Origin: Acidobacteriota bacterium
GTDB taxonomy: Bacteria; Actinomycetota; Acidimicrobiia; Acidimicrobiales; Ilumatobacteraceae
DNA length: 64,000 nucleotides
Direction of reading: 5' to 3'
Assembly (NCBI GenBank): GCA_018970175.1
Contig: JAGWWV010000001.1
Span: 29,605 to 93,604 of the forward strand
Positions 1 through 64,000 of the stretch are shown one piece after another; within the stretch, counting starts at the first letter, position 1; each line of letters begins with the position of its first letter. The notes beneath the pieces were generated by a model. That model was not told where the DNA came from. It saw nothing but the letters and a program-made list of their open reading frames with translations, and searched no databases. Position numbers and translations under genes: made by a program.

Positions 1-127
1 CCCAGTCGCCGTCGCCGAGACCGACCGCGCGGAGCATCGCTCGCGCGGGCGCCTTCTGTGGGCCGTCGGTGACGTCGCGGCTGCGCGGTTTGATGTCGAC
101 TGGTGTGCCTTCAGGTGTCGGAGACAT
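1..127 (-). CDS. ilvD: dihydroxy-acid dehydratase, N-terminal fragment (gene runs off the left edge)
   Basis: A reverse-strand ATG at 127..125 opens [42 protein letters not shown]. This resembles the conserved IlvD N-terminus (RSR-VT-G ... AR-MLRA-G). It is too short to appear in the ORF track. Confidence 0.6.
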
Positions 128-155
128 GTGGCAAGGCTATTCGCCCGACCCGAAT

Positions 156-1004
156 TCAGGCGTGGCTCGGCACCTTTTCGTCCACGGAAGTTTTTGTCGT
201 CGATCCACCACGGCCGCCGTACAAGAACGCCCAGCCAACGGGGATCAGATAGGCGAAATACGCGATGACACGCACGTGCTCGGCCTCGTTGTGCCAGCCA
301 AAGAATCCCTTCATGAAGTCGTAGAAGGTGCCCGATGCCCACGCACCCGAGGCGACGCTCCACGTCGGCTCGACCAACCAACCGGATTCGAAACCGAGGA
401 GTTCGCGGTACTCGTGGAAGAACTTGCCGAACAGCCCCGCTGCGAAGAGGATCAACAACACGCCCGTGACGTTGAAAAAGACGCGCAGGTTCACCCGGTT
501 GCCGCCCACATAGACGAGACGACCGAGAACCGCGGCGACCACGAGTCCCAACAGGCCACCGATGACCACGGACGAACCACTCGACGACGCCGTCTCGGCC
601 GAAATGAGAAACAGAACGGTCTCGAGTCCTTCACGCACGACGGCGACGAATGCGATGGTCGCGAGCGCGCGGTCGGTCGTTGCCGAGTCGACCTGCGCAC
701 GCAACTCGGCGCCGAGACCGCGGGAGTGGCGACGCATCCAGAAGATCATCCACGTGAGAACACCGGCTGCCGCCAGAGCGATCGTGCCTTCGATGAATTG
801 TTCGGGCTTGCCCTCGAACTCACCGACGAAGACATGGAAGGCGATGCCACCAACGAGGCACAACAGGGCCGCCAGTCCGGCGCCCTTCCACACCGTTGCG
901 ATCTCGGAACGCCGACCACTCTTGGCGAGATACGCGACGAGAATCGCCAGAACCAGCGCAATTTCCAGGCCTTCGCGCAATGTGATGAGGAAGCTTGCTC
1001 CCAC
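156..1004 (-). CDS. efeU: FTR1/EfeU-family high-affinity iron permease
   Basis: The 282-aa polytopic membrane protein has two REGLE motifs (LREGLEIAL near the N-terminus and VREGLETVLF mid-protein). These are the hallmark REXLE iron-binding motifs of the FTR1 family. Confidence 0.75.
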   Translation of the reverse strand: MGASFLITLREGLEIALVLAILVAYLAKSGRRSEIATVWKGAGLAALLCLVGGIAFHVFVGEFEGKPEQFIEGTIALAAAGVLTWMIFWMRRHSRGLGAELRAQVDSATTDRALATIAFVAVVREGLETVLFLISAETASSSGSSVVIGGLLGLVVAAVLGRLVYVGGNRVNLRVFFNVTGVLLILFAAGLFGKFFHEYRELLGFESGWLVEPTWSVASGAWASGTFYDFMKGFFGWHNEAEHVRVIAYFAYLIPVGWAFLYGGRGGSTTKTSVDEKVPSHA

Positions 1005-1043
1005 GGGGACCTCCAGAGACTCGGGGTGTAAGGACTACCTAAC

Positions 1044-1062
1044 CCATGTTAGGCGTACCAAA
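1044..1062. promoter_or_regulatory. candidate IdeR/DtxR-like iron box upstream of the iron permease
   Basis: CCATGTTAGGCGTACCAAA matches about 14 of 19 positions of the degenerate consensus TWAGGTWAGSCTWACCTWA by my hand alignment. It overlaps the perfect inverted repeat CCTAAC-ccat-GTTAGG (1038..1053) and lies 40-60 nt upstream of the efeU start. Confidence 0.3.
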
Positions 1063-1093
1063 CACCCGCCGTCAACCTGCCGGCGGAAGAAAC

Positions 1094-2350
1094 CTAACGA
1101 CGGTCGGCCGACGCGCCGAAGCCGAAGAGTTGGCTGCCGACCTTGCGCATCTGGATTTCCTCGCTGCCCTCGGTGATCCGGTACCGACGGTGGTGTCGGT
1201 AGATGTGCTCGAAGGGCATGTGACGCGAATACCCGACCCCACCACAGGTCTGCATCGCGCGATCAGCCGCGTCGCAGGCCAGTCGGTTGGCGCGGTAGTT
1301 GCACATCGCGACGAGGTGCGTGACCTCCATGTGGTGTTTGTTGTCGAGAGACCACGCCGTGTAGCGCACCAACTGGCGCAACATGGCGGCTTCGGTGTGC
1401 AGTTCGACGAGTGGGAACTGAATCCCCTGGTTTGTCGACAGTTTCTTGCCCCACGTCACGCGGGTGTTCGAGTACTTCACGGCCTCGTTGATGCAGAACT
1501 GGGCTGCGCCAAGAGACGATGCTGCCTGGCGGATGCGGTTTTCGTGCACGAAGTGCTGTGCGAGTTCGAGACCGTGGTCGACGCGCCCGAACACCGCGTC
1601 GCTACCGACGCGCACGTCTTTCATGCTCACTTCGGCGTGGTCGGTCGGCATGTTGAAGGTCCACCAGAAGAACTCGACCTTGAACCCCGGGGAGTTCGTC
1701 GGCACGAGGAACGCGGTGATTCCCACGGGGTCACCGGGCTTTCCACTGGTGCGGGCAAAGATGATGTCGTGCGTCGCGTGGTGCAAACCACTGTTCCATC
1801 GCTTCATCCCGTTCAACACCCACTCGTCGCCATCGCGGAATGCAGTGGTTTCCATGTACGTGGCGTCACTTCCGTGATTCGGTTCGGTGAGACCGAATGC
1901 GAGTCGACGCGTGCCGTCGAGGAAACCAGGCATCCATTGGGCCTTTTGCGCATCGGTGCCGAAGTCGCGCATCATGAGCACGGTTGGAAAGTTGCCGACG
2001 ATGCTCGACTCGTTCTGCAGGTCGTTGTGCAGGCCCAGCCCCTTGGTGGCCAGATGTTCACGAATGATCGCCATCTCGAGGTTGCTCGCGTTGCGACCGC
2101 CGTATTCCTTGGGCAGTGCGAGCCGCAACCAGCCGGCGGCATCTGCGCGCCGACGCATCTCGCGAAGTAGCGCCTCCCAGTCCTCGCGCGGGACGCCACC
2201 GTTGTCGAAGTCCGTCCGGGCCCACTCACGACGGTGATCGAAAAAGCGGATGTTGTCGTCTTGTTGTTCAAGTGGCTTGATCTCGCGCTCGATGAAAGCG
2301 TCGATCTCGTCGAGCGTGGTCTGAATTTCCCTCGGAATCGCGAAGTCCAT
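1094..2350 (-). CDS. acyl-CoA dehydrogenase family protein
   Basis: The translation has typical ACAD features (LTEPNHGSDA, RWNSG..., C-terminal ITEGSEEIQ). I prefer the ATG at 2350 (MDFAIPREIQ...) because the ORF-track start at 2425 adds a basic, non-homologous leader. Confidence 0.85.
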   Translation of the reverse strand: MDFAIPREIQTTLDEIDAFIEREIKPLEQQDDNIRFFDHRREWARTDFDNGGVPREDWEALLREMRRRADAAGWLRLALPKEYGGRNASNLEMAIIREHLATKGLGLHNDLQNESSIVGNFPTVLMMRDFGTDAQKAQWMPGFLDGTRRLAFGLTEPNHGSDATYMETTAFRDGDEWVLNGMKRWNSGLHHATHDIIFARTSGKPGDPVGITAFLVPTNSPGFKVEFFWWTFNMPTDHAEVSMKDVRVGSDAVFGRVDHGLELAQHFVHENRIRQAASSLGAAQFCINEAVKYSNTRVTWGKKLSTNQGIQFPLVELHTEAAMLRQLVRYTAWSLDNKHHMEVTHLVAMCNYRANRLACDAADRAMQTCGGVGYSRHMPFEHIYRHHRRYRITEGSEEIQMRKVGSQLFGFGASADRR

Positions 2351-2426
2351 TACCCGAGGGTAGGCGACACGTTTCACGGGTTCCGAACGCGCTCGCCAGC
2401 GGTTACCCAACGGTAGGTGAGGCAAG

Positions 2427-3332
2427 ATGGAGGTTCAGAACGAAAGCAAGGTCGGACACATGCCAGCAAGCCAAGTATCCCGGGTCGGAATCGTCGGTTG
2501 TGGACTGATGGGCTCGGGTATTGCCGAGGTTTGCGCCAAAGCGGGACTCGACGTGATGGTCCGCGAGATCAGCGCCGCCGCGATGGAGGCTGGCCAGAAA
2601 CGGCTCACCGCCTCGCTCGACCGCGCTCTCGGTGCGAACAAGATCACTGAAGACGAACGCGACTCGGCCCTGTCGAGACTCAGTTTCACCACCGACCTCG
2701 CCGACTTCGCCGACCGACAACTCGTCGTCGAGGCCGTCATCGAAGACGAGGGCTTGAAGACGGAAGTGTTTGCCCATCTCGACAAGTACGTCGAGGACGA
2801 AAACGCGATTCTGGCCACGAACACCTCGTCCATTCCCGTCATGAAACTGGGAATGGCGACACAACGACCCTCACAGGTGGTCGGCGTCCACTTCTTCAAC
2901 CCGGTTCCGGTCCTGAAGCTCGTCGAGTTGGTGCCGTCGCTCCTCACGTCGAGCGACACGATCGATCGCGCGGTCGACTTCGCCGAGGGAACCCTGCACA
3001 AGAAGGTCATCCGTTCGAACGACCGCGCCGGTTTCATCGTGAATGCCCTCCTGGTCCCCTACATCCTCTCCGCGGTGCGGATGATGGAATCCGGTTACGC
3101 ATCCGCCGAAGACATCGACCTGGGCATGGTCGAAGGATGTGCGCACCCGATGGGACCACTGCGACTGGCCGACCTCATCGGCCTCGACACGATCGTTGCC
3201 ATCGCCGAAAGCCTCTACGCCGAATTCAAAGAGCCGCTGTACGCAGCCCCACCCCTGCTTTCGCGCATGGTTGATGCGGGTCTGCTCGGCCGCAAGGCCG
3301 GTCGGGGCTTCTACGACTACAGCAAGAAATAA
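2427..3332 (+). CDS. 3-hydroxyacyl-CoA / 3-hydroxybutyryl-CoA dehydrogenase
   Basis: It has a Rossmann motif VGIVGCGLMGSGIA, then HFFNPVPVLKLVE and the C-terminal GRKAGRGFYDY typical of the Hbd/FadB C-terminal domain family. GGTGAGG lies upstream of the ATG. Confidence 0.9.
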   Translation: MEVQNESKVGHMPASQVSRVGIVGCGLMGSGIAEVCAKAGLDVMVREISAAAMEAGQKRLTASLDRALGANKITEDERDSALSRLSFTTDLADFADRQLVVEAVIEDEGLKTEVFAHLDKYVEDENAILATNTSSIPVMKLGMATQRPSQVVGVHFFNPVPVLKLVELVPSLLTSSDTIDRAVDFAEGTLHKKVIRSNDRAGFIVNALLVPYILSAVRMMESGYASAEDIDLGMVEGCAHPMGPLRLADLIGLDTIVAIAESLYAEFKEPLYAAPPLLSRMVDAGLLGRKAGRGFYDYSKK

Positions 3333-3349
3333 GACGGAAAGGAACGACG

Positions 3350-4498
3350 ATGACGGAACACCAGTTCTCACTCGATGGTGAACAGATCGCATTTCGCGAT
3401 GTCGTGCGAAAGTTCGCCGAAGACAAGATCGCACCACTCGCCGCCGAAACCGATCGCACGGGCGAATACTCGTGGGATGCGTTCAAGGCACTGCAGGCCA
3501 TGGAACTCACGGCGCTGTCCTACCCCGCCGAATACGGCGGAAGCGGCGCATCGCTCGTCACCCAGGCCGTGGTGGCCGAAGAACTTGCACGGGTCTGTGC
3601 GAGCACCAGCCTCATGTTTCTCATCTCGAAGCTCGGAATGCTGCCGGTCATCAACTTCGGAAGCCACCAGCTGAAGGAGAAGTACCTGCCGCGCATTTGC
3701 AGCGGCGAGTCGCAGTGCAGCTACGGCCTGTCCGAAGCCGACGCAGGCAGTGACGTCGCGTCCATGACCACACGTGCAACACGCGACGGCAACGACTGGA
3801 TCATCAACGGTTCGAAGATCTGGATCACGAACGCGGGTGTCAGCGATCTCTACACCGTGTTCGCCCGCACCAGCGACGACCGCCACAAGGGAATCTCGGC
3901 GTTCTTGGTCGAGGCCAGCTGGGGCGTCCACATCGACAAGGTGGAACACAAACTCGGCATCAAGGGCTCCCCGACCGGGGTCATCCGCTTCGACAACCTG
4001 CGGGTGCCGGATGCCAACCGCATCGGTGAAGTCGGCGAGGGCTTCGCGATCGCGATGCACACTCTCGATCGCAGCCGCCCGACGATCGGGGCGCAGGCCG
4101 TCGGCATCGCCCAGGGGGCAATCGACTACGCCGTTGCCTACATGAAGGAACGCAAGACGTTCGGCGCCACCCTCGCAACACGCCAGGGTCTCCAGTGGAT
4201 GGTTGCCGAGGCGCAGATGCAAGTCGAGGCTGCGCGAACGCTCGTCTACCGCGCCTGTGCCGCCGTCGACGCCGGCGACCCGCACGGCGACCTGTCCACC
4301 CTCGGCGCGATGGCCAAGTGCTTCGCCTCGGATGTGGCGATGCAGGTCACCACCGACTGTGTGCAGCTGCTGGGTGGCTACGGCTACACCAACGACTTCC
4401 CGGTCGAACGGATGATGCGCGACGCAAAGATCACCCAGATCTACGAAGGCACCAACCAAATCCAGCGCATGGTGATCGCCAAGAAGGTCTTCGGCTGA
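3350..4498 (+). CDS. acyl-CoA dehydrogenase (short/medium-chain type)
   Basis: The 382-aa product carries YGLSEADAGSDVASM, ITNAG and the C-terminal QIYEGTNQIQRMVIAK, classic ACAD signatures. A GGAAAGGAA RBS precedes the start. Confidence 0.9.
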   Translation: MTEHQFSLDGEQIAFRDVVRKFAEDKIAPLAAETDRTGEYSWDAFKALQAMELTALSYPAEYGGSGASLVTQAVVAEELARVCASTSLMFLISKLGMLPVINFGSHQLKEKYLPRICSGESQCSYGLSEADAGSDVASMTTRATRDGNDWIINGSKIWITNAGVSDLYTVFARTSDDRHKGISAFLVEASWGVHIDKVEHKLGIKGSPTGVIRFDNLRVPDANRIGEVGEGFAIAMHTLDRSRPTIGAQAVGIAQGAIDYAVAYMKERKTFGATLATRQGLQWMVAEAQMQVEAARTLVYRACAAVDAGDPHGDLSTLGAMAKCFASDVAMQVTTDCVQLLGGYGYTNDFPVERMMRDAKITQIYEGTNQIQRMVIAKKVFG

Positions 4499-4515
4499 AC
4501 CAAACCACCCGCATC

Positions 4516-5625
4516 GTGGTGGCCGACGGAGTCGGCGCGCCGTGGGAGCTCCTGCGCGATCAAGTCGACGACATCCGGCAGAGGGGTGGCACGTGCGAGG
4601 TCTTCGTCGGTTGGTGTCTTGCAGACGGACTCAAGTGGCTCGATGCGTCGCCAGACACCACCGTCAGGTCGTTCATGGGTGGCAACGGATCACGCCACCT
4701 CTCGTCGTCACCGCATTTCAACTACGTACCGGTGCGCTTCTCGCATCTACCGCGCGCGCTCGCGACCTGGCTACAGCCCTACACGCTGTTGATGTCGGCC
4801 CGGCAGGTGGGGACGAGCTGGCACCTCGGCACGGAAGCGGGTTGGATTCCCGCAGCCATCGAGCACGCCGATCAGGTCATCGTCCGACCCAATCCCTCTC
4901 TCCCCTGCACCACGGCAATCGGCGATCTGCGCATCGATGCAGCGGTGTCGGTCAGTGAAGGGCAAACATCGCCGCCTGAAGTGATACCTCCGCCCGTGGT
5001 CGACGATGTTTCGCGCGCTATCGCCGAACGCATCGTTGCGTCGCTTCCCGAAAATGCCGCCATCCAGTACGGCCCGGGGCCGATCGGAGCGGCATGCGTC
5101 GCACTTCTGAAGAAACCGACCCGCATTCGTTCGGGCATCGTGAGCGACGCGGTCGTCGAGGCGATGCGGCGAGGCATCGTCGCGGGAACTCCTGCTGGTT
5201 CGTACGCCGTCGGTACCGAGTCGTTTTACGCCGAGATCACAGATCGCGGTTGGGTTGATCGGGTCGAACGAACCCATGATCACCGCTCGCTCGCGGACGA
5301 CACCTTCTTCGCGCTCAACACGGCCCTTGAAATCGACCTGTCGGGACAAGTGAACGTCGAGAACATTCGCGGCGCGACCGTCGCCGGCCTGGGGGGACAC
5401 GCCGACTTCGCCTTTTCAGCAGCATCGAGCCGTCGCGGTCTCAGCATCGTTGCGCTGCCGAGTCACCGTGGATCAAGGCCGACTCTCGTCGAAAAACTCG
5501 CGGAGAACGTGACGACCCAACGATCCGACATCGACGTAGTCGTCACCGAAAACGGGATGGCCGACCTGCGCGGACTGAGCGACCGTGAACGCGCCCGCGC
5601 GCTTGGTGCGTTGTGGAACGTGTGA
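4516..5625 (+). CDS. acetyl-CoA hydrolase/transferase family protein (4-hydroxybutyrate CoA-transferase-like)
   Basis: The C-terminal half (ALEIDLSGQVNVE...GLGGHADF...VVTENGMADLRGLS) matches the AcetylCoA_hyd/transferase C-terminal pattern. The ORF-track start (4195) overlaps the previous gene, so the real start is probably the GTG at 4516/4519. The start is uncertain. Confidence 0.6.
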   Translation: MVADGVGAPWELLRDQVDDIRQRGGTCEVFVGWCLADGLKWLDASPDTTVRSFMGGNGSRHLSSSPHFNYVPVRFSHLPRALATWLQPYTLLMSARQVGTSWHLGTEAGWIPAAIEHADQVIVRPNPSLPCTTAIGDLRIDAAVSVSEGQTSPPEVIPPPVVDDVSRAIAERIVASLPENAAIQYGPGPIGAACVALLKKPTRIRSGIVSDAVVEAMRRGIVAGTPAGSYAVGTESFYAEITDRGWVDRVERTHDHRSLADDTFFALNTALEIDLSGQVNVENIRGATVAGLGGHADFAFSAASSRRGLSIVALPSHRGSRPTLVEKLAENVTTQRSDIDVVVTENGMADLRGLSDRERARALGALWNV

Positions 5626-5629
5626 CGAA

Positions 5630-6907
5630 CTAGACCCGGCCGAGAACGACCGGCAGGGACTTCAGGCCCCGCGACAGCATCGTCGGATTCCAGGTCAGCT
5701 CGGAGCGGTCGGCTGCCATCGTGATCGTCGAGAATTCGCGCAACACCGCGGAGAGGGCGAGATCCGCTTCGAGGCGCGCGAGCGGCGCGCCGAGGCAGTA
5801 GTGCAGGCCGAAACCAAAACCGATGTGGCCCGTCGGATTGCGCCGCAGGTTGAGCGTGTCGGGATCGTCGAAGACGAGCGGGTCACGGTTCGCCGACGGA
5901 TTGACGAGGAATACTCGCTCGCCCGCCTTCATGTCGATGCCACCGAACTCGTGGTCCTCCTTCACGAGACGAACCATCGAACGCGCCGGGCCATCGAACC
6001 GGGTGATTTCTTCGATCGCCATCGGCATGATGTCGGGGTTGCGTCGCAGGTCGTTCATCTGGTCGGGGAACTCGAGCAGAGCCAGCAGACCGTTCGTGAT
6101 GAGGTTGGTGGTGGTTTCGTGACCGCCGAACAAGAGAAGCGTGCAGGTGGAAATGAGTTCGTCGCGCGACAGCGAGTCGCCGTCTTCCTGTTCGAGCAGG
6201 AGGCTGATGAGATTGTCTTCGGGCGCGACTTCGAATTTCTCGATCATCCCGAGGAGATAGTCGCGCAGGTCGAGCATGCCCCGCGCTGCTTCATGGAATC
6301 GATCGGGATTGTCGTAGGCGCCGAACACCAACGACGTCAGTTTGTCGGACCACTCCTTGAAGAGAATCCGGTCTTGAGGTGGCACACCGAGCATCTTTGC
6401 GATGACGATTGCCGGCAGTGGCGCGGCAAATTCACCGATGAAGTCGACCGGACGGCCCTCGGGCAGGTCGGCGATCAGACTGTCGACTACTTCTTGGATG
6501 TCGACGGTCTGGGCGCGCACGACTGACGGCGCGAAAATCCGGGACACAAGGCGGCGTAGACGCGTGTGATTCGGTGGATCGAGAAAGACCATCCAATTCG
6601 CGAGGATTCGGAACGTTTCGTCGACCGCTGCGGAGTTGGTTTGACGCATCACCGATGCGCGGAACGGCTCCATACGATCGGCGGTGAGATTCGTGTTGCG
6701 CATTGCGGCCGTCACCAATTCGTGGGTTGTGACCACCCACGCTTTGTGACGGGTGTTCCAGTGAATCGGCGCCGTATCGCGCAGGCTGCCGAAGAATTGG
6801 TAAGGGTCGCGCACTGCGTCGTCACACACGAGGTTGTGGTCGAATTGCGCGGTCGACAGCGCGCCACGCGGGGTGGCGTCGGTCGAGTTGGCGTCGGCGT
6901 CGCTCAT
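5630..6907 (-). CDS. cytochrome P450
   Basis: The heme-thiolate loop FGFGLHYCLGAPLA (FxxGxxxCxG), the I-helix LLLFGGHETT and an EEITRF (ExxR) motif are all present. Confidence 0.9.
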   Translation of the reverse strand: MSDADANSTDATPRGALSTAQFDHNLVCDDAVRDPYQFFGSLRDTAPIHWNTRHKAWVVTTHELVTAAMRNTNLTADRMEPFRASVMRQTNSAAVDETFRILANWMVFLDPPNHTRLRRLVSRIFAPSVVRAQTVDIQEVVDSLIADLPEGRPVDFIGEFAAPLPAIVIAKMLGVPPQDRILFKEWSDKLTSLVFGAYDNPDRFHEAARGMLDLRDYLLGMIEKFEVAPEDNLISLLLEQEDGDSLSRDELISTCTLLLFGGHETTTNLITNGLLALLEFPDQMNDLRRNPDIMPMAIEEITRFDGPARSMVRLVKEDHEFGGIDMKAGERVFLVNPSANRDPLVFDDPDTLNLRRNPTGHIGFGFGLHYCLGAPLARLEADLALSAVLREFSTITMAADRSELTWNPTMLSRGLKSLPVVLGRV

Positions 6908-6946
6908 TTCACCCTTTTTCTATCGTCGGATACGGAAACTTGTTCG

Positions 6947-7783
6947 TCACGAGAGCGTCATTCCCCCGTCGACGGTTATCACCTGACCGGTGACGAACGA
7001 CGCATCCCGACTCGCAAGAAACCCGACCACCGAGGCGATCTCCGAAGGATCTGCGAAGCGGCGCATCGGGATACCTCGCAACACGTTCTTCATCAATTCG
7101 TCACGCGTCGTTTTTGCATAGCTCGCCGCACGCTCGAGTGTTCCGTCGATCATGTCGGTCGTCGTGCTTCCGGGCGCGATGCAGTTGACACGCACACCGA
7201 ACCGCGCAAGTTCGAGAGCCTGTTGGATCGTCAGCGCCTCGACCGCCGCCTTCGACGCACAGTACGCGCCGTATCTGGCGAGCGGACGCTGTCCCGCAGT
7301 CGACGAGAAGTTGATGATCGATTTGTTGTCACTCCGCGACGCCTGGAGAAGGGGAACGAGGGCTCGACACATCTCGTGCACGGTGTCGACATTGATCTGA
7401 AAAGTCTCGCTCCACAGATCAGACGGGGTCTCGTGCGCGGTGTACGCATTCGCCTCGCCCGGGGTGCCGGCGTTGTTGACCACGGTCGCCAGATCGCCGC
7501 TCTGCTCCACCGCTTCGCGAATACTGGCGATCACCGTCGCTTTGCGAAGGTCCCCGACGACGGATACCGACGCACCTCCACCGGCCACGATTTCTTCAGC
7601 GACGGATTGTGCGCCACACCAGCCTGCTTCGCGTTCCCTCTCGGTCATCGACACGGCCGAATCAGTTCGACCATGAACGACGACGAAATAACCGTCGTTC
7701 GCAAGACGCAAAGCACACGCACGGCCAATGCCTCGCATGCGACCCGCGCCTGTCACGACTGCAACTTTGCGCACTTCGTTCAC
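6947..7783 (-). CDS. SDR-family oxidoreductase
   Basis: It has the N-terminal VAVVTGAGRMRGIG glycine motif, the YCASKAA catalytic YxxxK and NCIAPG. Confidence 0.85.
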   Translation of the reverse strand: MNEVRKVAVVTGAGRMRGIGRACALRLANDGYFVVVHGRTDSAVSMTEREREAGWCGAQSVAEEIVAGGGASVSVVGDLRKATVIASIREAVEQSGDLATVVNNAGTPGEANAYTAHETPSDLWSETFQINVDTVHEMCRALVPLLQASRSDNKSIINFSSTAGQRPLARYGAYCASKAAVEALTIQQALELARFGVRVNCIAPGSTTTDMIDGTLERAASYAKTTRDELMKNVLRGIPMRRFADPSEIASVVGFLASRDASFVTGQVITVDGGMTLS

Positions 7784-7887
7784 GTCTTCTCCCTCGGAAT
7801 CACGACGTTCGGGTCTTGAGCCCGGGGCCGGGGTGTGACCGGTGTGGGCCGGCAGAACCGACCCACACCGTCACCACCACCCGGGGA

Positions 7888-9024
7888 TCAGGGAAGCTGG
7901 TAGAACTTGCGCGGCGTGGCCTCCGACGCGCCCTCGGCGGGCACGTTGTCGGCGGTCACGAGCACCGAGGTCGCAAGGATCTGCTTGCCGGCGGTACCGG
8001 GAGCAGCGTTACCCGCGATCATGTCGGCCGCGATCTGGCAAGCAGCCTCGCCGCCGAACTCATGGCCGTCAGCCACGGTTGCGACAAAAGCGCCACCTTC
8101 ACGGATCGCTGCGTACTCCTCGGGGTCACCGTTCATCGAAACGACGATTGCCGAGCTGCCAGCGGCGGTCACAGCAGCTGCTGCACCAACGCCGAGCGAA
8201 CCGAAGCCACCAACGACAGCCTTCGCATCGGGGTTCGCCTGCAGCGCGGCCTCGACGGACTTCTGCGCCGACTCGGCGGAGAAGCCAAGTGCCTCACCAA
8301 CGACGACGAGTTCGATACCCGCCGCATCGAGCACTTCCTTCAGACCCTTTTCACGGCTCTGGAGGGCAGGGTTGTTCGCGTTGACGAGGATGACCTGGCC
8401 CGAGCCGAGCTTCTCGACGAGGTAGCGACCGATGATGCGACCGTCTTCTTCCTGGTTGGCATCGAGTGACACCACGCCCTCAGGATTGCCGGCGCCCCAC
8501 GTCACGACCGGGGTCTTTGCCTCGGTGAATGCAGCGATCAACGATTCCTGGCCGGTCATGTCGATGCCGATGTTGAAGACAGCGTCGACCTTGGCGCTTG
8601 CCCAGCCCTCGAGGAGCGCGGGCAGCTTGGTCGGGTCTCCACCGACGTCCTGATAATCGACGGTGCCGCCGTTCTTTTCGATGCAAGCCTGAAGCGGCTT
8701 CGACCAGCGCTCGGCACCGGGGACCGGCGCGAGGTTGGCAATGCCGACCTTCTTGCCCGACCACGTGGTGACGTCGCCCGCGATCGTGACTTCTGTGCCA
8801 CCCTCGGGAATGTCACCCTTCGACGGGTCGGATGCGGCTGCCGCAGTTGTATCGGCAGGCGCGGTTGTCTCTTCGGTGGCAGCTGCCGTGGTGTCGGCGG
8901 TTGCCGTCGTATCAGCGGTTGCAGTTGTGTCGGCCGTGGAGCCGCCGTCATCGTCCCCACAGGCTGAGAGCAGCGTCATGGCGACGAGCGGAAGCACCAC
9001 GAGTGCTTTCTTGGTCTTTCTCAT
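7888..9024 (-). CDS. sugar ABC transporter substrate-binding lipoprotein (RbsB-like periplasmic binding protein fold)
   Basis: The ATG at 9024 is preceded by a perfect AAGGAGGA SD. The lipobox is LLSAC-G, followed by a T/A/D-rich linker and a type-I periplasmic-binding-protein-like body. The ORF-track start (9090) is a leader extension. Confidence 0.8.
   Translation of the reverse strand: MRKTKKALVVLPLVAMTLLSACGDDDGGSTADTTATADTTATADTTAAATEETTAPADTTAAAASDPSKGDIPEGGTEVTIAGDVTTWSGKKVGIANLAPVPGAERWSKPLQACIEKNGGTVDYQDVGGDPTKLPALLEGWASAKVDAVFNIGIDMTGQESLIAAFTEAKTPVVTWGAGNPEGVVSLDANQEEDGRIIGRYLVEKLGSGQVILVNANNPALQSREKGLKEVLDAAGIELVVVGEALGFSAESAQKSVEAALQANPDAKAVVGGFGSLGVGAAAAVTAAGSSAIVVSMNGDPEEYAAIREGGAFVATVADGHEFGGEAACQIAADMIAGNAAPGTAGKQILATSVLVTADNVPAEGASEATPRKFYQLP
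8889..8935 (-). repeat. imperfect 18-nt coding tandem repeat (TTATAD x ~3) in the lipoprotein linker
   Basis: The plus strand reads gtgtcggcggttgccgtc / gtatcagcggttgcagtt / gtgtcggccgtgg, encoding ...DTTATADTTATADTTAAA... Confidence 0.6.
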
Positions 9025-9125
9025 TTTTCCTCCTTGGGTCATCCGAATCCGACTCCCCCTGTTGTTGTGGTGTGTGTGGCGCCGCACCACCGGTTGTCAG
9101 GCGACATCCGGCGCCGTGATGTCGC

Positions 9126-10382
9126 CTACGTTCGCCTGGCCGCCCTGCGGGCAAGACCCGCAAACGTAAGAGCGGCGATCAGGATCACGCCGTTGGCGAT
9201 TGTCTGTGCGTACCCCGGAACACCGAGAATGATGAGACCTGAGAACGTGACGGTCATCAGCAACACGCCGATGGCCGTTCCGAGAACGTGGAACTCACCC
9301 TCGCGCAATGTCACTGCCCCGAGGAAGCACGCGGTGTAGGCCTGGAGAAGATACGAGCCCTGGTTACCGACCAATGTGACGGCCGAACCGGTGCGACCCG
9401 CGGCAAGCACGACTCCGGCGATCGCGGCAATGACCGCGCACATCATGAAGGCCGCGAGCCGGTAGCGCTTCACATCGATACCGGCAAGACGCGACGCCTC
9501 GGGATTTCCGCCCACCGCGTCCATGCGACGGCCCGCTTCGGTCTGGCGCAGAAAGAACGAGATCCCGAACAAGATGACGGCCGCGGTCACGGCGATGATG
9601 GGCAGGCTCAGCCCGCCGAGATCGAGGTTGAAGGTGCGGCCTCCGACACTGACATCCCAGCCCCAGCTTTCAGGTGCCTTCCATCCAAAGAGAGTTCCCT
9701 GCGCGGTGTCAGTGACGTTCTTCGGCAGGGCAACCGACCGGCCGTCGGTGAGCCTAATGAGGTAGCCCTCGATGATTCCCGCAAGACCAAGGGTGCCGAT
9801 GAACGCACTGACGCCGAAGTACGACACAACGATGCCGTTGATGAGGCCCGCCAGCAGTCCGAAGAATGCAGCCGCAACGAAAGCAAAGAGGAACGTGTCC
9901 TGCCAATCAGCAGGTACAACGGCACCACCGCCGATGTCGGTGAAGGGAATAGTGGGCCACGTGACGACGTACTGCCCACTGAGGAAGAGGGCAAAGATTC
10001 CCCCGCCGAGCGTCAGCGCTGCCGCAATCGAGAGGTCGAATTCGCCCAGGATCAGGGCAATCGTCAGACCGCTCGCGAGGATCGCGAGCACGGCCGACTG
10101 ACGCAACAGCAACGTGAGGTTGTTTCCCGAGAGGAATCTCTGCTCACCCAGGCGGATTTCGCACAGAATCGTGAAGGCGACAACGAGGACGAGAAGAAAG
10201 ACGATCGTTCCGTAACGCGCCGCAAAGGCCATTCCCTTCGAGCCTGACGTCGAGCTTCCGCCGCCGATCTCCCGTCGACCAGGGATGATCCCCCCGACGG
10301 CAGAGCGAATTTTCGCAACTGCTGAACCCATGAGTCCCCCTCCGAGCCCCTCCAGTATCTCCCAAATTTTGGGGGTAGTCAA
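9126..10382 (-). CDS. sugar ABC transporter permease (RbsC/branched-chain type)
   Basis: The product is multi-span hydrophobic with the monosaccharide-permease style GGNPEASRLAGIDVKR motif. The N-terminal ~50 aa are non-membrane, so the true start may be an internal ATG (10331 or 10232). Confidence 0.8.
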   Translation of the reverse strand: MTTPKIWEILEGLGGGLMGSAVAKIRSAVGGIIPGRREIGGGSSTSGSKGMAFAARYGTIVFLLVLVVAFTILCEIRLGEQRFLSGNNLTLLLRQSAVLAILASGLTIALILGEFDLSIAAALTLGGGIFALFLSGQYVVTWPTIPFTDIGGGAVVPADWQDTFLFAFVAAAFFGLLAGLINGIVVSYFGVSAFIGTLGLAGIIEGYLIRLTDGRSVALPKNVTDTAQGTLFGWKAPESWGWDVSVGGRTFNLDLGGLSLPIIAVTAAVILFGISFFLRQTEAGRRMDAVGGNPEASRLAGIDVKRYRLAAFMMCAVIAAIAGVVLAAGRTGSAVTLVGNQGSYLLQAYTACFLGAVTLREGEFHVLGTAIGVLLMTVTFSGLIILGVPGYAQTIANGVILIAALTFAGLARRAARRT

Positions 10383-10399
10383 CCCACCGTTGGGTTAAC
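10378..10399. promoter_or_regulatory. candidate operator palindrome between the divergent ABC transporter genes
   Basis: GTCAACCCA-ccgt-TGGGTTAAC has 9-nt arms with 8/9 complementary positions (the inner 6 are perfect). It sits between the permease and ATPase genes. Confidence 0.35.
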
Positions 10400-10434
10400 T
10401 ATGGTGGAGACGTTCGCCGAAGGGGGGTTCGCGG

Positions 10435-11955
10435 ATGGCTGACACGCCAGGGTTCGTCGTTGAGATTTCAGGACTGTCGAAACGGTTTCCCGGGGTTCAG
10501 GCGCTGAACGACGCGTGGATCAAGATCCGACCCGGCGAAATCCATGGACTCGTTGGCGAAAACGGCGCCGGCAAGTCGACGCTCATCAAGATCCTCGCAG
10601 GCGCGCAACGCGGCGACGCCGGAACGATTCTCATCAACGGGGAGTCCGTCGATCTGTTGAGCGAGCGCGATGCAAGTCGACTCGAGCTGCACTTCATCCA
10701 CCAAGACGCCGCGCTCGTCGAACGCTTGAGCGTCGCCGAGAATCTCTTCCTCGGCAAGGACCTCCCCCGTCGCGGTCTCCGGGTTGATTGGAATGCCCTT
10801 GCCGAAGAGTCAGCTCGCATTCTTCGTGACTTCGTGGATGTCGACCCGACGGCGCCCGTGAAATCGCTGACCGTCGCAGAACGATGGATGGTGTCGATCG
10901 CCCGTGCGTGCGCGGGCCAACCCCGCCTTGTGGTGATGGACGAGCCCACCGTCGCGCTCGCCGACAGCGAAGTTGTGAAGGTTTTCGCCGCAGCCCGCCG
11001 CCTGAAGGAACGCGGTGTGGCCGTGTTGTTCGTCTCGCACCGACTCGGCGAGGTCCTCAAGATCACCGATCGCGTCACGGTGATGAAGGACGGCGAGACG
11101 GTTGGCGAAATCGATCGCAAAGACCTCACACGCGATCGACTAATCGAAGCCATCACAGGTAAATCCGTCGACAACGTCCGAGTGACCACCGGTAATGCAC
11201 GCGCTGAGGCAGCGCCGATGCTGTCAGTGGAGGGACTCGAAGGTGGCCCCCTGAAGGACGTCTCGTTCGACGTGAAGCCGGGCGAGATTCTCGGCCTCGG
11301 CGGACTCGTCGGATCGGGCCGCACGTCGATTCTCCTCAACATCTTCGGACAGTTGAAACCGACCGCGGGCACGATCGTTCTCGATGGTCGAGAAGTGACG
11401 TTCCGATCCCCCGCGGACGCAATCAGAAACGGTCTTGCACTCATTCCCGAAGATCGCCGTTCGACGGGCATCTATCCGATGCGAACGATTCGCGAGAACA
11501 CCGTGCTCGCCCACCTGCGCCAATTCAGACGCCACCCTCGCCTACCGCTTCCCAATCGCGGGCAGGAAGTCGACCAGACGAACCACCAGATCGAACGTCT
11601 CCGCGTAGTCACGACCGGCCACGACCAACGCATCGGTCAACTCTCCGGCGGCAACCAGCAAAAGGTCCTGCTTGCGCGCTGGCTGGTGGGCCGCGACACG
11701 AAAGTGCTGTTGCTCGACGAACCGACGAAAGGCGTCGATGTCGGTGCCCGCGGCGAGATTCTCCGCCAAGTGGCGGAACTCGCGGCAGAAGGTGTCGCCG
11801 TGATCATCGCGTCGTCCGACCTCGACGAAGTTGCCCAGGTCGCGCACCGTGTCGTCGTGCTGCGCGAAGGCAGGGTCGTCGGACAACTCGAACAACCGAT
11901 CACCGAAGCCGACATCCTCCGCGGCTGCTACGGCCACGACGATGCGACGGTCTGA
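10435..11955 (+). CDS. sugar ABC transporter ATP-binding protein (duplicated ATPase, RbsA/MglA type)
   Basis: Walker A GENGAGKST is present in the first half. The signature LSGGNQQK and Walker B LLLDEPT in the second half mark two fused ABC cassettes. Confidence 0.9.
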   Translation: MADTPGFVVEISGLSKRFPGVQALNDAWIKIRPGEIHGLVGENGAGKSTLIKILAGAQRGDAGTILINGESVDLLSERDASRLELHFIHQDAALVERLSVAENLFLGKDLPRRGLRVDWNALAEESARILRDFVDVDPTAPVKSLTVAERWMVSIARACAGQPRLVVMDEPTVALADSEVVKVFAAARRLKERGVAVLFVSHRLGEVLKITDRVTVMKDGETVGEIDRKDLTRDRLIEAITGKSVDNVRVTTGNARAEAAPMLSVEGLEGGPLKDVSFDVKPGEILGLGGLVGSGRTSILLNIFGQLKPTAGTIVLDGREVTFRSPADAIRNGLALIPEDRRSTGIYPMRTIRENTVLAHLRQFRRHPRLPLPNRGQEVDQTNHQIERLRVVTTGHDQRIGQLSGGNQQKVLLARWLVGRDTKVLLLDEPTKGVDVGARGEILRQVAELAAEGVAVIIASSDLDEVAQVAHRVVVLREGRVVGQLEQPITEADILRGCYGHDDATV

Positions 11956-12075
11956 ACCATGAAGAAAGAGTCTTTTCCATCTCGCCCGCCGGTGCACGGC
12001 TGACGAGTGAAGAAAGAAGGCGGCGAAAGCCGCACCAACCCAACAAACACCAAACCGAATCCCGAAGGGGGAACA

Positions 12076-13197
12076 GTGAAGAGAATGAGGAGCAAGGCCG
12101 TTGCGCTTGCGGTCGTTCTCGCCACCGCAGGCGCTCTCGCAGCCTGTGGCGACGACAGCGACAGCACCAGCACGGACACGGCCGCAGCGGAAGAAACTGC
12201 GGCAACCGAAGACACGATGGCAGCAACCGAAGACACGGTTGCGGCTGAAGAGGCCGCACCCGCGGAAGCCGCCGGAGCCGACCTGTCGGCCCTCAGCGGC
12301 AAGACCATCGGCATCATTTCCTTGGCACCGGGCCTCGAGCCCGTCGACCGCCTGCAAGCAGGTGTCGTCGAGTGTGCCGAAGCCAACGGTGGATCCACCC
12401 AGGTCTTCGACGCCAAGGGCGGCACCGAAGCCGTTCAGGCCTTCGAGCAGGCGAACAACGCCGGCGTCGATGCCATCTACAACGTTGCGAACGACATTGG
12501 CAACGGTTCGCTTGACGCCGCACTGAAGGCCGCCGGAGACGCAGGTCGTCCGGTTGTCACCGTGTGGGGTGGCCAGCGCACCGGTTCGTACTCGATCACG
12601 GGTCTCGAGTTCCAGAGCGCAGCGCGCGTTGGACAGTACGTGATCGATCGCATCGCAGCGGAGAACGGTGGAACAGCAGCCGGTGACGTCCTCATCGTCA
12701 ACGCACGCGTGACGCCGAGCCTCCGCCAGCGCGCCGACGCCTTCAAGGCGATGACCGGCGAAGGCAGCGAATACCCGGACATCAAGGTGACCGAGGTTGA
12801 AGTCGACCTCGCCAACGCGGTGGCCGATGCCCAGGCAAAGGTCGAGCAGGCCTTCCAGGCGAACCCCGACATCAAGGCCGTCTACGCCAGCTTCGACAGC
12901 CTCGGCCAGGGTGCTGCTGCAGCAGTCGACGGTCTTGGCAACAAGGCGTTCGTCGTGTCGTTCAACGGTGACTCGTCGGCACTCGACATGATCCGCGCAG
13001 GCAAGAGCTTTGCTGCAACCGCAGCGAACGACCTCGAAGGCACCGCCTCGTTGGGTTGCGAGCTCCTCGCCAAGCTGCTCGCCGGCGAGACGCCCGACGC
13101 AACCACGTACTGGATGGACAGCCCGCTCGTGACGAACAAGAACGTTCCTGCGAGTGGCTTCGCCACCGGCCCGGGTTCGTTCACCCTGTTCAACTAA
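12076..13197 (+). CDS. second sugar ABC transporter substrate-binding lipoprotein
   Basis: The start is the GTG at 12076 (or the ATG at 12085) after GAAGGGGGA. The lipobox is LAAC-G, followed by a D/S/T/A/E-rich linker and a periplasmic-binding-protein body similar in layout to 7888..9024. Confidence 0.8.
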   Translation: MKRMRSKAVALAVVLATAGALAACGDDSDSTSTDTAAAEETAATEDTMAATEDTVAAEEAAPAEAAGADLSALSGKTIGIISLAPGLEPVDRLQAGVVECAEANGGSTQVFDAKGGTEAVQAFEQANNAGVDAIYNVANDIGNGSLDAALKAAGDAGRPVVTVWGGQRTGSYSITGLEFQSAARVGQYVIDRIAAENGGTAAGDVLIVNARVTPSLRQRADAFKAMTGEGSEYPDIKVTEVEVDLANAVADAQAKVEQAFQANPDIKAVYASFDSLGQGAAAAVDGLGNKAFVVSFNGDSSALDMIRAGKSFAATAANDLEGTASLGCELLAKLLAGETPDATTYWMDSPLVTNKNVPASGFATGPGSFTLFN

Positions 13198-13211
13198 ATC
13201 ACCTGTCTGCA

Positions 13212-13242
13212 AGGGCGGGGTCGACTCGGTCGGCCCCGCCCT
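13212..13242 (+). terminator. stem-loop terminator candidate after the binding-protein gene
   Basis: AGGGCGGGG-(13 nt)-CCCCGCCCT forms a perfect 9-bp GC-rich stem 15 nt after the stop codon. The U-tract is weak (tctgcatttcc). Confidence 0.5.
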
Positions 13243-13305
13243 TCTGCATTTCCGACATCGGATGAGAAAAACAAACTCATCTATTCACGACAAAAGGAGA
13301 CACAC

Positions 13306-14058
13306 ATGACAACGAAACGGTTCGACGGAATGGTCGCCGTCATCACCGGTGCCCATCAAGGAATTGGTCGCGGCGTCGCGGAACGTCTGGGTACCGAGGG
13401 AGCGCACGTCATCTGCCTCGACCTGAAGGATTGCAGCGAAACGGTCGCGGCAATCAACGCAGCGGGTGGCAGCGCCGAGCGGGCGACGATGGACGTCACC
13501 GATCTCGCCCAGTGGAAAACAGAGATCAGCCGGATCGACGCCAAGCACGGGAAGATCGACGTGCTCGGAAACATCGCAGGTGTCGTTGCAACGACGGCCG
13601 ACACCGCGGTCGACCTCGAACAAGCACAGTGGGACCGCATGATCGCCCACGATCTCACCTCGGTTTGGTACGGAATGAAAACCGTCCTGCCCGTGATGAT
13701 CCGCGGCGGCTTCGGCCGGGTTCTGAACATCGCATCGCTCGCCGCTCTCCGGGGTCTGCCGAATCTGTTCTCGTACAGTGCGGCAAAGGCCGGCGTCACC
13801 GGAATGACCCGTCAGGCCGCAGTCGAGTACGCAGGCACGGGCGTGACGGTGAATGCAATCGCACCCGGCACGATCAACACGCCGATCCTCCAGGACATCA
13901 CGCCCGACATGCTCGATCAGTTCGCGGCAGCGCACGCCATCAAGCGTCTCGGAACACCGCGGGACATCGGCGCGATGGCCGCCTACCTGTGCTCCCCCGA
14001 GGCCGACTTCATCACCGGCATGACCTACCCGGTCGATGGCGGCTGGTCGATCGTCTGA
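13306..14058 (+). CDS. SDR-family oxidoreductase
   Basis: An AAGGAG RBS precedes the start. The product has VAVITGAHQGIGRG, the YSAAKAG catalytic motif and NAIAPGTINTP. Confidence 0.9.
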   Translation: MTTKRFDGMVAVITGAHQGIGRGVAERLGTEGAHVICLDLKDCSETVAAINAAGGSAERATMDVTDLAQWKTEISRIDAKHGKIDVLGNIAGVVATTADTAVDLEQAQWDRMIAHDLTSVWYGMKTVLPVMIRGGFGRVLNIASLAALRGLPNLFSYSAAKAGVTGMTRQAAVEYAGTGVTVNAIAPGTINTPILQDITPDMLDQFAAAHAIKRLGTPRDIGAMAAYLCSPEADFITGMTYPVDGGWSIV

Positions 14059-14085
14059 CGACGAGACACGTTGTACAAGAAAAGA

Positions 14086-14117
14086 AGAGGGGGAGGCGGT
14101 GAACCGCCTCCCCCTCT
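14086..14117. terminator. bidirectional hairpin terminator between convergent genes
   Basis: AGAGGGGGAGGCGG-tgaa-CCGCCTCCCCCTCT forms a perfect 14-bp stem with a 4-nt loop. It is flanked by A-run/T-run (aaaga...ctttc) and lies between the stops at 14058 (+) and 14142 (-). Confidence 0.7.
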
Positions 14118-14141
14118 TTCGAAACTTGCGGTGTCGATGCC

Positions 14142-14687
14142 TCAGCTGAAGGCGTTGATACCACTCGTGAAGTCGTACTTGTAGGTCGGGTCACCGGTGA
14201 TGGTGCCGTCCTTGTGCACGATGTGGGTCGACTTGCTACCCCACGTGATGAAGTCGCTGACCGTGAGGTCACCGATGCGCTCGGAGCGCGGGTCGGGCTC
14301 GGCGTGGTTCTGGAGAAGGACTTCGCTGTCGCTCTCGAAGATTCCCACCGACTCGAAGCCCTCCGGGCAGTCGCTGAACGGCGTGTGGAACGAACCGGCA
14401 GCCTCGTACGAGAACATGCCCTTCATGATCCGGCTCTCCTCGGGCTTCTCAGCCTCGCGGTATCCGAACCAACCTTTGACCGTCCATGCCATCGCGCGAC
14501 AGATGTGGAAGTGCGACGGGAAGTCCGGTGCACCTGGATCCATCTTGAAGCCGAAGGCCACGGTGTTGGTCGGAGCGTGAACCGTCAGGACCTTGAAATA
14601 GGAACCCGGAGCCACTTCCACCCACTCCAGATCGTTCATCTGAACGTCCGCAGTGATCTTTTCCATTGTTGCCAAATTGAGACCCAT
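14142..14687 (-). CDS. hypothetical protein, possibly cupin-fold
   Basis: The 181-aa ORF has coding-like third-position GC. The spacing of FPSHFH ... GWFGY ... AAGSFHTP is reminiscent of cupin His ligands. The function is not recognised. Confidence 0.5.
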   Translation of the reverse strand: MGLNLATMEKITADVQMNDLEWVEVAPGSYFKVLTVHAPTNTVAFGFKMDPGAPDFPSHFHICRAMAWTVKGWFGYREAEKPEESRIMKGMFSYEAAGSFHTPFSDCPEGFESVGIFESDSEVLLQNHAEPDPRSERIGDLTVSDFITWGSKSTHIVHKDGTITGDPTYKYDFTSGINAFS

Positions 14688-14779
14688 ATTCCCCCCAGTG
14701 TTTGTCGGTTACGTGGTCTGTGTGACGAAACGCACGATACCACAACAAGCGTTTGGTTATCAAGGGGCGAAGGCCGCAG

Positions 14780-16351
14780 TCAGTTGCCGGCGACCCGGCG
14801 CTCCTGCCCCGCCCAGAAAGGCTCGCGCAGCACCTTGCGCTGCACCTTGCCCACCGGACTCTTCGGCAACGGCTCGGTCTGGAAGAACACTTCGGCGGGC
14901 TTCTTGTACGAGCCAAGAACGCGGGAACACAGTTCCTTGATCTCGTCGGCGGACACCTTCGCGCCCTGCGCGGTCACGCACATCGCCGCCGGGCTCTCAC
15001 CCCAGCGCTCGTGGGGAATCGCAAAGACGGCGACCTCGATCACCTCGGGGTGTCCGAGGATGGCGTTCTCCAACTCGGCCGGCCAGATGTTGAAACCGCC
15101 GGAGATGATCATGTCGTCCTTGCGGTCGAGGACGTAGAGGTAGCCGTTTTCGTCGAGCTTGCCGATGTCGCCGGTGAGGACGAAGCCGTCGCCGGACATG
15201 CGTTCCTTCGTTGCAGCGTCGTTCTCCCAGAAGCCCAACATCTGACCGTCACAACGAATGGCGATCTCACCTTCTTCGCCGAGCGGCAGGGAGACCGAAC
15301 AGTCATCGGGGTCCCTGATTTCGAGATAGGCGAACGGCAGCGCTCGCCCGGCGGAACGCAGAGGATTCGACCCGGGCACGTCGGAGAACCACTCCTTCGG
15401 ACCCATCATGCACACCGGCAACGCCTCGGTTTGGCCGTAGCCCTGGTACAGCACGTCGCCGAACACCTCGCGAGCCAGCAACGCGGTGTCGTCTGCGATC
15501 GGTGCACCACCGATTTGGATGACCTTCAGTGCGGAGAAGTCGAGCTCGCGTGCCAGCGGATCGCGCGCCACCGCATTCAGCATTGCGGGAACCATGAACA
15601 TGAACGACACGCGCTCGCCTGCCATCAACTGCAGGGTCTCTTTTGCGTCGAAGTGGTCGAGCAAGAGGTTGGTTCCACCCGACAGCCACGTGGGTGTGTA
15701 GAGATAACCACTGCCGTGCGAGATCGGACCGACGTGCATGCACACTTCGCCCGCATCCATCGGTGGGAAGTTGTAGAACCAGTCCCGTCCGGCCGCCAGC
15801 CACGAACGGTGGCTGTAGGCAACGCCCTTCGGCTTGCCGGTCGTACCACCCGTGTGGCGGATGATGTACCAGTCGTCGGGTTCGATCTCGATCATCGGAT
15901 CGTCGGCCGAAAACGCAGCCAGCCACTTCTCGTAGCCCGCGTCGCGAACCACCACATGCTCGAGATCGGCAAGCTTCGAGGTCATGCCATCCATGTCGCT
16001 GCGGTATTTGTCGGCAACGACGACCGCCCGACAACCCGTATGGCCGAGCATGTGCTCGTGACTCTCGATCGAATTCCGTGCGTAGAGAGGCACGCGAACG
16101 AGGCCCGCGATTGCCGTACCGAGGAAGAAGTCCTGGGCGTCGATCGAGTTGTCTTCGAGCACGCCCACACGGTCGCCCGGCTTCAGGCCGAGCGAGAGAA
16201 GCCCGTTCGCCATGCGCGTTCCGCGATCCCATGCTTCGGCGAACGTGAGGGTGCGGTCGCCGTGTTTCACGGCGATGCGCTTGGCGTTGTAACGCGCCGC
16301 CTGGCGCATGAGTCCCGTGACAGTCAGGCCCTTGACTTTTTGGTTCGACAT
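14780..16351 (-). CDS. AMP-dependent acyl-CoA synthetase/ligase
   Basis: It has the AMP-binding motif IIRHTGGTTGKPKGV, plus YGQTE, GDIGKLDENGYLYVLDRKDD and a C-terminal PKSPVGKVQRK. Confidence 0.9.
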   Translation of the reverse strand: MSNQKVKGLTVTGLMRQAARYNAKRIAVKHGDRTLTFAEAWDRGTRMANGLLSLGLKPGDRVGVLEDNSIDAQDFFLGTAIAGLVRVPLYARNSIESHEHMLGHTGCRAVVVADKYRSDMDGMTSKLADLEHVVVRDAGYEKWLAAFSADDPMIEIEPDDWYIIRHTGGTTGKPKGVAYSHRSWLAAGRDWFYNFPPMDAGEVCMHVGPISHGSGYLYTPTWLSGGTNLLLDHFDAKETLQLMAGERVSFMFMVPAMLNAVARDPLARELDFSALKVIQIGGAPIADDTALLAREVFGDVLYQGYGQTEALPVCMMGPKEWFSDVPGSNPLRSAGRALPFAYLEIRDPDDCSVSLPLGEEGEIAIRCDGQMLGFWENDAATKERMSGDGFVLTGDIGKLDENGYLYVLDRKDDMIISGGFNIWPAELENAILGHPEVIEVAVFAIPHERWGESPAAMCVTAQGAKVSADEIKELCSRVLGSYKKPAEVFFQTEPLPKSPVGKVQRKVLREPFWAGQERRVAGN

Positions 16352-16396
16352 CTGCGATTCCTTTCGATTCCTTCGATCACTCGTGTCCGCGGAGGG

Positions 16397-16906
16397 TCAC
16401 GAATCCTTCTTGTCCTTGGCGGCGAGCCGCCGTTCGATCGTGCGGCGCGTCACGCGGGCCAGCATCTCCCTGTCGGATCTGTCTTCGAGAAGCTCGACGA
16501 TTTCATCGTCCGGGCCGTGCACGTAACAGGTCTTGTGAATGCCAAGGTCGACCGGTGCCGACTTCGCACGGAAGCCCGCGCCAACGACACGGGCGTGCAT
16601 CGCGTCAACGTCATCCACCTCGAGAGCGACGTGGGTGACGCCCTTGTCGGCGGGCCGATAGTCGGCCGACAGCGGTCGCCCCATCGGGTTCGCGTAACAC
16701 CACAACTCGACCAACGAGTCACCGGCCGCCAGCATGACGACGCGACCGATCGTGTCGGTCATGCCGACGACGGAGTCAAGACCCGCATGCCTGTCGACAT
16801 CCATGTCCATCACGAGCTCGAGGCCGAGCACGTCGCGATAGAAGCCGAGCGAGCGGTCCATGTCGGTGACACTGATTCCCGTGTGGTTGACCCTCGTGAC
16901 GCCCAT
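16397..16906 (-). CDS. VOC/glyoxalase-family protein
   Basis: From the ATG at 16906 the product reads MGVTRVNHTGISVTDMDRSLGFYRDVLGL... and ...THVALEVDD..., a typical glyoxalase/bleomycin-resistance/dioxygenase fold pattern. The upstream part of the 260-aa ORF is Arg-rich junk. Confidence 0.8.
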   Translation of the reverse strand: MGVTRVNHTGISVTDMDRSLGFYRDVLGLELVMDMDVDRHAGLDSVVGMTDTIGRVVMLAAGDSLVELWCYANPMGRPLSADYRPADKGVTHVALEVDDVDAMHARVVGAGFRAKSAPVDLGIHKTCYVHGPDDEIVELLEDRSDREMLARVTRRTIERRLAAKDKKDS

Positions 16907-16920
16907 TGCCCCCCTGTGCG

Positions 16921-16942
16921 TATAATAACCAAACGGTCGTTT
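16921..16942 (+). promoter_or_regulatory. candidate -10 box and small operator upstream of the TetR gene
   Basis: A perfect TATAAT lies at 16921..16926, 70 nt upstream of the TetR ATG. It is followed by the inverted repeat AAACG-gt-CGTTT (16931..16942) in the divergent VOC/TetR intergenic region. Confidence 0.35.
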
Positions 16943-16995
16943 CATTTCACCTGGCGGCGCGGTGCGCAGTGGGATGATTGCGGAGAGGGGGGAAC

Positions 16996-17628
16996 ATGCC
17001 ACGTCCAAGTCGCTGGAACGACATCGTCGAAGCCGCAGCCGAAGCATTCCGAACGAAGGGCTTCGCGGCGACCTCGCTTGAAGACATCGCCTCCGCGGTC
17101 GGCATCTGGAAGGGCAGCCTTTACCACTACATCGACACGAAGGAAGACCTGCTGTTTGCCGTCGTTCGCGAACCGGCACAGGACATTCTCGTCGGCCTGC
17201 GTGATCTGTCGCAGATGGACCTTCCCCCCACAGAAAAGATCCGACGCGCCACGCGCTCGCACCTCAAGGTCCTCGAAACGAACTTCGTCTACGCATCGGT
17301 TTATCTCCAGGAGATCGCCGGTCGGCGCAGGATGAAGGAGTGGTCGGCGATGGACCGCGAATACCTCGAACTTCTCGAGTCGATCATTCGCGAAGGTGTC
17401 GAAGCCGGCGAATTCGCACCGCTCACGAACCCGCGCATCGCGACTCTCGGCATCATCGGATCGCTGAACTGGCTCACGCACTGGTACCGCCCCGAGGGGC
17501 CCCTTCGTGCCGATGCGATCGCCGACCAGTTCTGTGACATGTTCCTTGCGGGCCTCATCAACCGGTCGAGCTCCGCCGCCTCCGCCAAACCCGCCAAACC
17601 GCGCGCAGCCGCGCGCAAGACCGCCTGA
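16996..17628 (+). CDS. TetR-family transcriptional regulator
   Basis: The ATG at 16996 follows GGAGAGGGGGG. The N-terminal HTH pattern is IVEAAAEAFRTKGFAATSLEDIASAVGIWKGSLYHYIDTKEDLL. Confidence 0.9.
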   Translation: MPRPSRWNDIVEAAAEAFRTKGFAATSLEDIASAVGIWKGSLYHYIDTKEDLLFAVVREPAQDILVGLRDLSQMDLPPTEKIRRATRSHLKVLETNFVYASVYLQEIAGRRRMKEWSAMDREYLELLESIIREGVEAGEFAPLTNPRIATLGIIGSLNWLTHWYRPEGPLRADAIADQFCDMFLAGLINRSSSAASAKPAKPRAAARKTA

Positions 17629-17637
17629 GGGAGCATC

Positions 17638-18906
17638 GTGGCGAACGTCTGGATCATCGGTGCCCACAGCACCGCCTTCGCGCGCCGTCCCGAGGACTCC
17701 TTGAAGGCCCTCGCGCGCGAGACCTTTACCGGAGTCCTGGCAGATGTCGGGATGGTCGATGGATCCGACATCGGGTCGGCCTGGTTCGGGAACTGTTTGA
17801 TGCACACCTGGGGCCAGGGCGGAGTGCGGGGACAGACCTGCTTCATCGAGATGGTCGACGAGGGCCTCTTCCCCGAACGTGTCCCGATGACCAACGTCGA
17901 AGGTGCGTGCGCCACGGCATCGATGGCGCTTCAGGGTGCCGTCAAGGACATCTTGAGCGGTGAAACAAACGTGTCGCTCGCCATCGGGGTCGAAAAAATC
18001 TACCGACCCGGCGCCGACAAGGACCCCGCCGTGCGGCAGCTGATGTTCGACTCGTACTACTCGGGTGTCGACAACTTCAATCTCGACAGGCTCTTTGACG
18101 AATACGACCGTGCAGCACAGTTCGCCGGTTGCAGTTTCGACAAGGGCGAGGGCCACACCATCTTCATGGAGACGTACGGAATCCAGGCGGCGCTCCACAT
18201 GAAGTTGTTCGGTACCACACAGCGGCAAATCGCCCATGCCGCGGCAAAGAACCACACCTACGCTGTCGACAACCCGAAGGCTCAGTACCGCTTCCCGATG
18301 ACCACCGAAGAAGTGTTGAACGACCGTCCCATCTCGTTCCCGCTCACACGGTCGATGTGCGCACCAATCGGTGACGGTGGCGCGGCTGCAATCGTCTGCT
18401 CCGACGACTACCTGAAGTCACTGCCCGAGTCGGTGCGGTCGCGCGCGATCCGCATCGCCGCAACCGCGCTGACCGGCGGGAAGTACCGCGCCTACGACGA
18501 ACCCTCGCTGTCGCACCATGCCGCGCGTCGCGCGTACGACCGCGCCGGCATCAAGCCCGCCGACATCGACGTTGCCGAAGTTCACGACGCAACTGCGTTC
18601 TGCGAGATCTACCAAACGGAAATGCTCGGCTTCTGCCCCATCGGCTCGGGTGGCGCCTTCGTCGAAGCCGGGGAAACCGGCCCCGGCGGCTCGATTCCCA
18701 TCAACACCTCCGGCGGCCTGGTGTCGAAGGGCCACCCCGTCGGCGCCACCGGCCTGTCGATGGTCTACGAACTCGTGGTCCAGTTGCGCGGCGAAGCAGG
18801 TGCCCGCCAGGTTCCGAACGCACGCCTCGCCCTGGCGGAAAACGGCGGTGGCGTCATCGGCCTCGAAGAGGCCGCCTGCGCCGTCACCATCCTCGAACGC
18901 ACCTGA
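17638..18906 (+). CDS. thiolase-family protein (SCP-x/lipid-transfer-type thiolase)
   Basis: The GTG start follows GAGGGAG. The product has NVEGACATAS (active-site Cys region), INTSGGLVSKGHPVGATG and GGGV near the C-terminus. Confidence 0.85.
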   Translation: MANVWIIGAHSTAFARRPEDSLKALARETFTGVLADVGMVDGSDIGSAWFGNCLMHTWGQGGVRGQTCFIEMVDEGLFPERVPMTNVEGACATASMALQGAVKDILSGETNVSLAIGVEKIYRPGADKDPAVRQLMFDSYYSGVDNFNLDRLFDEYDRAAQFAGCSFDKGEGHTIFMETYGIQAALHMKLFGTTQRQIAHAAAKNHTYAVDNPKAQYRFPMTTEEVLNDRPISFPLTRSMCAPIGDGGAAAIVCSDDYLKSLPESVRSRAIRIAATALTGGKYRAYDEPSLSHHAARRAYDRAGIKPADIDVAEVHDATAFCEIYQTEMLGFCPIGSGGAFVEAGETGPGGSIPINTSGGLVSKGHPVGATGLSMVYELVVQLRGEAGARQVPNARLALAENGGGVIGLEEAACAVTILERT

Positions 18907-18913
18907 TTCGCGT

Positions 18914-20053
18914 TTACAGTGCCGACGTCGGCACCGAAAGATTCGTGACAACCGACGCGAGTCGAACGGACTCTTCGCCGATGTCGGACATGTGATTCGA
19001 GTCGAGGTCGATAACGGCAACGACCTTGTCGTGTTCCCACCAAAACTTCATTCCGGCATACGACTTGTTCCAGTCGTTCAGTTCGTTCAGCAGGAACTCG
19101 CTGCACGCGACGTTTCGCGCCACGATTCCCGACAGACGACAGACGGGATGACGTCCACCGTGAACCTGGGCCCTGACCTGAGCGCCGTCGACGAGAAACT
19201 CAACCGCGCGCTCTCCATCGCGCTGATACTCGAATCCCGCGGAGATGAGCTCTCGCCGCATGGTCCCTGCCCACTCGACGGCGACCGGGTCGATGAACGG
19301 GCAGGTGAGCACCCAGTCGGACGACACGACGCGACAACCAGAACCATCGGGGCCGTCGACCCTGAACTCGACGGTCTCGTCACCGTCGTCGAGGACGGTG
19401 AAGTCACGCAACACGCGTGCAACGAGACTCACGGCGCTGTGGAATTGCGTGGTGCCCCGGGTGGCCGCGTCGACCGACACCGTTGCGCGTCCGTGGTCGT
19501 ATGCCGACCAATCGGAATGGAAAGTGATCTTGCCATCACCGATGACGCACCACAGCGGCGGCCCGTATCCGATGATGTCGACTCCGATGGGCGGCGTCCG
19601 CGCCGCATCGAGAACGTCGGCAAGGCGTTTTGCCGACACCACCGCACTGCACTCGACGGGGTCGAGAAAAACCGTTGGACCCGGGTTGTGTGACGGGATG
19701 TCGAAGACGATCGAAGCATCGCCAGCCGACACCGTCAGGGAATCTTTGTCGGCGAGGCAAAGTTCCGTGTCGAAGGATGTCGTCGCAATGTCGGTCATCG
19801 CGTGGATTGCACGCACGGGGATGGGAACGGTGAACGACCCTTTGGCCCCGTCGTCGACGGCAGTGAATTCGAAGTGGAAGCGATGCGACTCGATGTGCCA
19901 CACACGACGCCCGGCCGAAACCTCGATCCATACACGGAAGAACACGGAGTCCTTGGCATCGAATGCGTTGACGAAGTGCCACATGCGCCACCATTCGTCG
20001 AAGGGAATCGACTGAGGATTTTCGGCAAGGCCGTACCGATTGAGGGAACTCAC
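18914..20053 (-). CDS. hypothetical protein (central clamp-like motif, C-terminal YbjN-like pattern; both tentative)
   Basis: The 379-aa ORF has coding-like codon bias and a GTG start 7 nt after the stop of the upstream ORF. I recognise no confident family. Confidence 0.6.
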   Translation of the reverse strand: MSSLNRYGLAENPQSIPFDEWWRMWHFVNAFDAKDSVFFRVWIEVSAGRRVWHIESHRFHFEFTAVDDGAKGSFTVPIPVRAIHAMTDIATTSFDTELCLADKDSLTVSAGDASIVFDIPSHNPGPTVFLDPVECSAVVSAKRLADVLDAARTPPIGVDIIGYGPPLWCVIGDGKITFHSDWSAYDHGRATVSVDAATRGTTQFHSAVSLVARVLRDFTVLDDGDETVEFRVDGPDGSGCRVVSSDWVLTCPFIDPVAVEWAGTMRRELISAGFEYQRDGERAVEFLVDGAQVRAQVHGGRHPVCRLSGIVARNVACSEFLLNELNDWNKSYAGMKFWWEHDKVVAVIDLDSNHMSDIGEESVRLASVVTNLSVPTSAL

Positions 20054-20060
20054 GAGACCC

Positions 20061-20522
20061 TCACCACGCCGTACGCGGATGATGCCGCGACGTCACGTGA
20101 AACGGCTCGAGGGGCGCTGCGACCGGCTCGAACGGTGCGAGAACGTACTCCGCCGCACTGTCCGGGTCGTGCTCGGAACTTTCGGTATCGAAGTCGGTCG
20201 ATGGAACCGACGTGATCGCGACTCCCGCGGCGATGTCCTCGAGCAGGTTTGCCAGCCGTGCCGTTGCCGCGATGGTGATGGGCGCAAACGTGACGACGGG
20301 GGTTCCGTCGTGTGTTGCGAGCTCCACCCAAGGTTGCGCGGCGCCACCGACGGGTTGCGGACACAAGCCGAGGTCGGCGAGGGCGCGCAGGAGGCGCCGA
20401 TAGACGGCCGGCGAGGGGTCGTTCGGTGCGCCGCCGGGAGGCGTACCGGTTATCGGATTGGTCGTGGACAAAGAGGGCCCCTTTCCGCCGAGAAAACGCC
20501 AAGTCTGACGATGGGGTGTCAC
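20061..20522 (-). CDS. hypothetical protein
   Basis: The 153-aa ORF has high third-position GC. Its TGA is followed by GAGGG and the GTG of the next gene, which suggests co-translation. The true start may be internal and no family is recognised. Confidence 0.4.
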   Translation of the reverse strand: MTPHRQTWRFLGGKGPSLSTTNPITGTPPGGAPNDPSPAVYRRLLRALADLGLCPQPVGGAAQPWVELATHDGTPVVTFAPITIAATARLANLLEDIAAGVAITSVPSTDFDTESSEHDPDSAAEYVLAPFEPVAAPLEPFHVTSRHHPRTAW

Positions 20523-20623
20523 ACGACGCCCCGACCGGCCGCCGCATTCGCCGGGGGGCCCGAAAAGCCACTACTTTCGGGGTTTCCAGCGGCCGGACGG
20601 GCTGCGGCACAAGGGGACCAGAC

Positions 20624-21538
20624 ATGTTCGATTTCAAGGGAAAGACCGTTCTCATCACCGGCGCCTCGTACGGCCTCGGTGCAAGCTTCGCCGAGGGCTT
20701 CGCGAAAGCAGGCGCCAACCTCGTGCTCACCGCCCGCACGACGGAACTTCTCGAGCAGACCGGTGAGGCGTGCAGGAAGGCCGGCGCCAAGGTTCTGTGT
20801 GTCACCGGCGACGTGTCGATCGAAGACGACGTGAAGAGGACCGTCGCAGCGGGCATCAAGGAGTTCGGCGGCATCGACACACTCGTGAACAACGCGGGCA
20901 TCTCCGACGTACTCGGCATCGGCGCCGAGCGCTTCCCCACCGACACCTTCGACAAGATCATGGCCGTCGACCTGCGCGGCGCGTTCCTCTACATGCGCGA
21001 AGTCGGTCTTCACATGCTGATGAAGAAGAGCGGCAACATCGTCAACATCTGTTCGATCATGGGCAGCGGCGCGAACGAGATGAACATCATCGCCTACACA
21101 GCGGCGAAGGGCGCGCTGCGCAACATCACCCAGCAGCTCGGCTGTGAATGGGCCGACCGTGGCGTGCGCGTCAACGCAGTCAGCCCCGGCTTCATCATCA
21201 CCGAAATGACCCGCGTCGCACTCGAGGGAATGGGCATGGACAAGTGGATCGCCTCGCGCACACCGATGCGTCGCCTCGGCGAAGTGTCTGAGATCGTTGC
21301 TCCGGTCATGTTCCTCGCCTCCGACATGGCCGGCTACATCACCGGCCACGATCTCCTCGTCGACGGTGGCACCAACGCTGGAAACGGCTACTACCAGTTG
21401 CAGCCGATCCACCACGCGTGGAACGCCGACACGGCACCGATGGCGCCGGGCGCGTACCCCGGTCTCTTGCCGCGGCCCGAATGGGCAACGCCGTTGCTGC
21501 CGGGTATCCCCGGCGTTCACTACCCGCTGCCGGAGTAG
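20624..21538 (+). CDS. SDR-family oxidoreductase with a C-terminal extension
   Basis: The ATG at 20624 follows AAGGGGA. The product has VLITGASYGLGASFA, YTAAKGA and NAVSPGFI motifs, plus a ~50-aa Pro-rich tail. The upstream part of the 408-aa ORF is Arg-rich shadow. Confidence 0.85.
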   Translation: MFDFKGKTVLITGASYGLGASFAEGFAKAGANLVLTARTTELLEQTGEACRKAGAKVLCVTGDVSIEDDVKRTVAAGIKEFGGIDTLVNNAGISDVLGIGAERFPTDTFDKIMAVDLRGAFLYMREVGLHMLMKKSGNIVNICSIMGSGANEMNIIAYTAAKGALRNITQQLGCEWADRGVRVNAVSPGFIITEMTRVALEGMGMDKWIASRTPMRRLGEVSEIVAPVMFLASDMAGYITGHDLLVDGGTNAGNGYYQLQPIHHAWNADTAPMAPGAYPGLLPRPEWATPLLPGIPGVHYPLPE

Positions 21539-21547
21539 TCCGAACGC

Positions 21548-22555
21548 GTGGGCGGCAAGCCACGGCAATCGAACGACGAAATTCTGAAGTCGCTGCGCGA
21601 CTCGGTTCCTGCGGCCGGCGTGCCGAAACATGAAGAGCCCGGACATGAAAAGCACGGGCGAAAACTGGTGACCGTGGAACTGCGCGAGCACGCAGCAGAC
21701 GGCGGATGGCACTGGGTCGCACGCGATGGATCGTTGCGTGGGGTTCTCGATGCCGAGCATCTCGTTGGTCTGGGTGAACTGCGCGAGTGCGACACGGTGA
21801 AAATTCAGGTCGAGGTTGGGCGAACCGAGTTCCGCATCGTTCAGGTCGTACCCGGGTCCCGAAGGACGCTGTCCGACAAGGACCGCCGCGAACGGGTCCG
21901 GGAAATCAAGCGTCTCACCCGACCGAAATCCGAAAAAAAGTTGACCCATCTCGACACGGCTCCACCCCCGGGCCTGCGTCGCACGGTGCGCGCCGTGGTG
22001 CGAATGATCGATGGGGATCGCATCACGTGGCAAACCGACCAGGGCGACGAATCGATGATCTCGTCCTCACCACGGGCAGCGGAGCTGACGGCCGGCCAGC
22101 AGATCAACGTGGTGCTGCAGGAGGTCGAGGGTGCCTTCCAATTCGTCGACTTCGTCGCACACACCCTCCAGGCCCGAGATGACAAACCCGAACGACCGAA
22201 ACTCGGCGAGCTGTCACTCGACGCCATGTACAACTTGGAAGCAGGCGACATCGTCGATGCCTGGCTGTCGTTCGACGGTATTCCCGGCGCCGACGATGCC
22301 GGCCGCGAAGGCAAGACACGACCGGCGATCTTCATTGCGAAACGCGGAACACTCGTGCTGTTACGGGGCATCACCGACGGCGAGAGTTCCTACGCTCAGC
22401 GCCAAGGCACGACACCGATTCGCGACTGGCGGGAAGCCGGCCTGAAGAAGCCGAGTGTCGTGATGACCTACGACCAAGAGGTCGACATCGCCGACGTGTG
22501 GGTGCGTCGCGGACGACTCAGCGAATACGACCGACGGAATCTCCAGATCAGTTAG
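21548..22555 (+). CDS. hypothetical protein with a C-terminal PemK/MazF-like domain
   Basis: The C-terminal ~105 aa (GDIVDAWLSF...GKTRPAIFIAKRG.LVLLRGITD...AGLKKPSVVM...VWVRRGRLSEYD) follow the PemK/MazF toxin pattern. The N-terminal ~225 aa are not recognised. Confidence 0.55.
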   Translation: MGGKPRQSNDEILKSLRDSVPAAGVPKHEEPGHEKHGRKLVTVELREHAADGGWHWVARDGSLRGVLDAEHLVGLGELRECDTVKIQVEVGRTEFRIVQVVPGSRRTLSDKDRRERVREIKRLTRPKSEKKLTHLDTAPPPGLRRTVRAVVRMIDGDRITWQTDQGDESMISSSPRAAELTAGQQINVVLQEVEGAFQFVDFVAHTLQARDDKPERPKLGELSLDAMYNLEAGDIVDAWLSFDGIPGADDAGREGKTRPAIFIAKRGTLVLLRGITDGESSYAQRQGTTPIRDWREAGLKKPSVVMTYDQEVDIADVWVRRGRLSEYDRRNLQIS

Positions 22556-23028
22556 TCGGCAAGCGCTGCGCGTGCAGCTGCAGGATCGGACTCGAAGCCC
22601 GGTGTGTCGCGACAGAACTCGACCATGATGCCGTTCGGGTCGAGGTAATACTGCGAGTGACACCATCCGTGGTCGACATCCATGATCGGCTCGATTCCAC
22701 CCGCCGCCAGCGAGGCCTTCGCCTGCGCCTGACGGGCCTCGTCGGCGGCGAATGCCACATGGTTCACCCACACCGGAAGCCCGTTCCCCGTCGACACGTC
22801 GGAACGCCAGCCCTCTTGTTCACCCACGTTGTGCAGTTCGAAAAAAGCGATGCACTTGCCGTCGCCGGTGTCGAAGAAGAGATGCCGAAAGAACGACTCG
22901 CTGCCCGGTACGCGCTGCACCTCGGTGTGTACCAGCGGGAAGCCGAGAAGGTCCTCGTAGAAATGGCGCGTCGCTTCGGTGTCGCGGCACGCGAATGCAA
23001 CGTGGTGGAAACCGTTCGGTCGTGTCAT
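22552..23028 (-). CDS. VOC/glyoxalase-family protein
   Basis: From the ATG at 23028 the product reads MTRPNGFHHVAFACRDTEATRHFYEDLLGF...VNHVAFAA.... The rest of the 387-aa ORF upstream is off-frame overlap with the neighbouring gene. Confidence 0.8.
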   Translation of the reverse strand: MTRPNGFHHVAFACRDTEATRHFYEDLLGFPLVHTEVQRVPGSESFFRHLFFDTGDGKCIAFFELHNVGEQEGWRSDVSTGNGLPVWVNHVAFAADEARQAQAKASLAAGGIEPIMDVDHGWCHSQYYLDPNGIMVEFCRDTPGFESDPAAARAALAD

Positions 23029-23648
23029 CTCACCCTCAATTTCATCCTCGGGCCGTCGGGGCCGTCGACTTCGACGATCGGGTCGTCGCGGTCGTCGAAT
23101 TCGGTGCGCAGTGCCCGGCTCATGACGGCGTGCATGTCGTACATCGCGGTGATGTAGGTGAACTCGAGTATCTGCTCGTCGGACAGTTCCGCCTTCAGTG
23201 CCGCAAAAACTCCGTCGGCGACGCGCCCTCCGTCGTACACGAGTGCATCGGTGTACGCGAGCACCGCTCGTTCGATGGGCGAAAAGCACGAAGCCGTCTG
23301 CCAGTGTGGTATCGCCTCGATCTTCTCTTCTTCTATTCCGACCTCGCGGCACGACTTGCAGTGCTGGGAGAAGACGAACTGGCTGGCCCGGGCCCAGCCG
23401 ACGCGGGTCTGGCCGAGTTCGCGAAGTTTCGGGTCGAGCCGTCGCGCCGGGTTTCGGTACAACACGAAACCCCGAACGGCGTGGTCGAAGATCTCGGGGT
23501 CGAGCGCAAAGACCGTCCACCAGTCCCCCGGTGTTCCCGTGGCCGTTCCGGGCTGGGCAACCGGATCGCGGTCGCCGAACAACAGGTCGTACATGGGCAG
23601 CACCGACGGATCGGCCTGCGATCGCGGCACCTGACGAAGTCTCGGCAT
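23025..23648 (-). CDS. carboxymuconolactone decarboxylase (CMD/AhpD-like) family protein
   Basis: From the ATG at 23648 the product has FVFSQHCKSCREVG and ERAVLAYTDAL patterns typical of the CMD family. It has a 4-nt overlap with the downstream VOC gene. Confidence 0.65.
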   Translation of the reverse strand: MPRLRQVPRSQADPSVLPMYDLLFGDRDPVAQPGTATGTPGDWWTVFALDPEIFDHAVRGFVLYRNPARRLDPKLRELGQTRVGWARASQFVFSQHCKSCREVGIEEEKIEAIPHWQTASCFSPIERAVLAYTDALVYDGGRVADGVFAALKAELSDEQILEFTYITAMYDMHAVMSRALRTEFDDRDDPIVEVDGPDGPRMKLRVR

Positions 23649-23702
23649 GTTCACACCCCCACGTCTTTCTACCATCAACCGAACTTCGGCAAGACTGGGA
23701 CC

Positions 23703-25514
23703 ATGGGGGCAACAACGATGCAGAGTCGCTCGCCGCTCATCGGCACCGTCATCGCGGTGAATGCCTCTTCGGGCGACGCCGTGCGGGCGGGCCACGAGGT
23801 GGTCATTCTCGAATCGATGAAGATGGAACACCCCGTCGTCGCCGAGTCCGACGGAACCATCGCCGACATCGGTGTCGCCGTCGGTGACACCGTCGAAGAG
23901 AACCAGGTGCTCTTCACCCTTACCCCCGGCGCCATTGAGGCCGACCGGACCGTCGCCGGCCCCGGTACTTCGTCGACCGAGCGGGCCGACCTCGCCCGCT
24001 TCCAGGAACGTCGTCGCCTCACCACGGATGACGCGCGCCCTGCCGCCGTCGACAAGCGACGCGCCAAGGGCCAGCGCACCGCACGCGAAAATGTCGCCGA
24101 CTTGGTCGACCCCGGCTCGTTCCATGAAGTTGGCTCGTTCGCCGTCGCCGCCCAACGCCAACGTCGCAGCGCCGATGATCTGATGGTGAACACCCCGGCC
24201 GACGGTCTCGTCGGCGGAACCGCGACGCTCGACGGCAAACCAATTGCCGTCGCCTCGTACGACTACACGGTCCTTGCCGGAACCCAGGGCCTCATCAACC
24301 ACATCAAGAAGGACCGCCTCTTCGCCTTCACCGAAGAGTTGCGGCTCCCCTTCGTTCTCTTTGCCGAAGGCGGCGGTGGCCGACCGGGCGACACCGACTC
24401 GCACGGCGTCACCGGCATGGACTGCATGGCGTTCTCGCTCTTCGGTGCGCTGTCGGGTCTGGTGCCGCTTGTCGGCATCGCCTCGGGTTACTGCTTCGCG
24501 GGCAATGCCGCGTTGCTTGGTTGCTGCGACGTCATCATCGCGACGGAGAACTCGAACATCGGCATGGCCGGCCCCGCGATGATCGAAGGTGGCGGCCTCG
24601 GCCGTGTCGAACCCACGGCAATCGGCGACATCGACACCCAATCACGCAACGGTGTCGTCGATGTTCGCGTTGCCGATGAGGCTGCGGCGGTGAGCGCCGC
24701 CAAGCGGTACCTCAACTTCTTCCTGCACCGGCGCATCGAACCGAGACCGGGCAACGACGAAGCCCTGCGGGGCGTCGTCCCCGAACAACGCACGCGCGTG
24801 TATCCCGTGCGTGAGGCAATCACCCATCTCGTCGACGGCGCCGACTGGCTGGAACTTCGAGCCGACTTCGGGGTCGGCATCGTCACCGCCCTCGGCCGCA
24901 TCGGCGGCCATGCGGTGGGCATCATCGCCAACAACCCCGCACATCTTGGCGGCGCCATCGACAGCGACGCATCCGACAAAGCGTCTCGCTTCGTGCAACT
25001 CTGCGACGCCCACGACCTGCCGATCGTTTCGCTGTGCGACACGCCCGGCTTCATGGTCGGACCCGAGGCGGAAAAATCGGCCCAGGTACGCCACTTCGGT
25101 CGCATGTTCGTCGTCGCCGGCAGCATCACCGTCCCGTGGATCACCGTGGTCTTGCGCAAGTGCTACGGACTCGGTGCACAGGCAATGGCGGGTGGAACTC
25201 TTCACGGTCGGTACCCGACGTTGTCGTGGCCGACAGGTGAGTTCGGGGGCATGGGTCTCGAAGGTGCGGTGCGTCTTGGCTACCGCAAGGAAATCGAGGC
25301 CATCGCAGATCCGGTCGAGCGGCAAGCGCTCGAAGACAAGCTGATTGCAGCGGCCTACGAACGCGGCGGTGCACTGAACATCGCCGCACATGCCGAAATC
25401 GACGAGGTCATCGACCCCGCCGACACCCGCGCACGCCTCATTGCCTTGCTCGATGCCGCGCCCGTGCCACAACCACGTACCGGCAAGAAGCGCCCGATGA
25501 TCGATACATGGTGA
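23703..25514 (+). CDS. biotinyl-domain / carboxyltransferase fusion protein (acyl-CoA carboxylase beta-like)
   Basis: From the ATG at 23703 there is an N-terminal biotin-attachment domain (EVVILESMKMEHPV, MKM motif). It is followed by a ~520-aa carboxyl transferase domain (GGARIQE-type region replaced by FAEGGGGRPGD, later PIVSLCDTPGFMVG). The upstream 317 codons of the 920-aa ORF are shadow. Confidence 0.8.
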   Translation: MGATTMQSRSPLIGTVIAVNASSGDAVRAGHEVVILESMKMEHPVVAESDGTIADIGVAVGDTVEENQVLFTLTPGAIEADRTVAGPGTSSTERADLARFQERRRLTTDDARPAAVDKRRAKGQRTARENVADLVDPGSFHEVGSFAVAAQRQRRSADDLMVNTPADGLVGGTATLDGKPIAVASYDYTVLAGTQGLINHIKKDRLFAFTEELRLPFVLFAEGGGGRPGDTDSHGVTGMDCMAFSLFGALSGLVPLVGIASGYCFAGNAALLGCCDVIIATENSNIGMAGPAMIEGGGLGRVEPTAIGDIDTQSRNGVVDVRVADEAAAVSAAKRYLNFFLHRRIEPRPGNDEALRGVVPEQRTRVYPVREAITHLVDGADWLELRADFGVGIVTALGRIGGHAVGIIANNPAHLGGAIDSDASDKASRFVQLCDAHDLPIVSLCDTPGFMVGPEAEKSAQVRHFGRMFVVAGSITVPWITVVLRKCYGLGAQAMAGGTLHGRYPTLSWPTGEFGGMGLEGAVRLGYRKEIEAIADPVERQALEDKLIAAAYERGGALNIAAHAEIDEVIDPADTRARLIALLDAAPVPQPRTGKKRPMIDTW

Positions 25515-26887
25515 AAACCGTCAATACCGTCAATACGGCGAAGCGAATCTGCGTCACGCTCTGCGCGGCGATTCTTGCTGCGTCGTGCAGTTCGAGCCAA
25601 CCCACCACCTCGGAGCCGACCACAACGACCGCACTCGACTGGACCTCGTGCAACGGCGTCGAGTGTGCCGACCTCGACGTGCCATTCGCCTACGACGATC
25701 CCTCGCGCGGTACGTTCACGCTGAAGGTCAGCCGGCAGCGGGCGTTGAAGGCCGATCAACGCGTCGGCGTGCTGATCGTCAATCCGGGAGGGCCCGGTGG
25801 ACCCGGTGTCTCGTTGGCCCAGAATGCCGCGTTCTACTTCAGCCGTGACATCATCGACCGATTCGATATCGTCGCCTGGGATCCTCGAGGTACGGGTGTG
25901 TCGACCCCCGCAGTTGATTGCATCGACAACTACGACGACTACTTCACACGGCCCCTCGATGCGCAGACGGCGCAACGCTTCGTCGACGCCTGCACCGAAC
26001 GCTCGGGCGACGTACTCCCCTACGTCGGGACCGCGAACTCGGCACGTGACATCGATGCCTTGCGGCGTGCACTGGGTGAAGAATCGGTCTCGTACTTTGG
26101 GTTCTCCTACGGCGGGGTTCTCGGTCTCACGTGGCAGGGCCTTTTCCCCGAGACCGTGCGCGCGATGGTTCTCGACGCACCGCCCAACCCGGCTGCCAGC
26201 CGGGCGGAACGCATCGCGGCACAGGCCACTGTGTTCGAGTCGCTCCTCGACGAGTTCCTCGAACCACCCGGACGGATGGATGCGTGGAACGCGGTGATGG
26301 CATCGCCCCCGACTGGTATCACCGCCCAGATGGTGCTCACCGCCACGATTTCGGCGCTCTACGACACCGAATCTTGGGGTGAACTTGAAACCGCGCTGAC
26401 CGCTGCCTCTGCAGGTGACGGCTCGAAGATCCGCGCAATGTACGAGGGCTTCTACTACCAGGACGCGGGATTCGAGGACTTGCGCAACACCTTCGAGGCG
26501 TCCGTCGCCATTTCATGCGTCGACGACACGACTCGCACACCCATCGATGACCTGACGAAAGTTGCACCGCGTCTCCATGTATTTTTTGGCCCCGATGAAT
26601 TGTGCTCGCGCTGGCCCGCCGCCACTTCCGAGTCGTACGACCCGCCCGCGGCAGGCGCGACCCCCACGGTGATCATCGGCGCAACGAAGGATCCCGCGTC
26701 ACCTTTCGCCGGCGTTCGGGCCACCGCAATGGCTTCCGGAAACACCCGATTGATCACCGTCGAAGGAAACCGACATACCAGCTACTTCGGGGTCGACTGC
26801 GTCACGGCGCTGGTCGATTCGTATCTCATCGGCCTCACCGATCCGGGTGACACCACCTGCCCGCCGGGGGCAAAAATCAGCGAATGA
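25508..26887 (+). CDS. exported alpha/beta hydrolase (TAP/tripeptidyl-aminopeptidase-like, S33-type)
   Basis: The lipobox is LAASC-S, followed by a T-rich linker, the nucleophile elbow GFSYGG and a TAP-like C-terminal region. The ATG overlaps the previous stop (ATGGTGA). Confidence 0.8.
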   Translation: MVKTVNTVNTAKRICVTLCAAILAASCSSSQPTTSEPTTTTALDWTSCNGVECADLDVPFAYDDPSRGTFTLKVSRQRALKADQRVGVLIVNPGGPGGPGVSLAQNAAFYFSRDIIDRFDIVAWDPRGTGVSTPAVDCIDNYDDYFTRPLDAQTAQRFVDACTERSGDVLPYVGTANSARDIDALRRALGEESVSYFGFSYGGVLGLTWQGLFPETVRAMVLDAPPNPAASRAERIAAQATVFESLLDEFLEPPGRMDAWNAVMASPPTGITAQMVLTATISALYDTESWGELETALTAASAGDGSKIRAMYEGFYYQDAGFEDLRNTFEASVAISCVDDTTRTPIDDLTKVAPRLHVFFGPDELCSRWPAATSESYDPPAAGATPTVIIGATKDPASPFAGVRATAMASGNTRLITVEGNRHTSYFGVDCVTALVDSYLIGLTDPGDTTCPPGAKISE

Positions 26888-29800
26888 AGACCTGCACGGC
26901 CATCGACCGTCGGAGACCCGTCGTGTTGTTGCAGCAGCCGAGCACGTCGCCCGCAGACCAACCGTTGTCGCTGAGTCCGATTCCGCCCGACGTGTCGTCC
27001 GAACCCTTGTAGCCGTTCGGCCACAAGCCGCCGCCGTTTTCGTTCCACCCGAAGCCCCAACGCGCCTTACGGTTGTCATTCCAGTTGAATCCGTAGAAGC
27101 GGATATCGGCCTGCGACGACCAGATCGTGCCCCGGTAACCGTCGAAGAGAAGCGCGTCGGAGACGAATTGTTCGTCGGTCCCCTGGAACACGGAGAGAGC
27201 GGTCTTCGGCCCACTCGGCACCGATGTCTTCCACGTCCATCCGTAGTTGTGTCCGTCGACGGATCCACGTTCGGTCGCCCCGAACGACGACGTGTCGATG
27301 TCCGGGAAGATCGCGAGGAGTTCGGTGCCCCGCAGTTTGTTGAAGGTCGAGAACTTCGCATCGGACGACGTGGTGTTGGTGGAGCCTTCGTTCAGTGTGT
27401 TGGCCGTCGTCCAGTAGTTGGATGAGTACGGGAACGTCGTGCTGTTCTGCGCCGCCTTCATGATCATCGTCCAGCCACCACCGGCCATCGCGCTATCCAT
27501 CAGGCAGTAGGCCTGCGTCGGGACGATGACCCCGCCCGAGTTGACATTGATCGTGTAGACGCCGTTCGCGTTCGTTCCGGTCGTTTCCTTGATGTCCTTG
27601 CACGACTCGCGACGCTGCCACGACCGTACGGCCCGAACCTTGGCTGTCTGATCGATTGGGCTGGCTGAGGCGGTTCCGGACTGGTCGACGACGTGAGCTT
27701 GCCGAGACGTCATCGTGACGTCGAACGTCAGGATTGTGTGGTCCCACGCATAGTTTCCTGAACCGCGTCCGACGATGACATAGATCATCTCGCCGGCCGC
27801 GAGTGTCACGGACGAAGCAGTCGTAGTTGCAGTTGTGGTCACGCCCGAGCTGATTGAGCCACTGCCAAGGAGCTGATAATTCGTCTCACCCACAAGGCCA
27901 CGTTGGACCCAATAGTCGATTCCATCGGCGTTGTTGAACGGATACGCCAACTTGAGCCCCGCGGACAGATCGACCGTGATTCCCGAACCGGTCGTGTTCT
28001 TCCACGCAACGCCGACGCCGTAGCCGCTGTCGTCAGGATGAATGAGAATGCTGGGCCCGGTCATCGCGGAGCCGGACGGCGCAGTCGTCACGTTCTGGAC
28101 GTACGGATAGTTGGGACCGGCCCATTGCGTGCGGTTGTTGTCCCACTGAGGCTGATTCGGAATATTTTCGTTGCCCGCGGTCTGCCAGTCCGACAGCAGC
28201 GTTGCCGAAGTCCTTCCGGCGGGGACCTCGAAGTACTGCCAGGTGTTGTTCGACGACTGAGCCGTCGGTCCACTGACAAATCCACTTTGCACGCTAGACA
28301 CCGTCGGCAACCCGCTGGCACCGGACGAAGTCCAGTAGCTGCCCGTTGGCAACGTGATGTTCTTCGCCGCGAGATTGGTGATCGCAGTCTCAAGCTCGAG
28401 CTTCGACGGCAGATACCAGTCGGTCGTGGCACTCGACGGGAGCGAGGCGGTCTTCACCCAGACAGCCATGGTTGCGGGGACATAACCCGAGCCGGTACCG
28501 CTGCCGGTCACGTATCCATTCGAACCGCTGTGGTGCAAATAGAGAGCACTGAACGCTTGACTGTCCTCGTTCCAGTCGAGCTGCGGATTGATGCCAGGAT
28601 TCGAAACGAGACCATACGCGGATCCATAACGAACCCCGAACGTCTTGTTGCGCATGTACATCTGGGAAGGCAGCGACGACGCGCCCTTCAATTTGTTGAC
28701 TGTCACGAGGGACTGGTCGGCCGACGTTCCATTCAGCGAGAACGAAGAGGCCGAACCGTTGTAGACCGGGGGCGAGGACGTAGTCCCCGACAATGTCATC
28801 TGAGCAGCGCTCGGAAGCGCGAACGACACCGCGTTGTCGTAGGACATGATTCCACCAGTGGGCAATCCTCCGCCCGGGTTCATCCAAGAGATCACCATGT
28901 CGCTCGCACCCTGGATGGCGGAAAGAGCATTGAGATTGGCCGACCCCGTGCGGGTCGCGGCGTTGAAAGAACCGTTTGCAACGTTCCACTTGCCGAATGA
29001 GCCGTTCTCCCCGTACGCAACGAGTTTCCAACCGCCGCCCGCCGTCGACATGTCAACATAGGTCGTTCCGAGTCCACTCACCGCGGAGATGCCGGATGTT
29101 GTCGGCAGACCGGTGTTCGTCGCATAACCATCCGCTGCAGATGCCGCGGCACACGAACTACTTGCCGCCAAGATCGCCGACGTGTTCGCAGCGCCGGTCC
29201 CGATCGCCGTACCGGTCGTTGCCGAGGCAGCACTGTTGGGACACCACGTCGCTGACGTAGATGCGTCGGCAGCGGCGATCTCCATGAAGTCGAGGTCGGG
29301 GTACTGGTTGTTGGTATCGAGGAGGAAGACCGTTCCGCCACCCGGGCCCTCGTCACCGATTCGACACGTGCCACCGTCCTTGCAGAGCGCACCGACGGCC
29401 AGTTCGAAGGTCAGCGAGGCATTGGTCCAGTTCGCCCCGCCCGGCACCGACGCAGTGAGAATTGTGGAACCTGCGGCAAGGAGGTCGACCACGCCCGTTG
29501 TCGAGTTGATGGTTGCCACGGCACCATCACTGCTCGTGTAGGTCACCGATCCCGCACCGTTCGTGTTCGGTATCGCAGGGTTCATCGTGAAATTCGGATC
29601 GTCCGCGCGGTACGGACCGCCCGGAGCGGTGAATCCGGTCAGCGTGGGAGTCGCCTTTGTGACGGTGAACGACGCGGTCTGAGTCTTCACAAGATACGCG
29701 CCGTACGCAGGCTCGGTTGCTGTGAACGTGGTCGAACCGGCCCCCACGATCGTCACGCGACCGGAGTATTGGTCGATGGTCGCAACCGCCGTGTTGCTGC

Positions 29801-32800
29801 TGGAGTACTCGGTGACCGCGGGGTTCAGCGAAGTTGGCGCGGTGACGGAGAATGGCGCGGTTCCGAATACGTACGACGATGCGGGCAGCGCGAAGCCCGA
29901 CAGCGATGCATTGATGACGACGGAACCCTTCGCCGCGAAGGCGCGAATCGGCATGATTCCACGGAGATCGGTCTTCAGGGCGTCGTATCGAACTCCCGAA
30001 ACCAGGTCGACCGTGTAGGCGCGTGTGGCATTGACCTGATTCGACGCCCAGAACTCACCCGTTACCCCGGTCAAGAGTCCCGCATCGACCAGGTTGGTCT
30101 TGACGAGCTGCAACTCCGTCGGCGCGGGCAGGTACCAATCGGTCTTCATCCCACCCTGGAACAAGCGCGCCGTGTGTGCCGCGCTGCTGGTGCAATTCGT
30201 GAGGATTCCCCGCATGTTGAAGATGCCTTGGGCGTTGTCGGATGTGCCCGACAGCGACGTCGTGGCGGCGGCCGTGTTGCACCAGCTGGTGGTCCCGCCG
30301 ACGACCGCAACCTCGAGATAGTCGACACCGACGTAGTCGTCGTTCGTGTCGACGAAGAAGACCTTTCCGCCTCCTGGGCCGGTGTCTCCGATTGCACATG
30401 AGATACCGAGCTGACAGTCGGTGAGACTTCCGCCGACCGGTGGTGTCTCCGGTGCCACACACGCCCCGCCGTCGGCACAGGACCTCGCAACCGAGAGCGT
30501 GACACGACTGCTTGCCGCCTTCGCGGCTCCGGTGCCGCCCTGTGATGCGCCGAGAACGGTGGTTCCCGCCCCGGTGATCGTCACGACACCGGTACGAGCA
30601 TTCACCGTCGCGACGCCGGGGTTCGAGCTCACGTAGGAGATCGGTGTCGCCTCGCTTGTCGGAGCGAACGCGCGAATCGGACGAACGTAGCGATTGTCCC
30701 ATTTGCCCGCGTAGGTCGGGGTGTCCTGGCAGGGATGTTGCAGGTAGTGATAGTTCGCATCGAACTCGGTGGATGTCGAGTACCACTCGTCGCACGGCAG
30801 ATACCCGATGGTGTCGCGCTTGAGATAAACCTGCCGCATCTCCTCCAATGACGGCAGGTACCAATCCGACAGTCCACCGCCGTTGTAGGTCCGCGCCATC
30901 GTCGCAGCGCGGCTGATCGTCGACGACTGGGCGACGATTGCCTGTGAGTTTGCGAAGCCTGCACCGATTCCCACACCGCGCGCGGACGCACCGATGGCGA
31001 CGTTGGTGATTCCCGACCATGGTGCGCGCGGATCCTGATTTGCGCCGGACCAGGTCGCCGGCGCGGCTTCGAGATACTTGCACGACGAACCACACGCGGT
31101 ACCCGGCGCGGCAAAGCCCTTCGACACAAAGAAGACCCGACCACCACCGGGGCCGGTGTCACCCACGACGCACGGACCGCCCTGGGCGCACGTCACGGTT
31201 TCGATCGCCCGGCTCGATGTCGGCGCCGTGAGCGTGAACGAGGGGCTTGCCGTGGTGTAGTTCGAACCGGGCAGTGTGAGCGCGCCGAGGGTCGTCGACG
31301 CGGGTCCAGACCCGGCGAATGAATTGGAGACGTCGGTCGGCGTGTTGACGTTGCCCGACGTGATGTTGCCGATTTGGCCCCAATCGTTGTAGCCCCAACA
31401 CTTCATCGCATCGTTGGCGACGATCGCGCAGGTCGAATAGCCGTTCGATGCCGAGAGCTCGAAGACCCCCGAGGAGAGTCCGGATACATCAGTGGGAACG
31501 TAGCGACGTGTCGTCGTACCGTCCCCGAGTTCACCGCTGTCATTGCGGCCCCAACACTTGACACCGCCGCCCGTCGTGATCGCACACGTGTGGAGACCAC
31601 CTGCGACGACGCGCGCCACGCCCGTCGAGAGTCCGGTCGGGGTCGTCGGTGTGCTGCGGTCACTCGTCGTACCGTCGCCCAACTGGCCGTATCCGTTGTA
31701 GCCCCAACAACGCACACCACCTGTGTTCAACACCGCACACGAATGGTGGAAGCCGGCGGCAATGCCGACCGCACCGGAGAGTCCGCTGACCGTACGGGGC
31801 GTATAGCGAACCGTCGTGGTGCCGTCACCCAGGTTGCGCCAATCATTGCGACCCCAACACCGCACGGTTCCGTTCTCGAGAAGTGCGCACGAATACTCGT
31901 AACCGAGATCGATCTGAACGACCCCCGACGTGAGACCGACAACGTCGACGGGGGTCGTGCGGTTCTCGTTCGTACCATCACCCAACTGTCCGTAACCGTT
32001 GTAGCCCCAGCACTTGACTCCCCCGGCGGCGGTCAAGGCACACGTGTGCTGATAGCCGGCGTCGACTTGAACCACACCCGACGAAAGCCCCGTCACCGCG
32101 ACCGGGACGTAAGGCCGAACAGATGTGGTACCGAATCCGATCTGACCGTTGTCGTTCAAGCCCCAGCACACGACCCCTCCGCGGCTCGTCACTGCGCACG
32201 TGTGGTGATGTCCAACGGCGATCGACGCTGCGCCCGACCCGAGGTCGGTCACCGTTGTCGGGACCAAGCGACGCTCGGTCGTCGAGTTGCCAAGCTGACC
32301 CCAATCTCCGTTACCCCAACACTTCGCTTCACCGGCGGCGGTGATGCCGCACGATGTGTGGTACCCGGCACTCACCTGGACGTATTCGCTGTCGGGCACC
32401 CCGACACGTGCCAGAGACACCATTGCAGACTGCGTCGCCGTCGCGGGAAGGCTGGCCCTGACATAGGCGACACCCGTCCCGACGATTGAAATGGTGCGTG
32501 CAGTCGCATCGACGGTCGCAACCGCAGGGTTTGTGCTGCTGTACGTGATCGAGTCCGAACGGTTCGTCGTGGCAGCGGCGAACGAAACGTTTGTGTCACC
32601 GACGCGGAAGCGCTGCGTCGACAGGGTGACCGGCGAGAGCTGTGTTTCGGGATCCGTGGTGATGGTTGTCTTGATGCCGGTGACGCCCACCGGTGAATAC
32701 CGGTTCGTCGACGACTTGTCGCCGAGTTCGTTGCCGTCGTTTCGGCCCCAACACCACACCGCACCCTTCACCGAGAGCGCACAGGAGAAGCCGTACCCCG

Positions 32801-35800
32801 TGCTGAGGTCGCGAACGTCCGTGAGGTCGGCAACCGCCACGGGGGTCGTCGAATTCGAGGTGTTGCCGGTGGCGAGTTGTCCGTACCCGTTCCATCCCCA
32901 GCAGCGCACGGTTCCTGTCGAGAGTCGAGCACACACATGCTGGTAGCCGCCGGACACATCGATGGCGTTGGTGATCCCGGTGACGGGTACCGCCGTCGCA
33001 TATTGATTGCCGGTTCCGTTTCCGTTCTGACCGTTGGCGCCGTAGCCCCAGCACATCACACCGCCGGCGCCGGTGACCGCGCAAGCCGAATGACGAAGCA
33101 CGGAAATGCGAACAGCACCCGAGGTGATGCCGAGAACGTCGACGGGCGTGGTGCGCATCGTCGTCGTGCCGTCTCCCAGGTTGCTCCAGTCGTTGCGACC
33201 CCAGCACTTCGCTGCCCCGCTGACCGTTGTGGCGCAATAGAAGGTTTCGGTACCGGAAACGTCGGTGACGCCGCTCGTCAGGCTGGGAACGGGAACCGGG
33301 ACGTTCGAACTGGCGCCGGTTCCGTTGGCGAGTTCGCCGTATCCGTTGTGACCCCAACACGTCAATGCACCAGTCGCAAGAATCGCACAGGTTGCGTAGG
33401 CGGATGCCGCGATGTCGGTGGCGTTCGTGATTCCCGTGACCTGAACGGCCGTGTTGCTGTCGGTCGAGGTGCCGTTGCCGAGGTTTCCCCACGAGTTGCG
33501 ACCCCAACACCGAACCGTGCCGTTGGCGAGAACCGCGCAACTGTGCCAGTAGCCGGTGGCGATCTTCACGACGCCCGTCGACAGTCCCGTCACGGCAACC
33601 GGTGCCGACCTGCTGGTACGCGTACCGTCACCCAGCTGACCGAAGTCGTTGAATCCCCAGCAGACCACGCCGCCCTGGTCGGTGATGCCGCAGCTGTGGC
33701 GATCGCCGCTCTCGATGTTGACGACCGTTTCACCGTTGATCGTCAGAGTGGTGTTGACCCGTGACTCGGCAAACTCACCCGTCTCGGCCTGCACCGCGGT
33801 GATGGTCGCGGTACCCGCGGCCGCGACGCTGATGAGTCCTGTCGCGGGGTCCCATTTGGCGACGGCAGTGTTCGAGCTTTCGTACGACCACGCGCCGGGG
33901 CTGTCGGACGTGGGTGGCGTCGGGGTGAAGGGGGCCGAGGCGAAGGTGATACCGGTCGGAAGCGTGAATGACCCAACCGTCGCACGGCGCAAGACACGCA
34001 GATCGATCGACGTGCTGGTCGAGGCCCACGTTCCGCTCGCTGCCTGGGTGGCTGTCAATGTCGCGGTACCGCGCCCGACAACGGTGACCAGACCCGTCGT
34101 TGCATCAATGGTGGCAACAGACGTGTTGCTGCTCGAGTACGTGATCGCGCCGGGGCTGTTCGACGTGGGCAATGTCGGCGTGAATGGTGCATCACCTTCG
34201 GCCTTCGTCAGACCCATGCCGGCGAAGTAGTAGCCGGTGCCGTTGTAGATCGTGGTGTTGCTGCCCGGCGGGGTGAACCGCACGATGATCGCGTCGCCTC
34301 CGCCATTCTCACCGAACTGAATGCGAATCGGATAGAAGGTGCCCCCGACAAGCGTCGTCGTGTTGCAGATTTCCCGCATTCCGTGCAGGCCCGCATTGTT
34401 CACGAGACTGTTTGAGGTCGCGAAGCCGGCTTTTGCGTTCGGACCCAGCCAGAGATAGCTCGCATCATCGGAGTTGGTGCAGAACGTGTAGACGCCGGAG
34501 ATCGATGCCTTGAACGACCCCGTCCATTCCCAGCTGTAGAGGTCGGCGCTCGAGGTGAAGTTGGTGAAGTTGGTGATCTGGTTGGTTTCACCGTGCTTCG
34601 TGGCGGTGGCGAACCAGTTCACGTTGTCGTTGAAGTAGCCCACGTAGCGGGTGCCCTTCAGACCCGCGCCCGATCCGCTGTCGCCACCGAACGCCGTCAG
34701 TGTCGGCGTCACGCCGTTCACGACGAATACAGCGGTCACCGAGCCGGCGGCAAAGTTCGTCGTTGCAGCCTGAGAGGCCGTGATCGTCGCCGATCCGGTC
34801 CCGACGATCGTGATCGTCCGTGTTGAGGAGTTCACGGTGGCGATTGAGGTGTTGCTGCTGGAGTACGTGAACGCTCCGGTGCTGTTCGACGTCGGCGCAG
34901 TGAACGTGAAGGGCGCATCCCCGAAAGTCTTCGACGGCACGGACAGCGCTCCGATTGTCGGGTTGGCCGGAAGAACCTTCAATTCGGCGGTGACCGCCGC
35001 AGACGAGTGCATCGGGGTGGTCGCCTGGGTGGCCGTGATGATGGCCGTTCCCGGCACACCGATGGTCACTGCACCCGTGGACGAGTTGATGGACGCAACG
35101 GACGTGTTGTTCGAGGCCCAGGTCCATGTTCCACTGCTCGTCGAGTTTGGCGCGCTTATCGTGAAGCCGCCGCCGAGATAGAAACGGTCGGCCAGAACCA
35201 ATGGCGCAATCGTCGGAACCTGCTTCGAAACCGTGATCGTGGTGGTCGCCGAGGTTGCAGAAGTGAAGTTCGAATCAGCCGCCTTCGTGGCCGTGATGGT
35301 GCAACTGCCGCTTGCCGTCGTCACGAGAGACGTCCCGTTGACCGAACACCCGGCAGTTCCGGCACTGACGACAGTGAACGACATCGAGCCGGTTCCCGAT
35401 CCTCCGCTTGCCGCCAGCGCGAGGTTGATACCCGCGATGGCCGTCGTTGTCGAGATGACCACTGGCGACGACTGACTGATGCGGTTGAACGTGATCGTCG
35501 TGTTGGCCGAAGTCGATTCGTCGTAGTTGCGATCGGCTGCCTTTGTCGCAGCAATGGTGCACGTGCCGCCCGACGTCGTTGTCAACGTCGCGCCGCTGAC
35601 CACACAATTGGCACTGCCGGCATCGACAACGCGGTAGGAGATGGCACCGGTGCCCTGACCACCGATGGTTGTGAGGCTGAGGGGCGCACCGAACGTTCCC
35701 GACGTCGACGTGATGGCAAGTCCCGAGCCGGCACCATTTGCCAACTGGGCAATTTCTGTCGCGCCAAGCGAACGGTTGTAAATGGTGACTTCATCGAGCA

Positions 35801-38800
35801 GGCCGGAGAACCATTCGTTGCCAACCGTCTTGCCGACCGCAAAGTTCTCTGCGGTGGCATTGTTAGGTCCCCGGTTCGTGTCGGAAACCGCGACGACCCC
35901 GTTGACCCAGATTCTTCGTGTCGTACCGTCATATGTGGCAACGACATGCGCCCACGGCCCGTTGAGGGAGATCTCGTTCGGACGACCTCCCATGATGAGG
36001 TCATTGCCCCACCAGTAGTTGTGCAGTCCACCATCGCTGTGCAGTCGGAAAGCATTCGTACGGTTACCGCTTCCATTTCCATAGGCGCCCCAGCCGACGA
36101 TGCCGCGTTGCCCGAAAGCCGACGGCTTGATCCATGCCGACACGGTGTACGAGGAGTTACCGACGGGAAGTCCCGTGATCGAACCACTGGGGAGGTACAA
36201 ATAGGCGCCGTATCCATTCAGCGATACGGCACCACCGATCTTCCCGCTCGACGTCCACGTCGGCCCACCGGTTTCGGTGAGGTTCCCGGTCCCCGCCGCG
36301 TTGACACCGAGAGTGTTTGCCGAGTCGAACGACCAACGAGCCACCAAGCCGTCGACCAACGTGCTCTGCTGGGCGACACGGCCAACGGTCAACGTCGCGG
36401 TGATCGATGCGGCCGCATAGTTCGCCGTTGCAGCCTGATTCGCCCGAATCTGAACGGTTCCGGCTTCGCCGAGGGTCACCTGGCCGGCAGAGTCGACCTT
36501 TGCAACGTTCGGATTCGATTCCGTACCGGCGACGATTTCGTACGTGAAAGCTCCCGATGAAGTCGACGTGGGCGCCGTCAAACCGAATACTGCGTCACCG
36601 AACTTTTTAGCGGGAATCACGAAATTCGACAGGGTGGGCGCGAGTTTGTCGATCGTCAACTTGGCGGTCGTCGAGTCGGCCGCGTAGAGGTCGGTTGCCG
36701 CCTGCATAGCTGTGATGGTCACGGTGCCGGCCTTGAGAATCGTCACGCGACCGGCAGCCGACGCGGTTGCAATCGTTGGATCATCGACCGTGTACGAGAA
36801 GTCACCCTTCGAATTCGACTTCGGTGCGACGAGGTCGAACGCTTCGTCGCCGAAGGTTTTGTTTGCGATTGTCCACGTGAACGTTGGCACAGCCTTCTTC
36901 ACCGTGACGCTGACGGCGACCGAGCCCGCCTCGTAATTGGCCGATGACTCCTGTCGAGCGGTCAACGTGGCTGTTCCGGTGCCGATGATCTTGACCAGTC
37001 CCGTCTTCGCGTCGACCGAGAAGATGTCGGACTTGTCGGTCGAGTAGGAAAACGCCGCGGGGCTGGTGGAGGTGGGCTTCAGTGTGAAGTCGGCATCGCC
37101 GTACACCTTGTCGGCCACGAGCAGGTCCGAGATGGTGGGAGTCGCCTTGGCAACCGTCACCTTCGCGGAAATCGAGCCCGCGCTGAAGCTGGTGGATGCA
37201 GCCTGCGAGGCGGTGATCGTGGCCGTGCCCGCACTGATGATGCTGACCCTGCCGTCGCGCTCGCCAACCGTCACGACCTTGGAGTCGCTTGATGTGTACG
37301 TGATGGCACCGGGTGCATTCGACTTCGGCGCAGCCAGATCGAACGGCGCATCACCGAAGGTCTTTGCGACATCCTGGAATTCCGTCAGCACCGAACTTGC
37401 CTGTGCGACGACGACTCGGAACGTCGTTGTCGCCGCAAGCCAGTCGTTCGTCGTTGCCTGCGACACCGTGATTGTCGCTGTTCCGGCAGAGCGCACCGCA
37501 GCGCGGGCACCGGAAATGTTCACGACGTTCGTGTCGGACGACGTGTACGTGAATGCACCACGACTGTCGGATGTCGGTCGCGGTAGATCGAAGTCGGCGT
37601 CGAGGAACGACTTGGAGACGTCGGCGGGGGCCGTCAGGGTCGGGGCGCCCTTTCGGACCGTCACGACAAAGCTGTCGGTGGTACCGACGAAGTCGTCATT
37701 CGCGGCCTGCGTGACGGTGATGGTCGCGCGACCGGCACCGGAGACAAACCAGCGCCCGGTTGTCTTCGATTGCTTCACCACGTCTTCATCACTGCTCACG
37801 AATGTGAAGGCGCCCGGGGAGGTGGATGTGGGCTTCGCAATCGTGAATGAATCGTCACCAAAGGTCTTGATGATGTCCTTGAGGGAGGAATTTTCGGGAG
37901 TCGCCTTTGCGACGATCAGGGTCGCCGAGATCGTCGCGGCCTCGAAACCACGGACCGCCGCTTGCGTGGCGGTGATCGAGGTATTTCCCGCGCCGACGAT
38001 CGTCACGCGACCGGTGGTTGCATTCACCGTCGCCACGTCGGTGCGACTCGATGAGTACCTGAACCCGCCGGGGCTGTTCGAATCGGGTGGGTCGAGGGTG
38101 AACGCGTCGTCACCGAAGGTCTTGGTCGAGATACGGAAGCCGGAAAGGGTCGGCTTGACGACTGCAGGGACGGTCGTCGGCGTCGCTCCGGCTGCAGTGA
38201 CCGAGCGCGCAACGGTCGTTGTCGGGAGGGCCGCGTTACGCGTCTGGACCGTGGATGCAGTTGGGGCGTTCGCAGGCAGCGTCGTTGTCGGGAGGGCCGC
38301 ATTACGCGTCTGGACCGTGGATGCAGTTGGGGCGTTCGCAGGCAGCGTCGTTGTCGGGAGAGCCGCATTGCGTGTCTGCACAGTTGACGGAGTTTCGCCA
38401 CGAGGTGTCGACGTCGTTGTTGCGGCCGCAATCTCCTTCGCGCCCGTGGCCGTGGGAACAGTTGTCGTCGGCGCGACATAGGCCTCGTCGGTCTTGTAGT
38501 TCGGGTTGTTCAGGTTGCGATCTTCCATCTTGGGCAACGCTTCGATCGCCTTGCTCTCGAGTGCCGGCGGGAGTACGACTTCAACCTTGTTCAGATTCAA
38601 CGCTGAGGCGTCAACGATGGTTTGAGTTTTCGTTCCGTCCGAGGCGATCTCGGTCTTTTGCACTTCACCGGTCGACGATGCTTCGAGCACGGTGACACCG
38701 CCGGCTGCATCGGCCTTCACCTGCACGGCCGGAGTGTCAACGGTGACTTGTTGCTGAATCACCTCACCGTTTGCGGTGGTGACCTGAACGGCAAGAGTTC

Positions 38801-40262
38801 CACCACTGGACCCCAACTCGACCGATGGGCCGGACGCATTGGCCACCAGGTTCCCCGATGCGAGAGTCAGATCGACGTTCGGGTCGCTCGACTTGATGGA
38901 ACGGGCTCCAACTTCAACCGGCTTGTCCTTCGAACCCGGCGTCGAGAACTGGGCGACACCGCCGGGCGTCACGGCAAATACCGATGCCGCGCCGCCGAAG
39001 AGAAGCTTCGCCAAGGAGCCCCCGTTGTCAACCGGTGTCGAAGCAGTCGACGCCACGGTGGTTGTGGTCACGATCTTCGGCCTCTGGCCGTCGCTCACGA
39101 ACGCATCGAGCCGCGGTGCCGGCAGGCCGGCAGTTGCCTCGTCGCCCGTCGTTGACGGTGCCGCCGAAGAACCATTCTCGAGAATGTCATTTGGAATGGT
39201 GATCATGAAGTCGTAGGACGACCGCTCGGTTGCCCGCGGCGCGAGACGTGTGATGACCACACCGCCCTTGATGGGGCGCGCCGCCGCACCGTCGCTGTTC
39301 GTCGCCTGCGTCGGCGACACCGCGCCAGCCGGGGTTTCGACCGACCAATCGAGATTGTCGGTTCGTACCAACATCGTCGTCGCCTGAACCTTGGTCTCGT
39401 CACCACAGAATGGGCATGTCCCCTCACGCGCCTCGAATGGCGTCAGATCCATGTCAACGGCTCCACCCGACCAGATGTTGGGGTCGTTGGCCGGATCATC
39501 CCCTGCGAACGAGAACGACCATTTGTCATTCGCCAGATCGACGTCGACGTAACGATTGCGTCCGGGCCAGTTCGAGTCGTACACCATGATGCGAGCAACG
39601 TCGGGCGTTGGATACTCGATTGCGTAGGGCAGGATCGCGTGACCACCGGACTCGACGTAGACGCCGAGGGTGTACTCCAACTTGTCACTGGCGAACGACC
39701 GCTTCAACTCGTCGACTTTTTCTTTGAGTGATGCCTTCGTCCACTTCTGGATCGACTCTTGCACTTCGGGAACGAACTGTGTCGCGAAAGCTCGCATCAC
39801 CGCGCGGATCTCTTCCTCCTGCGACGGAAGCTTCACCGTCTCGGGAAGTTCGGCTTTGTTGAAGCGCGCGGACGCGAGTGCGACGAGACCTTCACAGTGG
39901 CCGGTCGCACGTGCTTGATTGACCATGCGCGCCCATGCCGCAGCCTCGGCCGTGAGTGTGCAGGGATCGGCGACACCATCGACGCACACCTCGGGCCCCG
40001 CGCCGAACATCGAAACAAGATCGGCCGTATCGAAGTTGAGGTCAGGGAACGTCGCAGACGGGAAGTTGGGAAATGCCCATCCGTTCAATTGAGGTTGCAT
40101 TTTTGTTGCAACCGCACCCGTTGGTGCCGGAGCCGAGTTCTTCGCCTGGCTCGCGCCGTCACCGCCACCCTGGGACGAACCACCGCCGCCACATGCAGCA
40201 AGGACGAGAAGACACACGGCGATGAGCGCTGCAGTCGCGCGCCGTCGTGCTTCCGATTCCAT
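26877..40262 (-). CDS. giant exported mosaic surface protein (4461 aa)
   Basis: This is a single uninterrupted ORF with the lipobox LVLAAC-GGGG.
Domains recognised by motif, in order:
- an unknown ~640-aa N-terminal region;
- at least 15 Ig-like Big_2-type modules (KTFGDxxFxL...PGAFTYSSSNTSVATV...G.VTIVGAGTATITA);
- LamG/ConA-like (LVARWSFD...LLDEVTIYNRSL);
- PA14 (GLKGTRYVGYF...);
- two blocks of seven RCC1 repeats (CWGxNxxGQLGDG);
- three DUF1566-like units (GDTGPGGGxVFF...DWYLPSxxEL...PIRAF);
- a fibrinogen-like C-terminus (GVYTI...YCLMD...GGGWTMI). Confidence 0.9.
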   Translation of the reverse strand: MESEARRRATAALIAVCLLVLAACGGGGSSQGGGDGASQAKNSAPAPTGAVATKMQPQLNGWAFPNFPSATFPDLNFDTADLVSMFGAGPEVCVDGVADPCTLTAEAAAWARMVNQARATGHCEGLVALASARFNKAELPETVKLPSQEEEIRAVMRAFATQFVPEVQESIQKWTKASLKEKVDELKRSFASDKLEYTLGVYVESGGHAILPYAIEYPTPDVARIMVYDSNWPGRNRYVDVDLANDKWSFSFAGDDPANDPNIWSGGAVDMDLTPFEAREGTCPFCGDETKVQATTMLVRTDNLDWSVETPAGAVSPTQATNSDGAAARPIKGGVVITRLAPRATERSSYDFMITIPNDILENGSSAAPSTTGDEATAGLPAPRLDAFVSDGQRPKIVTTTTVASTASTPVDNGGSLAKLLFGGAASVFAVTPGGVAQFSTPGSKDKPVEVGARSIKSSDPNVDLTLASGNLVANASGPSVELGSSGGTLAVQVTTANGEVIQQQVTVDTPAVQVKADAAGGVTVLEASSTGEVQKTEIASDGTKTQTIVDASALNLNKVEVVLPPALESKAIEALPKMEDRNLNNPNYKTDEAYVAPTTTVPTATGAKEIAAATTTSTPRGETPSTVQTRNAALPTTTLPANAPTASTVQTRNAALPTTTLPANAPTASTVQTRNAALPTTTVARSVTAAGATPTTVPAVVKPTLSGFRISTKTFGDDAFTLDPPDSNSPGGFRYSSSRTDVATVNATTGRVTIVGAGNTSITATQAAVRGFEAATISATLIVAKATPENSSLKDIIKTFGDDSFTIAKPTSTSPGAFTFVSSDEDVVKQSKTTGRWFVSGAGRATITVTQAANDDFVGTTDSFVVTVRKGAPTLTAPADVSKSFLDADFDLPRPTSDSRGAFTYTSSDTNVVNISGARAAVRSAGTATITVSQATTNDWLAATTTFRVVVAQASSVLTEFQDVAKTFGDAPFDLAAPKSNAPGAITYTSSDSKVVTVGERDGRVSIISAGTATITASQAASTSFSAGSISAKVTVAKATPTISDLLVADKVYGDADFTLKPTSTSPAAFSYSTDKSDIFSVDAKTGLVKIIGTGTATLTARQESSANYEAGSVAVSVTVKKAVPTFTWTIANKTFGDEAFDLVAPKSNSKGDFSYTVDDPTIATASAAGRVTILKAGTVTITAMQAATDLYAADSTTAKLTIDKLAPTLSNFVIPAKKFGDAVFGLTAPTSTSSGAFTYEIVAGTESNPNVAKVDSAGQVTLGEAGTVQIRANQAATANYAAASITATLTVGRVAQQSTLVDGLVARWSFDSANTLGVNAAGTGNLTETGGPTWTSSGKIGGAVSLNGYGAYLYLPSGSITGLPVGNSSYTVSAWIKPSAFGQRGIVGWGAYGNGSGNRTNAFRLHSDGGLHNYWWGNDLIMGGRPNEISLNGPWAHVVATYDGTTRRIWVNGVVAVSDTNRGPNNATAENFAVGKTVGNEWFSGLLDEVTIYNRSLGATEIAQLANGAGSGLAITSTSGTFGAPLSLTTIGGQGTGAISYRVVDAGSANCVVSGATLTTTSGGTCTIAATKAADRNYDESTSANTTITFNRISQSSPVVISTTTAIAGINLALAASGGSGTGSMSFTVVSAGTAGCSVNGTSLVTTASGSCTITATKAADSNFTSATSATTTITVSKQVPTIAPLVLADRFYLGGGFTISAPNSTSSGTWTWASNNTSVASINSSTGAVTIGVPGTAIITATQATTPMHSSAAVTAELKVLPANPTIGALSVPSKTFGDAPFTFTAPTSNSTGAFTYSSSNTSIATVNSSTRTITIVGTGSATITASQAATTNFAAGSVTAVFVVNGVTPTLTAFGGDSGSGAGLKGTRYVGYFNDNVNWFATATKHGETNQITNFTNFTSSADLYSWEWTGSFKASISGVYTFCTNSDDASYLWLGPNAKAGFATSNSLVNNAGLHGMREICNTTTLVGGTFYPIRIQFGENGGGDAIIVRFTPPGSNTTIYNGTGYYFAGMGLTKAEGDAPFTPTLPTSNSPGAITYSSSNTSVATIDATTGLVTVVGRGTATLTATQAASGTWASTSTSIDLRVLRRATVGSFTLPTGITFASAPFTPTPPTSDSPGAWSYESSNTAVAKWDPATGLISVAAAGTATITAVQAETGEFAESRVNTTLTINGETVVNIESGDRHSCGITDQGGVVCWGFNDFGQLGDGTRTSRSAPVAVTGLSTGVVKIATGYWHSCAVLANGTVRCWGRNSWGNLGNGTSTDSNTAVQVTGITNATDIAASAYATCAILATGALTCWGHNGYGELANGTGASSNVPVPVPSLTSGVTDVSGTETFYCATTVSGAAKCWGRNDWSNLGDGTTTMRTTPVDVLGITSGAVRISVLRHSACAVTGAGGVMCWGYGANGQNGNGTGNQYATAVPVTGITNAIDVSGGYQHVCARLSTGTVRCWGWNGYGQLATGNTSNSTTPVAVADLTDVRDLSTGYGFSCALSVKGAVWCWGRNDGNELGDKSSTNRYSPVGVTGIKTTITTDPETQLSPVTLSTQRFRVGDTNVSFAAATTNRSDSITYSSTNPAVATVDATARTISIVGTGVAYVRASLPATATQSAMVSLARVGVPDSEYVQVSAGYHTSCGITAAGEAKCWGNGDWGQLGNSTTERRLVPTTVTDLGSGAASIAVGHHHTCAVTSRGGVVCWGLNDNGQIGFGTTSVRPYVPVAVTGLSSGVVQVDAGYQHTCALTAAGGVKCWGYNGYGQLGDGTNENRTTPVDVVGLTSGVVQIDLGYEYSCALLENGTVRCWGRNDWRNLGDGTTTVRYTPRTVSGLSGAVGIAAGFHHSCAVLNTGGVRCWGYNGYGQLGDGTTSDRSTPTTPTGLSTGVARVVAGGLHTCAITTGGGVKCWGRNDSGELGDGTTTRRYVPTDVSGLSSGVFELSASNGYSTCAIVANDAMKCWGYNDWGQIGNITSGNVNTPTDVSNSFAGSGPASTTLGALTLPGSNYTTASPSFTLTAPTSSRAIETVTCAQGGPCVVGDTGPGGGRVFFVSKGFAAPGTACGSSCKYLEAAPATWSGANQDPRAPWSGITNVAIGASARGVGIGAGFANSQAIVAQSSTISRAATMARTYNGGGLSDWYLPSLEEMRQVYLKRDTIGYLPCDEWYSTSTEFDANYHYLQHPCQDTPTYAGKWDNRYVRPIRAFAPTSEATPISYVSSNPGVATVNARTGVVTITGAGTTVLGASQGGTGAAKAASSRVTLSVARSCADGGACVAPETPPVGGSLTDCQLGISCAIGDTGPGGGKVFFVDTNDDYVGVDYLEVAVVGGTTSWCNTAAATTSLSGTSDNAQGIFNMRGILTNCTSSAAHTARLFQGGMKTDWYLPAPTELQLVKTNLVDAGLLTGVTGEFWASNQVNATRAYTVDLVSGVRYDALKTDLRGIMPIRAFAAKGSVVINASLSGFALPASSYVFGTAPFSVTAPTSLNPAVTEYSSSNTAVATIDQYSGRVTIVGAGSTTFTATEPAYGAYLVKTQTASFTVTKATPTLTGFTAPGGPYRADDPNFTMNPAIPNTNGAGSVTYTSSDGAVATINSTTGVVDLLAAGSTILTASVPGGANWTNASLTFELAVGALCKDGGTCRIGDEGPGGGTVFLLDTNNQYPDLDFMEIAAADASTSATWCPNSAASATTGTAIGTGAANTSAILAASSSCAAASAADGYATNTGLPTTSGISAVSGLGTTYVDMSTAGGGWKLVAYGENGSFGKWNVANGSFNAATRTGSANLNALSAIQGASDMVISWMNPGGGLPTGGIMSYDNAVSFALPSAAQMTLSGTTSSPPVYNGSASSFSLNGTSADQSLVTVNKLKGASSLPSQMYMRNKTFGVRYGSAYGLVSNPGINPQLDWNEDSQAFSALYLHHSGSNGYVTGSGTGSGYVPATMAVWVKTASLPSSATTDWYLPSKLELETAITNLAAKNITLPTGSYWTSSGASGLPTVSSVQSGFVSGPTAQSSNNTWQYFEVPAGRTSATLLSDWQTAGNENIPNQPQWDNNRTQWAGPNYPYVQNVTTAPSGSAMTGPSILIHPDDSGYGVGVAWKNTTGSGITVDLSAGLKLAYPFNNADGIDYWVQRGLVGETNYQLLGSGSISSGVTTTATTTASSVTLAAGEMIYVIVGRGSGNYAWDHTILTFDVTMTSRQAHVVDQSGTASASPIDQTAKVRAVRSWQRRESCKDIKETTGTNANGVYTINVNSGGVIVPTQAYCLMDSAMAGGGWTMIMKAAQNSTTFPYSSNYWTTANTLNEGSTNTTSSDAKFSTFNKLRGTELLAIFPDIDTSSFGATERGSVDGHNYGWTWKTSVPSGPKTALSVFQGTDEQFVSDALLFDGYRGTIWSSQADIRFYGFNWNDNRKARWGFGWNENGGGLWPNGYKGSDDTSGGIGLSDNGWSAGDVLGCCNNTTGLRRSMAVQVFIR
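31330..32400 (-). repeat. RCC1 repeat block 2 (seven blades) within the giant CDS
   Basis: Seven consecutive ~50-aa units each contain CWG(x)N(x)(x)GQ(L/I)G(D/N): AKCWGNGDWGQLGNS ... MKCWGYNDWGQIGNI. Confidence 0.8.
32680..33735 (-). repeat. RCC1 repeat block 1 (seven blades) within the giant CDS
   Basis: Seven units run from VVCWGFNDFGQLGDG to VWCWGRNDGNELGDK. Confidence 0.8.
38215..38388 (-). repeat. 66-nt coding tandem repeat (22 aa, two near-identical copies plus a degenerate third)
   Basis: Copies at 38215..38280 and 38281..38346 differ at one nucleotide, and a third diverged copy follows. They encode ASTVQTRNAALPTTTLPANAPT x2, then ASTVQTRNAALPTTTVARS. Confidence 0.9.
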
Positions 40263-40268
40263 GTGAGG

Positions 40269-40274
40269 ATTTTA
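40269..40274 (-). promoter_or_regulatory. candidate -10 hexamer (TAAAAT) for a leaderless transcript of the giant gene
   Basis: The minus strand reads TAAAAT-cctcac-ATG. The hexamer ends 6 nt before the start codon, no SD is present, and the 74-nt spacer is the most AT-rich stretch in the locus. Confidence 0.3.
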
Positions 40275-40336
40275 TGGCAGTTTTGGTGACTATTTCAGGT
40301 CGCCCCCCACCATTTCTTCGATAGAAAACCTTTAGT

Positions 40337-41626
40337 TCACGGACGTTTGGGAAGAAATGGCTCGACCACGCAGACCCCGAGGTCGGCGCCCGCGTCGATG
40401 CTGAATCGGTAGTGAATTCCGCCCAAGACGCGTGACTCGCCGGCCTCGGCTGCTGCGGCGAGAAATGAGTCGAACGAGCGAGGTGACAGCTCGAATTTCT
40501 TGCGTGAACCGTCGGTGAGACCCCACCCCGGATCGGTGAACGACCACTCCCCAACCGCGCTGGTCAACACCTCGGCGGCCACGCGCGAAATCGTGGAGTG
40601 ACCCGACGGGTACTCGGGGAAAGCGGGCGTCGTGAGATACGAATTCCATTCGGCGTCGTCGCGTGCGAGGACCGATACCGGACGCTCGACCGCCCACCTG
40701 TACTTCTCTCGCCAGTTGGCGACGACGCCGTCGGCGAGCGCCATTGACATCGTGCCGAACATCGTGATCGTGTCACCCACCGGCAACGCCTTGGCCTCGG
40801 CAGCGCGCGCGGCAATCTCGACCCAGTGACCCGACGGCGTGCTGCTACGACCGCGGCTGTCGTCCCAGAACCGCGCGATCAACTTCTGTTCCTCGGTCAG
40901 TACGGCCGCCACGTCGGCCACCTCGCGTGCCGCCTCAACGAACGGGTTCTTCGGGTCGTCACCGCGCGGTGGTTCGGGCAGGTCGCACGACGTGGTCGAC
41001 GGCAAGTACGTGCGCAATGTGCCCCACCCCGGATCGATCGCACCCTGGAAACCCGGCGGCGTCGGAATCCATCCGCCCGCCGACTCGGGGGCGACGTACT
41101 TCACCTTCAACGCGTCGTCGAGGCCGTCGTTCTTCGCACGCGCCAGCACCGCATCAACGGCTTGCGCACCGCGAGCAAGGCTCGCCCGCACATCGACATC
41201 GTCGGTTGCCGTTGCGACGAGACCTGCGAGAAGTTTGTCGCGCAGTTCGGCGTAGGTAGTGCGGTCGAGTTGAGTCGGCATCAGCTTTCGCACGGCGGTG
41301 GTTCCTGCCGCAACCGCTGCGATGGCGTCGTCGACCCCGTCGACTGCGTCGGGAACTTCCACCGGTTCGTTCACGTCGGCGAGGAAAGCCGGACGCTCAC
41401 TCGATGCCGCGAGCATCGCGTAGCCGATGATCCCATAGAGGCGGCTGGTCCGCGTGGGGCCCTGACGGTTGCGCGAGATGAGTGGCGCCATTTCGGTGAG
41501 AACCGCCGACACTTCGGCCGTGCCGCGCGGGGCAGTCGTGCCCTCGTCCGCAGCCGCCACACCTGTTACCACGAGCCCTGACGTCGCAAGCACCAGAGCG
41601 GCACCAAGTCGGATCAACCTCAACAT
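40337..41626 (-). CDS. exported PAP2-superfamily protein, vanadium-haloperoxidase/acid-phosphatase-like
   Basis: There is a signal peptide (MLRLIRLGAALVLATSGLVVTGVAAA). Motifs present are FWDD...TPSGHW, KYRWAVERP (KX6RP), EYPSGHST (PSGH) and SRVLGGIHYRFS (SRX5H). The start could instead be at 41668. Confidence 0.75.
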   Translation of the reverse strand: MLRLIRLGAALVLATSGLVVTGVAAADEGTTAPRGTAEVSAVLTEMAPLISRNRQGPTRTSRLYGIIGYAMLAASSERPAFLADVNEPVEVPDAVDGVDDAIAAVAAGTTAVRKLMPTQLDRTTYAELRDKLLAGLVATATDDVDVRASLARGAQAVDAVLARAKNDGLDDALKVKYVAPESAGGWIPTPPGFQGAIDPGWGTLRTYLPSTTSCDLPEPPRGDDPKNPFVEAAREVADVAAVLTEEQKLIARFWDDSRGRSSTPSGHWVEIAARAAEAKALPVGDTITMFGTMSMALADGVVANWREKYRWAVERPVSVLARDDAEWNSYLTTPAFPEYPSGHSTISRVAAEVLTSAVGEWSFTDPGWGLTDGSRKKFELSPRSFDSFLAAAAEAGESRVLGGIHYRFSIDAGADLGVCVVEPFLPKRP

Positions 41627-42171
41627 GCGGGTTCCGCCACTTCGCCGTCGGGGAGGGTCGTGTTGCATGCAAAGAAGGCCGCCACGAGCTCGGCTTGCCT
41701 GGTGGCACCGAGAACTGCATCGGTGAACTTCGCATCGGTGGCAAAGGCCCCCGCAAAGTCGGCGGCATCGATCTGCGCGCCGCGCAGAGAGGCGCTGCTG
41801 AGGCGTGACCGCGCGAGGTTCGCACCTGCCAGGTTTGCCTCGTCGAGCGAGGCCCGTACGAGTGCTGCACCGGCGAGGTTCGCACCCGCGAGATTCGCCC
41901 CAATCAGGTTCGCATCGGTAAGGTTCGTACCCGAGAGATTCGCTCCGGCAAGATCCGCCTCACGCAGATCGATTCCCGACAGGTCGATCCCCGACAGGTC
42001 GGCCCCCACCAGGTCGGCACCGCGGCACGCGCCGCGCGCCACGGGCGTGCAGGTTGCGACAGTGGTTCCGACGACGACCGCATCGTTCGCGGTCGTGTCG
42101 TTTCCGTCCCCGCACGCCCCGAGAACGACGGCGCACACGCCAACTGCGGCAATCCGGACAAAGCGCTTCAC
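41620..42171 (-). CDS. exported pentapeptide-repeat lipoprotein
   Basis: The lipobox is VVLGAC-GDG, followed by ~25 tandem pentapeptides (ADLVGADLSGIDLSGIDLREADLAGANLSGTNLTDANLIGANLAGANLAGA...). The GTG start overlaps the upstream stop (GTGA). Confidence 0.85.
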   Translation of the reverse strand: MKRFVRIAAVGVCAVVLGACGDGNDTTANDAVVVGTTVATCTPVARGACRGADLVGADLSGIDLSGIDLREADLAGANLSGTNLTDANLIGANLAGANLAGAALVRASLDEANLAGANLARSRLSSASLRGAQIDAADFAGAFATDAKFTDAVLGATRQAELVAAFFACNTTLPDGEVAEPAC

Positions 42172-43919
42172 GGTGCGGGTTCGACCACTTCGACGGCGGT
42201 GTTCCGTTCGACGTCGCTCAGCACGACGGTTTCTTCGCTGAGTGGGAAATACACCTCGATGCGATGCGCTGGCTCGATTCCACCACCCAGACCGACACGC
42301 AGGAGCGCGGTGTCCTGCGAGAGATACGTCCCTGTCGTTCCGGTGAAGTACTTCTTCGTCGGCCCGCCGGGCAACGCGGTCACCGACACGATCGCCCCGA
42401 GAGCATCACGGTTGCTGCGCGTGCCCACCACGCGAATGTCGACGTAACGACCGACGACGGGCGTGACATTGTGGAAGAACGCGGGCGTCTCGGCATCGCG
42501 GGTGACGAGCAGGTCCATACGACCATCGTTGTCGGCATCGAATACGAGGGTCCCCTTGGTGGGTTTGGTCTCGATAACGCCGACCCTGACAGCTACCTCG
42601 TCGTAGGTGTCGGTGCCATCGTTGCGCCAGTACATGACGGGGTCTTTCGCGTGGCAGCCCGCGGGGTTCGACCAGGGCTCGTCGATACCGGCTGCCTGCA
42701 CGAGGTCGCGGGACCCGGAGTTGGTTGCATCGATGAAGCTCGCACCCCAACCCCAACCGCCGTCGCGTACTCCGGCGCGGTCGGTGATGTCGTCGAACAC
42801 GCGGTCCGTGCCGTACTGGTAGAGCCGGTTGCCCGTTCCGACCAATCCACTGTCGTCCTTGCAGTCCGACAGCGACTTGATTGACGAGATGAAGAGTGTT
42901 GGCTTCTGATCAGGCCCATGGAAGTCGACGGCAAGACCCATGCCGTTCTCCTCTCCCCCGAGTCCCGACTCGTAGGTGGTGTTGTCGAACGTCCCGTCTC
43001 GGTTGTTCCAGAACAACTTCGTGGTGTTGAAGTCGGCTACGACGGCCAGATCGGGGTACCGGTCACCGTCGAAATCGGTGAAGATCGAACTGAACGTCCA
43101 CGTCGTGTCGACCACGGAATCGACACGCGTTTTTGCCACCTCGGTGACGTCTTCGAAAACACCGGGCTTGCCCTGCGCACCGAGATTGCGGAACAGCCGG
43201 GAGTGCGACGGCACACCGAGGTTCGCCACGATCGACGACTGCCATTCGTTGGTGTGCATGTCGATCCAACCGTCGAGGTCGTAGTCACCGAACGAAACAC
43301 CCTGGCCAGCGTGCGGTTCACCGTCGACCATGCCGACCCCGCGTGCCACGGCCTCCTCGGTGAACTTCCCCGTCCCGTCATTCACGAGGAGATACATCTG
43401 CGGCGATGCGATGCCCGTGAGGACCACGTCCTTGTCGCCGTCGTTGTCGATGTCGGCAAAGCCGACACCATTCGTTGCACCTTCGACGAGATCGAAACCC
43501 GACCCGACCGTGGCGTCGCGGAACATCGGTTCGCCGGGTGTGCTTTCGTTCACGTAGAGGATCGGATGACCCGTGAGACGGGTGAAAACCACGTCGTCGA
43601 GACCGTCACCGTTGACATCTACCGCGGCGGCACCCGAAGTCATCCGTTCGGGCACGCACTGGTTGAACCGCAGACCCGACGCAACACCCGCCTCCTGCAA
43701 CTTCGGAAACATCACGGCCAGTTTCGACTTGCTGAACAGGCAGGTGGCGGCGTCGTTGCGCGCACCCTGGGTTGCGGTGAAACCGACAGCCGCGCCCTTT
43801 TCGACAAACGTCGGCAGCGTGTCGGGGATCACGGGTTCGAGTTTTTGGTTGGCCGAACCCGAACAGCCGAGCGCGGCTGCCGGAACCAGCACGAGTGCCA
43901 GTACCGACAGCCGCGCCAT
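42168..43919 (-). CDS. CRTAC1-family lipoprotein (FG-GAP/VCBS repeats plus UnbV/ASPIC C-terminal domain)
   Basis: From the ATG at 43919 the product begins MARLSVLALVLVPAAALGC-S. It has repeated Ca-binding-like DxDxDG loops (DVNGDGLDD, DIDNDGDKD, DYDLDGWID, DFDGDRYPD, DADNDGRMD). The C-terminus NRDALGAIVSV...YLSQD... is typical of UnbV_ASPIC. Confidence 0.8.
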   Translation of the reverse strand: MARLSVLALVLVPAAALGCSGSANQKLEPVIPDTLPTFVEKGAAVGFTATQGARNDAATCLFSKSKLAVMFPKLQEAGVASGLRFNQCVPERMTSGAAAVDVNGDGLDDVVFTRLTGHPILYVNESTPGEPMFRDATVGSGFDLVEGATNGVGFADIDNDGDKDVVLTGIASPQMYLLVNDGTGKFTEEAVARGVGMVDGEPHAGQGVSFGDYDLDGWIDMHTNEWQSSIVANLGVPSHSRLFRNLGAQGKPGVFEDVTEVAKTRVDSVVDTTWTFSSIFTDFDGDRYPDLAVVADFNTTKLFWNNRDGTFDNTTYESGLGGEENGMGLAVDFHGPDQKPTLFISSIKSLSDCKDDSGLVGTGNRLYQYGTDRVFDDITDRAGVRDGGWGWGASFIDATNSGSRDLVQAAGIDEPWSNPAGCHAKDPVMYWRNDGTDTYDEVAVRVGVIETKPTKGTLVFDADNDGRMDLLVTRDAETPAFFHNVTPVVGRYVDIRVVGTRSNRDALGAIVSVTALPGGPTKKYFTGTTGTYLSQDTALLRVGLGGGIEPAHRIEVYFPLSEETVVLSDVERNTAVEVVEPAP

Positions 43920-43942
43920 GCGACTACCAGTGGTGAGTCGGA

Positions 43943-46900
43943 TCACCGAATGCCGTAGCGACGACCGTCGTAGTCGACCCAGATGCTGGTCGGGTTGACC
44001 GAGAAGCCTAGGCCGAGGCTCACCCAGTTGGACCAGCCGGTCCAACCGTCGTTCCACCAACACTTCGGCTTCCAGGCACGACAACCCGCGTCGATGTAGT
44101 AGCGCGAACCCTGGACGCTGACCGTACCGCTCGCACTGAACGAGAAGTATGGCGACCAGCTGTAGATCCGCAGCGATGCATTGACGCTGGCCGACAGGCG
44201 CAGCTTCACGACAACGAGGTACACCTCGCCCGAGTTCCAGTTGAAGCCGGAGTTCACGGAGAAGTCGAAGCTACCGTTCGCGTTGATGTTGCCCGAGAAC
44301 CAGAAGCCGATACCTGCCGTCTCGAAGTAACCCGAGACGCTGAAGTACGTGCCACCGCGGTAACGCTGGCCGTTCCAGTAGGCGACGTTGCCCATCTTGA
44401 GGGTGCCGCCCGCGCGGACGATACCGAGCGAGACGCTGACACCGATGCTGGCGTCGAATGTGCCGTCGGCATTGATGGCGATCGAACCGCTACCCGAGAT
44501 ACCCGGCACCTGCAGCGACACCGACGCCGACATTCCTTCGCGGCCGGGCTCGTTCGAGATGGTGAACGAACCGCTCGCTGCGACACCGGCTGCCGACAAC
44601 GAGGCGTTGCCGGTCATGGTGAAGCGGAAGGCGTTGTTGGTGCGCGAGAAGTTGCCACTGAAGCCGACGTCAACCGCACCCAGAACTCGGATGTTGGTCG
44701 ACAGTGCGAAGGCCCAGTTGGCGCCCGACTTGCTTCCGCTCACGTTGACCGCGGCGGAGAATCCGACGAGATTCAGGTTGCCGCTGCCGGCAAAGCGGAA
44801 GTTGCCATCTGTGCCGAAGTCACCACTGACGCTGAGGTTGCCGCCGATGTTGCCCGATCCGATCGAGAACGAAGCGTTGAACCGTGCGTAGGCGACGCCG
44901 CTGGCGCGTCCCACCAGCACCGACCCGCTGGCACCGAAGCCACCGAGGTTGATGGTGATGTTGTCGGCCCCGACACGGAAGTCACCGGCTGCCGCCGTGA
45001 CGGTTTGTCCGTCACGGTTGACGATGGTGATACCCGATCCGGCCGCCCACACCACCTGACCGGTGAGCTGGGCGCTGAACACGCCGCCCACCGAGATGGT
45101 GCCGGTGATCTTGACCTGGTTCTTGTCGACGACACCGGTCACTCGACCGAAGTCGTAGCCGGCAACCGAGCCCGTCGCATCGAATGCGAGCGTCGGGAAC
45201 TGGCCGTCCTTGTAGTCGATCGAGAACGTGCCGTCGATCTTGACGACGCCCGCAATCGTTCGGACCGCCCGGACGTTGGCCTTCAAAGTCTGCAACTTGA
45301 AGTTCGACATCGACATCGCGAAGTCGACCTGCGTGACGGCACCGAGGAAGTTGAAGTCACCTCGTGCCTGGACCTCGGCGAAGCCATTCTTCGGTCGCAC
45401 GTTCACACGCACGGCCGCTGAACGGATCTCGAGGAAGCCCGGGACGATACTGAGGTTGTCGACGCTGCCCGTCAGGTCGACCCACGGTCCATCGGTGACG
45501 TTGTAACCGATGTTGCCGTTGACCGAGACCTTGGTGCTGCCGATCGTGATGCCACCGGCGAAGGCGACGAACGATTCGGTTGGCGACACCTTGATGGTGA
45601 GACGGGTCTCATCGACCTGAACACCACCAGCGCGGAACGCACCGATCGCCAGGCTGGCCTCGAGCGAGAACGGATTGGTTCCGATCTTCGCGCGAACATC
45701 GACCGGAGTGCCGAGAACGGTGCCAGAGAAACCGACCGAAATACCCGGGTCGAGGATCTGGTTGCCGATCTGGCAGCCGAGCGGCGCGATGGTGAGATCC
45801 ATGAACGTCGAGGTGAGAACCCCGCTGCCCACGTTGATGACCTTCGCCGAGCCTGCCGAGATGGTCTTGCCATCACCACCGAGCGTGCCCGCCTTGAACT
45901 GGAAGCACGGCTTCGTGACGTCGATGTTCGCCATCAGACGAACCGCGACACCGGCCTCCATGCCAAGCGGCTTCTTCCATGCGTCGGGCAACTGTGCCGT
46001 TGCCGCAATACCAATGGTCGGCAGCGGGAACGGAGTCGTTGCAAAGTTGATACCCACCTGAATGGCGGCGTCGGACAACGTGAGACCGCTGATACCGAAG
46101 GCGTTCTTCCACTCGTAGGGCTTGCCTGTCGTCGAGTCGATGCCGAGGCTGAGTGCCATCGAGATTGCGGTGGTCGAGACCGTGCCGCGCACCTCGAGCG
46201 GGATCGGGGTCTGACCCGAACCGGTGATGAACTCGATGTTGCCGATGAGGCTCATCGACGGAGTCGGGCTGCCACCGATCTCCACGCCGAATCCGGCGAA
46301 GCGCATCGAGAGCGAGCTCGTCTTGAAGAGGAACCAGTCACCCGGGGTCGGGAGCATGATCTTGAGCGTCGGCAGCTTGCCCGCTGCCAGGTCCTTCAGC
46401 GGCACCGTCACCGGCACCACATTGAGACTCGGTTGCTTGACCATGTCCTTCAGCCACTGCGGAACCTTGAAACCCGCGAGGAGCGTCGGGTTGTTGAGCG
46501 GAATGTCGACCTTGCCGAGGTTCGGCGCGTTCGGCAACGTCACCTGCAGCGCGTTGTAGGTCGCAAATGCGAACGACGCGTTGGTGAGTGTCGGGCCGCC
46601 GGGGATCGGCGTCCAGTCGTTCATGCCGCCCGAGACGATGACGCCCTGTGCGGAGAACGTTGCCGACATCGACAACGTCGTGCCGAGAACGTCGGCGCTG
46701 CCCGCGACACTGGCCGAGAGACCGCCCTGTGTTGCATAGGCAACCGCGAGGGTCGGGGCCTTGATCGTGACTCCTGCGGTGACCGGGAGATCGGCGAACA
46801 CCGCCTTCAGTTCCGACCTGTCCTTGGTGAACGTGCCGGTCAGTGTCGCAGGCGTTGTCCAGCCCTGTCCGACGTTGACCGAGACCCTGCCGGTGGCGGT

Positions 46901-49900
46901 GAAGACAAGTTCGCACTTGCCTCCAACCTGACATGTGGCCGTCACGGCCGCACCGGGCTCACTCACCCTGACGCCGGGTCCGGCAGCCGAACCGACCGGG
47001 AACCAGTCGGTGATGCCCTTGAAGGCGAGGCTGAAGGTGCGGGTCTGGTCCTTGCGAACCATCGTGCCGGTGAGGTTGCCGAGCGGCAGGCTGAATCCGG
47101 GGAACGGCGACCATGACGTCGTGCCGCCCGTCGGCTTCACCGTCACCTGGAACGAGTAGTCGGTGGACGACACGTAGTTCAGGTTGAAGCCCAAGACGAT
47201 CGGTGTCGTCGGAGTCGAGATCTCGATGTCACCCGTACCGGTTGCCTGAACGGAACCGGTGGTGTTGTTCAATTTGAGGTCGAGCGAGGCCACCTTCACA
47301 CCGTCGATGACGGTGAGTGGCTGCTTCACCTTGGCCGAGATGTCGTAGACGAGGTTCTTGCCCGTTCCTTCACGCGAGAATGTTCCGGTGATGTTGGTTG
47401 CGTTCGAGTCGTAGGTTGCCGTGAGCGAGAACGCTCCGCTGGCAAGGGTCATGTTGCCCTCGACCTTGACCGCACCGAAAGTGAGAGTGGTGCTTCCCGA
47501 CAGCTGCTTCACGACGTCGGGGGTCGGCATCGACAGCACGAGGCGTGGTGCGCCTGCGGGCAGGCTGATGGCCGGCAGCGACGGGAAGTTCGGAACCTTC
47601 GGCGTCCAGTTGATGTTGCTGGGCGCGCGCAGCGCCCAGGCGAACTGACCACCGTCGAAACCGATGTCGGAGTTCGGGAACTTGAACGACGGGAAATCGC
47701 CCGTGAGCAGGACGCCCGCCGAGCTGAAGTTGACGTTCGCATTCAGGGTCGCGCCGAAGAGCGCGAACGTGCCCGACAACGAAGCCGATGCACGGTCGGT
47801 GCTGGTCTTCGGCGGGATCGCCAAACTGAAGGTCGGTGCCAACAGCTTGATGTCGGCGTTGAACGCGAGGTCGTTGAACTTCGCAGAGAATGCAAAGCCC
47901 TTGTCGTCGAGTTTCCCGCTGATCTCCGCCGAGTTCAGACCCGTGATACCGAGGTCGAAGCCGAGCGTGCCCTTCAGGTCGAACGCCGGGACGCACTTGG
48001 CACCCGTGTTGCAGGTGACAGACGCCTTGGCCGACACGTTGGTGACACTCAGCCCGCTGACCGGCTTCCACGGACCAGCCGTCGACAAGTTGACGTCGAG
48101 GACGCTGCCTGCGGCGGTGCGCTTGAACGTACCGCTCGCCTGACCGAGGCTCAATGCCTCGCCACCGGTGACCGCAAACGACGGGGCCGTTGCTCCGGCC
48201 GACACGGTGACCGTGAAGTCGGTGGCCGAGTTGTAAGCAACCGCGCCGGCGACGGTGACGACCGTCGAATCGGGCAGCTTCACGTCAACCGAACCGTTGC
48301 CGGTGAGGGTGAGCGGGCCACCCGCCGTTGCGTTGCCGAAGGTGACGTCGAGCGTGGTGATCGACACCGAGTCGGTGAGGGCGATGGCCTTCTTCACCTT
48401 GCCGGTGAGGTTGTACTTGAACGGATCTCCGGTCTTCTCGCGGCTGATTGCACCCGCAAGGTCGATCGAATCGTTCGACAACGATGCAGCGAGGCTGAAC
48501 TTGCCGGTCGAGAAGTCGACTTCGCCGTCGAGGGCGATGTCACCGACATTGCTGACCGTTGCCGAAGCGAGACCCTTGATCTGCTCGGGCAGTGCGATTG
48601 CCATGTTGAGACGCGGCACCTTGGGTGTGAGGTTGACGGACTTGATGTTCGGCAACGACGGCACCTTCGGTGTGATCGAGATCGGACCCGACGACCAGCT
48701 GAGCTGACCCGGCTTCCAGACCGGACCGCTTGCGCCGAACGGCGCGAGCTCCGGCAGATCGGCGGTCAGCAACACGCCGGTCTTCGAGAACGTGGCCGAA
48801 GCACTGACGGTCTTTTCGAACACGGTCATCGAACCCGCCAACGTGACGGTGGTCGCCGCGTTGGCTGCACCGATGTTGGTGGAATCGATCGAGAGCGACG
48901 CCGAGGTGATGTCGAGACCCGCGACGAGCGGAATCTTGTCGAGCGACGCCTTCAGCGAAGCGGTCTTGTTCGTGATGTCGACCGCGCCGGTGATCTTGCC
49001 GGTTGTCGAAGTTGAACCAAGGGTCACTTCCGCACCCGAGTCGAGGTTGACCTTCACATCGCAGGCACCCGTGGCCGGGCATTGTGCAGTCGCCTTGATG
49101 GTGGGTGCAACGAACTTGAGACCCGAGAACGGCGAGACATCGCCACCAACGACGGTGACGTCGATTGTCTTCGCGCCGTCCTTGGCAACGTACGAACCCG
49201 ACGCGCTGGCGAGCGGGATGGAGATGTCCTTGCCCGGGCTCCACTTCCCACCCGTTGTCGCGGCCTTCACCGCGAACGAATGGTTGTTGGCATCGGTGTA
49301 GTTGAGATCGGCAGTCACCGCGAGTGCGGTGTCCCCGGAACCAATGGTCATCGTGCCGGAGCCGGTGATTGCACCACCCTTGTCGTACGACGCCGACAAT
49401 GCCGTGATCTTCACGTTCGACGTGAGGGCGATTTCACCCTGGAGTGCGCCTGCAAGGCTCACCGCAACGTCGGCCTCGGGAGTTTCACGCTTCACCGAAC
49501 CGGTGAAGTCGATCGTCGAACCAAAGAGTTCGAACCCATTGGCGAGCGATGCGTCGAGGGAGAACGTGCCGTTCGTGGCGACTGCACCCGCAATGCGGGC
49601 CGTCGGCTTCTTGCCGTTCTTCTCGGGACCGGTTGCAGTTGCCTCGAGGCTGACGGCCTTGCCACCCTCGGCATCAACGCTGAAGGTCAGCGTCGCTGCG
49701 GGTGTCCAGCCAGCGGGCAGCTTGAGGAACGGCATCGAGCCGGATTCGATCTTGCCTTCGAAGGCGCCGATGGCGACCGACGCACGCGAGAACGGGATGA
49801 AGAGACCGACGGGGTCGGTTCCACCGATCGAGAACACGGGTGAACCCCACGACTCGGGTCCGGTGAATGTCGCCGAGCGGATGGTGAGACCCGCGGCACT

Positions 49901-52900
49901 GATCGTGCCACTGGCACCTGACACGGTGAGATAACCAGCGAGCGAGAACCCGGCGTTCGAGAACGACACCTTCGAGCTCTCCGAACACGTCGAGGAGTTC
50001 ACCTTGAGCTGTGACAGATCAAGATTGCCGATACCGATCGCCTTGTAGGTCGCTTCGAGCTTGGAAGAGGTGTTCGTCGAGATTGCCTCGACGAAGTCAC
50101 ACAACGGAGTTGGTGCACCGCTCGGGTTCATCTGCAGTGTGATCTGGTCGGTCGCACTGGCGCCGGTGGCGTCGGTGGCGGTGACCAAGATGACCGCGGT
50201 GCCGATTGCAGCCGACGCCGCAATCGAGAGCGCTGCAGTGTTTGCGCCGTTCAGCGTGAGAGCAGGACCCGACACCTGTGACCAGGCGTAGGTAATGGCA
50301 CCCGAACCAGTGGCGGTTGCGTTCAGTGCAACTGCTTTCGCCGTGTCGACCGCCAATGGACCTTCGCCCTCGGCGATGTTCGCCGACAACGTGGCAGCGC
50401 CACCGGTGCCGACAACGACGGTGACGACGTCGGTTGCCTTCTCACCGCGCGAGTCGGTGGCAACCACACGGAGGCTGATGGTCGTGTTCGCGGCGGGTGC
50501 GGTGAATGCAACCGTCGCGGTGTTCGTGGCTGCTGCTGCAAGCACCGACGGTGTCGGACCTGCGGCCTGCGACCATGCGTAGGTGACGGCGCCCACGCCC
50601 GAAGCCGCAGCAGTAACCGACACCGCGGCACCTTGCGCGACGGTGAGTGTGGAACCACCGAAGATGTTGCCGTTGACGGTGACGCCGGCGTTGGCCGACG
50701 TCAGAACGGAGGTGTCACCCGCGCCGGATGTGGGCGCGGTAGCAGCGAATGCGCGAACGCTCGGCCCCGACTGCTTCGGCACGCGACGCAGCACGGACGA
50801 ACCGCTACCGCTTCCGGCCTTACCGGTCGGACCCTGCGCGGTCGGCAATGGCTGGACGCGCACGGAGAAGCGTGCGGTGTGCGAGGTTCCGGCCTCGTCG
50901 AGTGCCGTTGCTTCGAATACCAGCGTCTCTTCGGCCTTCACCGCGGGTGCGAGCAGGTTCGCCGTGGGGCCCGTGGACGGGGCGTCGTTGACCCACTTGG
51001 CCGCTGACGTGACGGCCTTGCACTGTCCGTTCGACGCCTTCACATCGGCGTCGGTGGTGCAGAGCTGGCGCCACGTGAACTTCGAGCCATCGGCGTTGCC
51101 AACGGTCGTGAGAAGAATCGACGAGGGCATGCGCTTGCCCGTTGCGTCGACGATCTGGTCGACGATGACGTCGGGTCCCTGGATCGAGAACGACAGGGGT
51201 GCGCGCAGGTCGATTTCCTGCGTCGAGGTTTGGCTGGTTGGCTGGCCGTAGATGTTCGAGACGATCGACGTCGCCTGCAGCACCATCTTCTTTGCCTTGG
51301 GGTCACTCGACTGGTAGTCGACGGCGACGGCCTTCGACACTTCGCCGACCTTCAACGGCAGCTTGCGCGAGCAGGCGATGAACCCCTCGGCGATGAATCC
51401 GCCGACAACTGCACAGCTCCAACCCTCACCCTTGGCACCGGTCAAGCGACCGCCCTTGGTCTTGATGATCATCGACTGGGCGTTGGAGTCGGCCGTGCCT
51501 TCGTTCTTCACGCTGAACTGCGCGGCGGCCTTGCCACCCGGACGTGGTCCTGCGGGTGCGGCGATCGCTGCGGTGAGTGCGGGTTGCTGCTTGACGATGG
51601 TGATGCCCATGCCGTAGCGCGCGACCGGAGCGGTCTTCACCGTGGGCAGTGACGCGTACACCGGCCACTCGGGCTTGCCCGGCTTGGCCGAATTTGCGGC
51701 CTCGACCGTGAGGTTGAGAATCGGTGTCTGGGCCTCGGGGGCAACGGCTGCTGCGAGAGTCAGCTCGCAACGAATCGCTGCACCCTTCTTGCCCGGTGTG
51801 GCAACGGGAGCCGGAGCGGCGATGGCTTCACCCGCGCCCGCGAGGGACTCGGGCAACTGCACCACGGGGGGCGTGCCCTGACCTGCAACGCAGGCCCACT
51901 GGCCCGGTGTTGCAGGGATCTTCTTTCCATCGAGATCACCCTTGAAGTCGGCGTCCTTCGGTGCCGACTTGCCCGAGAAGATCGCGAAATCGGAAACGAA
52001 CTGTTCGAGGCGAACGACGGTTCCCGCCGCGATCGGAACTGCGCCGAGGTTCGACACTGCAAGGCCGTAGCTCGCCTTCTTGCCGACGACGATCTCGGTC
52101 GTCGAGCCATCGCTGACCGCCTGGGTTGCACCCTTCTCATCGGCGCGCGTGAAGACGATGCCGGGCATGGCGGCCGGAGCAGGCTGCACGAGCAGCGTCT
52201 GACCGGAGCGGTTGTTCTCGACCTTCGCTGCATCTTCGTTCTCGGCGGAGATGACGCTGATGACCTGGGCCGCGCCCGTTTCTGTTTCCTCGGTCGTCGT
52301 GAACTTGAAGGCAATCGTCTCTTCGGCGGTGTCGAACAGTTCGGCCTTCACGCACTTGAGCGCGGTCGAACCCTCGCCTGCGGCGGGGTCGGCGGCGGCA
52401 GAAGCACAGGTCCAGCCGGGTGATCCGTCGGCTGCCTTCTCCATCGTGACGCCCTTGCGGACACCGACGGTGACGGCGACGTTCTGGCCGATGCCGTTGA
52501 TCGAACGCACCTTCGCGTCGACGAGCAGAGTGCCGGGTGCGACCATGCTGGTCTTGCCGTCACGGGCGATGACCTTCGCCACGAGATCGGGCTTCGGCGC
52601 CTCGTTGATCTGCGACGTGAGCTCGGCGAGAGCCTCGAGCTGCGTGCCATCGGCCTTCACGCGGCTGACCGAGTTGACCTTCCACGTGAACGGCTGGGCC
52701 GTCACTGCTGCGGTTTTCGACGTGCGGCCTTCGATGATGAGGGGCTCACTGAAGAAACTCGGCTGAATTTCGCCGCCGGTGCGCGTGCAGCGCTTCGGCG
52801 CGGCGGGGTCGTCGCAGGTCCAGCCGTTGCCCGAGATCTTCACATCGGTGAGGCCGATCTGTGCGGGAAGGATGTCGGTGAAAGTGATGTCACCCGAAAA

Positions 52901-53920
52901 GGCCTGATCGCACACCGGAAGGGTGCGCAGGACGATCTTGAATCGACCACCGGGGTAGGTGTTGCCGGACGGTTCACCATCGACATAGACACATGAACTA
53001 CGACGAGTGTCGTCGGCGGCGCTGGTGCCCGCGTTGCTACGCGGTGCACCGAGAACTGCAAGTGCGAACTCGTCGTTCTCCGGGGCGACGTCACCCGCGA
53101 GTGACGCGCGGACGAGGAAGTGCGGCACGGTGCGCGACAGCGCCTGGATGCCGGCGATGTCGCGCTTCTCCGCGAGGTCGTTGCTCTTGGTCGTGTACGC
53201 ATCGTCCGCGACGAAGAGCTCCGCATCTGGTGCGTAGTTCACGCGCAGATCGGCGCGCACGACACCCGCAACGGGGATGATGCCGCTCGAGATTCCCGCA
53301 TCGGTCTTCTGCTTGAGCGTGCACGATGTCGCGTTGCACTCCCAGCCCTGGTCGCCAATGGCCGACTTGTCGTTCAATGTGGGCAGGACTTCGAGCACCT
53401 TGACGCCACGCGGCAACTTGGCGAGCGAGAACGAGACGGGTGCCTCGATACCGGCAGCCACATTACCCATGTTCGACAAACGAACGATGACGACCGCATT
53501 GAGGTCGGTCGTGACGACGCTGGTTTGGTTGGCGGAAGCCATGATGTCGGGACCCGACTTCGTGTTGCCGGCGGTTGCGGGCGGCAGCGTCGAGGCGGGT
53601 GCGGTTGTGGCGGGCACCAAGTCGACGTTGTCGGGCTTGGCGTCGCTCGGCAACGGTGCGAGCAACGTGTTGTCGAGACCCGGAATGGTGGTGGGCACGG
53701 CAGTATCGGTTGCAGCGGGTGCGGCAGCACCCGGGACCGTCGTCGTGGTGGCATCACCGGAAGCGGGCGCACCCGTGGTGGTGGTCGCCTCGGCTGCCGG
53801 AGCAGCGGTGGTCGTCGTCGGATCGTTCGGGCTGCTGGCGCCGACCGGGGTGATGTCGACGATCGCGATGCTGATCGCGGCCGTTGCCAATGCAAATTTC
53901 TTGAAGCTATTCATGCTCAT
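43943..53920 (-). CDS. giant exported protein of unknown function (~3325 aa)
   Basis: This is an uninterrupted ORF. The ATG at 53920 overlaps the upstream stop (ATGA) and opens MSMNSFKKFALATAAISIAIV..PVGA, a signal peptide (the ORF track starts 3 codons earlier, at 53929).
Regions in order:
- a T/A/P-rich linker;
- several DUF11/CARDB-like beta-sandwich patterns;
- two PKD-like units (xxTYAWSQxxGP);
- three ~355-aa modules;
- a ~770-aa Gly/Ser/Asn/Phe-rich beta-type tail ending in a Trp-rich segment. Confidence 0.85.
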   Translation of the reverse strand: MSMNSFKKFALATAAISIAIVDITPVGASSPNDPTTTTAAPAAEATTTTGAPASGDATTTTVPGAAAPAATDTAVPTTIPGLDNTLLAPLPSDAKPDNVDLVPATTAPASTLPPATAGNTKSGPDIMASANQTSVVTTDLNAVVIVRLSNMGNVAAGIEAPVSFSLAKLPRGVKVLEVLPTLNDKSAIGDQGWECNATSCTLKQKTDAGISSGIIPVAGVVRADLRVNYAPDAELFVADDAYTTKSNDLAEKRDIAGIQALSRTVPHFLVRASLAGDVAPENDEFALAVLGAPRSNAGTSAADDTRRSSCVYVDGEPSGNTYPGGRFKIVLRTLPVCDQAFSGDITFTDILPAQIGLTDVKISGNGWTCDDPAAPKRCTRTGGEIQPSFFSEPLIIEGRTSKTAAVTAQPFTWKVNSVSRVKADGTQLEALAELTSQINEAPKPDLVAKVIARDGKTSMVAPGTLLVDAKVRSINGIGQNVAVTVGVRKGVTMEKAADGSPGWTCASAAADPAAGEGSTALKCVKAELFDTAEETIAFKFTTTEETETGAAQVISVISAENEDAAKVENNRSGQTLLVQPAPAAMPGIVFTRADEKGATQAVSDGSTTEIVVGKKASYGLAVSNLGAVPIAAGTVVRLEQFVSDFAIFSGKSAPKDADFKGDLDGKKIPATPGQWACVAGQGTPPVVQLPESLAGAGEAIAAPAPVATPGKKGAAIRCELTLAAAVAPEAQTPILNLTVEAANSAKPGKPEWPVYASLPTVKTAPVARYGMGITIVKQQPALTAAIAAPAGPRPGGKAAAQFSVKNEGTADSNAQSMIIKTKGGRLTGAKGEGWSCAVVGGFIAEGFIACSRKLPLKVGEVSKAVAVDYQSSDPKAKKMVLQATSIVSNIYGQPTSQTSTQEIDLRAPLSFSIQGPDVIVDQIVDATGKRMPSSILLTTVGNADGSKFTWRQLCTTDADVKASNGQCKAVTSAAKWVNDAPSTGPTANLLAPAVKAEETLVFEATALDEAGTSHTARFSVRVQPLPTAQGPTGKAGSGSGSSVLRRVPKQSGPSVRAFAATAPTSGAGDTSVLTSANAGVTVNGNIFGGSTLTVAQGAAVSVTAAASGVGAVTYAWSQAAGPTPSVLAAAATNTATVAFTAPAANTTISLRVVATDSRGEKATDVVTVVVGTGGAATLSANIAEGEGPLAVDTAKAVALNATATGSGAITYAWSQVSGPALTLNGANTAALSIAASAAIGTAVILVTATDATGASATDQITLQMNPSGAPTPLCDFVEAISTNTSSKLEATYKAIGIGNLDLSQLKVNSSTCSESSKVSFSNAGFSLAGYLTVSGASGTISAAGLTIRSATFTGPESWGSPVFSIGGTDPVGLFIPFSRASVAIGAFEGKIESGSMPFLKLPAGWTPAATLTFSVDAEGGKAVSLEATATGPEKNGKKPTARIAGAVATNGTFSLDASLANGFELFGSTIDFTGSVKRETPEADVAVSLAGALQGEIALTSNVKITALSASYDKGGAITGSGTMTIGSGDTALAVTADLNYTDANNHSFAVKAATTGGKWSPGKDISIPLASASGSYVAKDGAKTIDVTVVGGDVSPFSGLKFVAPTIKATAQCPATGACDVKVNLDSGAEVTLGSTSTTGKITGAVDITNKTASLKASLDKIPLVAGLDITSASLSIDSTNIGAANAATTVTLAGSMTVFEKTVSASATFSKTGVLLTADLPELAPFGASGPVWKPGQLSWSSGPISITPKVPSLPNIKSVNLTPKVPRLNMAIALPEQIKGLASATVSNVGDIALDGEVDFSTGKFSLAASLSNDSIDLAGAISREKTGDPFKYNLTGKVKKAIALTDSVSITTLDVTFGNATAGGPLTLTGNGSVDVKLPDSTVVTVAGAVAYNSATDFTVTVSAGATAPSFAVTGGEALSLGQASGTFKRTAAGSVLDVNLSTAGPWKPVSGLSVTNVSAKASVTCNTGAKCVPAFDLKGTLGFDLGITGLNSAEISGKLDDKGFAFSAKFNDLAFNADIKLLAPTFSLAIPPKTSTDRASASLSGTFALFGATLNANVNFSSAGVLLTGDFPSFKFPNSDIGFDGGQFAWALRAPSNINWTPKVPNFPSLPAISLPAGAPRLVLSMPTPDVVKQLSGSTTLTFGAVKVEGNMTLASGAFSLTATYDSNATNITGTFSREGTGKNLVYDISAKVKQPLTVIDGVKVASLDLKLNNTTGSVQATGTGDIEISTPTTPIVLGFNLNYVSSTDYSFQVTVKPTGGTTSWSPFPGFSLPLGNLTGTMVRKDQTRTFSLAFKGITDWFPVGSAAGPGVRVSEPGAAVTATCQVGGKCELVFTATGRVSVNVGQGWTTPATLTGTFTKDRSELKAVFADLPVTAGVTIKAPTLAVAYATQGGLSASVAGSADVLGTTLSMSATFSAQGVIVSGGMNDWTPIPGGPTLTNASFAFATYNALQVTLPNAPNLGKVDIPLNNPTLLAGFKVPQWLKDMVKQPSLNVVPVTVPLKDLAAGKLPTLKIMLPTPGDWFLFKTSSLSMRFAGFGVEIGGSPTPSMSLIGNIEFITGSGQTPIPLEVRGTVSTTAISMALSLGIDSTTGKPYEWKNAFGISGLTLSDAAIQVGINFATTPFPLPTIGIAATAQLPDAWKKPLGMEAGVAVRLMANIDVTKPCFQFKAGTLGGDGKTISAGSAKVINVGSGVLTSTFMDLTIAPLGCQIGNQILDPGISVGFSGTVLGTPVDVRAKIGTNPFSLEASLAIGAFRAGGVQVDETRLTIKVSPTESFVAFAGGITIGSTKVSVNGNIGYNVTDGPWVDLTGSVDNLSIVPGFLEIRSAAVRVNVRPKNGFAEVQARGDFNFLGAVTQVDFAMSMSNFKLQTLKANVRAVRTIAGVVKIDGTFSIDYKDGQFPTLAFDATGSVAGYDFGRVTGVVDKNQVKITGTISVGGVFSAQLTGQVVWAAGSGITIVNRDGQTVTAAAGDFRVGADNITINLGGFGASGSVLVGRASGVAYARFNASFSIGSGNIGGNLSVSGDFGTDGNFRFAGSGNLNLVGFSAAVNVSGSKSGANWAFALSTNIRVLGAVDVGFSGNFSRTNNAFRFTMTGNASLSAAGVAASGSFTISNEPGREGMSASVSLQVPGISGSGSIAINADGTFDASIGVSVSLGIVRAGGTLKMGNVAYWNGQRYRGGTYFSVSGYFETAGIGFWFSGNINANGSFDFSVNSGFNWNSGEVYLVVVKLRLSASVNASLRIYSWSPYFSFSASGTVSVQGSRYYIDAGCRAWKPKCWWNDGWTGWSNWVSLGLGFSVNPTSIWVDYDGRRYGIR
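46250..49440 (-). repeat. three divergent tandem ~355-aa protein modules inside the giant CDS
   Basis: Several landmarks recur at a period of ~1065 nt:
- NVKITALSASY / SVSITTLDVTF / GVKVASLDLKL;
- a C-x-x-G-x-x-C loop (CPATGAC near 49075, CNTGAKC near 48005, CQVGGKC near 46922);
- SMTVFEKTVSASATFSKTGVLLT / SGTFALFGATLNANVNFSSAGVLLT / SADVLGTTLSMSATFSAQGVIVS. Confidence 0.75.
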
Positions 53921-54990
53921 TTCGCACATCCTGTCGAAGCGAAGCCGGTGAGAGCCCGGGCGTCACCCGAGCTCGCAAAAACTGGACGGTAAGTGGGCGT
54001 GGCGAAAGCCACCCGATCGATTGCGGCGCGTTGGCGCACGAGGCTCGCGGTTTCGGCCGTCGCGCCCTTCAGCAACTTGGCTGCATCCGCGAGGAGAATC
54101 TTCGGGCCGCCGTTCTGGAGCGCCGACGTGCAGTTGGCCACCGACCAGATTTGGTTCTTCCAACGCAGTTCGCCGATACCCAGTTCGACGTTGCGGCAGG
54201 TGGCCGCGGTGTCACCCGAACAGCCGAGCGCCCAGTCGCGGATTGCGTTGCCGGTCTTTTGCGCCTCGGCACTTGCGGGGTCACCGATGAGGACTTCGAA
54301 GCCCCAACCGCTGCCCTGGTACTGCCCGACTCCGACCGCAGTCGCATCGAGGCCCCGGACTCCGGTGATCCCCGAGCCGGGAAGGGTTGCCGCGAGCAGG
54401 GCCTTCACCACTTTCTTTGCGGTGGGCGAAAGGAAGGCGCAGTTGTCGCACGGTTTGCCGTTGACCGTCCAACGAAGCGTGAGCGGAGTGGCAGTACCCG
54501 ACCATTCGGCCGCAGTGACGTTGAGAATGCCGTCGGCGTCGGCGCGGTACGTGGTGCCGACTGCCTTGGCCGCGTTTGTCGTGATCGATGCCTCGGCGGG
54601 AAGTGCGGGGCGCGGAGAGCCGAGCGGGTCAGTGGTTGCGAGATACGTCGCCTGGTAGCCGCCCGGGTCCTTCACTTTGGTGACTTCGGGAACCGTCACC
54701 TCGGGTGCAGCAGTTGTTGCAGGTGACGCAGTGGTCTCTGTCGTCGCGGCTGCGGTGGTTGCCGGCGCAGTAGTCGTTGTCGGAGCAACGGTTGTTGCGG
54801 GTGCCGTTGTTGTCTCGGTTGTCGCCACCGCAGTTGTCGTGGGTAGCGCGGCGTTCTTCACGCGCGTCGATGCGGTTGTGTCATTCGACGACGAGTCGGA
54901 TGACCCGCCGCACGAAGCCAACACGACCATGGCCGCGATGACCCCGGTCAAGAACGATCGTTTCCTCATGATTGATGTACCTCTCATCAT
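53917..54990 (-). CDS. exported lipoprotein of unknown function
   Basis: The lipobox is VVLASC-GGSS, followed by a ~75-aa T/A/P-rich linker containing ASTRVKNAALPTTT and a ~250-aa Cys-containing globular region. The ATG overlaps the upstream stop (ATGA). An alternative start is at 54969 (MRKRSF). Confidence 0.7.
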   Translation of the reverse strand: MMRGTSIMRKRSFLTGVIAAMVVLASCGGSSDSSSNDTTASTRVKNAALPTTTAVATTETTTAPATTVAPTTTTAPATTAAATTETTASPATTAAPEVTVPEVTKVKDPGGYQATYLATTDPLGSPRPALPAEASITTNAAKAVGTTYRADADGILNVTAAEWSGTATPLTLRWTVNGKPCDNCAFLSPTAKKVVKALLAATLPGSGITGVRGLDATAVGVGQYQGSGWGFEVLIGDPASAEAQKTGNAIRDWALGCSGDTAATCRNVELGIGELRWKNQIWSVANCTSALQNGGPKILLADAAKLLKGATAETASLVRQRAAIDRVAFATPTYRPVFASSGDARALTGFASTGCAK

Positions 54991-55505
54991 TTCCCGGGCT
55001 CACAGTTCGCCTTCACCCACGTCTGCACGTTGGCGGACGCGGTGTTGGCATCGGATGTTGCGAATTGTTCGATCAGCGAGTTGAACTTGTCCAAAGTCGG
55101 GTCGCCGGAAATTGCCTCGGCCATTCCGCGCGCTGCGGTGGCAACCGCATCGGCATCGGCCTTCACATCGCTCGGTGCGACCGCTGCCATCTCTTCGAGT
55201 GCCGTGGCATTCGCCGACAACTTCTCGGCGATCGCGGCGGGGTCGTCGTCGGCTGCGATGTCGGCGCCGCCCTGGTTGTCGAGTGCCGACTTGCAGAACT
55301 CTTCAACCGACCCCGTTGCTGCTGCAGCAGCGGTGTCGGTTGTTTCACCTTCTGCGTCGGCTGCAACCTCGGTGGTGTCGGCAGTCGATTCATCGTTCGA
55401 TGACGAGTCGGAACCACCGCATGCACCCATCGCAAACGCACCGACGATGCACACAGCAAAAAATTTTCCCCTCGCACGACGAACGCTCACCGCTGCCCCC
55501 TTCAA
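54987..55505 (-). CDS. small exported lipoprotein of unknown function
   Basis: The lipobox is FAMGAC-GGSD, followed by an acidic T/A/D/E linker and a ~100-aa helical-looking region. The GTG at 55490, preceded by GAAGGGGG, may be the real start instead of the TTG at 55505. Confidence 0.65.
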   Translation of the reverse strand: MKGAAVSVRRARGKFFAVCIVGAFAMGACGGSDSSSNDESTADTTEVAADAEGETTDTAAAAATGSVEEFCKSALDNQGGADIAADDDPAAIAEKLSANATALEEMAAVAPSDVKADADAVATAARGMAEAISGDPTLDKFNSLIEQFATSDANTASANVQTWVKANCEPGK

Positions 55506-55626
55506 TTGGACTTGCCCCCAAGGTAATGAGAGACCCCATTATTGACCAGTCAGGTGACACATCCTTCAATCGCCGTTTTCCGGTGATTCATTCTGGACCG
55601 GTCGCGCCGGTGATGCAGGCTCGGGG

Positions 55627-56160
55627 TCAGCCCGCGAGGGCGGTCAAACGTCCCGCGACTTCGGACGCCGAGGGGGCCCCGAGCACAAGTTCACGAGAGC
55701 CATCGGCACCCTGGAACACCCATGCCGGCTGGCCCGACACGCCGAAAGAGGCGAAAATCGACCCGTCCGGGTCGCGCACGTTGGTGAAGGTCAGGCCGTG
55801 GCGCGACACAAAGTCGTCGATTTCGTCCTCGCTGCCGTTCCAGCCGACACCGACAACCGTGACCTTCCCGGCCCACTTCTTGCTTGCCGCCTCGACCGAG
55901 GGGGCTTCGCTGTTGCAGGTGCCTCAATAAGGCGCCCAGAACCAGAAGGCGACGGGTGACCCGTTGTACCGCGACCCGAAGTCGCCGGACGGTGGCGTGA
56001 CCGTCTCCGGCGTCGCTGCTGGCATTGTCGAATCCACGGTCGACGCGGACGCGTTGGCACTCGTCGCGACGACTGCTGCGTCACTCGGTTGCGTGGCGTC
56101 CTCGGCACAGCCCGCTACCAGAGCGCATGCGAGAAGCGCGACACCGATCGGACGTTTCAT
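55627..56160 (-). CDS. MPT53/DsbE/TlpA-like thioredoxin-fold lipoprotein with an in-frame TGA at the first CxxC position (candidate selenoprotein, or pseudogene)
   Basis: The ATG at 56160 overlaps the gatB stop (ATGA), and the lipobox is LVAGC-A. Hand translation across 55926..55924 (TGA) stays in frame with no further stop: ...VAFWFWAPY-TGA-GTCNSEAPSVEAASKKWAGKVTVVGVGWNGSEDEIDDFVSRHGLTFTNVRDPDGSIFASFGVSGQPAWVFQGADGS.... This is the TlpA/MPT53 layout, where WxWxPWCxxCxxEAP is expected. Confidence 0.55.
55886..55905 (-). promoter_or_regulatory. SECIS-like hairpin downstream of the in-frame TGA
   Basis: The mRNA sequence GCC-C-CCUC[GGUC]GAGG-C-GGC starts 19 nt after the UGA. It forms 3+4 bp with one C-C mismatch. 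Its apical loop GGUC matches the loop sequence I recall for the E. coli fdhF SECIS. Confidence 0.3.
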
Positions 56161-57611
56161 GATCCGCGGCGCTCTTGCAACATCGCCGTGACGACCTTGC
56201 CGTCGGCTTTCCCCTTGCTCGCCTTCATGATGGCGCCGACCAGCGCACCGGCAGCTTTCTCTTCGCCGGCGCAGTACTTGGCCCACGCATCGGGTTGCGC
56301 GGCTATTGCATCGTCGACGAAGGTCGCGATCGATGACGTGTCGAGCGCTTCGAAGCCCTTCGATGCCGCTATTGCGACGGGGTCTCCTCCGCCGTTCGCG
56401 AGCATCTCGCCGAGAACGGTCTTTGCCTGCGTCGCAGTGATCTTGCCTTCGCGTTCCATCACGGTGAGTGCGGCGAGGTCCTTTGCCGGAAGGCGCGGGG
56501 ACTCTCCTTCTTCGGCGAACGACTGTTGAACCCACACGAGTGCGCGCCCTGCTTCACCGCCCGCGTCGACGACCGACTTCACGTACGGGTCCTGGCCGCG
56601 TTCGACAACGACCGACACCGCTTCGCCTTCGACGTCGGCGCCGGTGAGTGCAGCGAGCAACGCGCGACGTGCCGCGGGTAACGCCGGCAGGGCCGAGCGA
56701 ACGCGCTCGACCCATGCAGCATCGGGAGCGAGCGGCACGAGGTCGGGTTCGAGGAAGTAGCGGTAGTCGTCGGCATCTTCCTTGGTGCGAAGCGTGTGGG
56801 TGCGACCCTCGGCGTCGTCCCAGTGGCGCGTCTCTTGACGAATACTCCCGCCGGTTTCGAGGATGTCGACTTGCCTGCGAGCTTCGTACTCGATTGCGCG
56901 ACCAAGCGACCGCACCGAGTTCACGTTCTTGATTTCGCAGCGAGTGCCGAGCGGATCACCGAAACGGCGAACCGACACGTTCGCGTCGCAACGCATCGAC
57001 CCTTCTTCCATCTTCGCGTCGCTCGCACCGATGGCCACGAGGATCGCGCGGAGTTCACTCACGTACTGCTTGGCCTGCTCGGCAGTACGAATGTCGGGGC
57101 GGGAGACGATCTCAACCAGCGGCACGCCTGCACGATTGAAGTCGATGAGCGAGTACTCGCTGCCGTGAATACGACCGCCGGCACCACCGAAGTGGGTCGA
57201 CTTTCCGGTGTCCTCTTCGAGGTGGGCCCGTTCGACCTCGACCCGAACGTTGCCGGGCAACATGAGATACCCATCGACGTTCAACGGCTGGTCGTACTGG
57301 CTGATCTGGTAGGCCTTCGGCAGGTCGGGATAGAAATAGTTCTTCCGGTGAAACGTGCAGGGTTGAACGCTGCAGTTGAGTGCGAGCCCGATTCGCATCG
57401 CCAACTCGACGGCGTGTTCGTTCAGAACCGGCAGGGCACCAGGGAGACCCAGGGTGACGGGGTCGATGTTCGTGTTGGGTTCGTCGCCGAAACGATTCGG
57501 GGATGCGCTGAAGAGTTTCGTCTTCGTTGCCAATTCGACGTGGACCTCGAGACCAACGACAAGTTCCCATCCGTCGGGCAGCCCGTTCTGAAACTTCGAT
57601 GAATCGCTCAT
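56157..57611 (-). CDS. gatB: Asp-tRNA(Asn)/Glu-tRNA(Gln) amidotransferase subunit B
   Basis: The 484-aa product has VVGLEVHVEL, NRAGVPLVEIV and CDANVSVR, and its C-terminal YqeY-like tail is typical of GatB. The ATGA overlaps the gatA stop. Confidence 0.95.
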   Translation of the reverse strand: MSDSSKFQNGLPDGWELVVGLEVHVELATKTKLFSASPNRFGDEPNTNIDPVTLGLPGALPVLNEHAVELAMRIGLALNCSVQPCTFHRKNYFYPDLPKAYQISQYDQPLNVDGYLMLPGNVRVEVERAHLEEDTGKSTHFGGAGGRIHGSEYSLIDFNRAGVPLVEIVSRPDIRTAEQAKQYVSELRAILVAIGASDAKMEEGSMRCDANVSVRRFGDPLGTRCEIKNVNSVRSLGRAIEYEARRQVDILETGGSIRQETRHWDDAEGRTHTLRTKEDADDYRYFLEPDLVPLAPDAAWVERVRSALPALPAARRALLAALTGADVEGEAVSVVVERGQDPYVKSVVDAGGEAGRALVWVQQSFAEEGESPRLPAKDLAALTVMEREGKITATQAKTVLGEMLANGGGDPVAIAASKGFEALDTSSIATFVDDAIAAQPDAWAKYCAGEEKAAGALVGAIMKASKGKADGKVVTAMLQERRGS

Positions 57612-59032
57612 ACGGCGCGCTCCAATTCGGCCGCCGCACGGAACATCGTCGCTTCACCCAGTGTCGGTGCGAGCACCTGTACCCCGACCGGCATGCCGTC
57701 TTGCCCTGTGCCGAAGGGGACGCTCATCGCGGGGTGCCCCGCGAGATTCGTGGGGATGGTGAAGATGTCGCAGAGATACATCGCGAGCGGATCGTCGGTC
57801 TTCGACCCGAAGCGGAATGCCACCGACGGTGAAGTCGGCGTGAGGATGACGTCGGCGTCTGCATACGCGCGCGCAAAGTCGTCGGCGATGAGTCGGCGGA
57901 CCTTCAATGCTTTGCCGTAGTACGCGTCGTAGTAGCCGGCGGACAGCGCATAGGTGCCGAGCATGATGCGTCGCTTGACTTCGTCGCCGAAACCGGACTC
58001 GCGAGTGTCGGCATACATCGTGTTGATGTCGCCGGCCGCGACGCGCTTGCCGTAGCGGACGCCGTCGTAACGAGCGAGGTTGCTGCTGGCTTCAGCCGGA
58101 GCAATGAGGTAGTACGCGGTGAGAGCAAACGACAACGACGGCAACCTGACGTCGACAATCGTGGCACCCGCTTCCGCGAGCGCATCGAACGCTGCATCGA
58201 GACGTGCGAGCACGTCGGGATCGGCGCCTTTCGGCAGATCGGCCACGCGTCCGATTCGCAGGCCCTTCACACCCGCGCCGAGGACGCCGACGAGATCGGG
58301 GGCAGGTTGCGGAATGCTGGTCGAGTCCATCGGGTCGTGACCCGCGATCACCTCGGTGAGGATTGCCGCGTCTTCGACCGTGTGCGTGAACGGGCCGATT
58401 TGGTCGAGACTGCTCGCAAAAGCGACCAGGCCGTAACGACTGACCAGACCGTACGTGGGCTTCACGCCAACGAGACCGCACAACGCAGCGGGCTGACGGA
58501 TGCTGCCGCCCGTGTCGCTGCCCAGACTTCCCGCGGCAAAACCGGCGGCGACGGCAGCCGCGCTTCCTCCGCTGCTGCCGCCCGGAACGCGCGACGTGTC
58601 GAGCGGATTGCGGGTCGGACCGAACGCAGAGTTCTCGGTGCTCGACCCCATGGCAAACTCGTCGAGGTTCGTCTTGCCGATGAAGACGGCGCCCTCTGCG
58701 GCGAGCTTCTTGACTGCTGTCGCATCGTACGGAGGCTTCCATCCCTCGAGGATCCGCGACGAGCACGTGGTGTCGACGCCGCGTGTGCACATGTTGTCCT
58801 TCAGGGCAACGGGAACACCGGCGAGCCTGCCCGGATTGTCGCCGCGCTTGACTCGGTCGTCGATCTCAGCGGCGGACTCGAGGGCGCGTTCGCGCATGAC
58901 CAGGTTGAACGCATGGACCTCGCCTTCGCGAGTGTCGATACGTACGAGATGTTGCTCGAGGATCGCACGCGCCGACGCTCGACCGGAAGCGACATCGGCG
59001 GCGATCGACGCGACGGTTCCGAAGTCACTCAT
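57608..59032 (-). CDS. gatA: Asp-tRNA(Asn)/Glu-tRNA(Gln) amidotransferase subunit A
   Basis: The amidase signature GGSSGGSAAAVAAG...GSDTGGSIRQPAA is present and the length is 474 aa. Confidence 0.95.
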   Translation of the reverse strand: MSDFGTVASIAADVASGRASARAILEQHLVRIDTREGEVHAFNLVMRERALESAAEIDDRVKRGDNPGRLAGVPVALKDNMCTRGVDTTCSSRILEGWKPPYDATAVKKLAAEGAVFIGKTNLDEFAMGSSTENSAFGPTRNPLDTSRVPGGSSGGSAAAVAAGFAAGSLGSDTGGSIRQPAALCGLVGVKPTYGLVSRYGLVAFASSLDQIGPFTHTVEDAAILTEVIAGHDPMDSTSIPQPAPDLVGVLGAGVKGLRIGRVADLPKGADPDVLARLDAAFDALAEAGATIVDVRLPSLSFALTAYYLIAPAEASSNLARYDGVRYGKRVAAGDINTMYADTRESGFGDEVKRRIMLGTYALSAGYYDAYYGKALKVRRLIADDFARAYADADVILTPTSPSVAFRFGSKTDDPLAMYLCDIFTIPTNLAGHPAMSVPFGTGQDGMPVGVQVLAPTLGEATMFRAAAELERAV

Positions 59033-59327
59033 GCAGACCGCCCGATGGTGGCACGCGGAACCGACCGTCCTCGGCCGCAGGTGCGACCGACAGAACTTCG
59101 TCGCGGTCGAGACAGGGTTGTTCGACGTCGGGGCGCAACACGTTGACGAGCGGGTACGGCTGCGTCATCGGCTCGACGTTCGCCAGTTCGAGACTGTCGA
59201 TGTCGGCAAAGTGGTCGAGCATTCCGTCGAGTTGACGCGTGTAGCGTTCGACTTCCTCTGGCGAAACGTTGAGACGCGCAAGGCGCGCAACTTTCGCCAC
59301 ATCGGCGGCGGTGAGACGCTGTGACAC
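59025..59327 (-). CDS. gatC: Asp-tRNA(Asn)/Glu-tRNA(Gln) amidotransferase subunit C
   Basis: The 100-aa product begins VAKVARLARLNVSPEEVERYTRQLDGMLDHF..., a GatC pattern, and sits at the head of the gatCAB order. Confidence 0.9.
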   Translation of the reverse strand: MSQRLTAADVAKVARLARLNVSPEEVERYTRQLDGMLDHFADIDSLELANVEPMTQPYPLVNVLRPDVEQPCLDRDEVLSVAPAAEDGRFRVPPSGGLHE

Positions 59328-59338
59328 GACGTGGGATG

Positions 59339-60163
59339 CTAACGAGCAACCGGGGTGAATTGCGGGGGTCGCTTTTCGAGGAAGCTGGCGACGCCCTCCT
59401 TGAAGTCCGGTCTGCGCAACGACTCCTTCATCAACTGAAGGGCCTTTTGCTCGGCATCGCCGAGGGACGTCCCGTAGTCGGCGTATACCTGTTCTTTCAT
59501 GACGGCCATCGAGGTCGGCGACACGTTCGCCGCGAGATCAGCCGCATAGGTGATTGCATGGTCGAGGAGAGCGTCGGCGGGCAACACGGCATTCACCATG
59601 CCCATTGCCTGTGCCTCCTCGGCGAGCACGACCCGCGCAGACAAGAGAAGGTCGAGTGCGTTCGCCGTTCCGACGAGTCGCGGCAAAAGCCAACTCATTC
59701 CGTATTCGGCGATGAGTCCGCGGCGACCGAATGCGGTTGTGAACTTGGCACCCGCCGCGGCGAAACGGATGTCGCAGGCAAGGGCCTGCACCATGCCGAT
59801 ACCGGCGCACGCGCCGTTGACCGCCGCGATGACCGGCTTGGGAACGGTGGTCGTGAACGACTGAAGATGGGAACCCGACGCGGCCTCGGCGCTCGGCGCA
59901 CGACCCGACGAAGTGCCGATCGACTGCAGTGCATCCATGTCGGCACCCGCGCAGAATCCACGACCGGCACCCGTGACCACGATCGCGCGGACATCGTCGC
60001 TTTGTGCGCAGTGGTCGAGGAGCTCGAAGTAGCGCGCGGACAGTTCGGCGTTCCACGCGTTCATTCGATCGGGTCGGTTGAGCGTCAGGAGCGCCACGCC
60101 CGGAGCGGGCGTGGAATAGAGAACGACGTCGCTGCCGGAGGCTGGGTTACTGCTGGGGCTCAT
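59339..60163 (-). CDS. enoyl-CoA hydratase/isomerase (crotonase) family protein
   Basis: It has LNRPDRMNAW, VTGAGRGFCAGADM and AAVNGACAGIG oxyanion-hole patterns. Confidence 0.9.
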   Translation of the reverse strand: MSPSSNPASGSDVVLYSTPAPGVALLTLNRPDRMNAWNAELSARYFELLDHCAQSDDVRAIVVTGAGRGFCAGADMDALQSIGTSSGRAPSAEAASGSHLQSFTTTVPKPVIAAVNGACAGIGMVQALACDIRFAAAGAKFTTAFGRRGLIAEYGMSWLLPRLVGTANALDLLLSARVVLAEEAQAMGMVNAVLPADALLDHAITYAADLAANVSPTSMAVMKEQVYADYGTSLGDAEQKALQLMKESLRRPDFKEGVASFLEKRPPQFTPVAR

Positions 60164-60983
60164 GGCTCGCCACGCTAGACCCGGGCCGCCGATCGGCCCG
60201 AACCTGAATGGCGAAAAGCACCACGGAGACAGCGAACACCACCAGCGAAACCCACTGGTTCAGCCGCAGGCCACCTGCCTCATGGGCGCGGTCGATGCGA
60301 AGACCCTCGATGAAGAACCGCATCACGGTGTAGCCCGCCGCATACAGCCAAAAGACGCGTCCGGGCTTCAGTGAACCGTGACGGTTGACGGTCAGCAGCA
60401 CGACGCACAGCACCGCACACCACAACGACTCGTAGAGAAAGGTCGGATGGAACGTCGTTCCCGGATCGAACCCCGCGGCGATCGCCTTGGCGTCACTGAC
60501 GCGCAACGCCCAGGGAAGGTCGGTCGGCTTGCCGAAGAGTTCCTGGTTGAACCAGTTGCCCCACCGGCCAACGGCCTGTGCCGCGGCGATCGCCGGAGCG
60601 GCAACGGTGACGACGACCGCGACGTCGAGTCCACGGCGACGAGCCGCCCACATTCCGACGGGCACACCGAGTGCGATGCCGCCCCAAATGCCGAGGCCTC
60701 CCTGCCAGACCTTCACGACGTCACCGATGTTTCCCGAGAACCTGTCCCAATCGGTGACGACGTGGTACACCCGCGCACCGATGACGCCCGCCGGCACGGC
60801 CCACATCGCGACCGCGCCGAAGTCATCCCTGGTTCCGGCACCGCGCCGCTCGAGTGCCTTGCCCGCGATGCGCACCGCGAGAATGACACCAAGGGCGATC
60901 ATCAACCCGTAGGCGTTGAGCCTGAGCGGGCCGAGTTCGAGCGCATTCGACGACGGGCTCGGAATTGTCGCAAGCAGCGACAC
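60147..60983 (-). CDS. lgt: prolipoprotein diacylglyceryl transferase
   Basis: This multi-span protein has GARVYHV, GLGIWGG and GRWGNWFNQELFGKPTDLPWAL, classic Lgt motifs. Confidence 0.9.
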   Translation of the reverse strand: MSLLATIPSPSSNALELGPLRLNAYGLMIALGVILAVRIAGKALERRGAGTRDDFGAVAMWAVPAGVIGARVYHVVTDWDRFSGNIGDVVKVWQGGLGIWGGIALGVPVGMWAARRRGLDVAVVVTVAAPAIAAAQAVGRWGNWFNQELFGKPTDLPWALRVSDAKAIAAGFDPGTTFHPTFLYESLWCAVLCVVLLTVNRHGSLKPGRVFWLYAAGYTVMRFFIEGLRIDRAHEAGGLRLNQWVSLVVFAVSVVLFAIQVRADRRPGSSVASHEPQQ

Positions 60984-60986
60984 CGA

Positions 60987-61751
60987 TCAGACCCCCGTCA
61001 CACGTCGGGCAAAGGCGACGGATCCGGCGAAGATCTCGCCCTTGTCGTAGTCCTGGGTGGCGACGTGAAAGCTGCGCTCGAGGCTGACCCGTTCGACAGT
61101 GCCTCCGTACACCTCGGCCAAACGATCGCTCTGGGCGGGGTCGACCACGTGGTCGTTCACCGACGTATAGAGAAGGAGTGGTACGCGGGTGGCGGAGTAG
61201 CGCCGCGACAACGGTGCCAGTCCCTCGTCCATGAAAGAGAGAAGGGGCCGCACGGGCGTACCCGGATAGGCGTTCTCGGTGACGTCGGGATCCGCGATGT
61301 CACTGCCGATTCCCGGAATCACCTCCGTGCCGCCCTCGAGAATCCCCCGAATCGCGGTCATCATCTCGTCGGCCAGGGGAAACGTCGCCGGGTTCACACA
61401 GACGATTCCTTTGGTCTCGGGATGCTCGGCTGCCAGCCACAAGGTGAGCGACCCGCCCATCGACAAACCCATCACGACGACGTTCTTCGTGCGCGATGCC
61501 AATCGTGCATATGCCGCATCGGCGTCACGACACCAGTCGACCCACCGTGTCGAAAGCATGTCGTCGACGCAGGTTCCGTGACCGGCGAGTCGCGGCATCT
61601 CGACGTGCAGACCGGCGGCCGCACATGCCTCAGCGAGACCGCGCATCGACCCCGGGTTGCCGGTGAACCCGTGCACCACGACCACACCTGCATCGAGTGT
61701 TCCCTCGTGGGACCACGCTTCTGCTCCCTGCATCACCTGCGACTCGCTCAT
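60987..61751 (-). CDS. alpha/beta hydrolase (carboxylesterase/lysophospholipase-like)
   Basis: It has VVVVHGFTGNPGSM, the nucleophile elbow GLSMGG and a C-terminal H in SFHVAT. Confidence 0.8.
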   Translation of the reverse strand: MSESQVMQGAEAWSHEGTLDAGVVVVHGFTGNPGSMRGLAEACAAAGLHVEMPRLAGHGTCVDDMLSTRWVDWCRDADAAYARLASRTKNVVVMGLSMGGSLTLWLAAEHPETKGIVCVNPATFPLADEMMTAIRGILEGGTEVIPGIGSDIADPDVTENAYPGTPVRPLLSFMDEGLAPLSRRYSATRVPLLLYTSVNDHVVDPAQSDRLAEVYGGTVERVSLERSFHVATQDYDKGEIFAGSVAFARRVTGV

Positions 61752-61761
61752 TCACTCAGTG

Positions 61762-61779
61762 TAGACACGGTGGTGTCTA
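61762..61779. promoter_or_regulatory. perfect 7-bp inverted repeat in a divergent intergenic region
   Basis: TAGACAC-ggtg-GTGTCTA lies between the hydrolase start (61751, -) and the M48 peptidase start (~61791, +). Confidence 0.3.
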
Positions 61780-61790
61780 GCCTCGGTCGC

Positions 61791-62681
61791 GTGGCGCGAC
61801 GAAAGAAACGAACCGTCGACGCGGCTGCGTTCACGGCGGTGCTTCCCGTCGCGGCGCTGCTCCCCGCCTGGTTGGTGGCGGTCTCGTTGATCTGGCTCGT
61901 CGTGTCGCTTCCGTTCGACATCGCCTACCCCGTGTTCATCACCATCGCCGTTCTCGCATCCGTTGTCATGTTCGTTCCGATCACACAACGACTCTTCGTC
62001 ATGCGGCTCCTCGGCGTACGCGCTCCGCACCGCGACGAACAACGCCGACTTGCCGTTGCGGTACGGATGGTTCTTGCCGCGGCGGGGACTCCGCGGCGAC
62101 GATTCCTGCTCGCGGTCGAGGACAGCGACGACTTGAACGCTTTCGCGTGCGGAGGCCACATACTCGTCGTCAGTTCGTTCGCGATCGCGACACTCGACGA
62201 AGAAGAGATCATCGGAGTCGTGGCACACGAGTTCAGCCACCACCTCGGGGCCCACACGGTTGCACTCTCGTTCGCCCAGTGGTTCAGCCTGCCCGTGCTG
62301 TTCTTCAACCAGATCGGCGAGTGGTTGCGTCGCCTCGCAGATGCGCCGGTGCGACGCGCGGAAGGAATGTCGGGAGTCGTTCCGTACGTCGCGGGCGCCG
62401 TACGAAGTCTGCTCACCGCATTTTCGTGGCTGTTCGGGGCGACACTCGGTGTTGCACAGCGGCTGAACGACCTCGTCGGTCGCGACGCCGAGTTCAACGC
62501 GGACAAGCGCGTCGTCCAACTCGGCTTCGGCCGGCAGCTGTCTCGCGCGCTCACCCACGTCGCGGCCCGCGATCCGAGCGCCGTCGGACGCAGTCGACAC
62601 GAACGGATCTTCTCGTCGCATCCGCCCGCGCGCACGCGCATCGCACGCATCGAAGCGCTCCTGCGCACCCGGTCCCGCTAG
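61791..62681 (+). CDS. M48-family (HtpX-like) zinc metallopeptidase
   Basis: There are two to three N-terminal TM segments, then the HExxH motif VAHEFSHHLGAH, and SSHPPARTRIARIE near the C-terminus. The start is assigned to the GTG at 61791 (uncertain). The 5-prime 1.4 kb of the 767-aa ORF is antisense shadow over lgt and the hydrolase. Confidence 0.75.
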   Translation: MARRKKRTVDAAAFTAVLPVAALLPAWLVAVSLIWLVVSLPFDIAYPVFITIAVLASVVMFVPITQRLFVMRLLGVRAPHRDEQRRLAVAVRMVLAAAGTPRRRFLLAVEDSDDLNAFACGGHILVVSSFAIATLDEEEIIGVVAHEFSHHLGAHTVALSFAQWFSLPVLFFNQIGEWLRRLADAPVRRAEGMSGVVPYVAGAVRSLLTAFSWLFGATLGVAQRLNDLVGRDAEFNADKRVVQLGFGRQLSRALTHVAARDPSAVGRSRHERIFSSHPPARTRIARIEALLRTRSR

Positions 62682-62714
62682 TCGAAAACTTCGTGCAGCG
62701 GTAGCCTGCCGCAC

Positions 62715-63758
62715 GTGGCTGCCTCCCCCGCCGACTCAGCCTTTCTCCTCGCGGCCAAAGGTGTGCCTGCCACCCACACCCCGGTGTGGTTCATGCGACA
62801 GGCCGGACGCAGCCTGCCCGAGTACCGGGCCTTGCGCGGCGAGGGCAGCATTCTCGATGCGATCAAGAAACCCGACCTCGCGGCCGAGTTCACTCTGCAA
62901 CCCGTCCGCCGCTACGGGGTCGACGCCGCGGTTCTCTACAGCGACATCGTCGTGTCGTCGCACGCCGTCGGATTCGGTATCGATGTCGCACCCGGAACAG
63001 GGCCCGTCGCCGAGGCTCCGTTGCGCAGCGCCGCCGACCTTGCTCGTCTTCGCCCGCTCGATGCGGAAACCGACATGGGCTACGTCATGGAGACGATCGA
63101 CATCCTCGTTCAACAACTCGACGTGCCACTGCTCGGGTTCGCGGGTGCCCCCTTCACGGTTGCCAGCTATCTCATCGAGGGACGCCCCAGCCGCACGTAC
63201 GAACACACCCTCGCCATGATGCGCGATGAACCCATCCTCTGGGGCGACACGATGGAACGCCTCACGCAACACGCGATCGAACTCGTCGATCGACAGATCG
63301 CACACGGCGCACAGGCCTTCCAGATTTTCGACAGTTGGATCGGTGCGCTCGACATCGACACGTACCGACGGGCGGTTCTCCCACACACCCGCACCCTCTT
63401 CACCGAACTTCGTCGTCTGCACCCGAACGTCGCGGGAATTCACTTCGGTGTCGGCTGCTCGCACCTGCTCGAAGCCATGCACGATGCAGGAGCCGCGGTG
63501 CTCGGCGTCGACCAAACCGTCCCCCTCGACGAAGTGCGGCGGCGCATCGGACCCGACACCATCCTGCAAGGGAACCTCGACCCGGCGGAGGTGCTCGCCG
63601 GACTCGACCGCGCCATTGCCGCAACCGACGGCGTGCTCGCCGCCAATGGCGGACATCCCGGACACATCTTCAATCTCGGCCACGGTGTCACACCCCAGTG
63701 CGATCCCGATGTTCTTCTCGCCGTGGTGCAACATGTTCACGAAAGGACCCGCCGATGA
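62715..63758 (+). CDS. hemE: uroporphyrinogen decarboxylase
   Basis: It has PVWFMRQAGRSLPEYR, the GFAGAPFT motif and C-terminal FNLGHGV, diagnostic for HemE. Confidence 0.95.
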   Translation: MAASPADSAFLLAAKGVPATHTPVWFMRQAGRSLPEYRALRGEGSILDAIKKPDLAAEFTLQPVRRYGVDAAVLYSDIVVSSHAVGFGIDVAPGTGPVAEAPLRSAADLARLRPLDAETDMGYVMETIDILVQQLDVPLLGFAGAPFTVASYLIEGRPSRTYEHTLAMMRDEPILWGDTMERLTQHAIELVDRQIAHGAQAFQIFDSWIGALDIDTYRRAVLPHTRTLFTELRRLHPNVAGIHFGVGCSHLLEAMHDAGAAVLGVDQTVPLDEVRRRIGPDTILQGNLDPAEVLAGLDRAIAATDGVLAANGGHPGHIFNLGHGVTPQCDPDVLLAVVQHVHERTRR

Positions 63759-64000
63759 TTTCCGTTGTTCTCATGGCCTACGGCACGCCTCGCAGTCGTG
63801 AAGAAATTCTCCCGTACTACACCGACATTCGACGCGGCCGACCACCGACCGACGAGTTGCTCGCCGAGCTGACGGGTCGCTACGAAGCAATCGGCGGGCT
63901 GTCACCGCTGGCGGCACTCACCGAGGCCCAGCGCGACGCGGTGCAGCGTGCACTCGATGCGGTGCAGCCCGGCCGCTTTCGCGTCACGCTCGGTCTGAAG
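63755..64000 (+). CDS. hemH: ferrochelatase (5-prime fragment, runs off the right edge)
   Basis: The ATG at 63755 overlaps the hemE stop. MISVVLMAYGTPRSREEILPYYTDIRRGRPP...YEAIGGLSPL matches the ferrochelatase N-terminus. In Actinomycetota this would be the coproporphyrin type. Confidence 0.8.
   Translation, partial: MISVVLMAYGTPRSREEILPYYTDIRRGRPPTDELLAELTGRYEAIGGLSPLAALTEAQRDAVQRALDAVQPGRFRVTLGLK

What the first reader, a model, noticed from the sequence alone, without database searches (positions are those of the whole stretch)
55627..56160. In-frame TGA replaces the first Cys of the CxxC motif in an MPT53/DsbE-like thioredoxin-fold lipoprotein: candidate selenoprotein with a SECIS-like hairpin
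The ORF track splits this gene into 55924-56535 and 55627-55809, but both pieces are in the same frame. My hand translation of 55810-55923 shows no other stop.

Reading through gives FWFWAPY-[TGA]-GTCNSEAPSVEAASKKW...FVSRHGLTFTNVRDPDGSIFASFGVSGQPAWVFQGADGS. From memory, this aligns residue for residue with mycobacterial MPT53-type DsbE proteins (WFWTPWCPFCNAEAPS...FTNLNDADG...QPAFVF). That places the TGA (55926-55924) exactly at the redox-active first cysteine, giving UxxC.

Selenocysteine substituting for the catalytic Cys of thioredoxin-fold proteins is the classic selenoprotein signature. Nineteen nt downstream, the mRNA can fold into GCC-C-CCUC[GGUC]GAGG-C-GGC (55905-55886). Its GGUC apical loop lies about 27-30 nt after the UGA, within the range described for bacterial SECIS elements.

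The null hypotheses are a sequencing error or a recent nonsense mutation, because TGA is one third-position change from TGC/TGT.
Basis: partly seen in the sequence, partly recalled or inferred. Interest (0 to 1): 0.75.

Follow-up and report, generated by a model that had tools for sequence, protein, structure and literature searches.

The report
Selenocysteine lipoprotein disulfide oxidoreductase gene
The "broken" gene is an intact gene for a membrane-anchored thioredoxin-fold enzyme whose catalytic cysteine is replaced by selenocysteine, encoded by a UGA that a conserved RNA hairpin recodes. It belongs to a selenoprotein family first reported in 2005, but public annotation still cuts it in two.

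Summary

- **Gene.** Window 56160-55627 (- strand) is one 177-residue reading frame with a single in-frame TGA at 55926-55924. That TGA sits at the first Cys of the CxxC motif, giving U-G-T-C.
- **Closest structures.** The best solved-structure matches are M. tuberculosis MPT53/DsbE and DsbF (E about 1e-22).
- **Conservation of the TGA.** All 160 related loci I fetched carry TGA at this codon. They come from MAGs and metagenomes, mostly labelled Ilumatobacteraceae or Acidimicrobiales. Protein-level conservation runs in frame on both sides of the TGA.
- **Hairpin.** CCUC[GGUC]GAGG lies 26 nt after the UGA. Its nucleotides are essentially invariant across 131 unique genes, while other conserved codons vary freely at synonymous sites. 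One relative and two distant Sargasso Sea homologues show compensatory stem changes with the GGUC loop kept. E. coli fdhF SECIS has the same GGUC loop.
- **Alternatives excluded.** TGA is the commonest ordinary stop codon in the window. A Cys-form orthologue exists.
- **Not shown.** No selA, selB, selC or selD was found in the DNA available to me.
- **Prior knowledge.** The family is the "thiol-disulfide isomerase-like" UxxC selenoprotein of Zhang et al. 2005. This gene is a new member, annotated in GenBank only as a 78-aa hypothetical protein.

The parts
55627..56160 (-). Complete selenoprotein gene: 177 residues plus stop, with Sec at residue 79. It encodes a lipoprotein thiol-disulfide oxidoreductase of the TlpA/DsbE-DsbF type.
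   Evidence: One frame with a single internal TGA. Pfam AhpC-TSA/Redoxin/Thioredoxin. Best PDB matches are MPT53 1LU4 and DsbF 3IOS. GenBank holds only the 78-aa N-terminal piece, as a hypothetical protein.
56107..56160 (-). Lipoprotein signal peptide with lipobox V-A-G-C (Cys18). A low-complexity linker of about 40 residues follows.
   Evidence: Read directly from the sequence. A basic, hydrophobic, lipobox-Cys N-terminus is present in at least 111 of 125 unique orthologue N-termini by a strict rule. By eye, nearly all the rest have one too.
55924..55926 (-). UGA codon read as selenocysteine (U79), the first and nucleophilic position of the U-G-T-C redox motif.
   Evidence: TGA in 156 of 156 motif-bearing loci and in the 4 variant loci. 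It aligns with the first Cys of CxxC in MPT53 and DsbF and with TGC in the Cys-form orthologue P0002.
55915..55917 (-). Resolving cysteine C82 of the UxxC motif.
   Evidence: Invariant in the protein alignment. TGC/TGT vary synonymously, 108 to 23.
55886..55905 (-). SECIS-type hairpin GCC-C-CCUC[GGUC]GAGG-C-GGC inside the coding sequence (codons A-P-S-V-E-A-A).
   Evidence: The 20-nt hairpin has MFE -9.9 kcal/mol. 94.6% of cells are paired, against 25-60% for slid controls, and pair 24-39 co-varies. Compensatory changes appear at pairs 27-36 and 28-35 in L061 and the Sargasso Sea homologues.
55894..55897 (-). Apical tetraloop GGUC, 26 nt after the UGA. This is the predicted SelB contact.
   Evidence: Invariant in 131 of 131 unique genes (TCG and GTC codons, entropy 0) and in both Sargasso Sea homologues. 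The loop is identical to that of the E. coli fdhF SECIS read from NC_000913. It meets the bSECIS model.
55633..55980 (-). Thioredoxin-fold catalytic domain (residues about 61-176), including the QPA cis-proline loop (P145 at 55726-55728).
   Evidence: phmmer alignment to 1LU4 and 3IOS over residues 42/61-176. An AlphaFold model of the Cys orthologue has pLDDT above 90 over the domain. Foldseek top hits are 1LU4 and 3IOS, with target-normalised TM-score (TMt) 0.86 and 0.90. Q144, P145 and A146 are invariant.
56157..57611 (-). gatB, immediately upstream. Its TGA stop overlaps the selenoprotein start (ATGA), so the two are probably co-transcribed.
   Evidence: named GatB in GenBank. gatB lies directly upstream in 29 related loci, but other clades have a different neighbourhood.

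Best explanation
This is an intact selenoprotein gene. Ribosomes that reach UGA79 do not terminate. A SelB-Sec-tRNA(Sec) complex docks on the GGUC-capped hairpin 26 nt downstream and inserts selenocysteine.

The product is exported and lipid-anchored through its lipobox Cys18. It carries a disordered linker and a TlpA/DsbE-DsbF-type thioredoxin fold. In its active site U79-G-T-C82, the selenolate is the exposed nucleophile and forms a selenenylsulfide with C82 during thiol-disulfide exchange with envelope proteins.

Shown here:
- the conserved in-frame UGA at the catalytic Cys position
- coding on both sides of it
- a hairpin under RNA-level selection with covariation
- the fold and the lipobox

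Inferred:
- that the inserted residue is Sec, because the Sec machinery was not seen
- SelB binding to the hairpin
- the direction of catalysis (oxidase like M. tuberculosis DsbE/DsbF, or reductase like ResA/TlpA) and the redox partner
For: 1. TGA occupies the codon in all 160 fetched relatives. The retrieval patterns lie downstream of the codon, so they did not select for TGA.

2. Both flanks are coding. The conserved residues P, A, F, P upstream and C, N, G, V, H, T, F, D, Q, P, A downstream show normalised synonymous codon entropy of 0.65-1.0.

3. Five codons are the exception: E18 0.16, P20 0.03, S21 0, V22 0, E23 0.06. Together they spell the hairpin.

4. Structure counts: 94.6% paired against 25-60% for slid controls, and 0 of 500 shuffles reach the observed covariation.
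   - L061 has CCU...GAA, a C-G to U-A change.
   - L009 and L096 change the peptide to AAASVE yet extend the stem.
   - P-to-T variants alter only the unpaired base.
   - Two Sargasso Sea homologues have different stems (CUGC/GCAG and GCGGC/GCCGC) around the same GGUC loop at the same distance.

5. The hairpin meets every criterion of the published bacterial SECIS model: a 3-9 nt loop, G in the first two loop positions followed by G or U, a 16-37 nt spacing (26 here), and MFE at or below -7.5 kcal/mol (-9.9 here). E. coli fdhF has the same GGUC loop.

6. Cysteine homologues align at the UGA: P0002 (TGC), MPT53 and DsbF.

7. TGA is an ordinary stop in this genome. It ends 16 of 30 crude gene calls, including gatB and gatA.

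8. There is no conserved restart codon after the TGA. The first in-frame ATG, GTG or TTG lies anywhere from codon +1 to +84.

9. The protein is homologous to published UxxC selenoproteins, at E=5e-26 and 8e-23, with U aligned.

10. Sec machinery is reported throughout Actinomarina genomes (order Actinomarinales), the sister order within the same class (preprint 10.64898/2026.04.03.716425).
Against: No tRNA-Sec, selA, selB or selD was found in the 64-kb window or in 1.4 Mb of related flanks.

No Rfam family matches the region.

In this single sequence the fold energy is not better than shuffled controls.

The upper stem has only 4 bp, the minimum the model allows. The lower stem is imperfect in about a quarter of sequences (28 of 108 unpaired at pair 24-39).

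The Cys-form orthologue keeps the same hairpin, so it cannot serve as a hairpin-free control.

There are no experimental data.
Confidence: 0.9

Rival explanations
1. Pseudogene or assembly error: a TGC/TGT-to-TGA change that inactivates a DsbE-like gene in this MAG.
For: TGA is one substitution away from TGC/TGT. GenBank annotates only a 78-aa hypothetical protein. A Cys-form orthologue exists.
Against: The same TGA occurs in 160 of 160 independent loci from different samples and species at 40-80% protein identity. Purifying selection acts on the downstream frame, and no second stop or frameshift is present.
Confidence: 0.01
2. Site-specific UGA recoding that inserts something other than selenocysteine. 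One route is Cys delivered by a tRNA(Sec)-like tRNA together with SelB. Another is hairpin-stimulated near-cognate read-through that inserts Trp.
For: The Sec machinery was not observed here. One JGI gene call (P0001) shows W at this position. The Cys form works with the same hairpin in place.
Against: The position is the catalytic nucleophile of a CxxC fold, where Trp would abolish activity. The hairpin matches the SelB-type SECIS model and the fdhF loop. Published homologues are classed as selenoproteins.
Confidence: 0.06
3. Translation really stops at UGA79 and yields a 78-residue lipopeptide. The conserved hairpin would then be a regulatory or terminator-like element, and the downstream domain would be made separately or not at all.
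For: Gene callers predict separate N- and C-terminal pieces. By general knowledge of bacterial Sec decoding, some termination is expected to compete with insertion.
Against: There is no conserved start codon or fixed restart position after the TGA. A separately made C-terminal piece would lack the signal peptide, strand beta-1 and the nucleophile, and in 129 of 131 genes the resolving Cys as well. The two pieces are always in the same frame.
Confidence: 0.03

Closest known systems
"Thiol-disulfide isomerase-like protein" selenoprotein family (UxxC; Zhang, Fomenko & Gladyshev 2005, Genome Biol 6:R37, PMC1088965; listed under cd02966 in the 2026 review PMC13188914)
   Same: Two of the four published sequences are clear homologues, with U aligned to U79: AACY01075364 (MWFWSPNuGQCRAEASAV, BLASTP E=5e-26) and AACY01523057 (WFWAPWuGGCNREAAAV, E=8e-23). 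Both have a GGUC-looped hairpin at the same distance from the UGA.
   Different: The 2005 sequences are marine fragments at 32-45% identity with different stem sequences. The present clade has a frozen EAPSVE/CCUC-GGUC-GAGG element and a lipoprotein N-terminus, and most of its members here come from lake and river MAGs labelled Ilumatobacteraceae or Acidimicrobiales. The other two 2005 'family' members (DFETDWuTWC type) look unrelated to this gene.
Mycobacterium tuberculosis DsbE (MPT53, Rv2878c; PDB 1LU4) and DsbF (Rv1677; PDB 3IOS)
   Same: These are the closest solved structures by sequence (E=1.6e-22 and 2.7e-22) and by predicted fold (TMt 0.86 and 0.90, rmsd 1.6 and 1.2 A). They share WFWxPWCxxCxxEAP, the QPA cis-Pro loop and an extracytoplasmic location. 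From my own knowledge, both act as oxidases rather than reductants and DsbF is a lipoprotein.
   Different: They use Cys-x-x-Cys and carry no UGA or SECIS. The redox properties of a Sec-x-x-Cys site are untested.
E. coli fdhF SECIS element
   Same: A coding-region hairpin just 3' of the UGA with an identical GGUC apical tetraloop (read from NC_000913). From my own knowledge, the G and U of that loop contact SelB.
   Different: The loop starts at nt 22 in fdhF and at nt 30 here. The fdhF stem is longer with a bulged U, whereas here there are 4 bp, a 1x1 mismatch and about 3 bp. No Rfam model covers either form.
Other thioredoxin-fold UxxC selenoproteins: Prx-like thiol:disulfide oxidoreductase (PF00578), thiol:disulfide interchange protein (PF13098), Redoxin family protein (PF08534)
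   Same: The same logic applies: Sec replaces the first Cys of CxxC in an AhpC-TSA/Redoxin-type domain.
   Different: They are catalogued as separate families. I could not compare sequences because their accessions are not retrievable with these tools.

Membership tests
Bacterial selenoprotein gene (Sec-UGA plus SECIS) | In-frame UGA conserved among orthologues, with protein-coding conservation on both sides | tested here: met
   TGA in 160 of 160 loci. Synonymous variation at conserved residues on both flanks.
Bacterial selenoprotein gene (Sec-UGA plus SECIS) | Cysteine-containing homologues align at the UGA position | tested here: met
   P0002 has TGC. The first CxxC Cys of MPT53 and DsbF aligns with it.
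Bacterial selenoprotein gene (Sec-UGA plus SECIS) | Downstream hairpin fitting the bSECIS model: 3-9 nt loop with G in its first two positions, upper stem of at least 4 bp, 16-37 nt spacing, MFE at or below -7.5 kcal/mol | tested here: met
   GGUC loop, 4-bp upper stem plus 3-bp lower stem, 26-nt spacing, -9.9 kcal/mol. 87 of 108 orthologue hairpins are at or below -7.5 kcal/mol.
Bacterial selenoprotein gene (Sec-UGA plus SECIS) | Hairpin under RNA-level selection (covariation or suppressed synonymous change) | tested here: met
   Codon entropy 0-0.16 in the hairpin against 0.65-1.0 elsewhere. Compensatory pairs.
Bacterial selenoprotein gene (Sec-UGA plus SECIS) | selA, selB, selC (tRNA-Sec) and selD present in the same genome | not testable with these tools
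   None found in the window or in 1.4 Mb of related flanks. Only class-level support from the Actinomarina preprint.
Bacterial selenoprotein gene (Sec-UGA plus SECIS) | Selenium shown in the protein (75Se labelling or mass spectrometry) | not testable with these tools
   Requires experiment.
Thiol-disulfide isomerase-like UxxC selenoprotein family (Zhang et al. 2005) | Sequence homology to published members, with U in the same column | tested here: met
   BLASTP E=5e-26 and 8e-23 to AACY01075364 and AACY01523057, with U/C aligned.
TlpA-like / DsbE-DsbF thioredoxin-fold oxidoreductases (cd02966 type) | Thioredoxin fold with a CxxC-type motif at the N-terminus of helix 1 and a cis-Pro loop | tested here: met
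   Pfam Redoxin/AhpC-TSA/Thioredoxin. NCBIfam ResA and DsbE matches fall below their cut-offs. PDB 1LU4 and 3IOS alignments include UxxC and QPA. Predicted fold.
TlpA-like / DsbE-DsbF thioredoxin-fold oxidoreductases (cd02966 type) | Extracytoplasmic location (signal peptide or membrane anchor) | tested here: met
   Lipobox VAGC in the window. At least 111 of 125 orthologue N-termini pass a strict lipobox rule. Rule-based only; no dedicated predictor was available.
TlpA-like / DsbE-DsbF thioredoxin-fold oxidoreductases (cd02966 type) | Defined redox role and partner: oxidase with VKOR/DsbB, or reductase with CcdA/DsbD | tested here: inconclusive
   No CcdA-, DsbD- or VKOR-like gene lies in the conserved neighbourhoods. 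Neighbours are gatCAB in one clade and lpdA/E2/lipB, trkA and a permease in others.

The most novel reading that the evidence does not exclude
A whole radiation of aquatic Acidimicrobiales, mostly Ilumatobacteraceae, depends on selenium for envelope thiol-disulfide chemistry. Relatives of the gene turn up in 359 stretches scanned across species-representative genomes, and all 160 loci fetched from genomes and metagenomes carry UGA. Under this reading the selenolipoprotein is the lineage's main extracytoplasmic oxidoreductase and may be re-oxidised without a dedicated DsbB/VKOR-type partner. The SECIS would then have frozen six residues of the active-site helix (EAPSVE) across the clade. None of this has been noted before, because every MAG annotation splits the gene.
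Probability: 0.2. Interest if true: 0.55.

Novelty: new member of a known kind. Interest (0 to 1): 0.35.

Why it matters
The finding corrects an annotation error that recurs in public databases. The window's gene is deposited as a 78-aa hypothetical protein. At least 17 relatives are deposited as 97-100-aa C-terminal fragments named "redoxin", "TlpA family" or "peroxiredoxin".

It implies that a widespread aquatic actinobacterial lineage decodes selenocysteine. That points to a selenium requirement for its cell-envelope redox chemistry.

It also gives an unusually clean natural example of an RNA signal constraining a protein sequence. More than 100 species-level variants share one SECIS, which could serve to define SelB specificity in Actinomycetota and to train selenoprotein gene finders.

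It does not reveal a new mechanism or a new selenoprotein family.

Tried and rejected
- **Rfam.** A gathering-threshold scan of the window and a permissive scan of 55780-55980 gave no SECIS family, only chance hits.
- **tRNA-Sec.** ARAGORN found no tRNA in the window. It found only 4 tRNAs, none Sec, in 1.4 Mb of related loci.
- **Sec enzymes.** tblastn with E. coli SelA, SelB and SelD against the window and all loci gave no hits.
- **SelA protein search.** Searching the protein database with E. coli SelA, hoping for Ilumatobacteraceae-labelled SelA, listed only Enterobacterales among the 120 rows shown. It was useless for the lineage question.
- **Extending the window.** The look-up of encoding contigs on the edge genes returned only short Logan contigs.
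- **Other selenoprotein genes.** I scanned all held DNA for an in-frame TGA followed by a GGUC-looped hairpin of at least 4 bp. The 26 non-TlpA candidates all look like off-frame Arg/Pro/Ser-rich ORFs, so I rejected them.
- **Cys-form control.** I used P0002 as a hairpin-free control, but it keeps the hairpin, so it is either a recent Sec-to-Cys conversion or an uninformative case.
- **DNA of P0001.** This protein has W at the Sec position.
- **Gene neighbourhood.** It gives no redox partner and is not conserved across clades.
- **Literature.** Searches for selenocysteine with Ilumatobacter or Acidimicrobiia found only the Actinomarina preprint as relevant.

Full report
**1.

On the - strand, 56160-55627 is one reading frame of 177 codons plus a stop, with a single internal stop: TGA at 55926-55924. 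The ORF lister splits it into 55924-56535 and 55627-55809, and both pieces are in the same frame.

The true start is the ATG at 56160, which overlaps the TGA stop of gatB (ATGA). It opens a lipoprotein-type signal, MKRPIGVALLACALVAGC. The context of the internal stop is FWFWAPY-[TGA]-GTCNSEAPSVE.

Pfam assigns residues 42-146 to AhpC-TSA, Redoxin and Thioredoxin. NCBIfam gives only sub-threshold ResA and DsbE matches.

**2. The remembered resemblance to MPT53 is correct**

Against all PDB sequences, the two best matches are M. tuberculosis MPT53/DsbE (1LU4, E=1.6e-22) and DsbF (3IOS, E=2.7e-22). The alignments run from residue 42 or 61 to 176. They place the TGA on the first Cys of lwfwtpwCpfCnaeaps (MPT53) and wfwapwCptCqgeap (DsbF). 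The QPA cis-proline loop also aligns.

An AlphaFold model of the Cys-form orthologue P0002 has pLDDT above 90 throughout the domain. Its best structural matches are again 1LU4 and 3IOS (TMt 0.86 and 0.90, rmsd 1.6 and 1.2 A), followed by ResA.

**3. It is not an error or a recent nonsense mutation**

A protein search returned 22 relatives. Seventeen are 97-100-residue fragments that begin exactly at xTCN or xCN, just after the codon in question, which is what a gene caller produces when it stops at an internal TGA.

I then fetched DNA for 80 loci from species-representative genomes and 80 from metagenomes. The search used peptide patterns that lie downstream of the codon (CNxEAPSVE and HGLTF...), so it could not select for TGA. 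The genome loci are MAGs, mostly labelled Ilumatobacteraceae, Acidimicrobiales or Actinomycetota, and 359 scanned stretches in that collection encode a relative.

All 156 loci with the CNxEAPS motif have TGA at the U-x-x-C position. So do the four loci with variant peptides. Protein identity to the window ranges from about 40% to 82%.

**4. Both sides of the TGA are translated in one frame**

I built a codon alignment of 131 unique genes. Conserved residues upstream (P, A, F, A, P) and downstream (T, C, N, G, V, H, L, T, F, D, Q, P, A and others) use their synonymous codons freely. Normalised codon entropy is 0.65-1.0. This is the signature of selection on the protein.

There is no conserved restart codon. 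The first in-frame ATG, GTG or TTG after the TGA lies anywhere between codon +1 and +84. TGA is otherwise the commonest ordinary stop in the window, ending 16 of 30 crude gene calls including gatB and gatA. The genetic code has therefore not been reassigned.

**5. The hairpin is under RNA-level selection**

In this sequence alone the fold is unremarkable (z=-0.39 against shuffles). The comparative signal is strong.

Five consecutive conserved codons have almost no synonymous variation:
- GAA: 126 of 129
- CCC: 126 of 127
- TCG: 131 of 131, from a six-fold degenerate serine
- GTC: 131 of 131
- GAG: 130 of 131

Their entropies are 0.16, 0.03, 0, 0 and 0.06. Together they spell CCUC[GGUC]GAGG.

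| Sequence | Change | Effect on the hairpin |
|---|---|---|
| L061 (the one exception) | CCU...GAA | Compensatory C-G to U-A |
| P-to-T variants | Peptide EATSVE | Alters only the unpaired C |
| L009, L096 | Peptide AAASVE | Turns the mismatch into a fifth base pair |

On 108 distinct sequences, 94.6% of cells are paired, against 25-60% when partners are slid by 1-3 columns. No shuffle out of 500 reaches the observed covariation. Pair 24-39 shows CG, GC, AU, UA, UG and GU.

**6. Distant homologues supply the decisive covariation**

The supplement of Zhang et al. 2005 (PMC1088965) contains two Sargasso Sea genes that are homologous to the window protein, with U in the same column:
- AACY01075364, MWFWSPNuGQCRAEASAV..., BLASTP E=5e-26
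- AACY01523057, ...WFWAPWuGGCNREAAAV..., BLASTP E=8e-23

.

Their DNA has the GGUC loop at exactly nt 30-33 after the UGA, but with different stems: UCUGC/GCAGA and (A)GCGGC/GCCGC(U). Pairs 27-36 (CG, UA, GC) and 28-35 (UA, GC) therefore change on both sides while pairing is kept.

**7. The hairpin fits what is known about bacterial SECIS elements**

| Model criterion (PMC13188914) | Value here |
|---|---|
| Apical loop of 3-9 nt | GGUC, 4 nt |
| G in the first two loop positions, usually followed by G or U | G-G-U |
| Upper stem of at least 4 bp | 4 bp, then a 1x1 mismatch and 3 bp |
| 16-37 nt between UGA and the loop | 26 nt |
| MFE at or below -7.5 kcal/mol | -9.9 kcal/mol |

The E. coli fdhF SECIS, read directly from NC_000913, has the same GGUC tetraloop, GCA[GGUC]UGC, starting at nt 22. 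No Rfam model matches, which is expected because bacterial SECIS elements are poorly covered there.

**8. What remains unshown**

I could not run it on this genome.
- The window has no tRNA.
- 1.4 Mb of related flanks hold no tRNA-Sec and no SelA, SelB or SelD homologue.
- A database search with E. coli SelA listed only Enterobacterales.

The only lineage-level support is a 2026 preprint. It reports selC, selA, selD and a divergent selB in all 84 complete Actinomarina genomes, which belong to the sister order within class Acidimicrobiia. So the identity of the inserted residue is inferred, not shown.

**9. Likely function**

The lipobox and an Ala/Ser/Thr/Pro-rich linker are conserved. At least 111 of 125 unique N-termini pass a strict rule, and by eye nearly all the others have a lipobox too. 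The median distance from the lipobox Cys to Sec is 56 residues. The catalytic domain is therefore tethered outside the membrane.

By homology with DsbE/DsbF and ResA/TlpA, it should exchange disulfides with envelope proteins. U79 would be the attacking selenolate and C82 the resolving thiol.

Whether it oxidises or reduces its substrates cannot be decided. No CcdA/DsbD- or VKOR-type gene is nearby. The neighbourhood is gatCAB in the window's clade (29 loci) and lpdA, E2, lipB, trkA and a permease in other clades.

**10. Comparison with what is known, and novelty**

UxxC selenoproteins with thioredoxin folds are a long-established class. [quoted passage not shown] The 2026 review catalogues it under cd02966. 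The window gene is therefore a new member of a known kind.

What my analysis adds:
- the breadth of the clade
- the near-absolute conservation of one SECIS
- the lipoprotein architecture
- the systematic mis-annotation

On the last point, GenBank holds the window's gene as MBU6240215.1, a 78-aa hypothetical protein in a MAG labelled "Acidobacteria bacterium". Relatives are deposited as approximately 98-aa "redoxin" or "TlpA family" fragments.

**11. Verdict**

My confidence that this is a genuine Sec-decoding gene is about 0.9. Interest is modest (0.35), because both the mechanism and the family are already known.

Noticed in passing
window 26877-40262 (-) and 43943-53929 (-): Two giant ORFs lie downstream of the selenoprotein gene on the same strand. 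The 4461-aa ORF has RCC1-like repeats, Big_2, Laminin_G_3, PA14/GLEYA and Lcl_C domains. The 3328-aa ORF has only PKD-like domains. Both are probably huge surface proteins.
   Followed up: partly
window 54987-55505 (-) and 53917-54990 (-): Two further lipoprotein-like ORFs (172 and 357 aa, with signal peptides ending ...GACGGSDSSSND and ...LASCGGSSDSSSND) sit directly downstream of the selenoprotein gene. Neither has a Pfam match. They are conserved in 22 and 40 related loci respectively.
   Followed up: partly
whole window (source record of MBU6240215.1 / MBU6240216.1, contig 121,359 bp): The source MAG is labelled "Acidobacteria bacterium". Yet every close relative of the selenoprotein gene, and of gatB next to it, is labelled Ilumatobacteraceae, Acidimicrobiales or Actinomycetota. 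Several related MAGs are implausibly labelled Bifidobacterium. The taxonomy labels are probably wrong.
   Followed up: no
L161:4308-4841 (protein P0002): This Cys-form orthologue (TGC in place of TGA, from a contig of 51% GC) keeps the exact SECIS hairpin nucleotides GAA GCA CCC TCG GTC GAG. It looks like a recent Sec-to-Cys conversion with a fossil SECIS.
   Followed up: partly
protein P0001 (JGI sample 3300067032, contig of 1158 bp): This full-length gene call has Trp at the Sec position (FWFWAPTWSTCN). It is either a real TGG variant or a TGA translated under genetic code 4.
   Followed up: partly
window 56157-56160 and related loci: The selenoprotein start codon overlaps the gatB stop (ATGA), which suggests translational coupling to the gatCAB operon. 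This arrangement holds in 29 loci. In other clades the gene sits next to divergently transcribed lpdA, E2 and lipB genes.
   Followed up: partly
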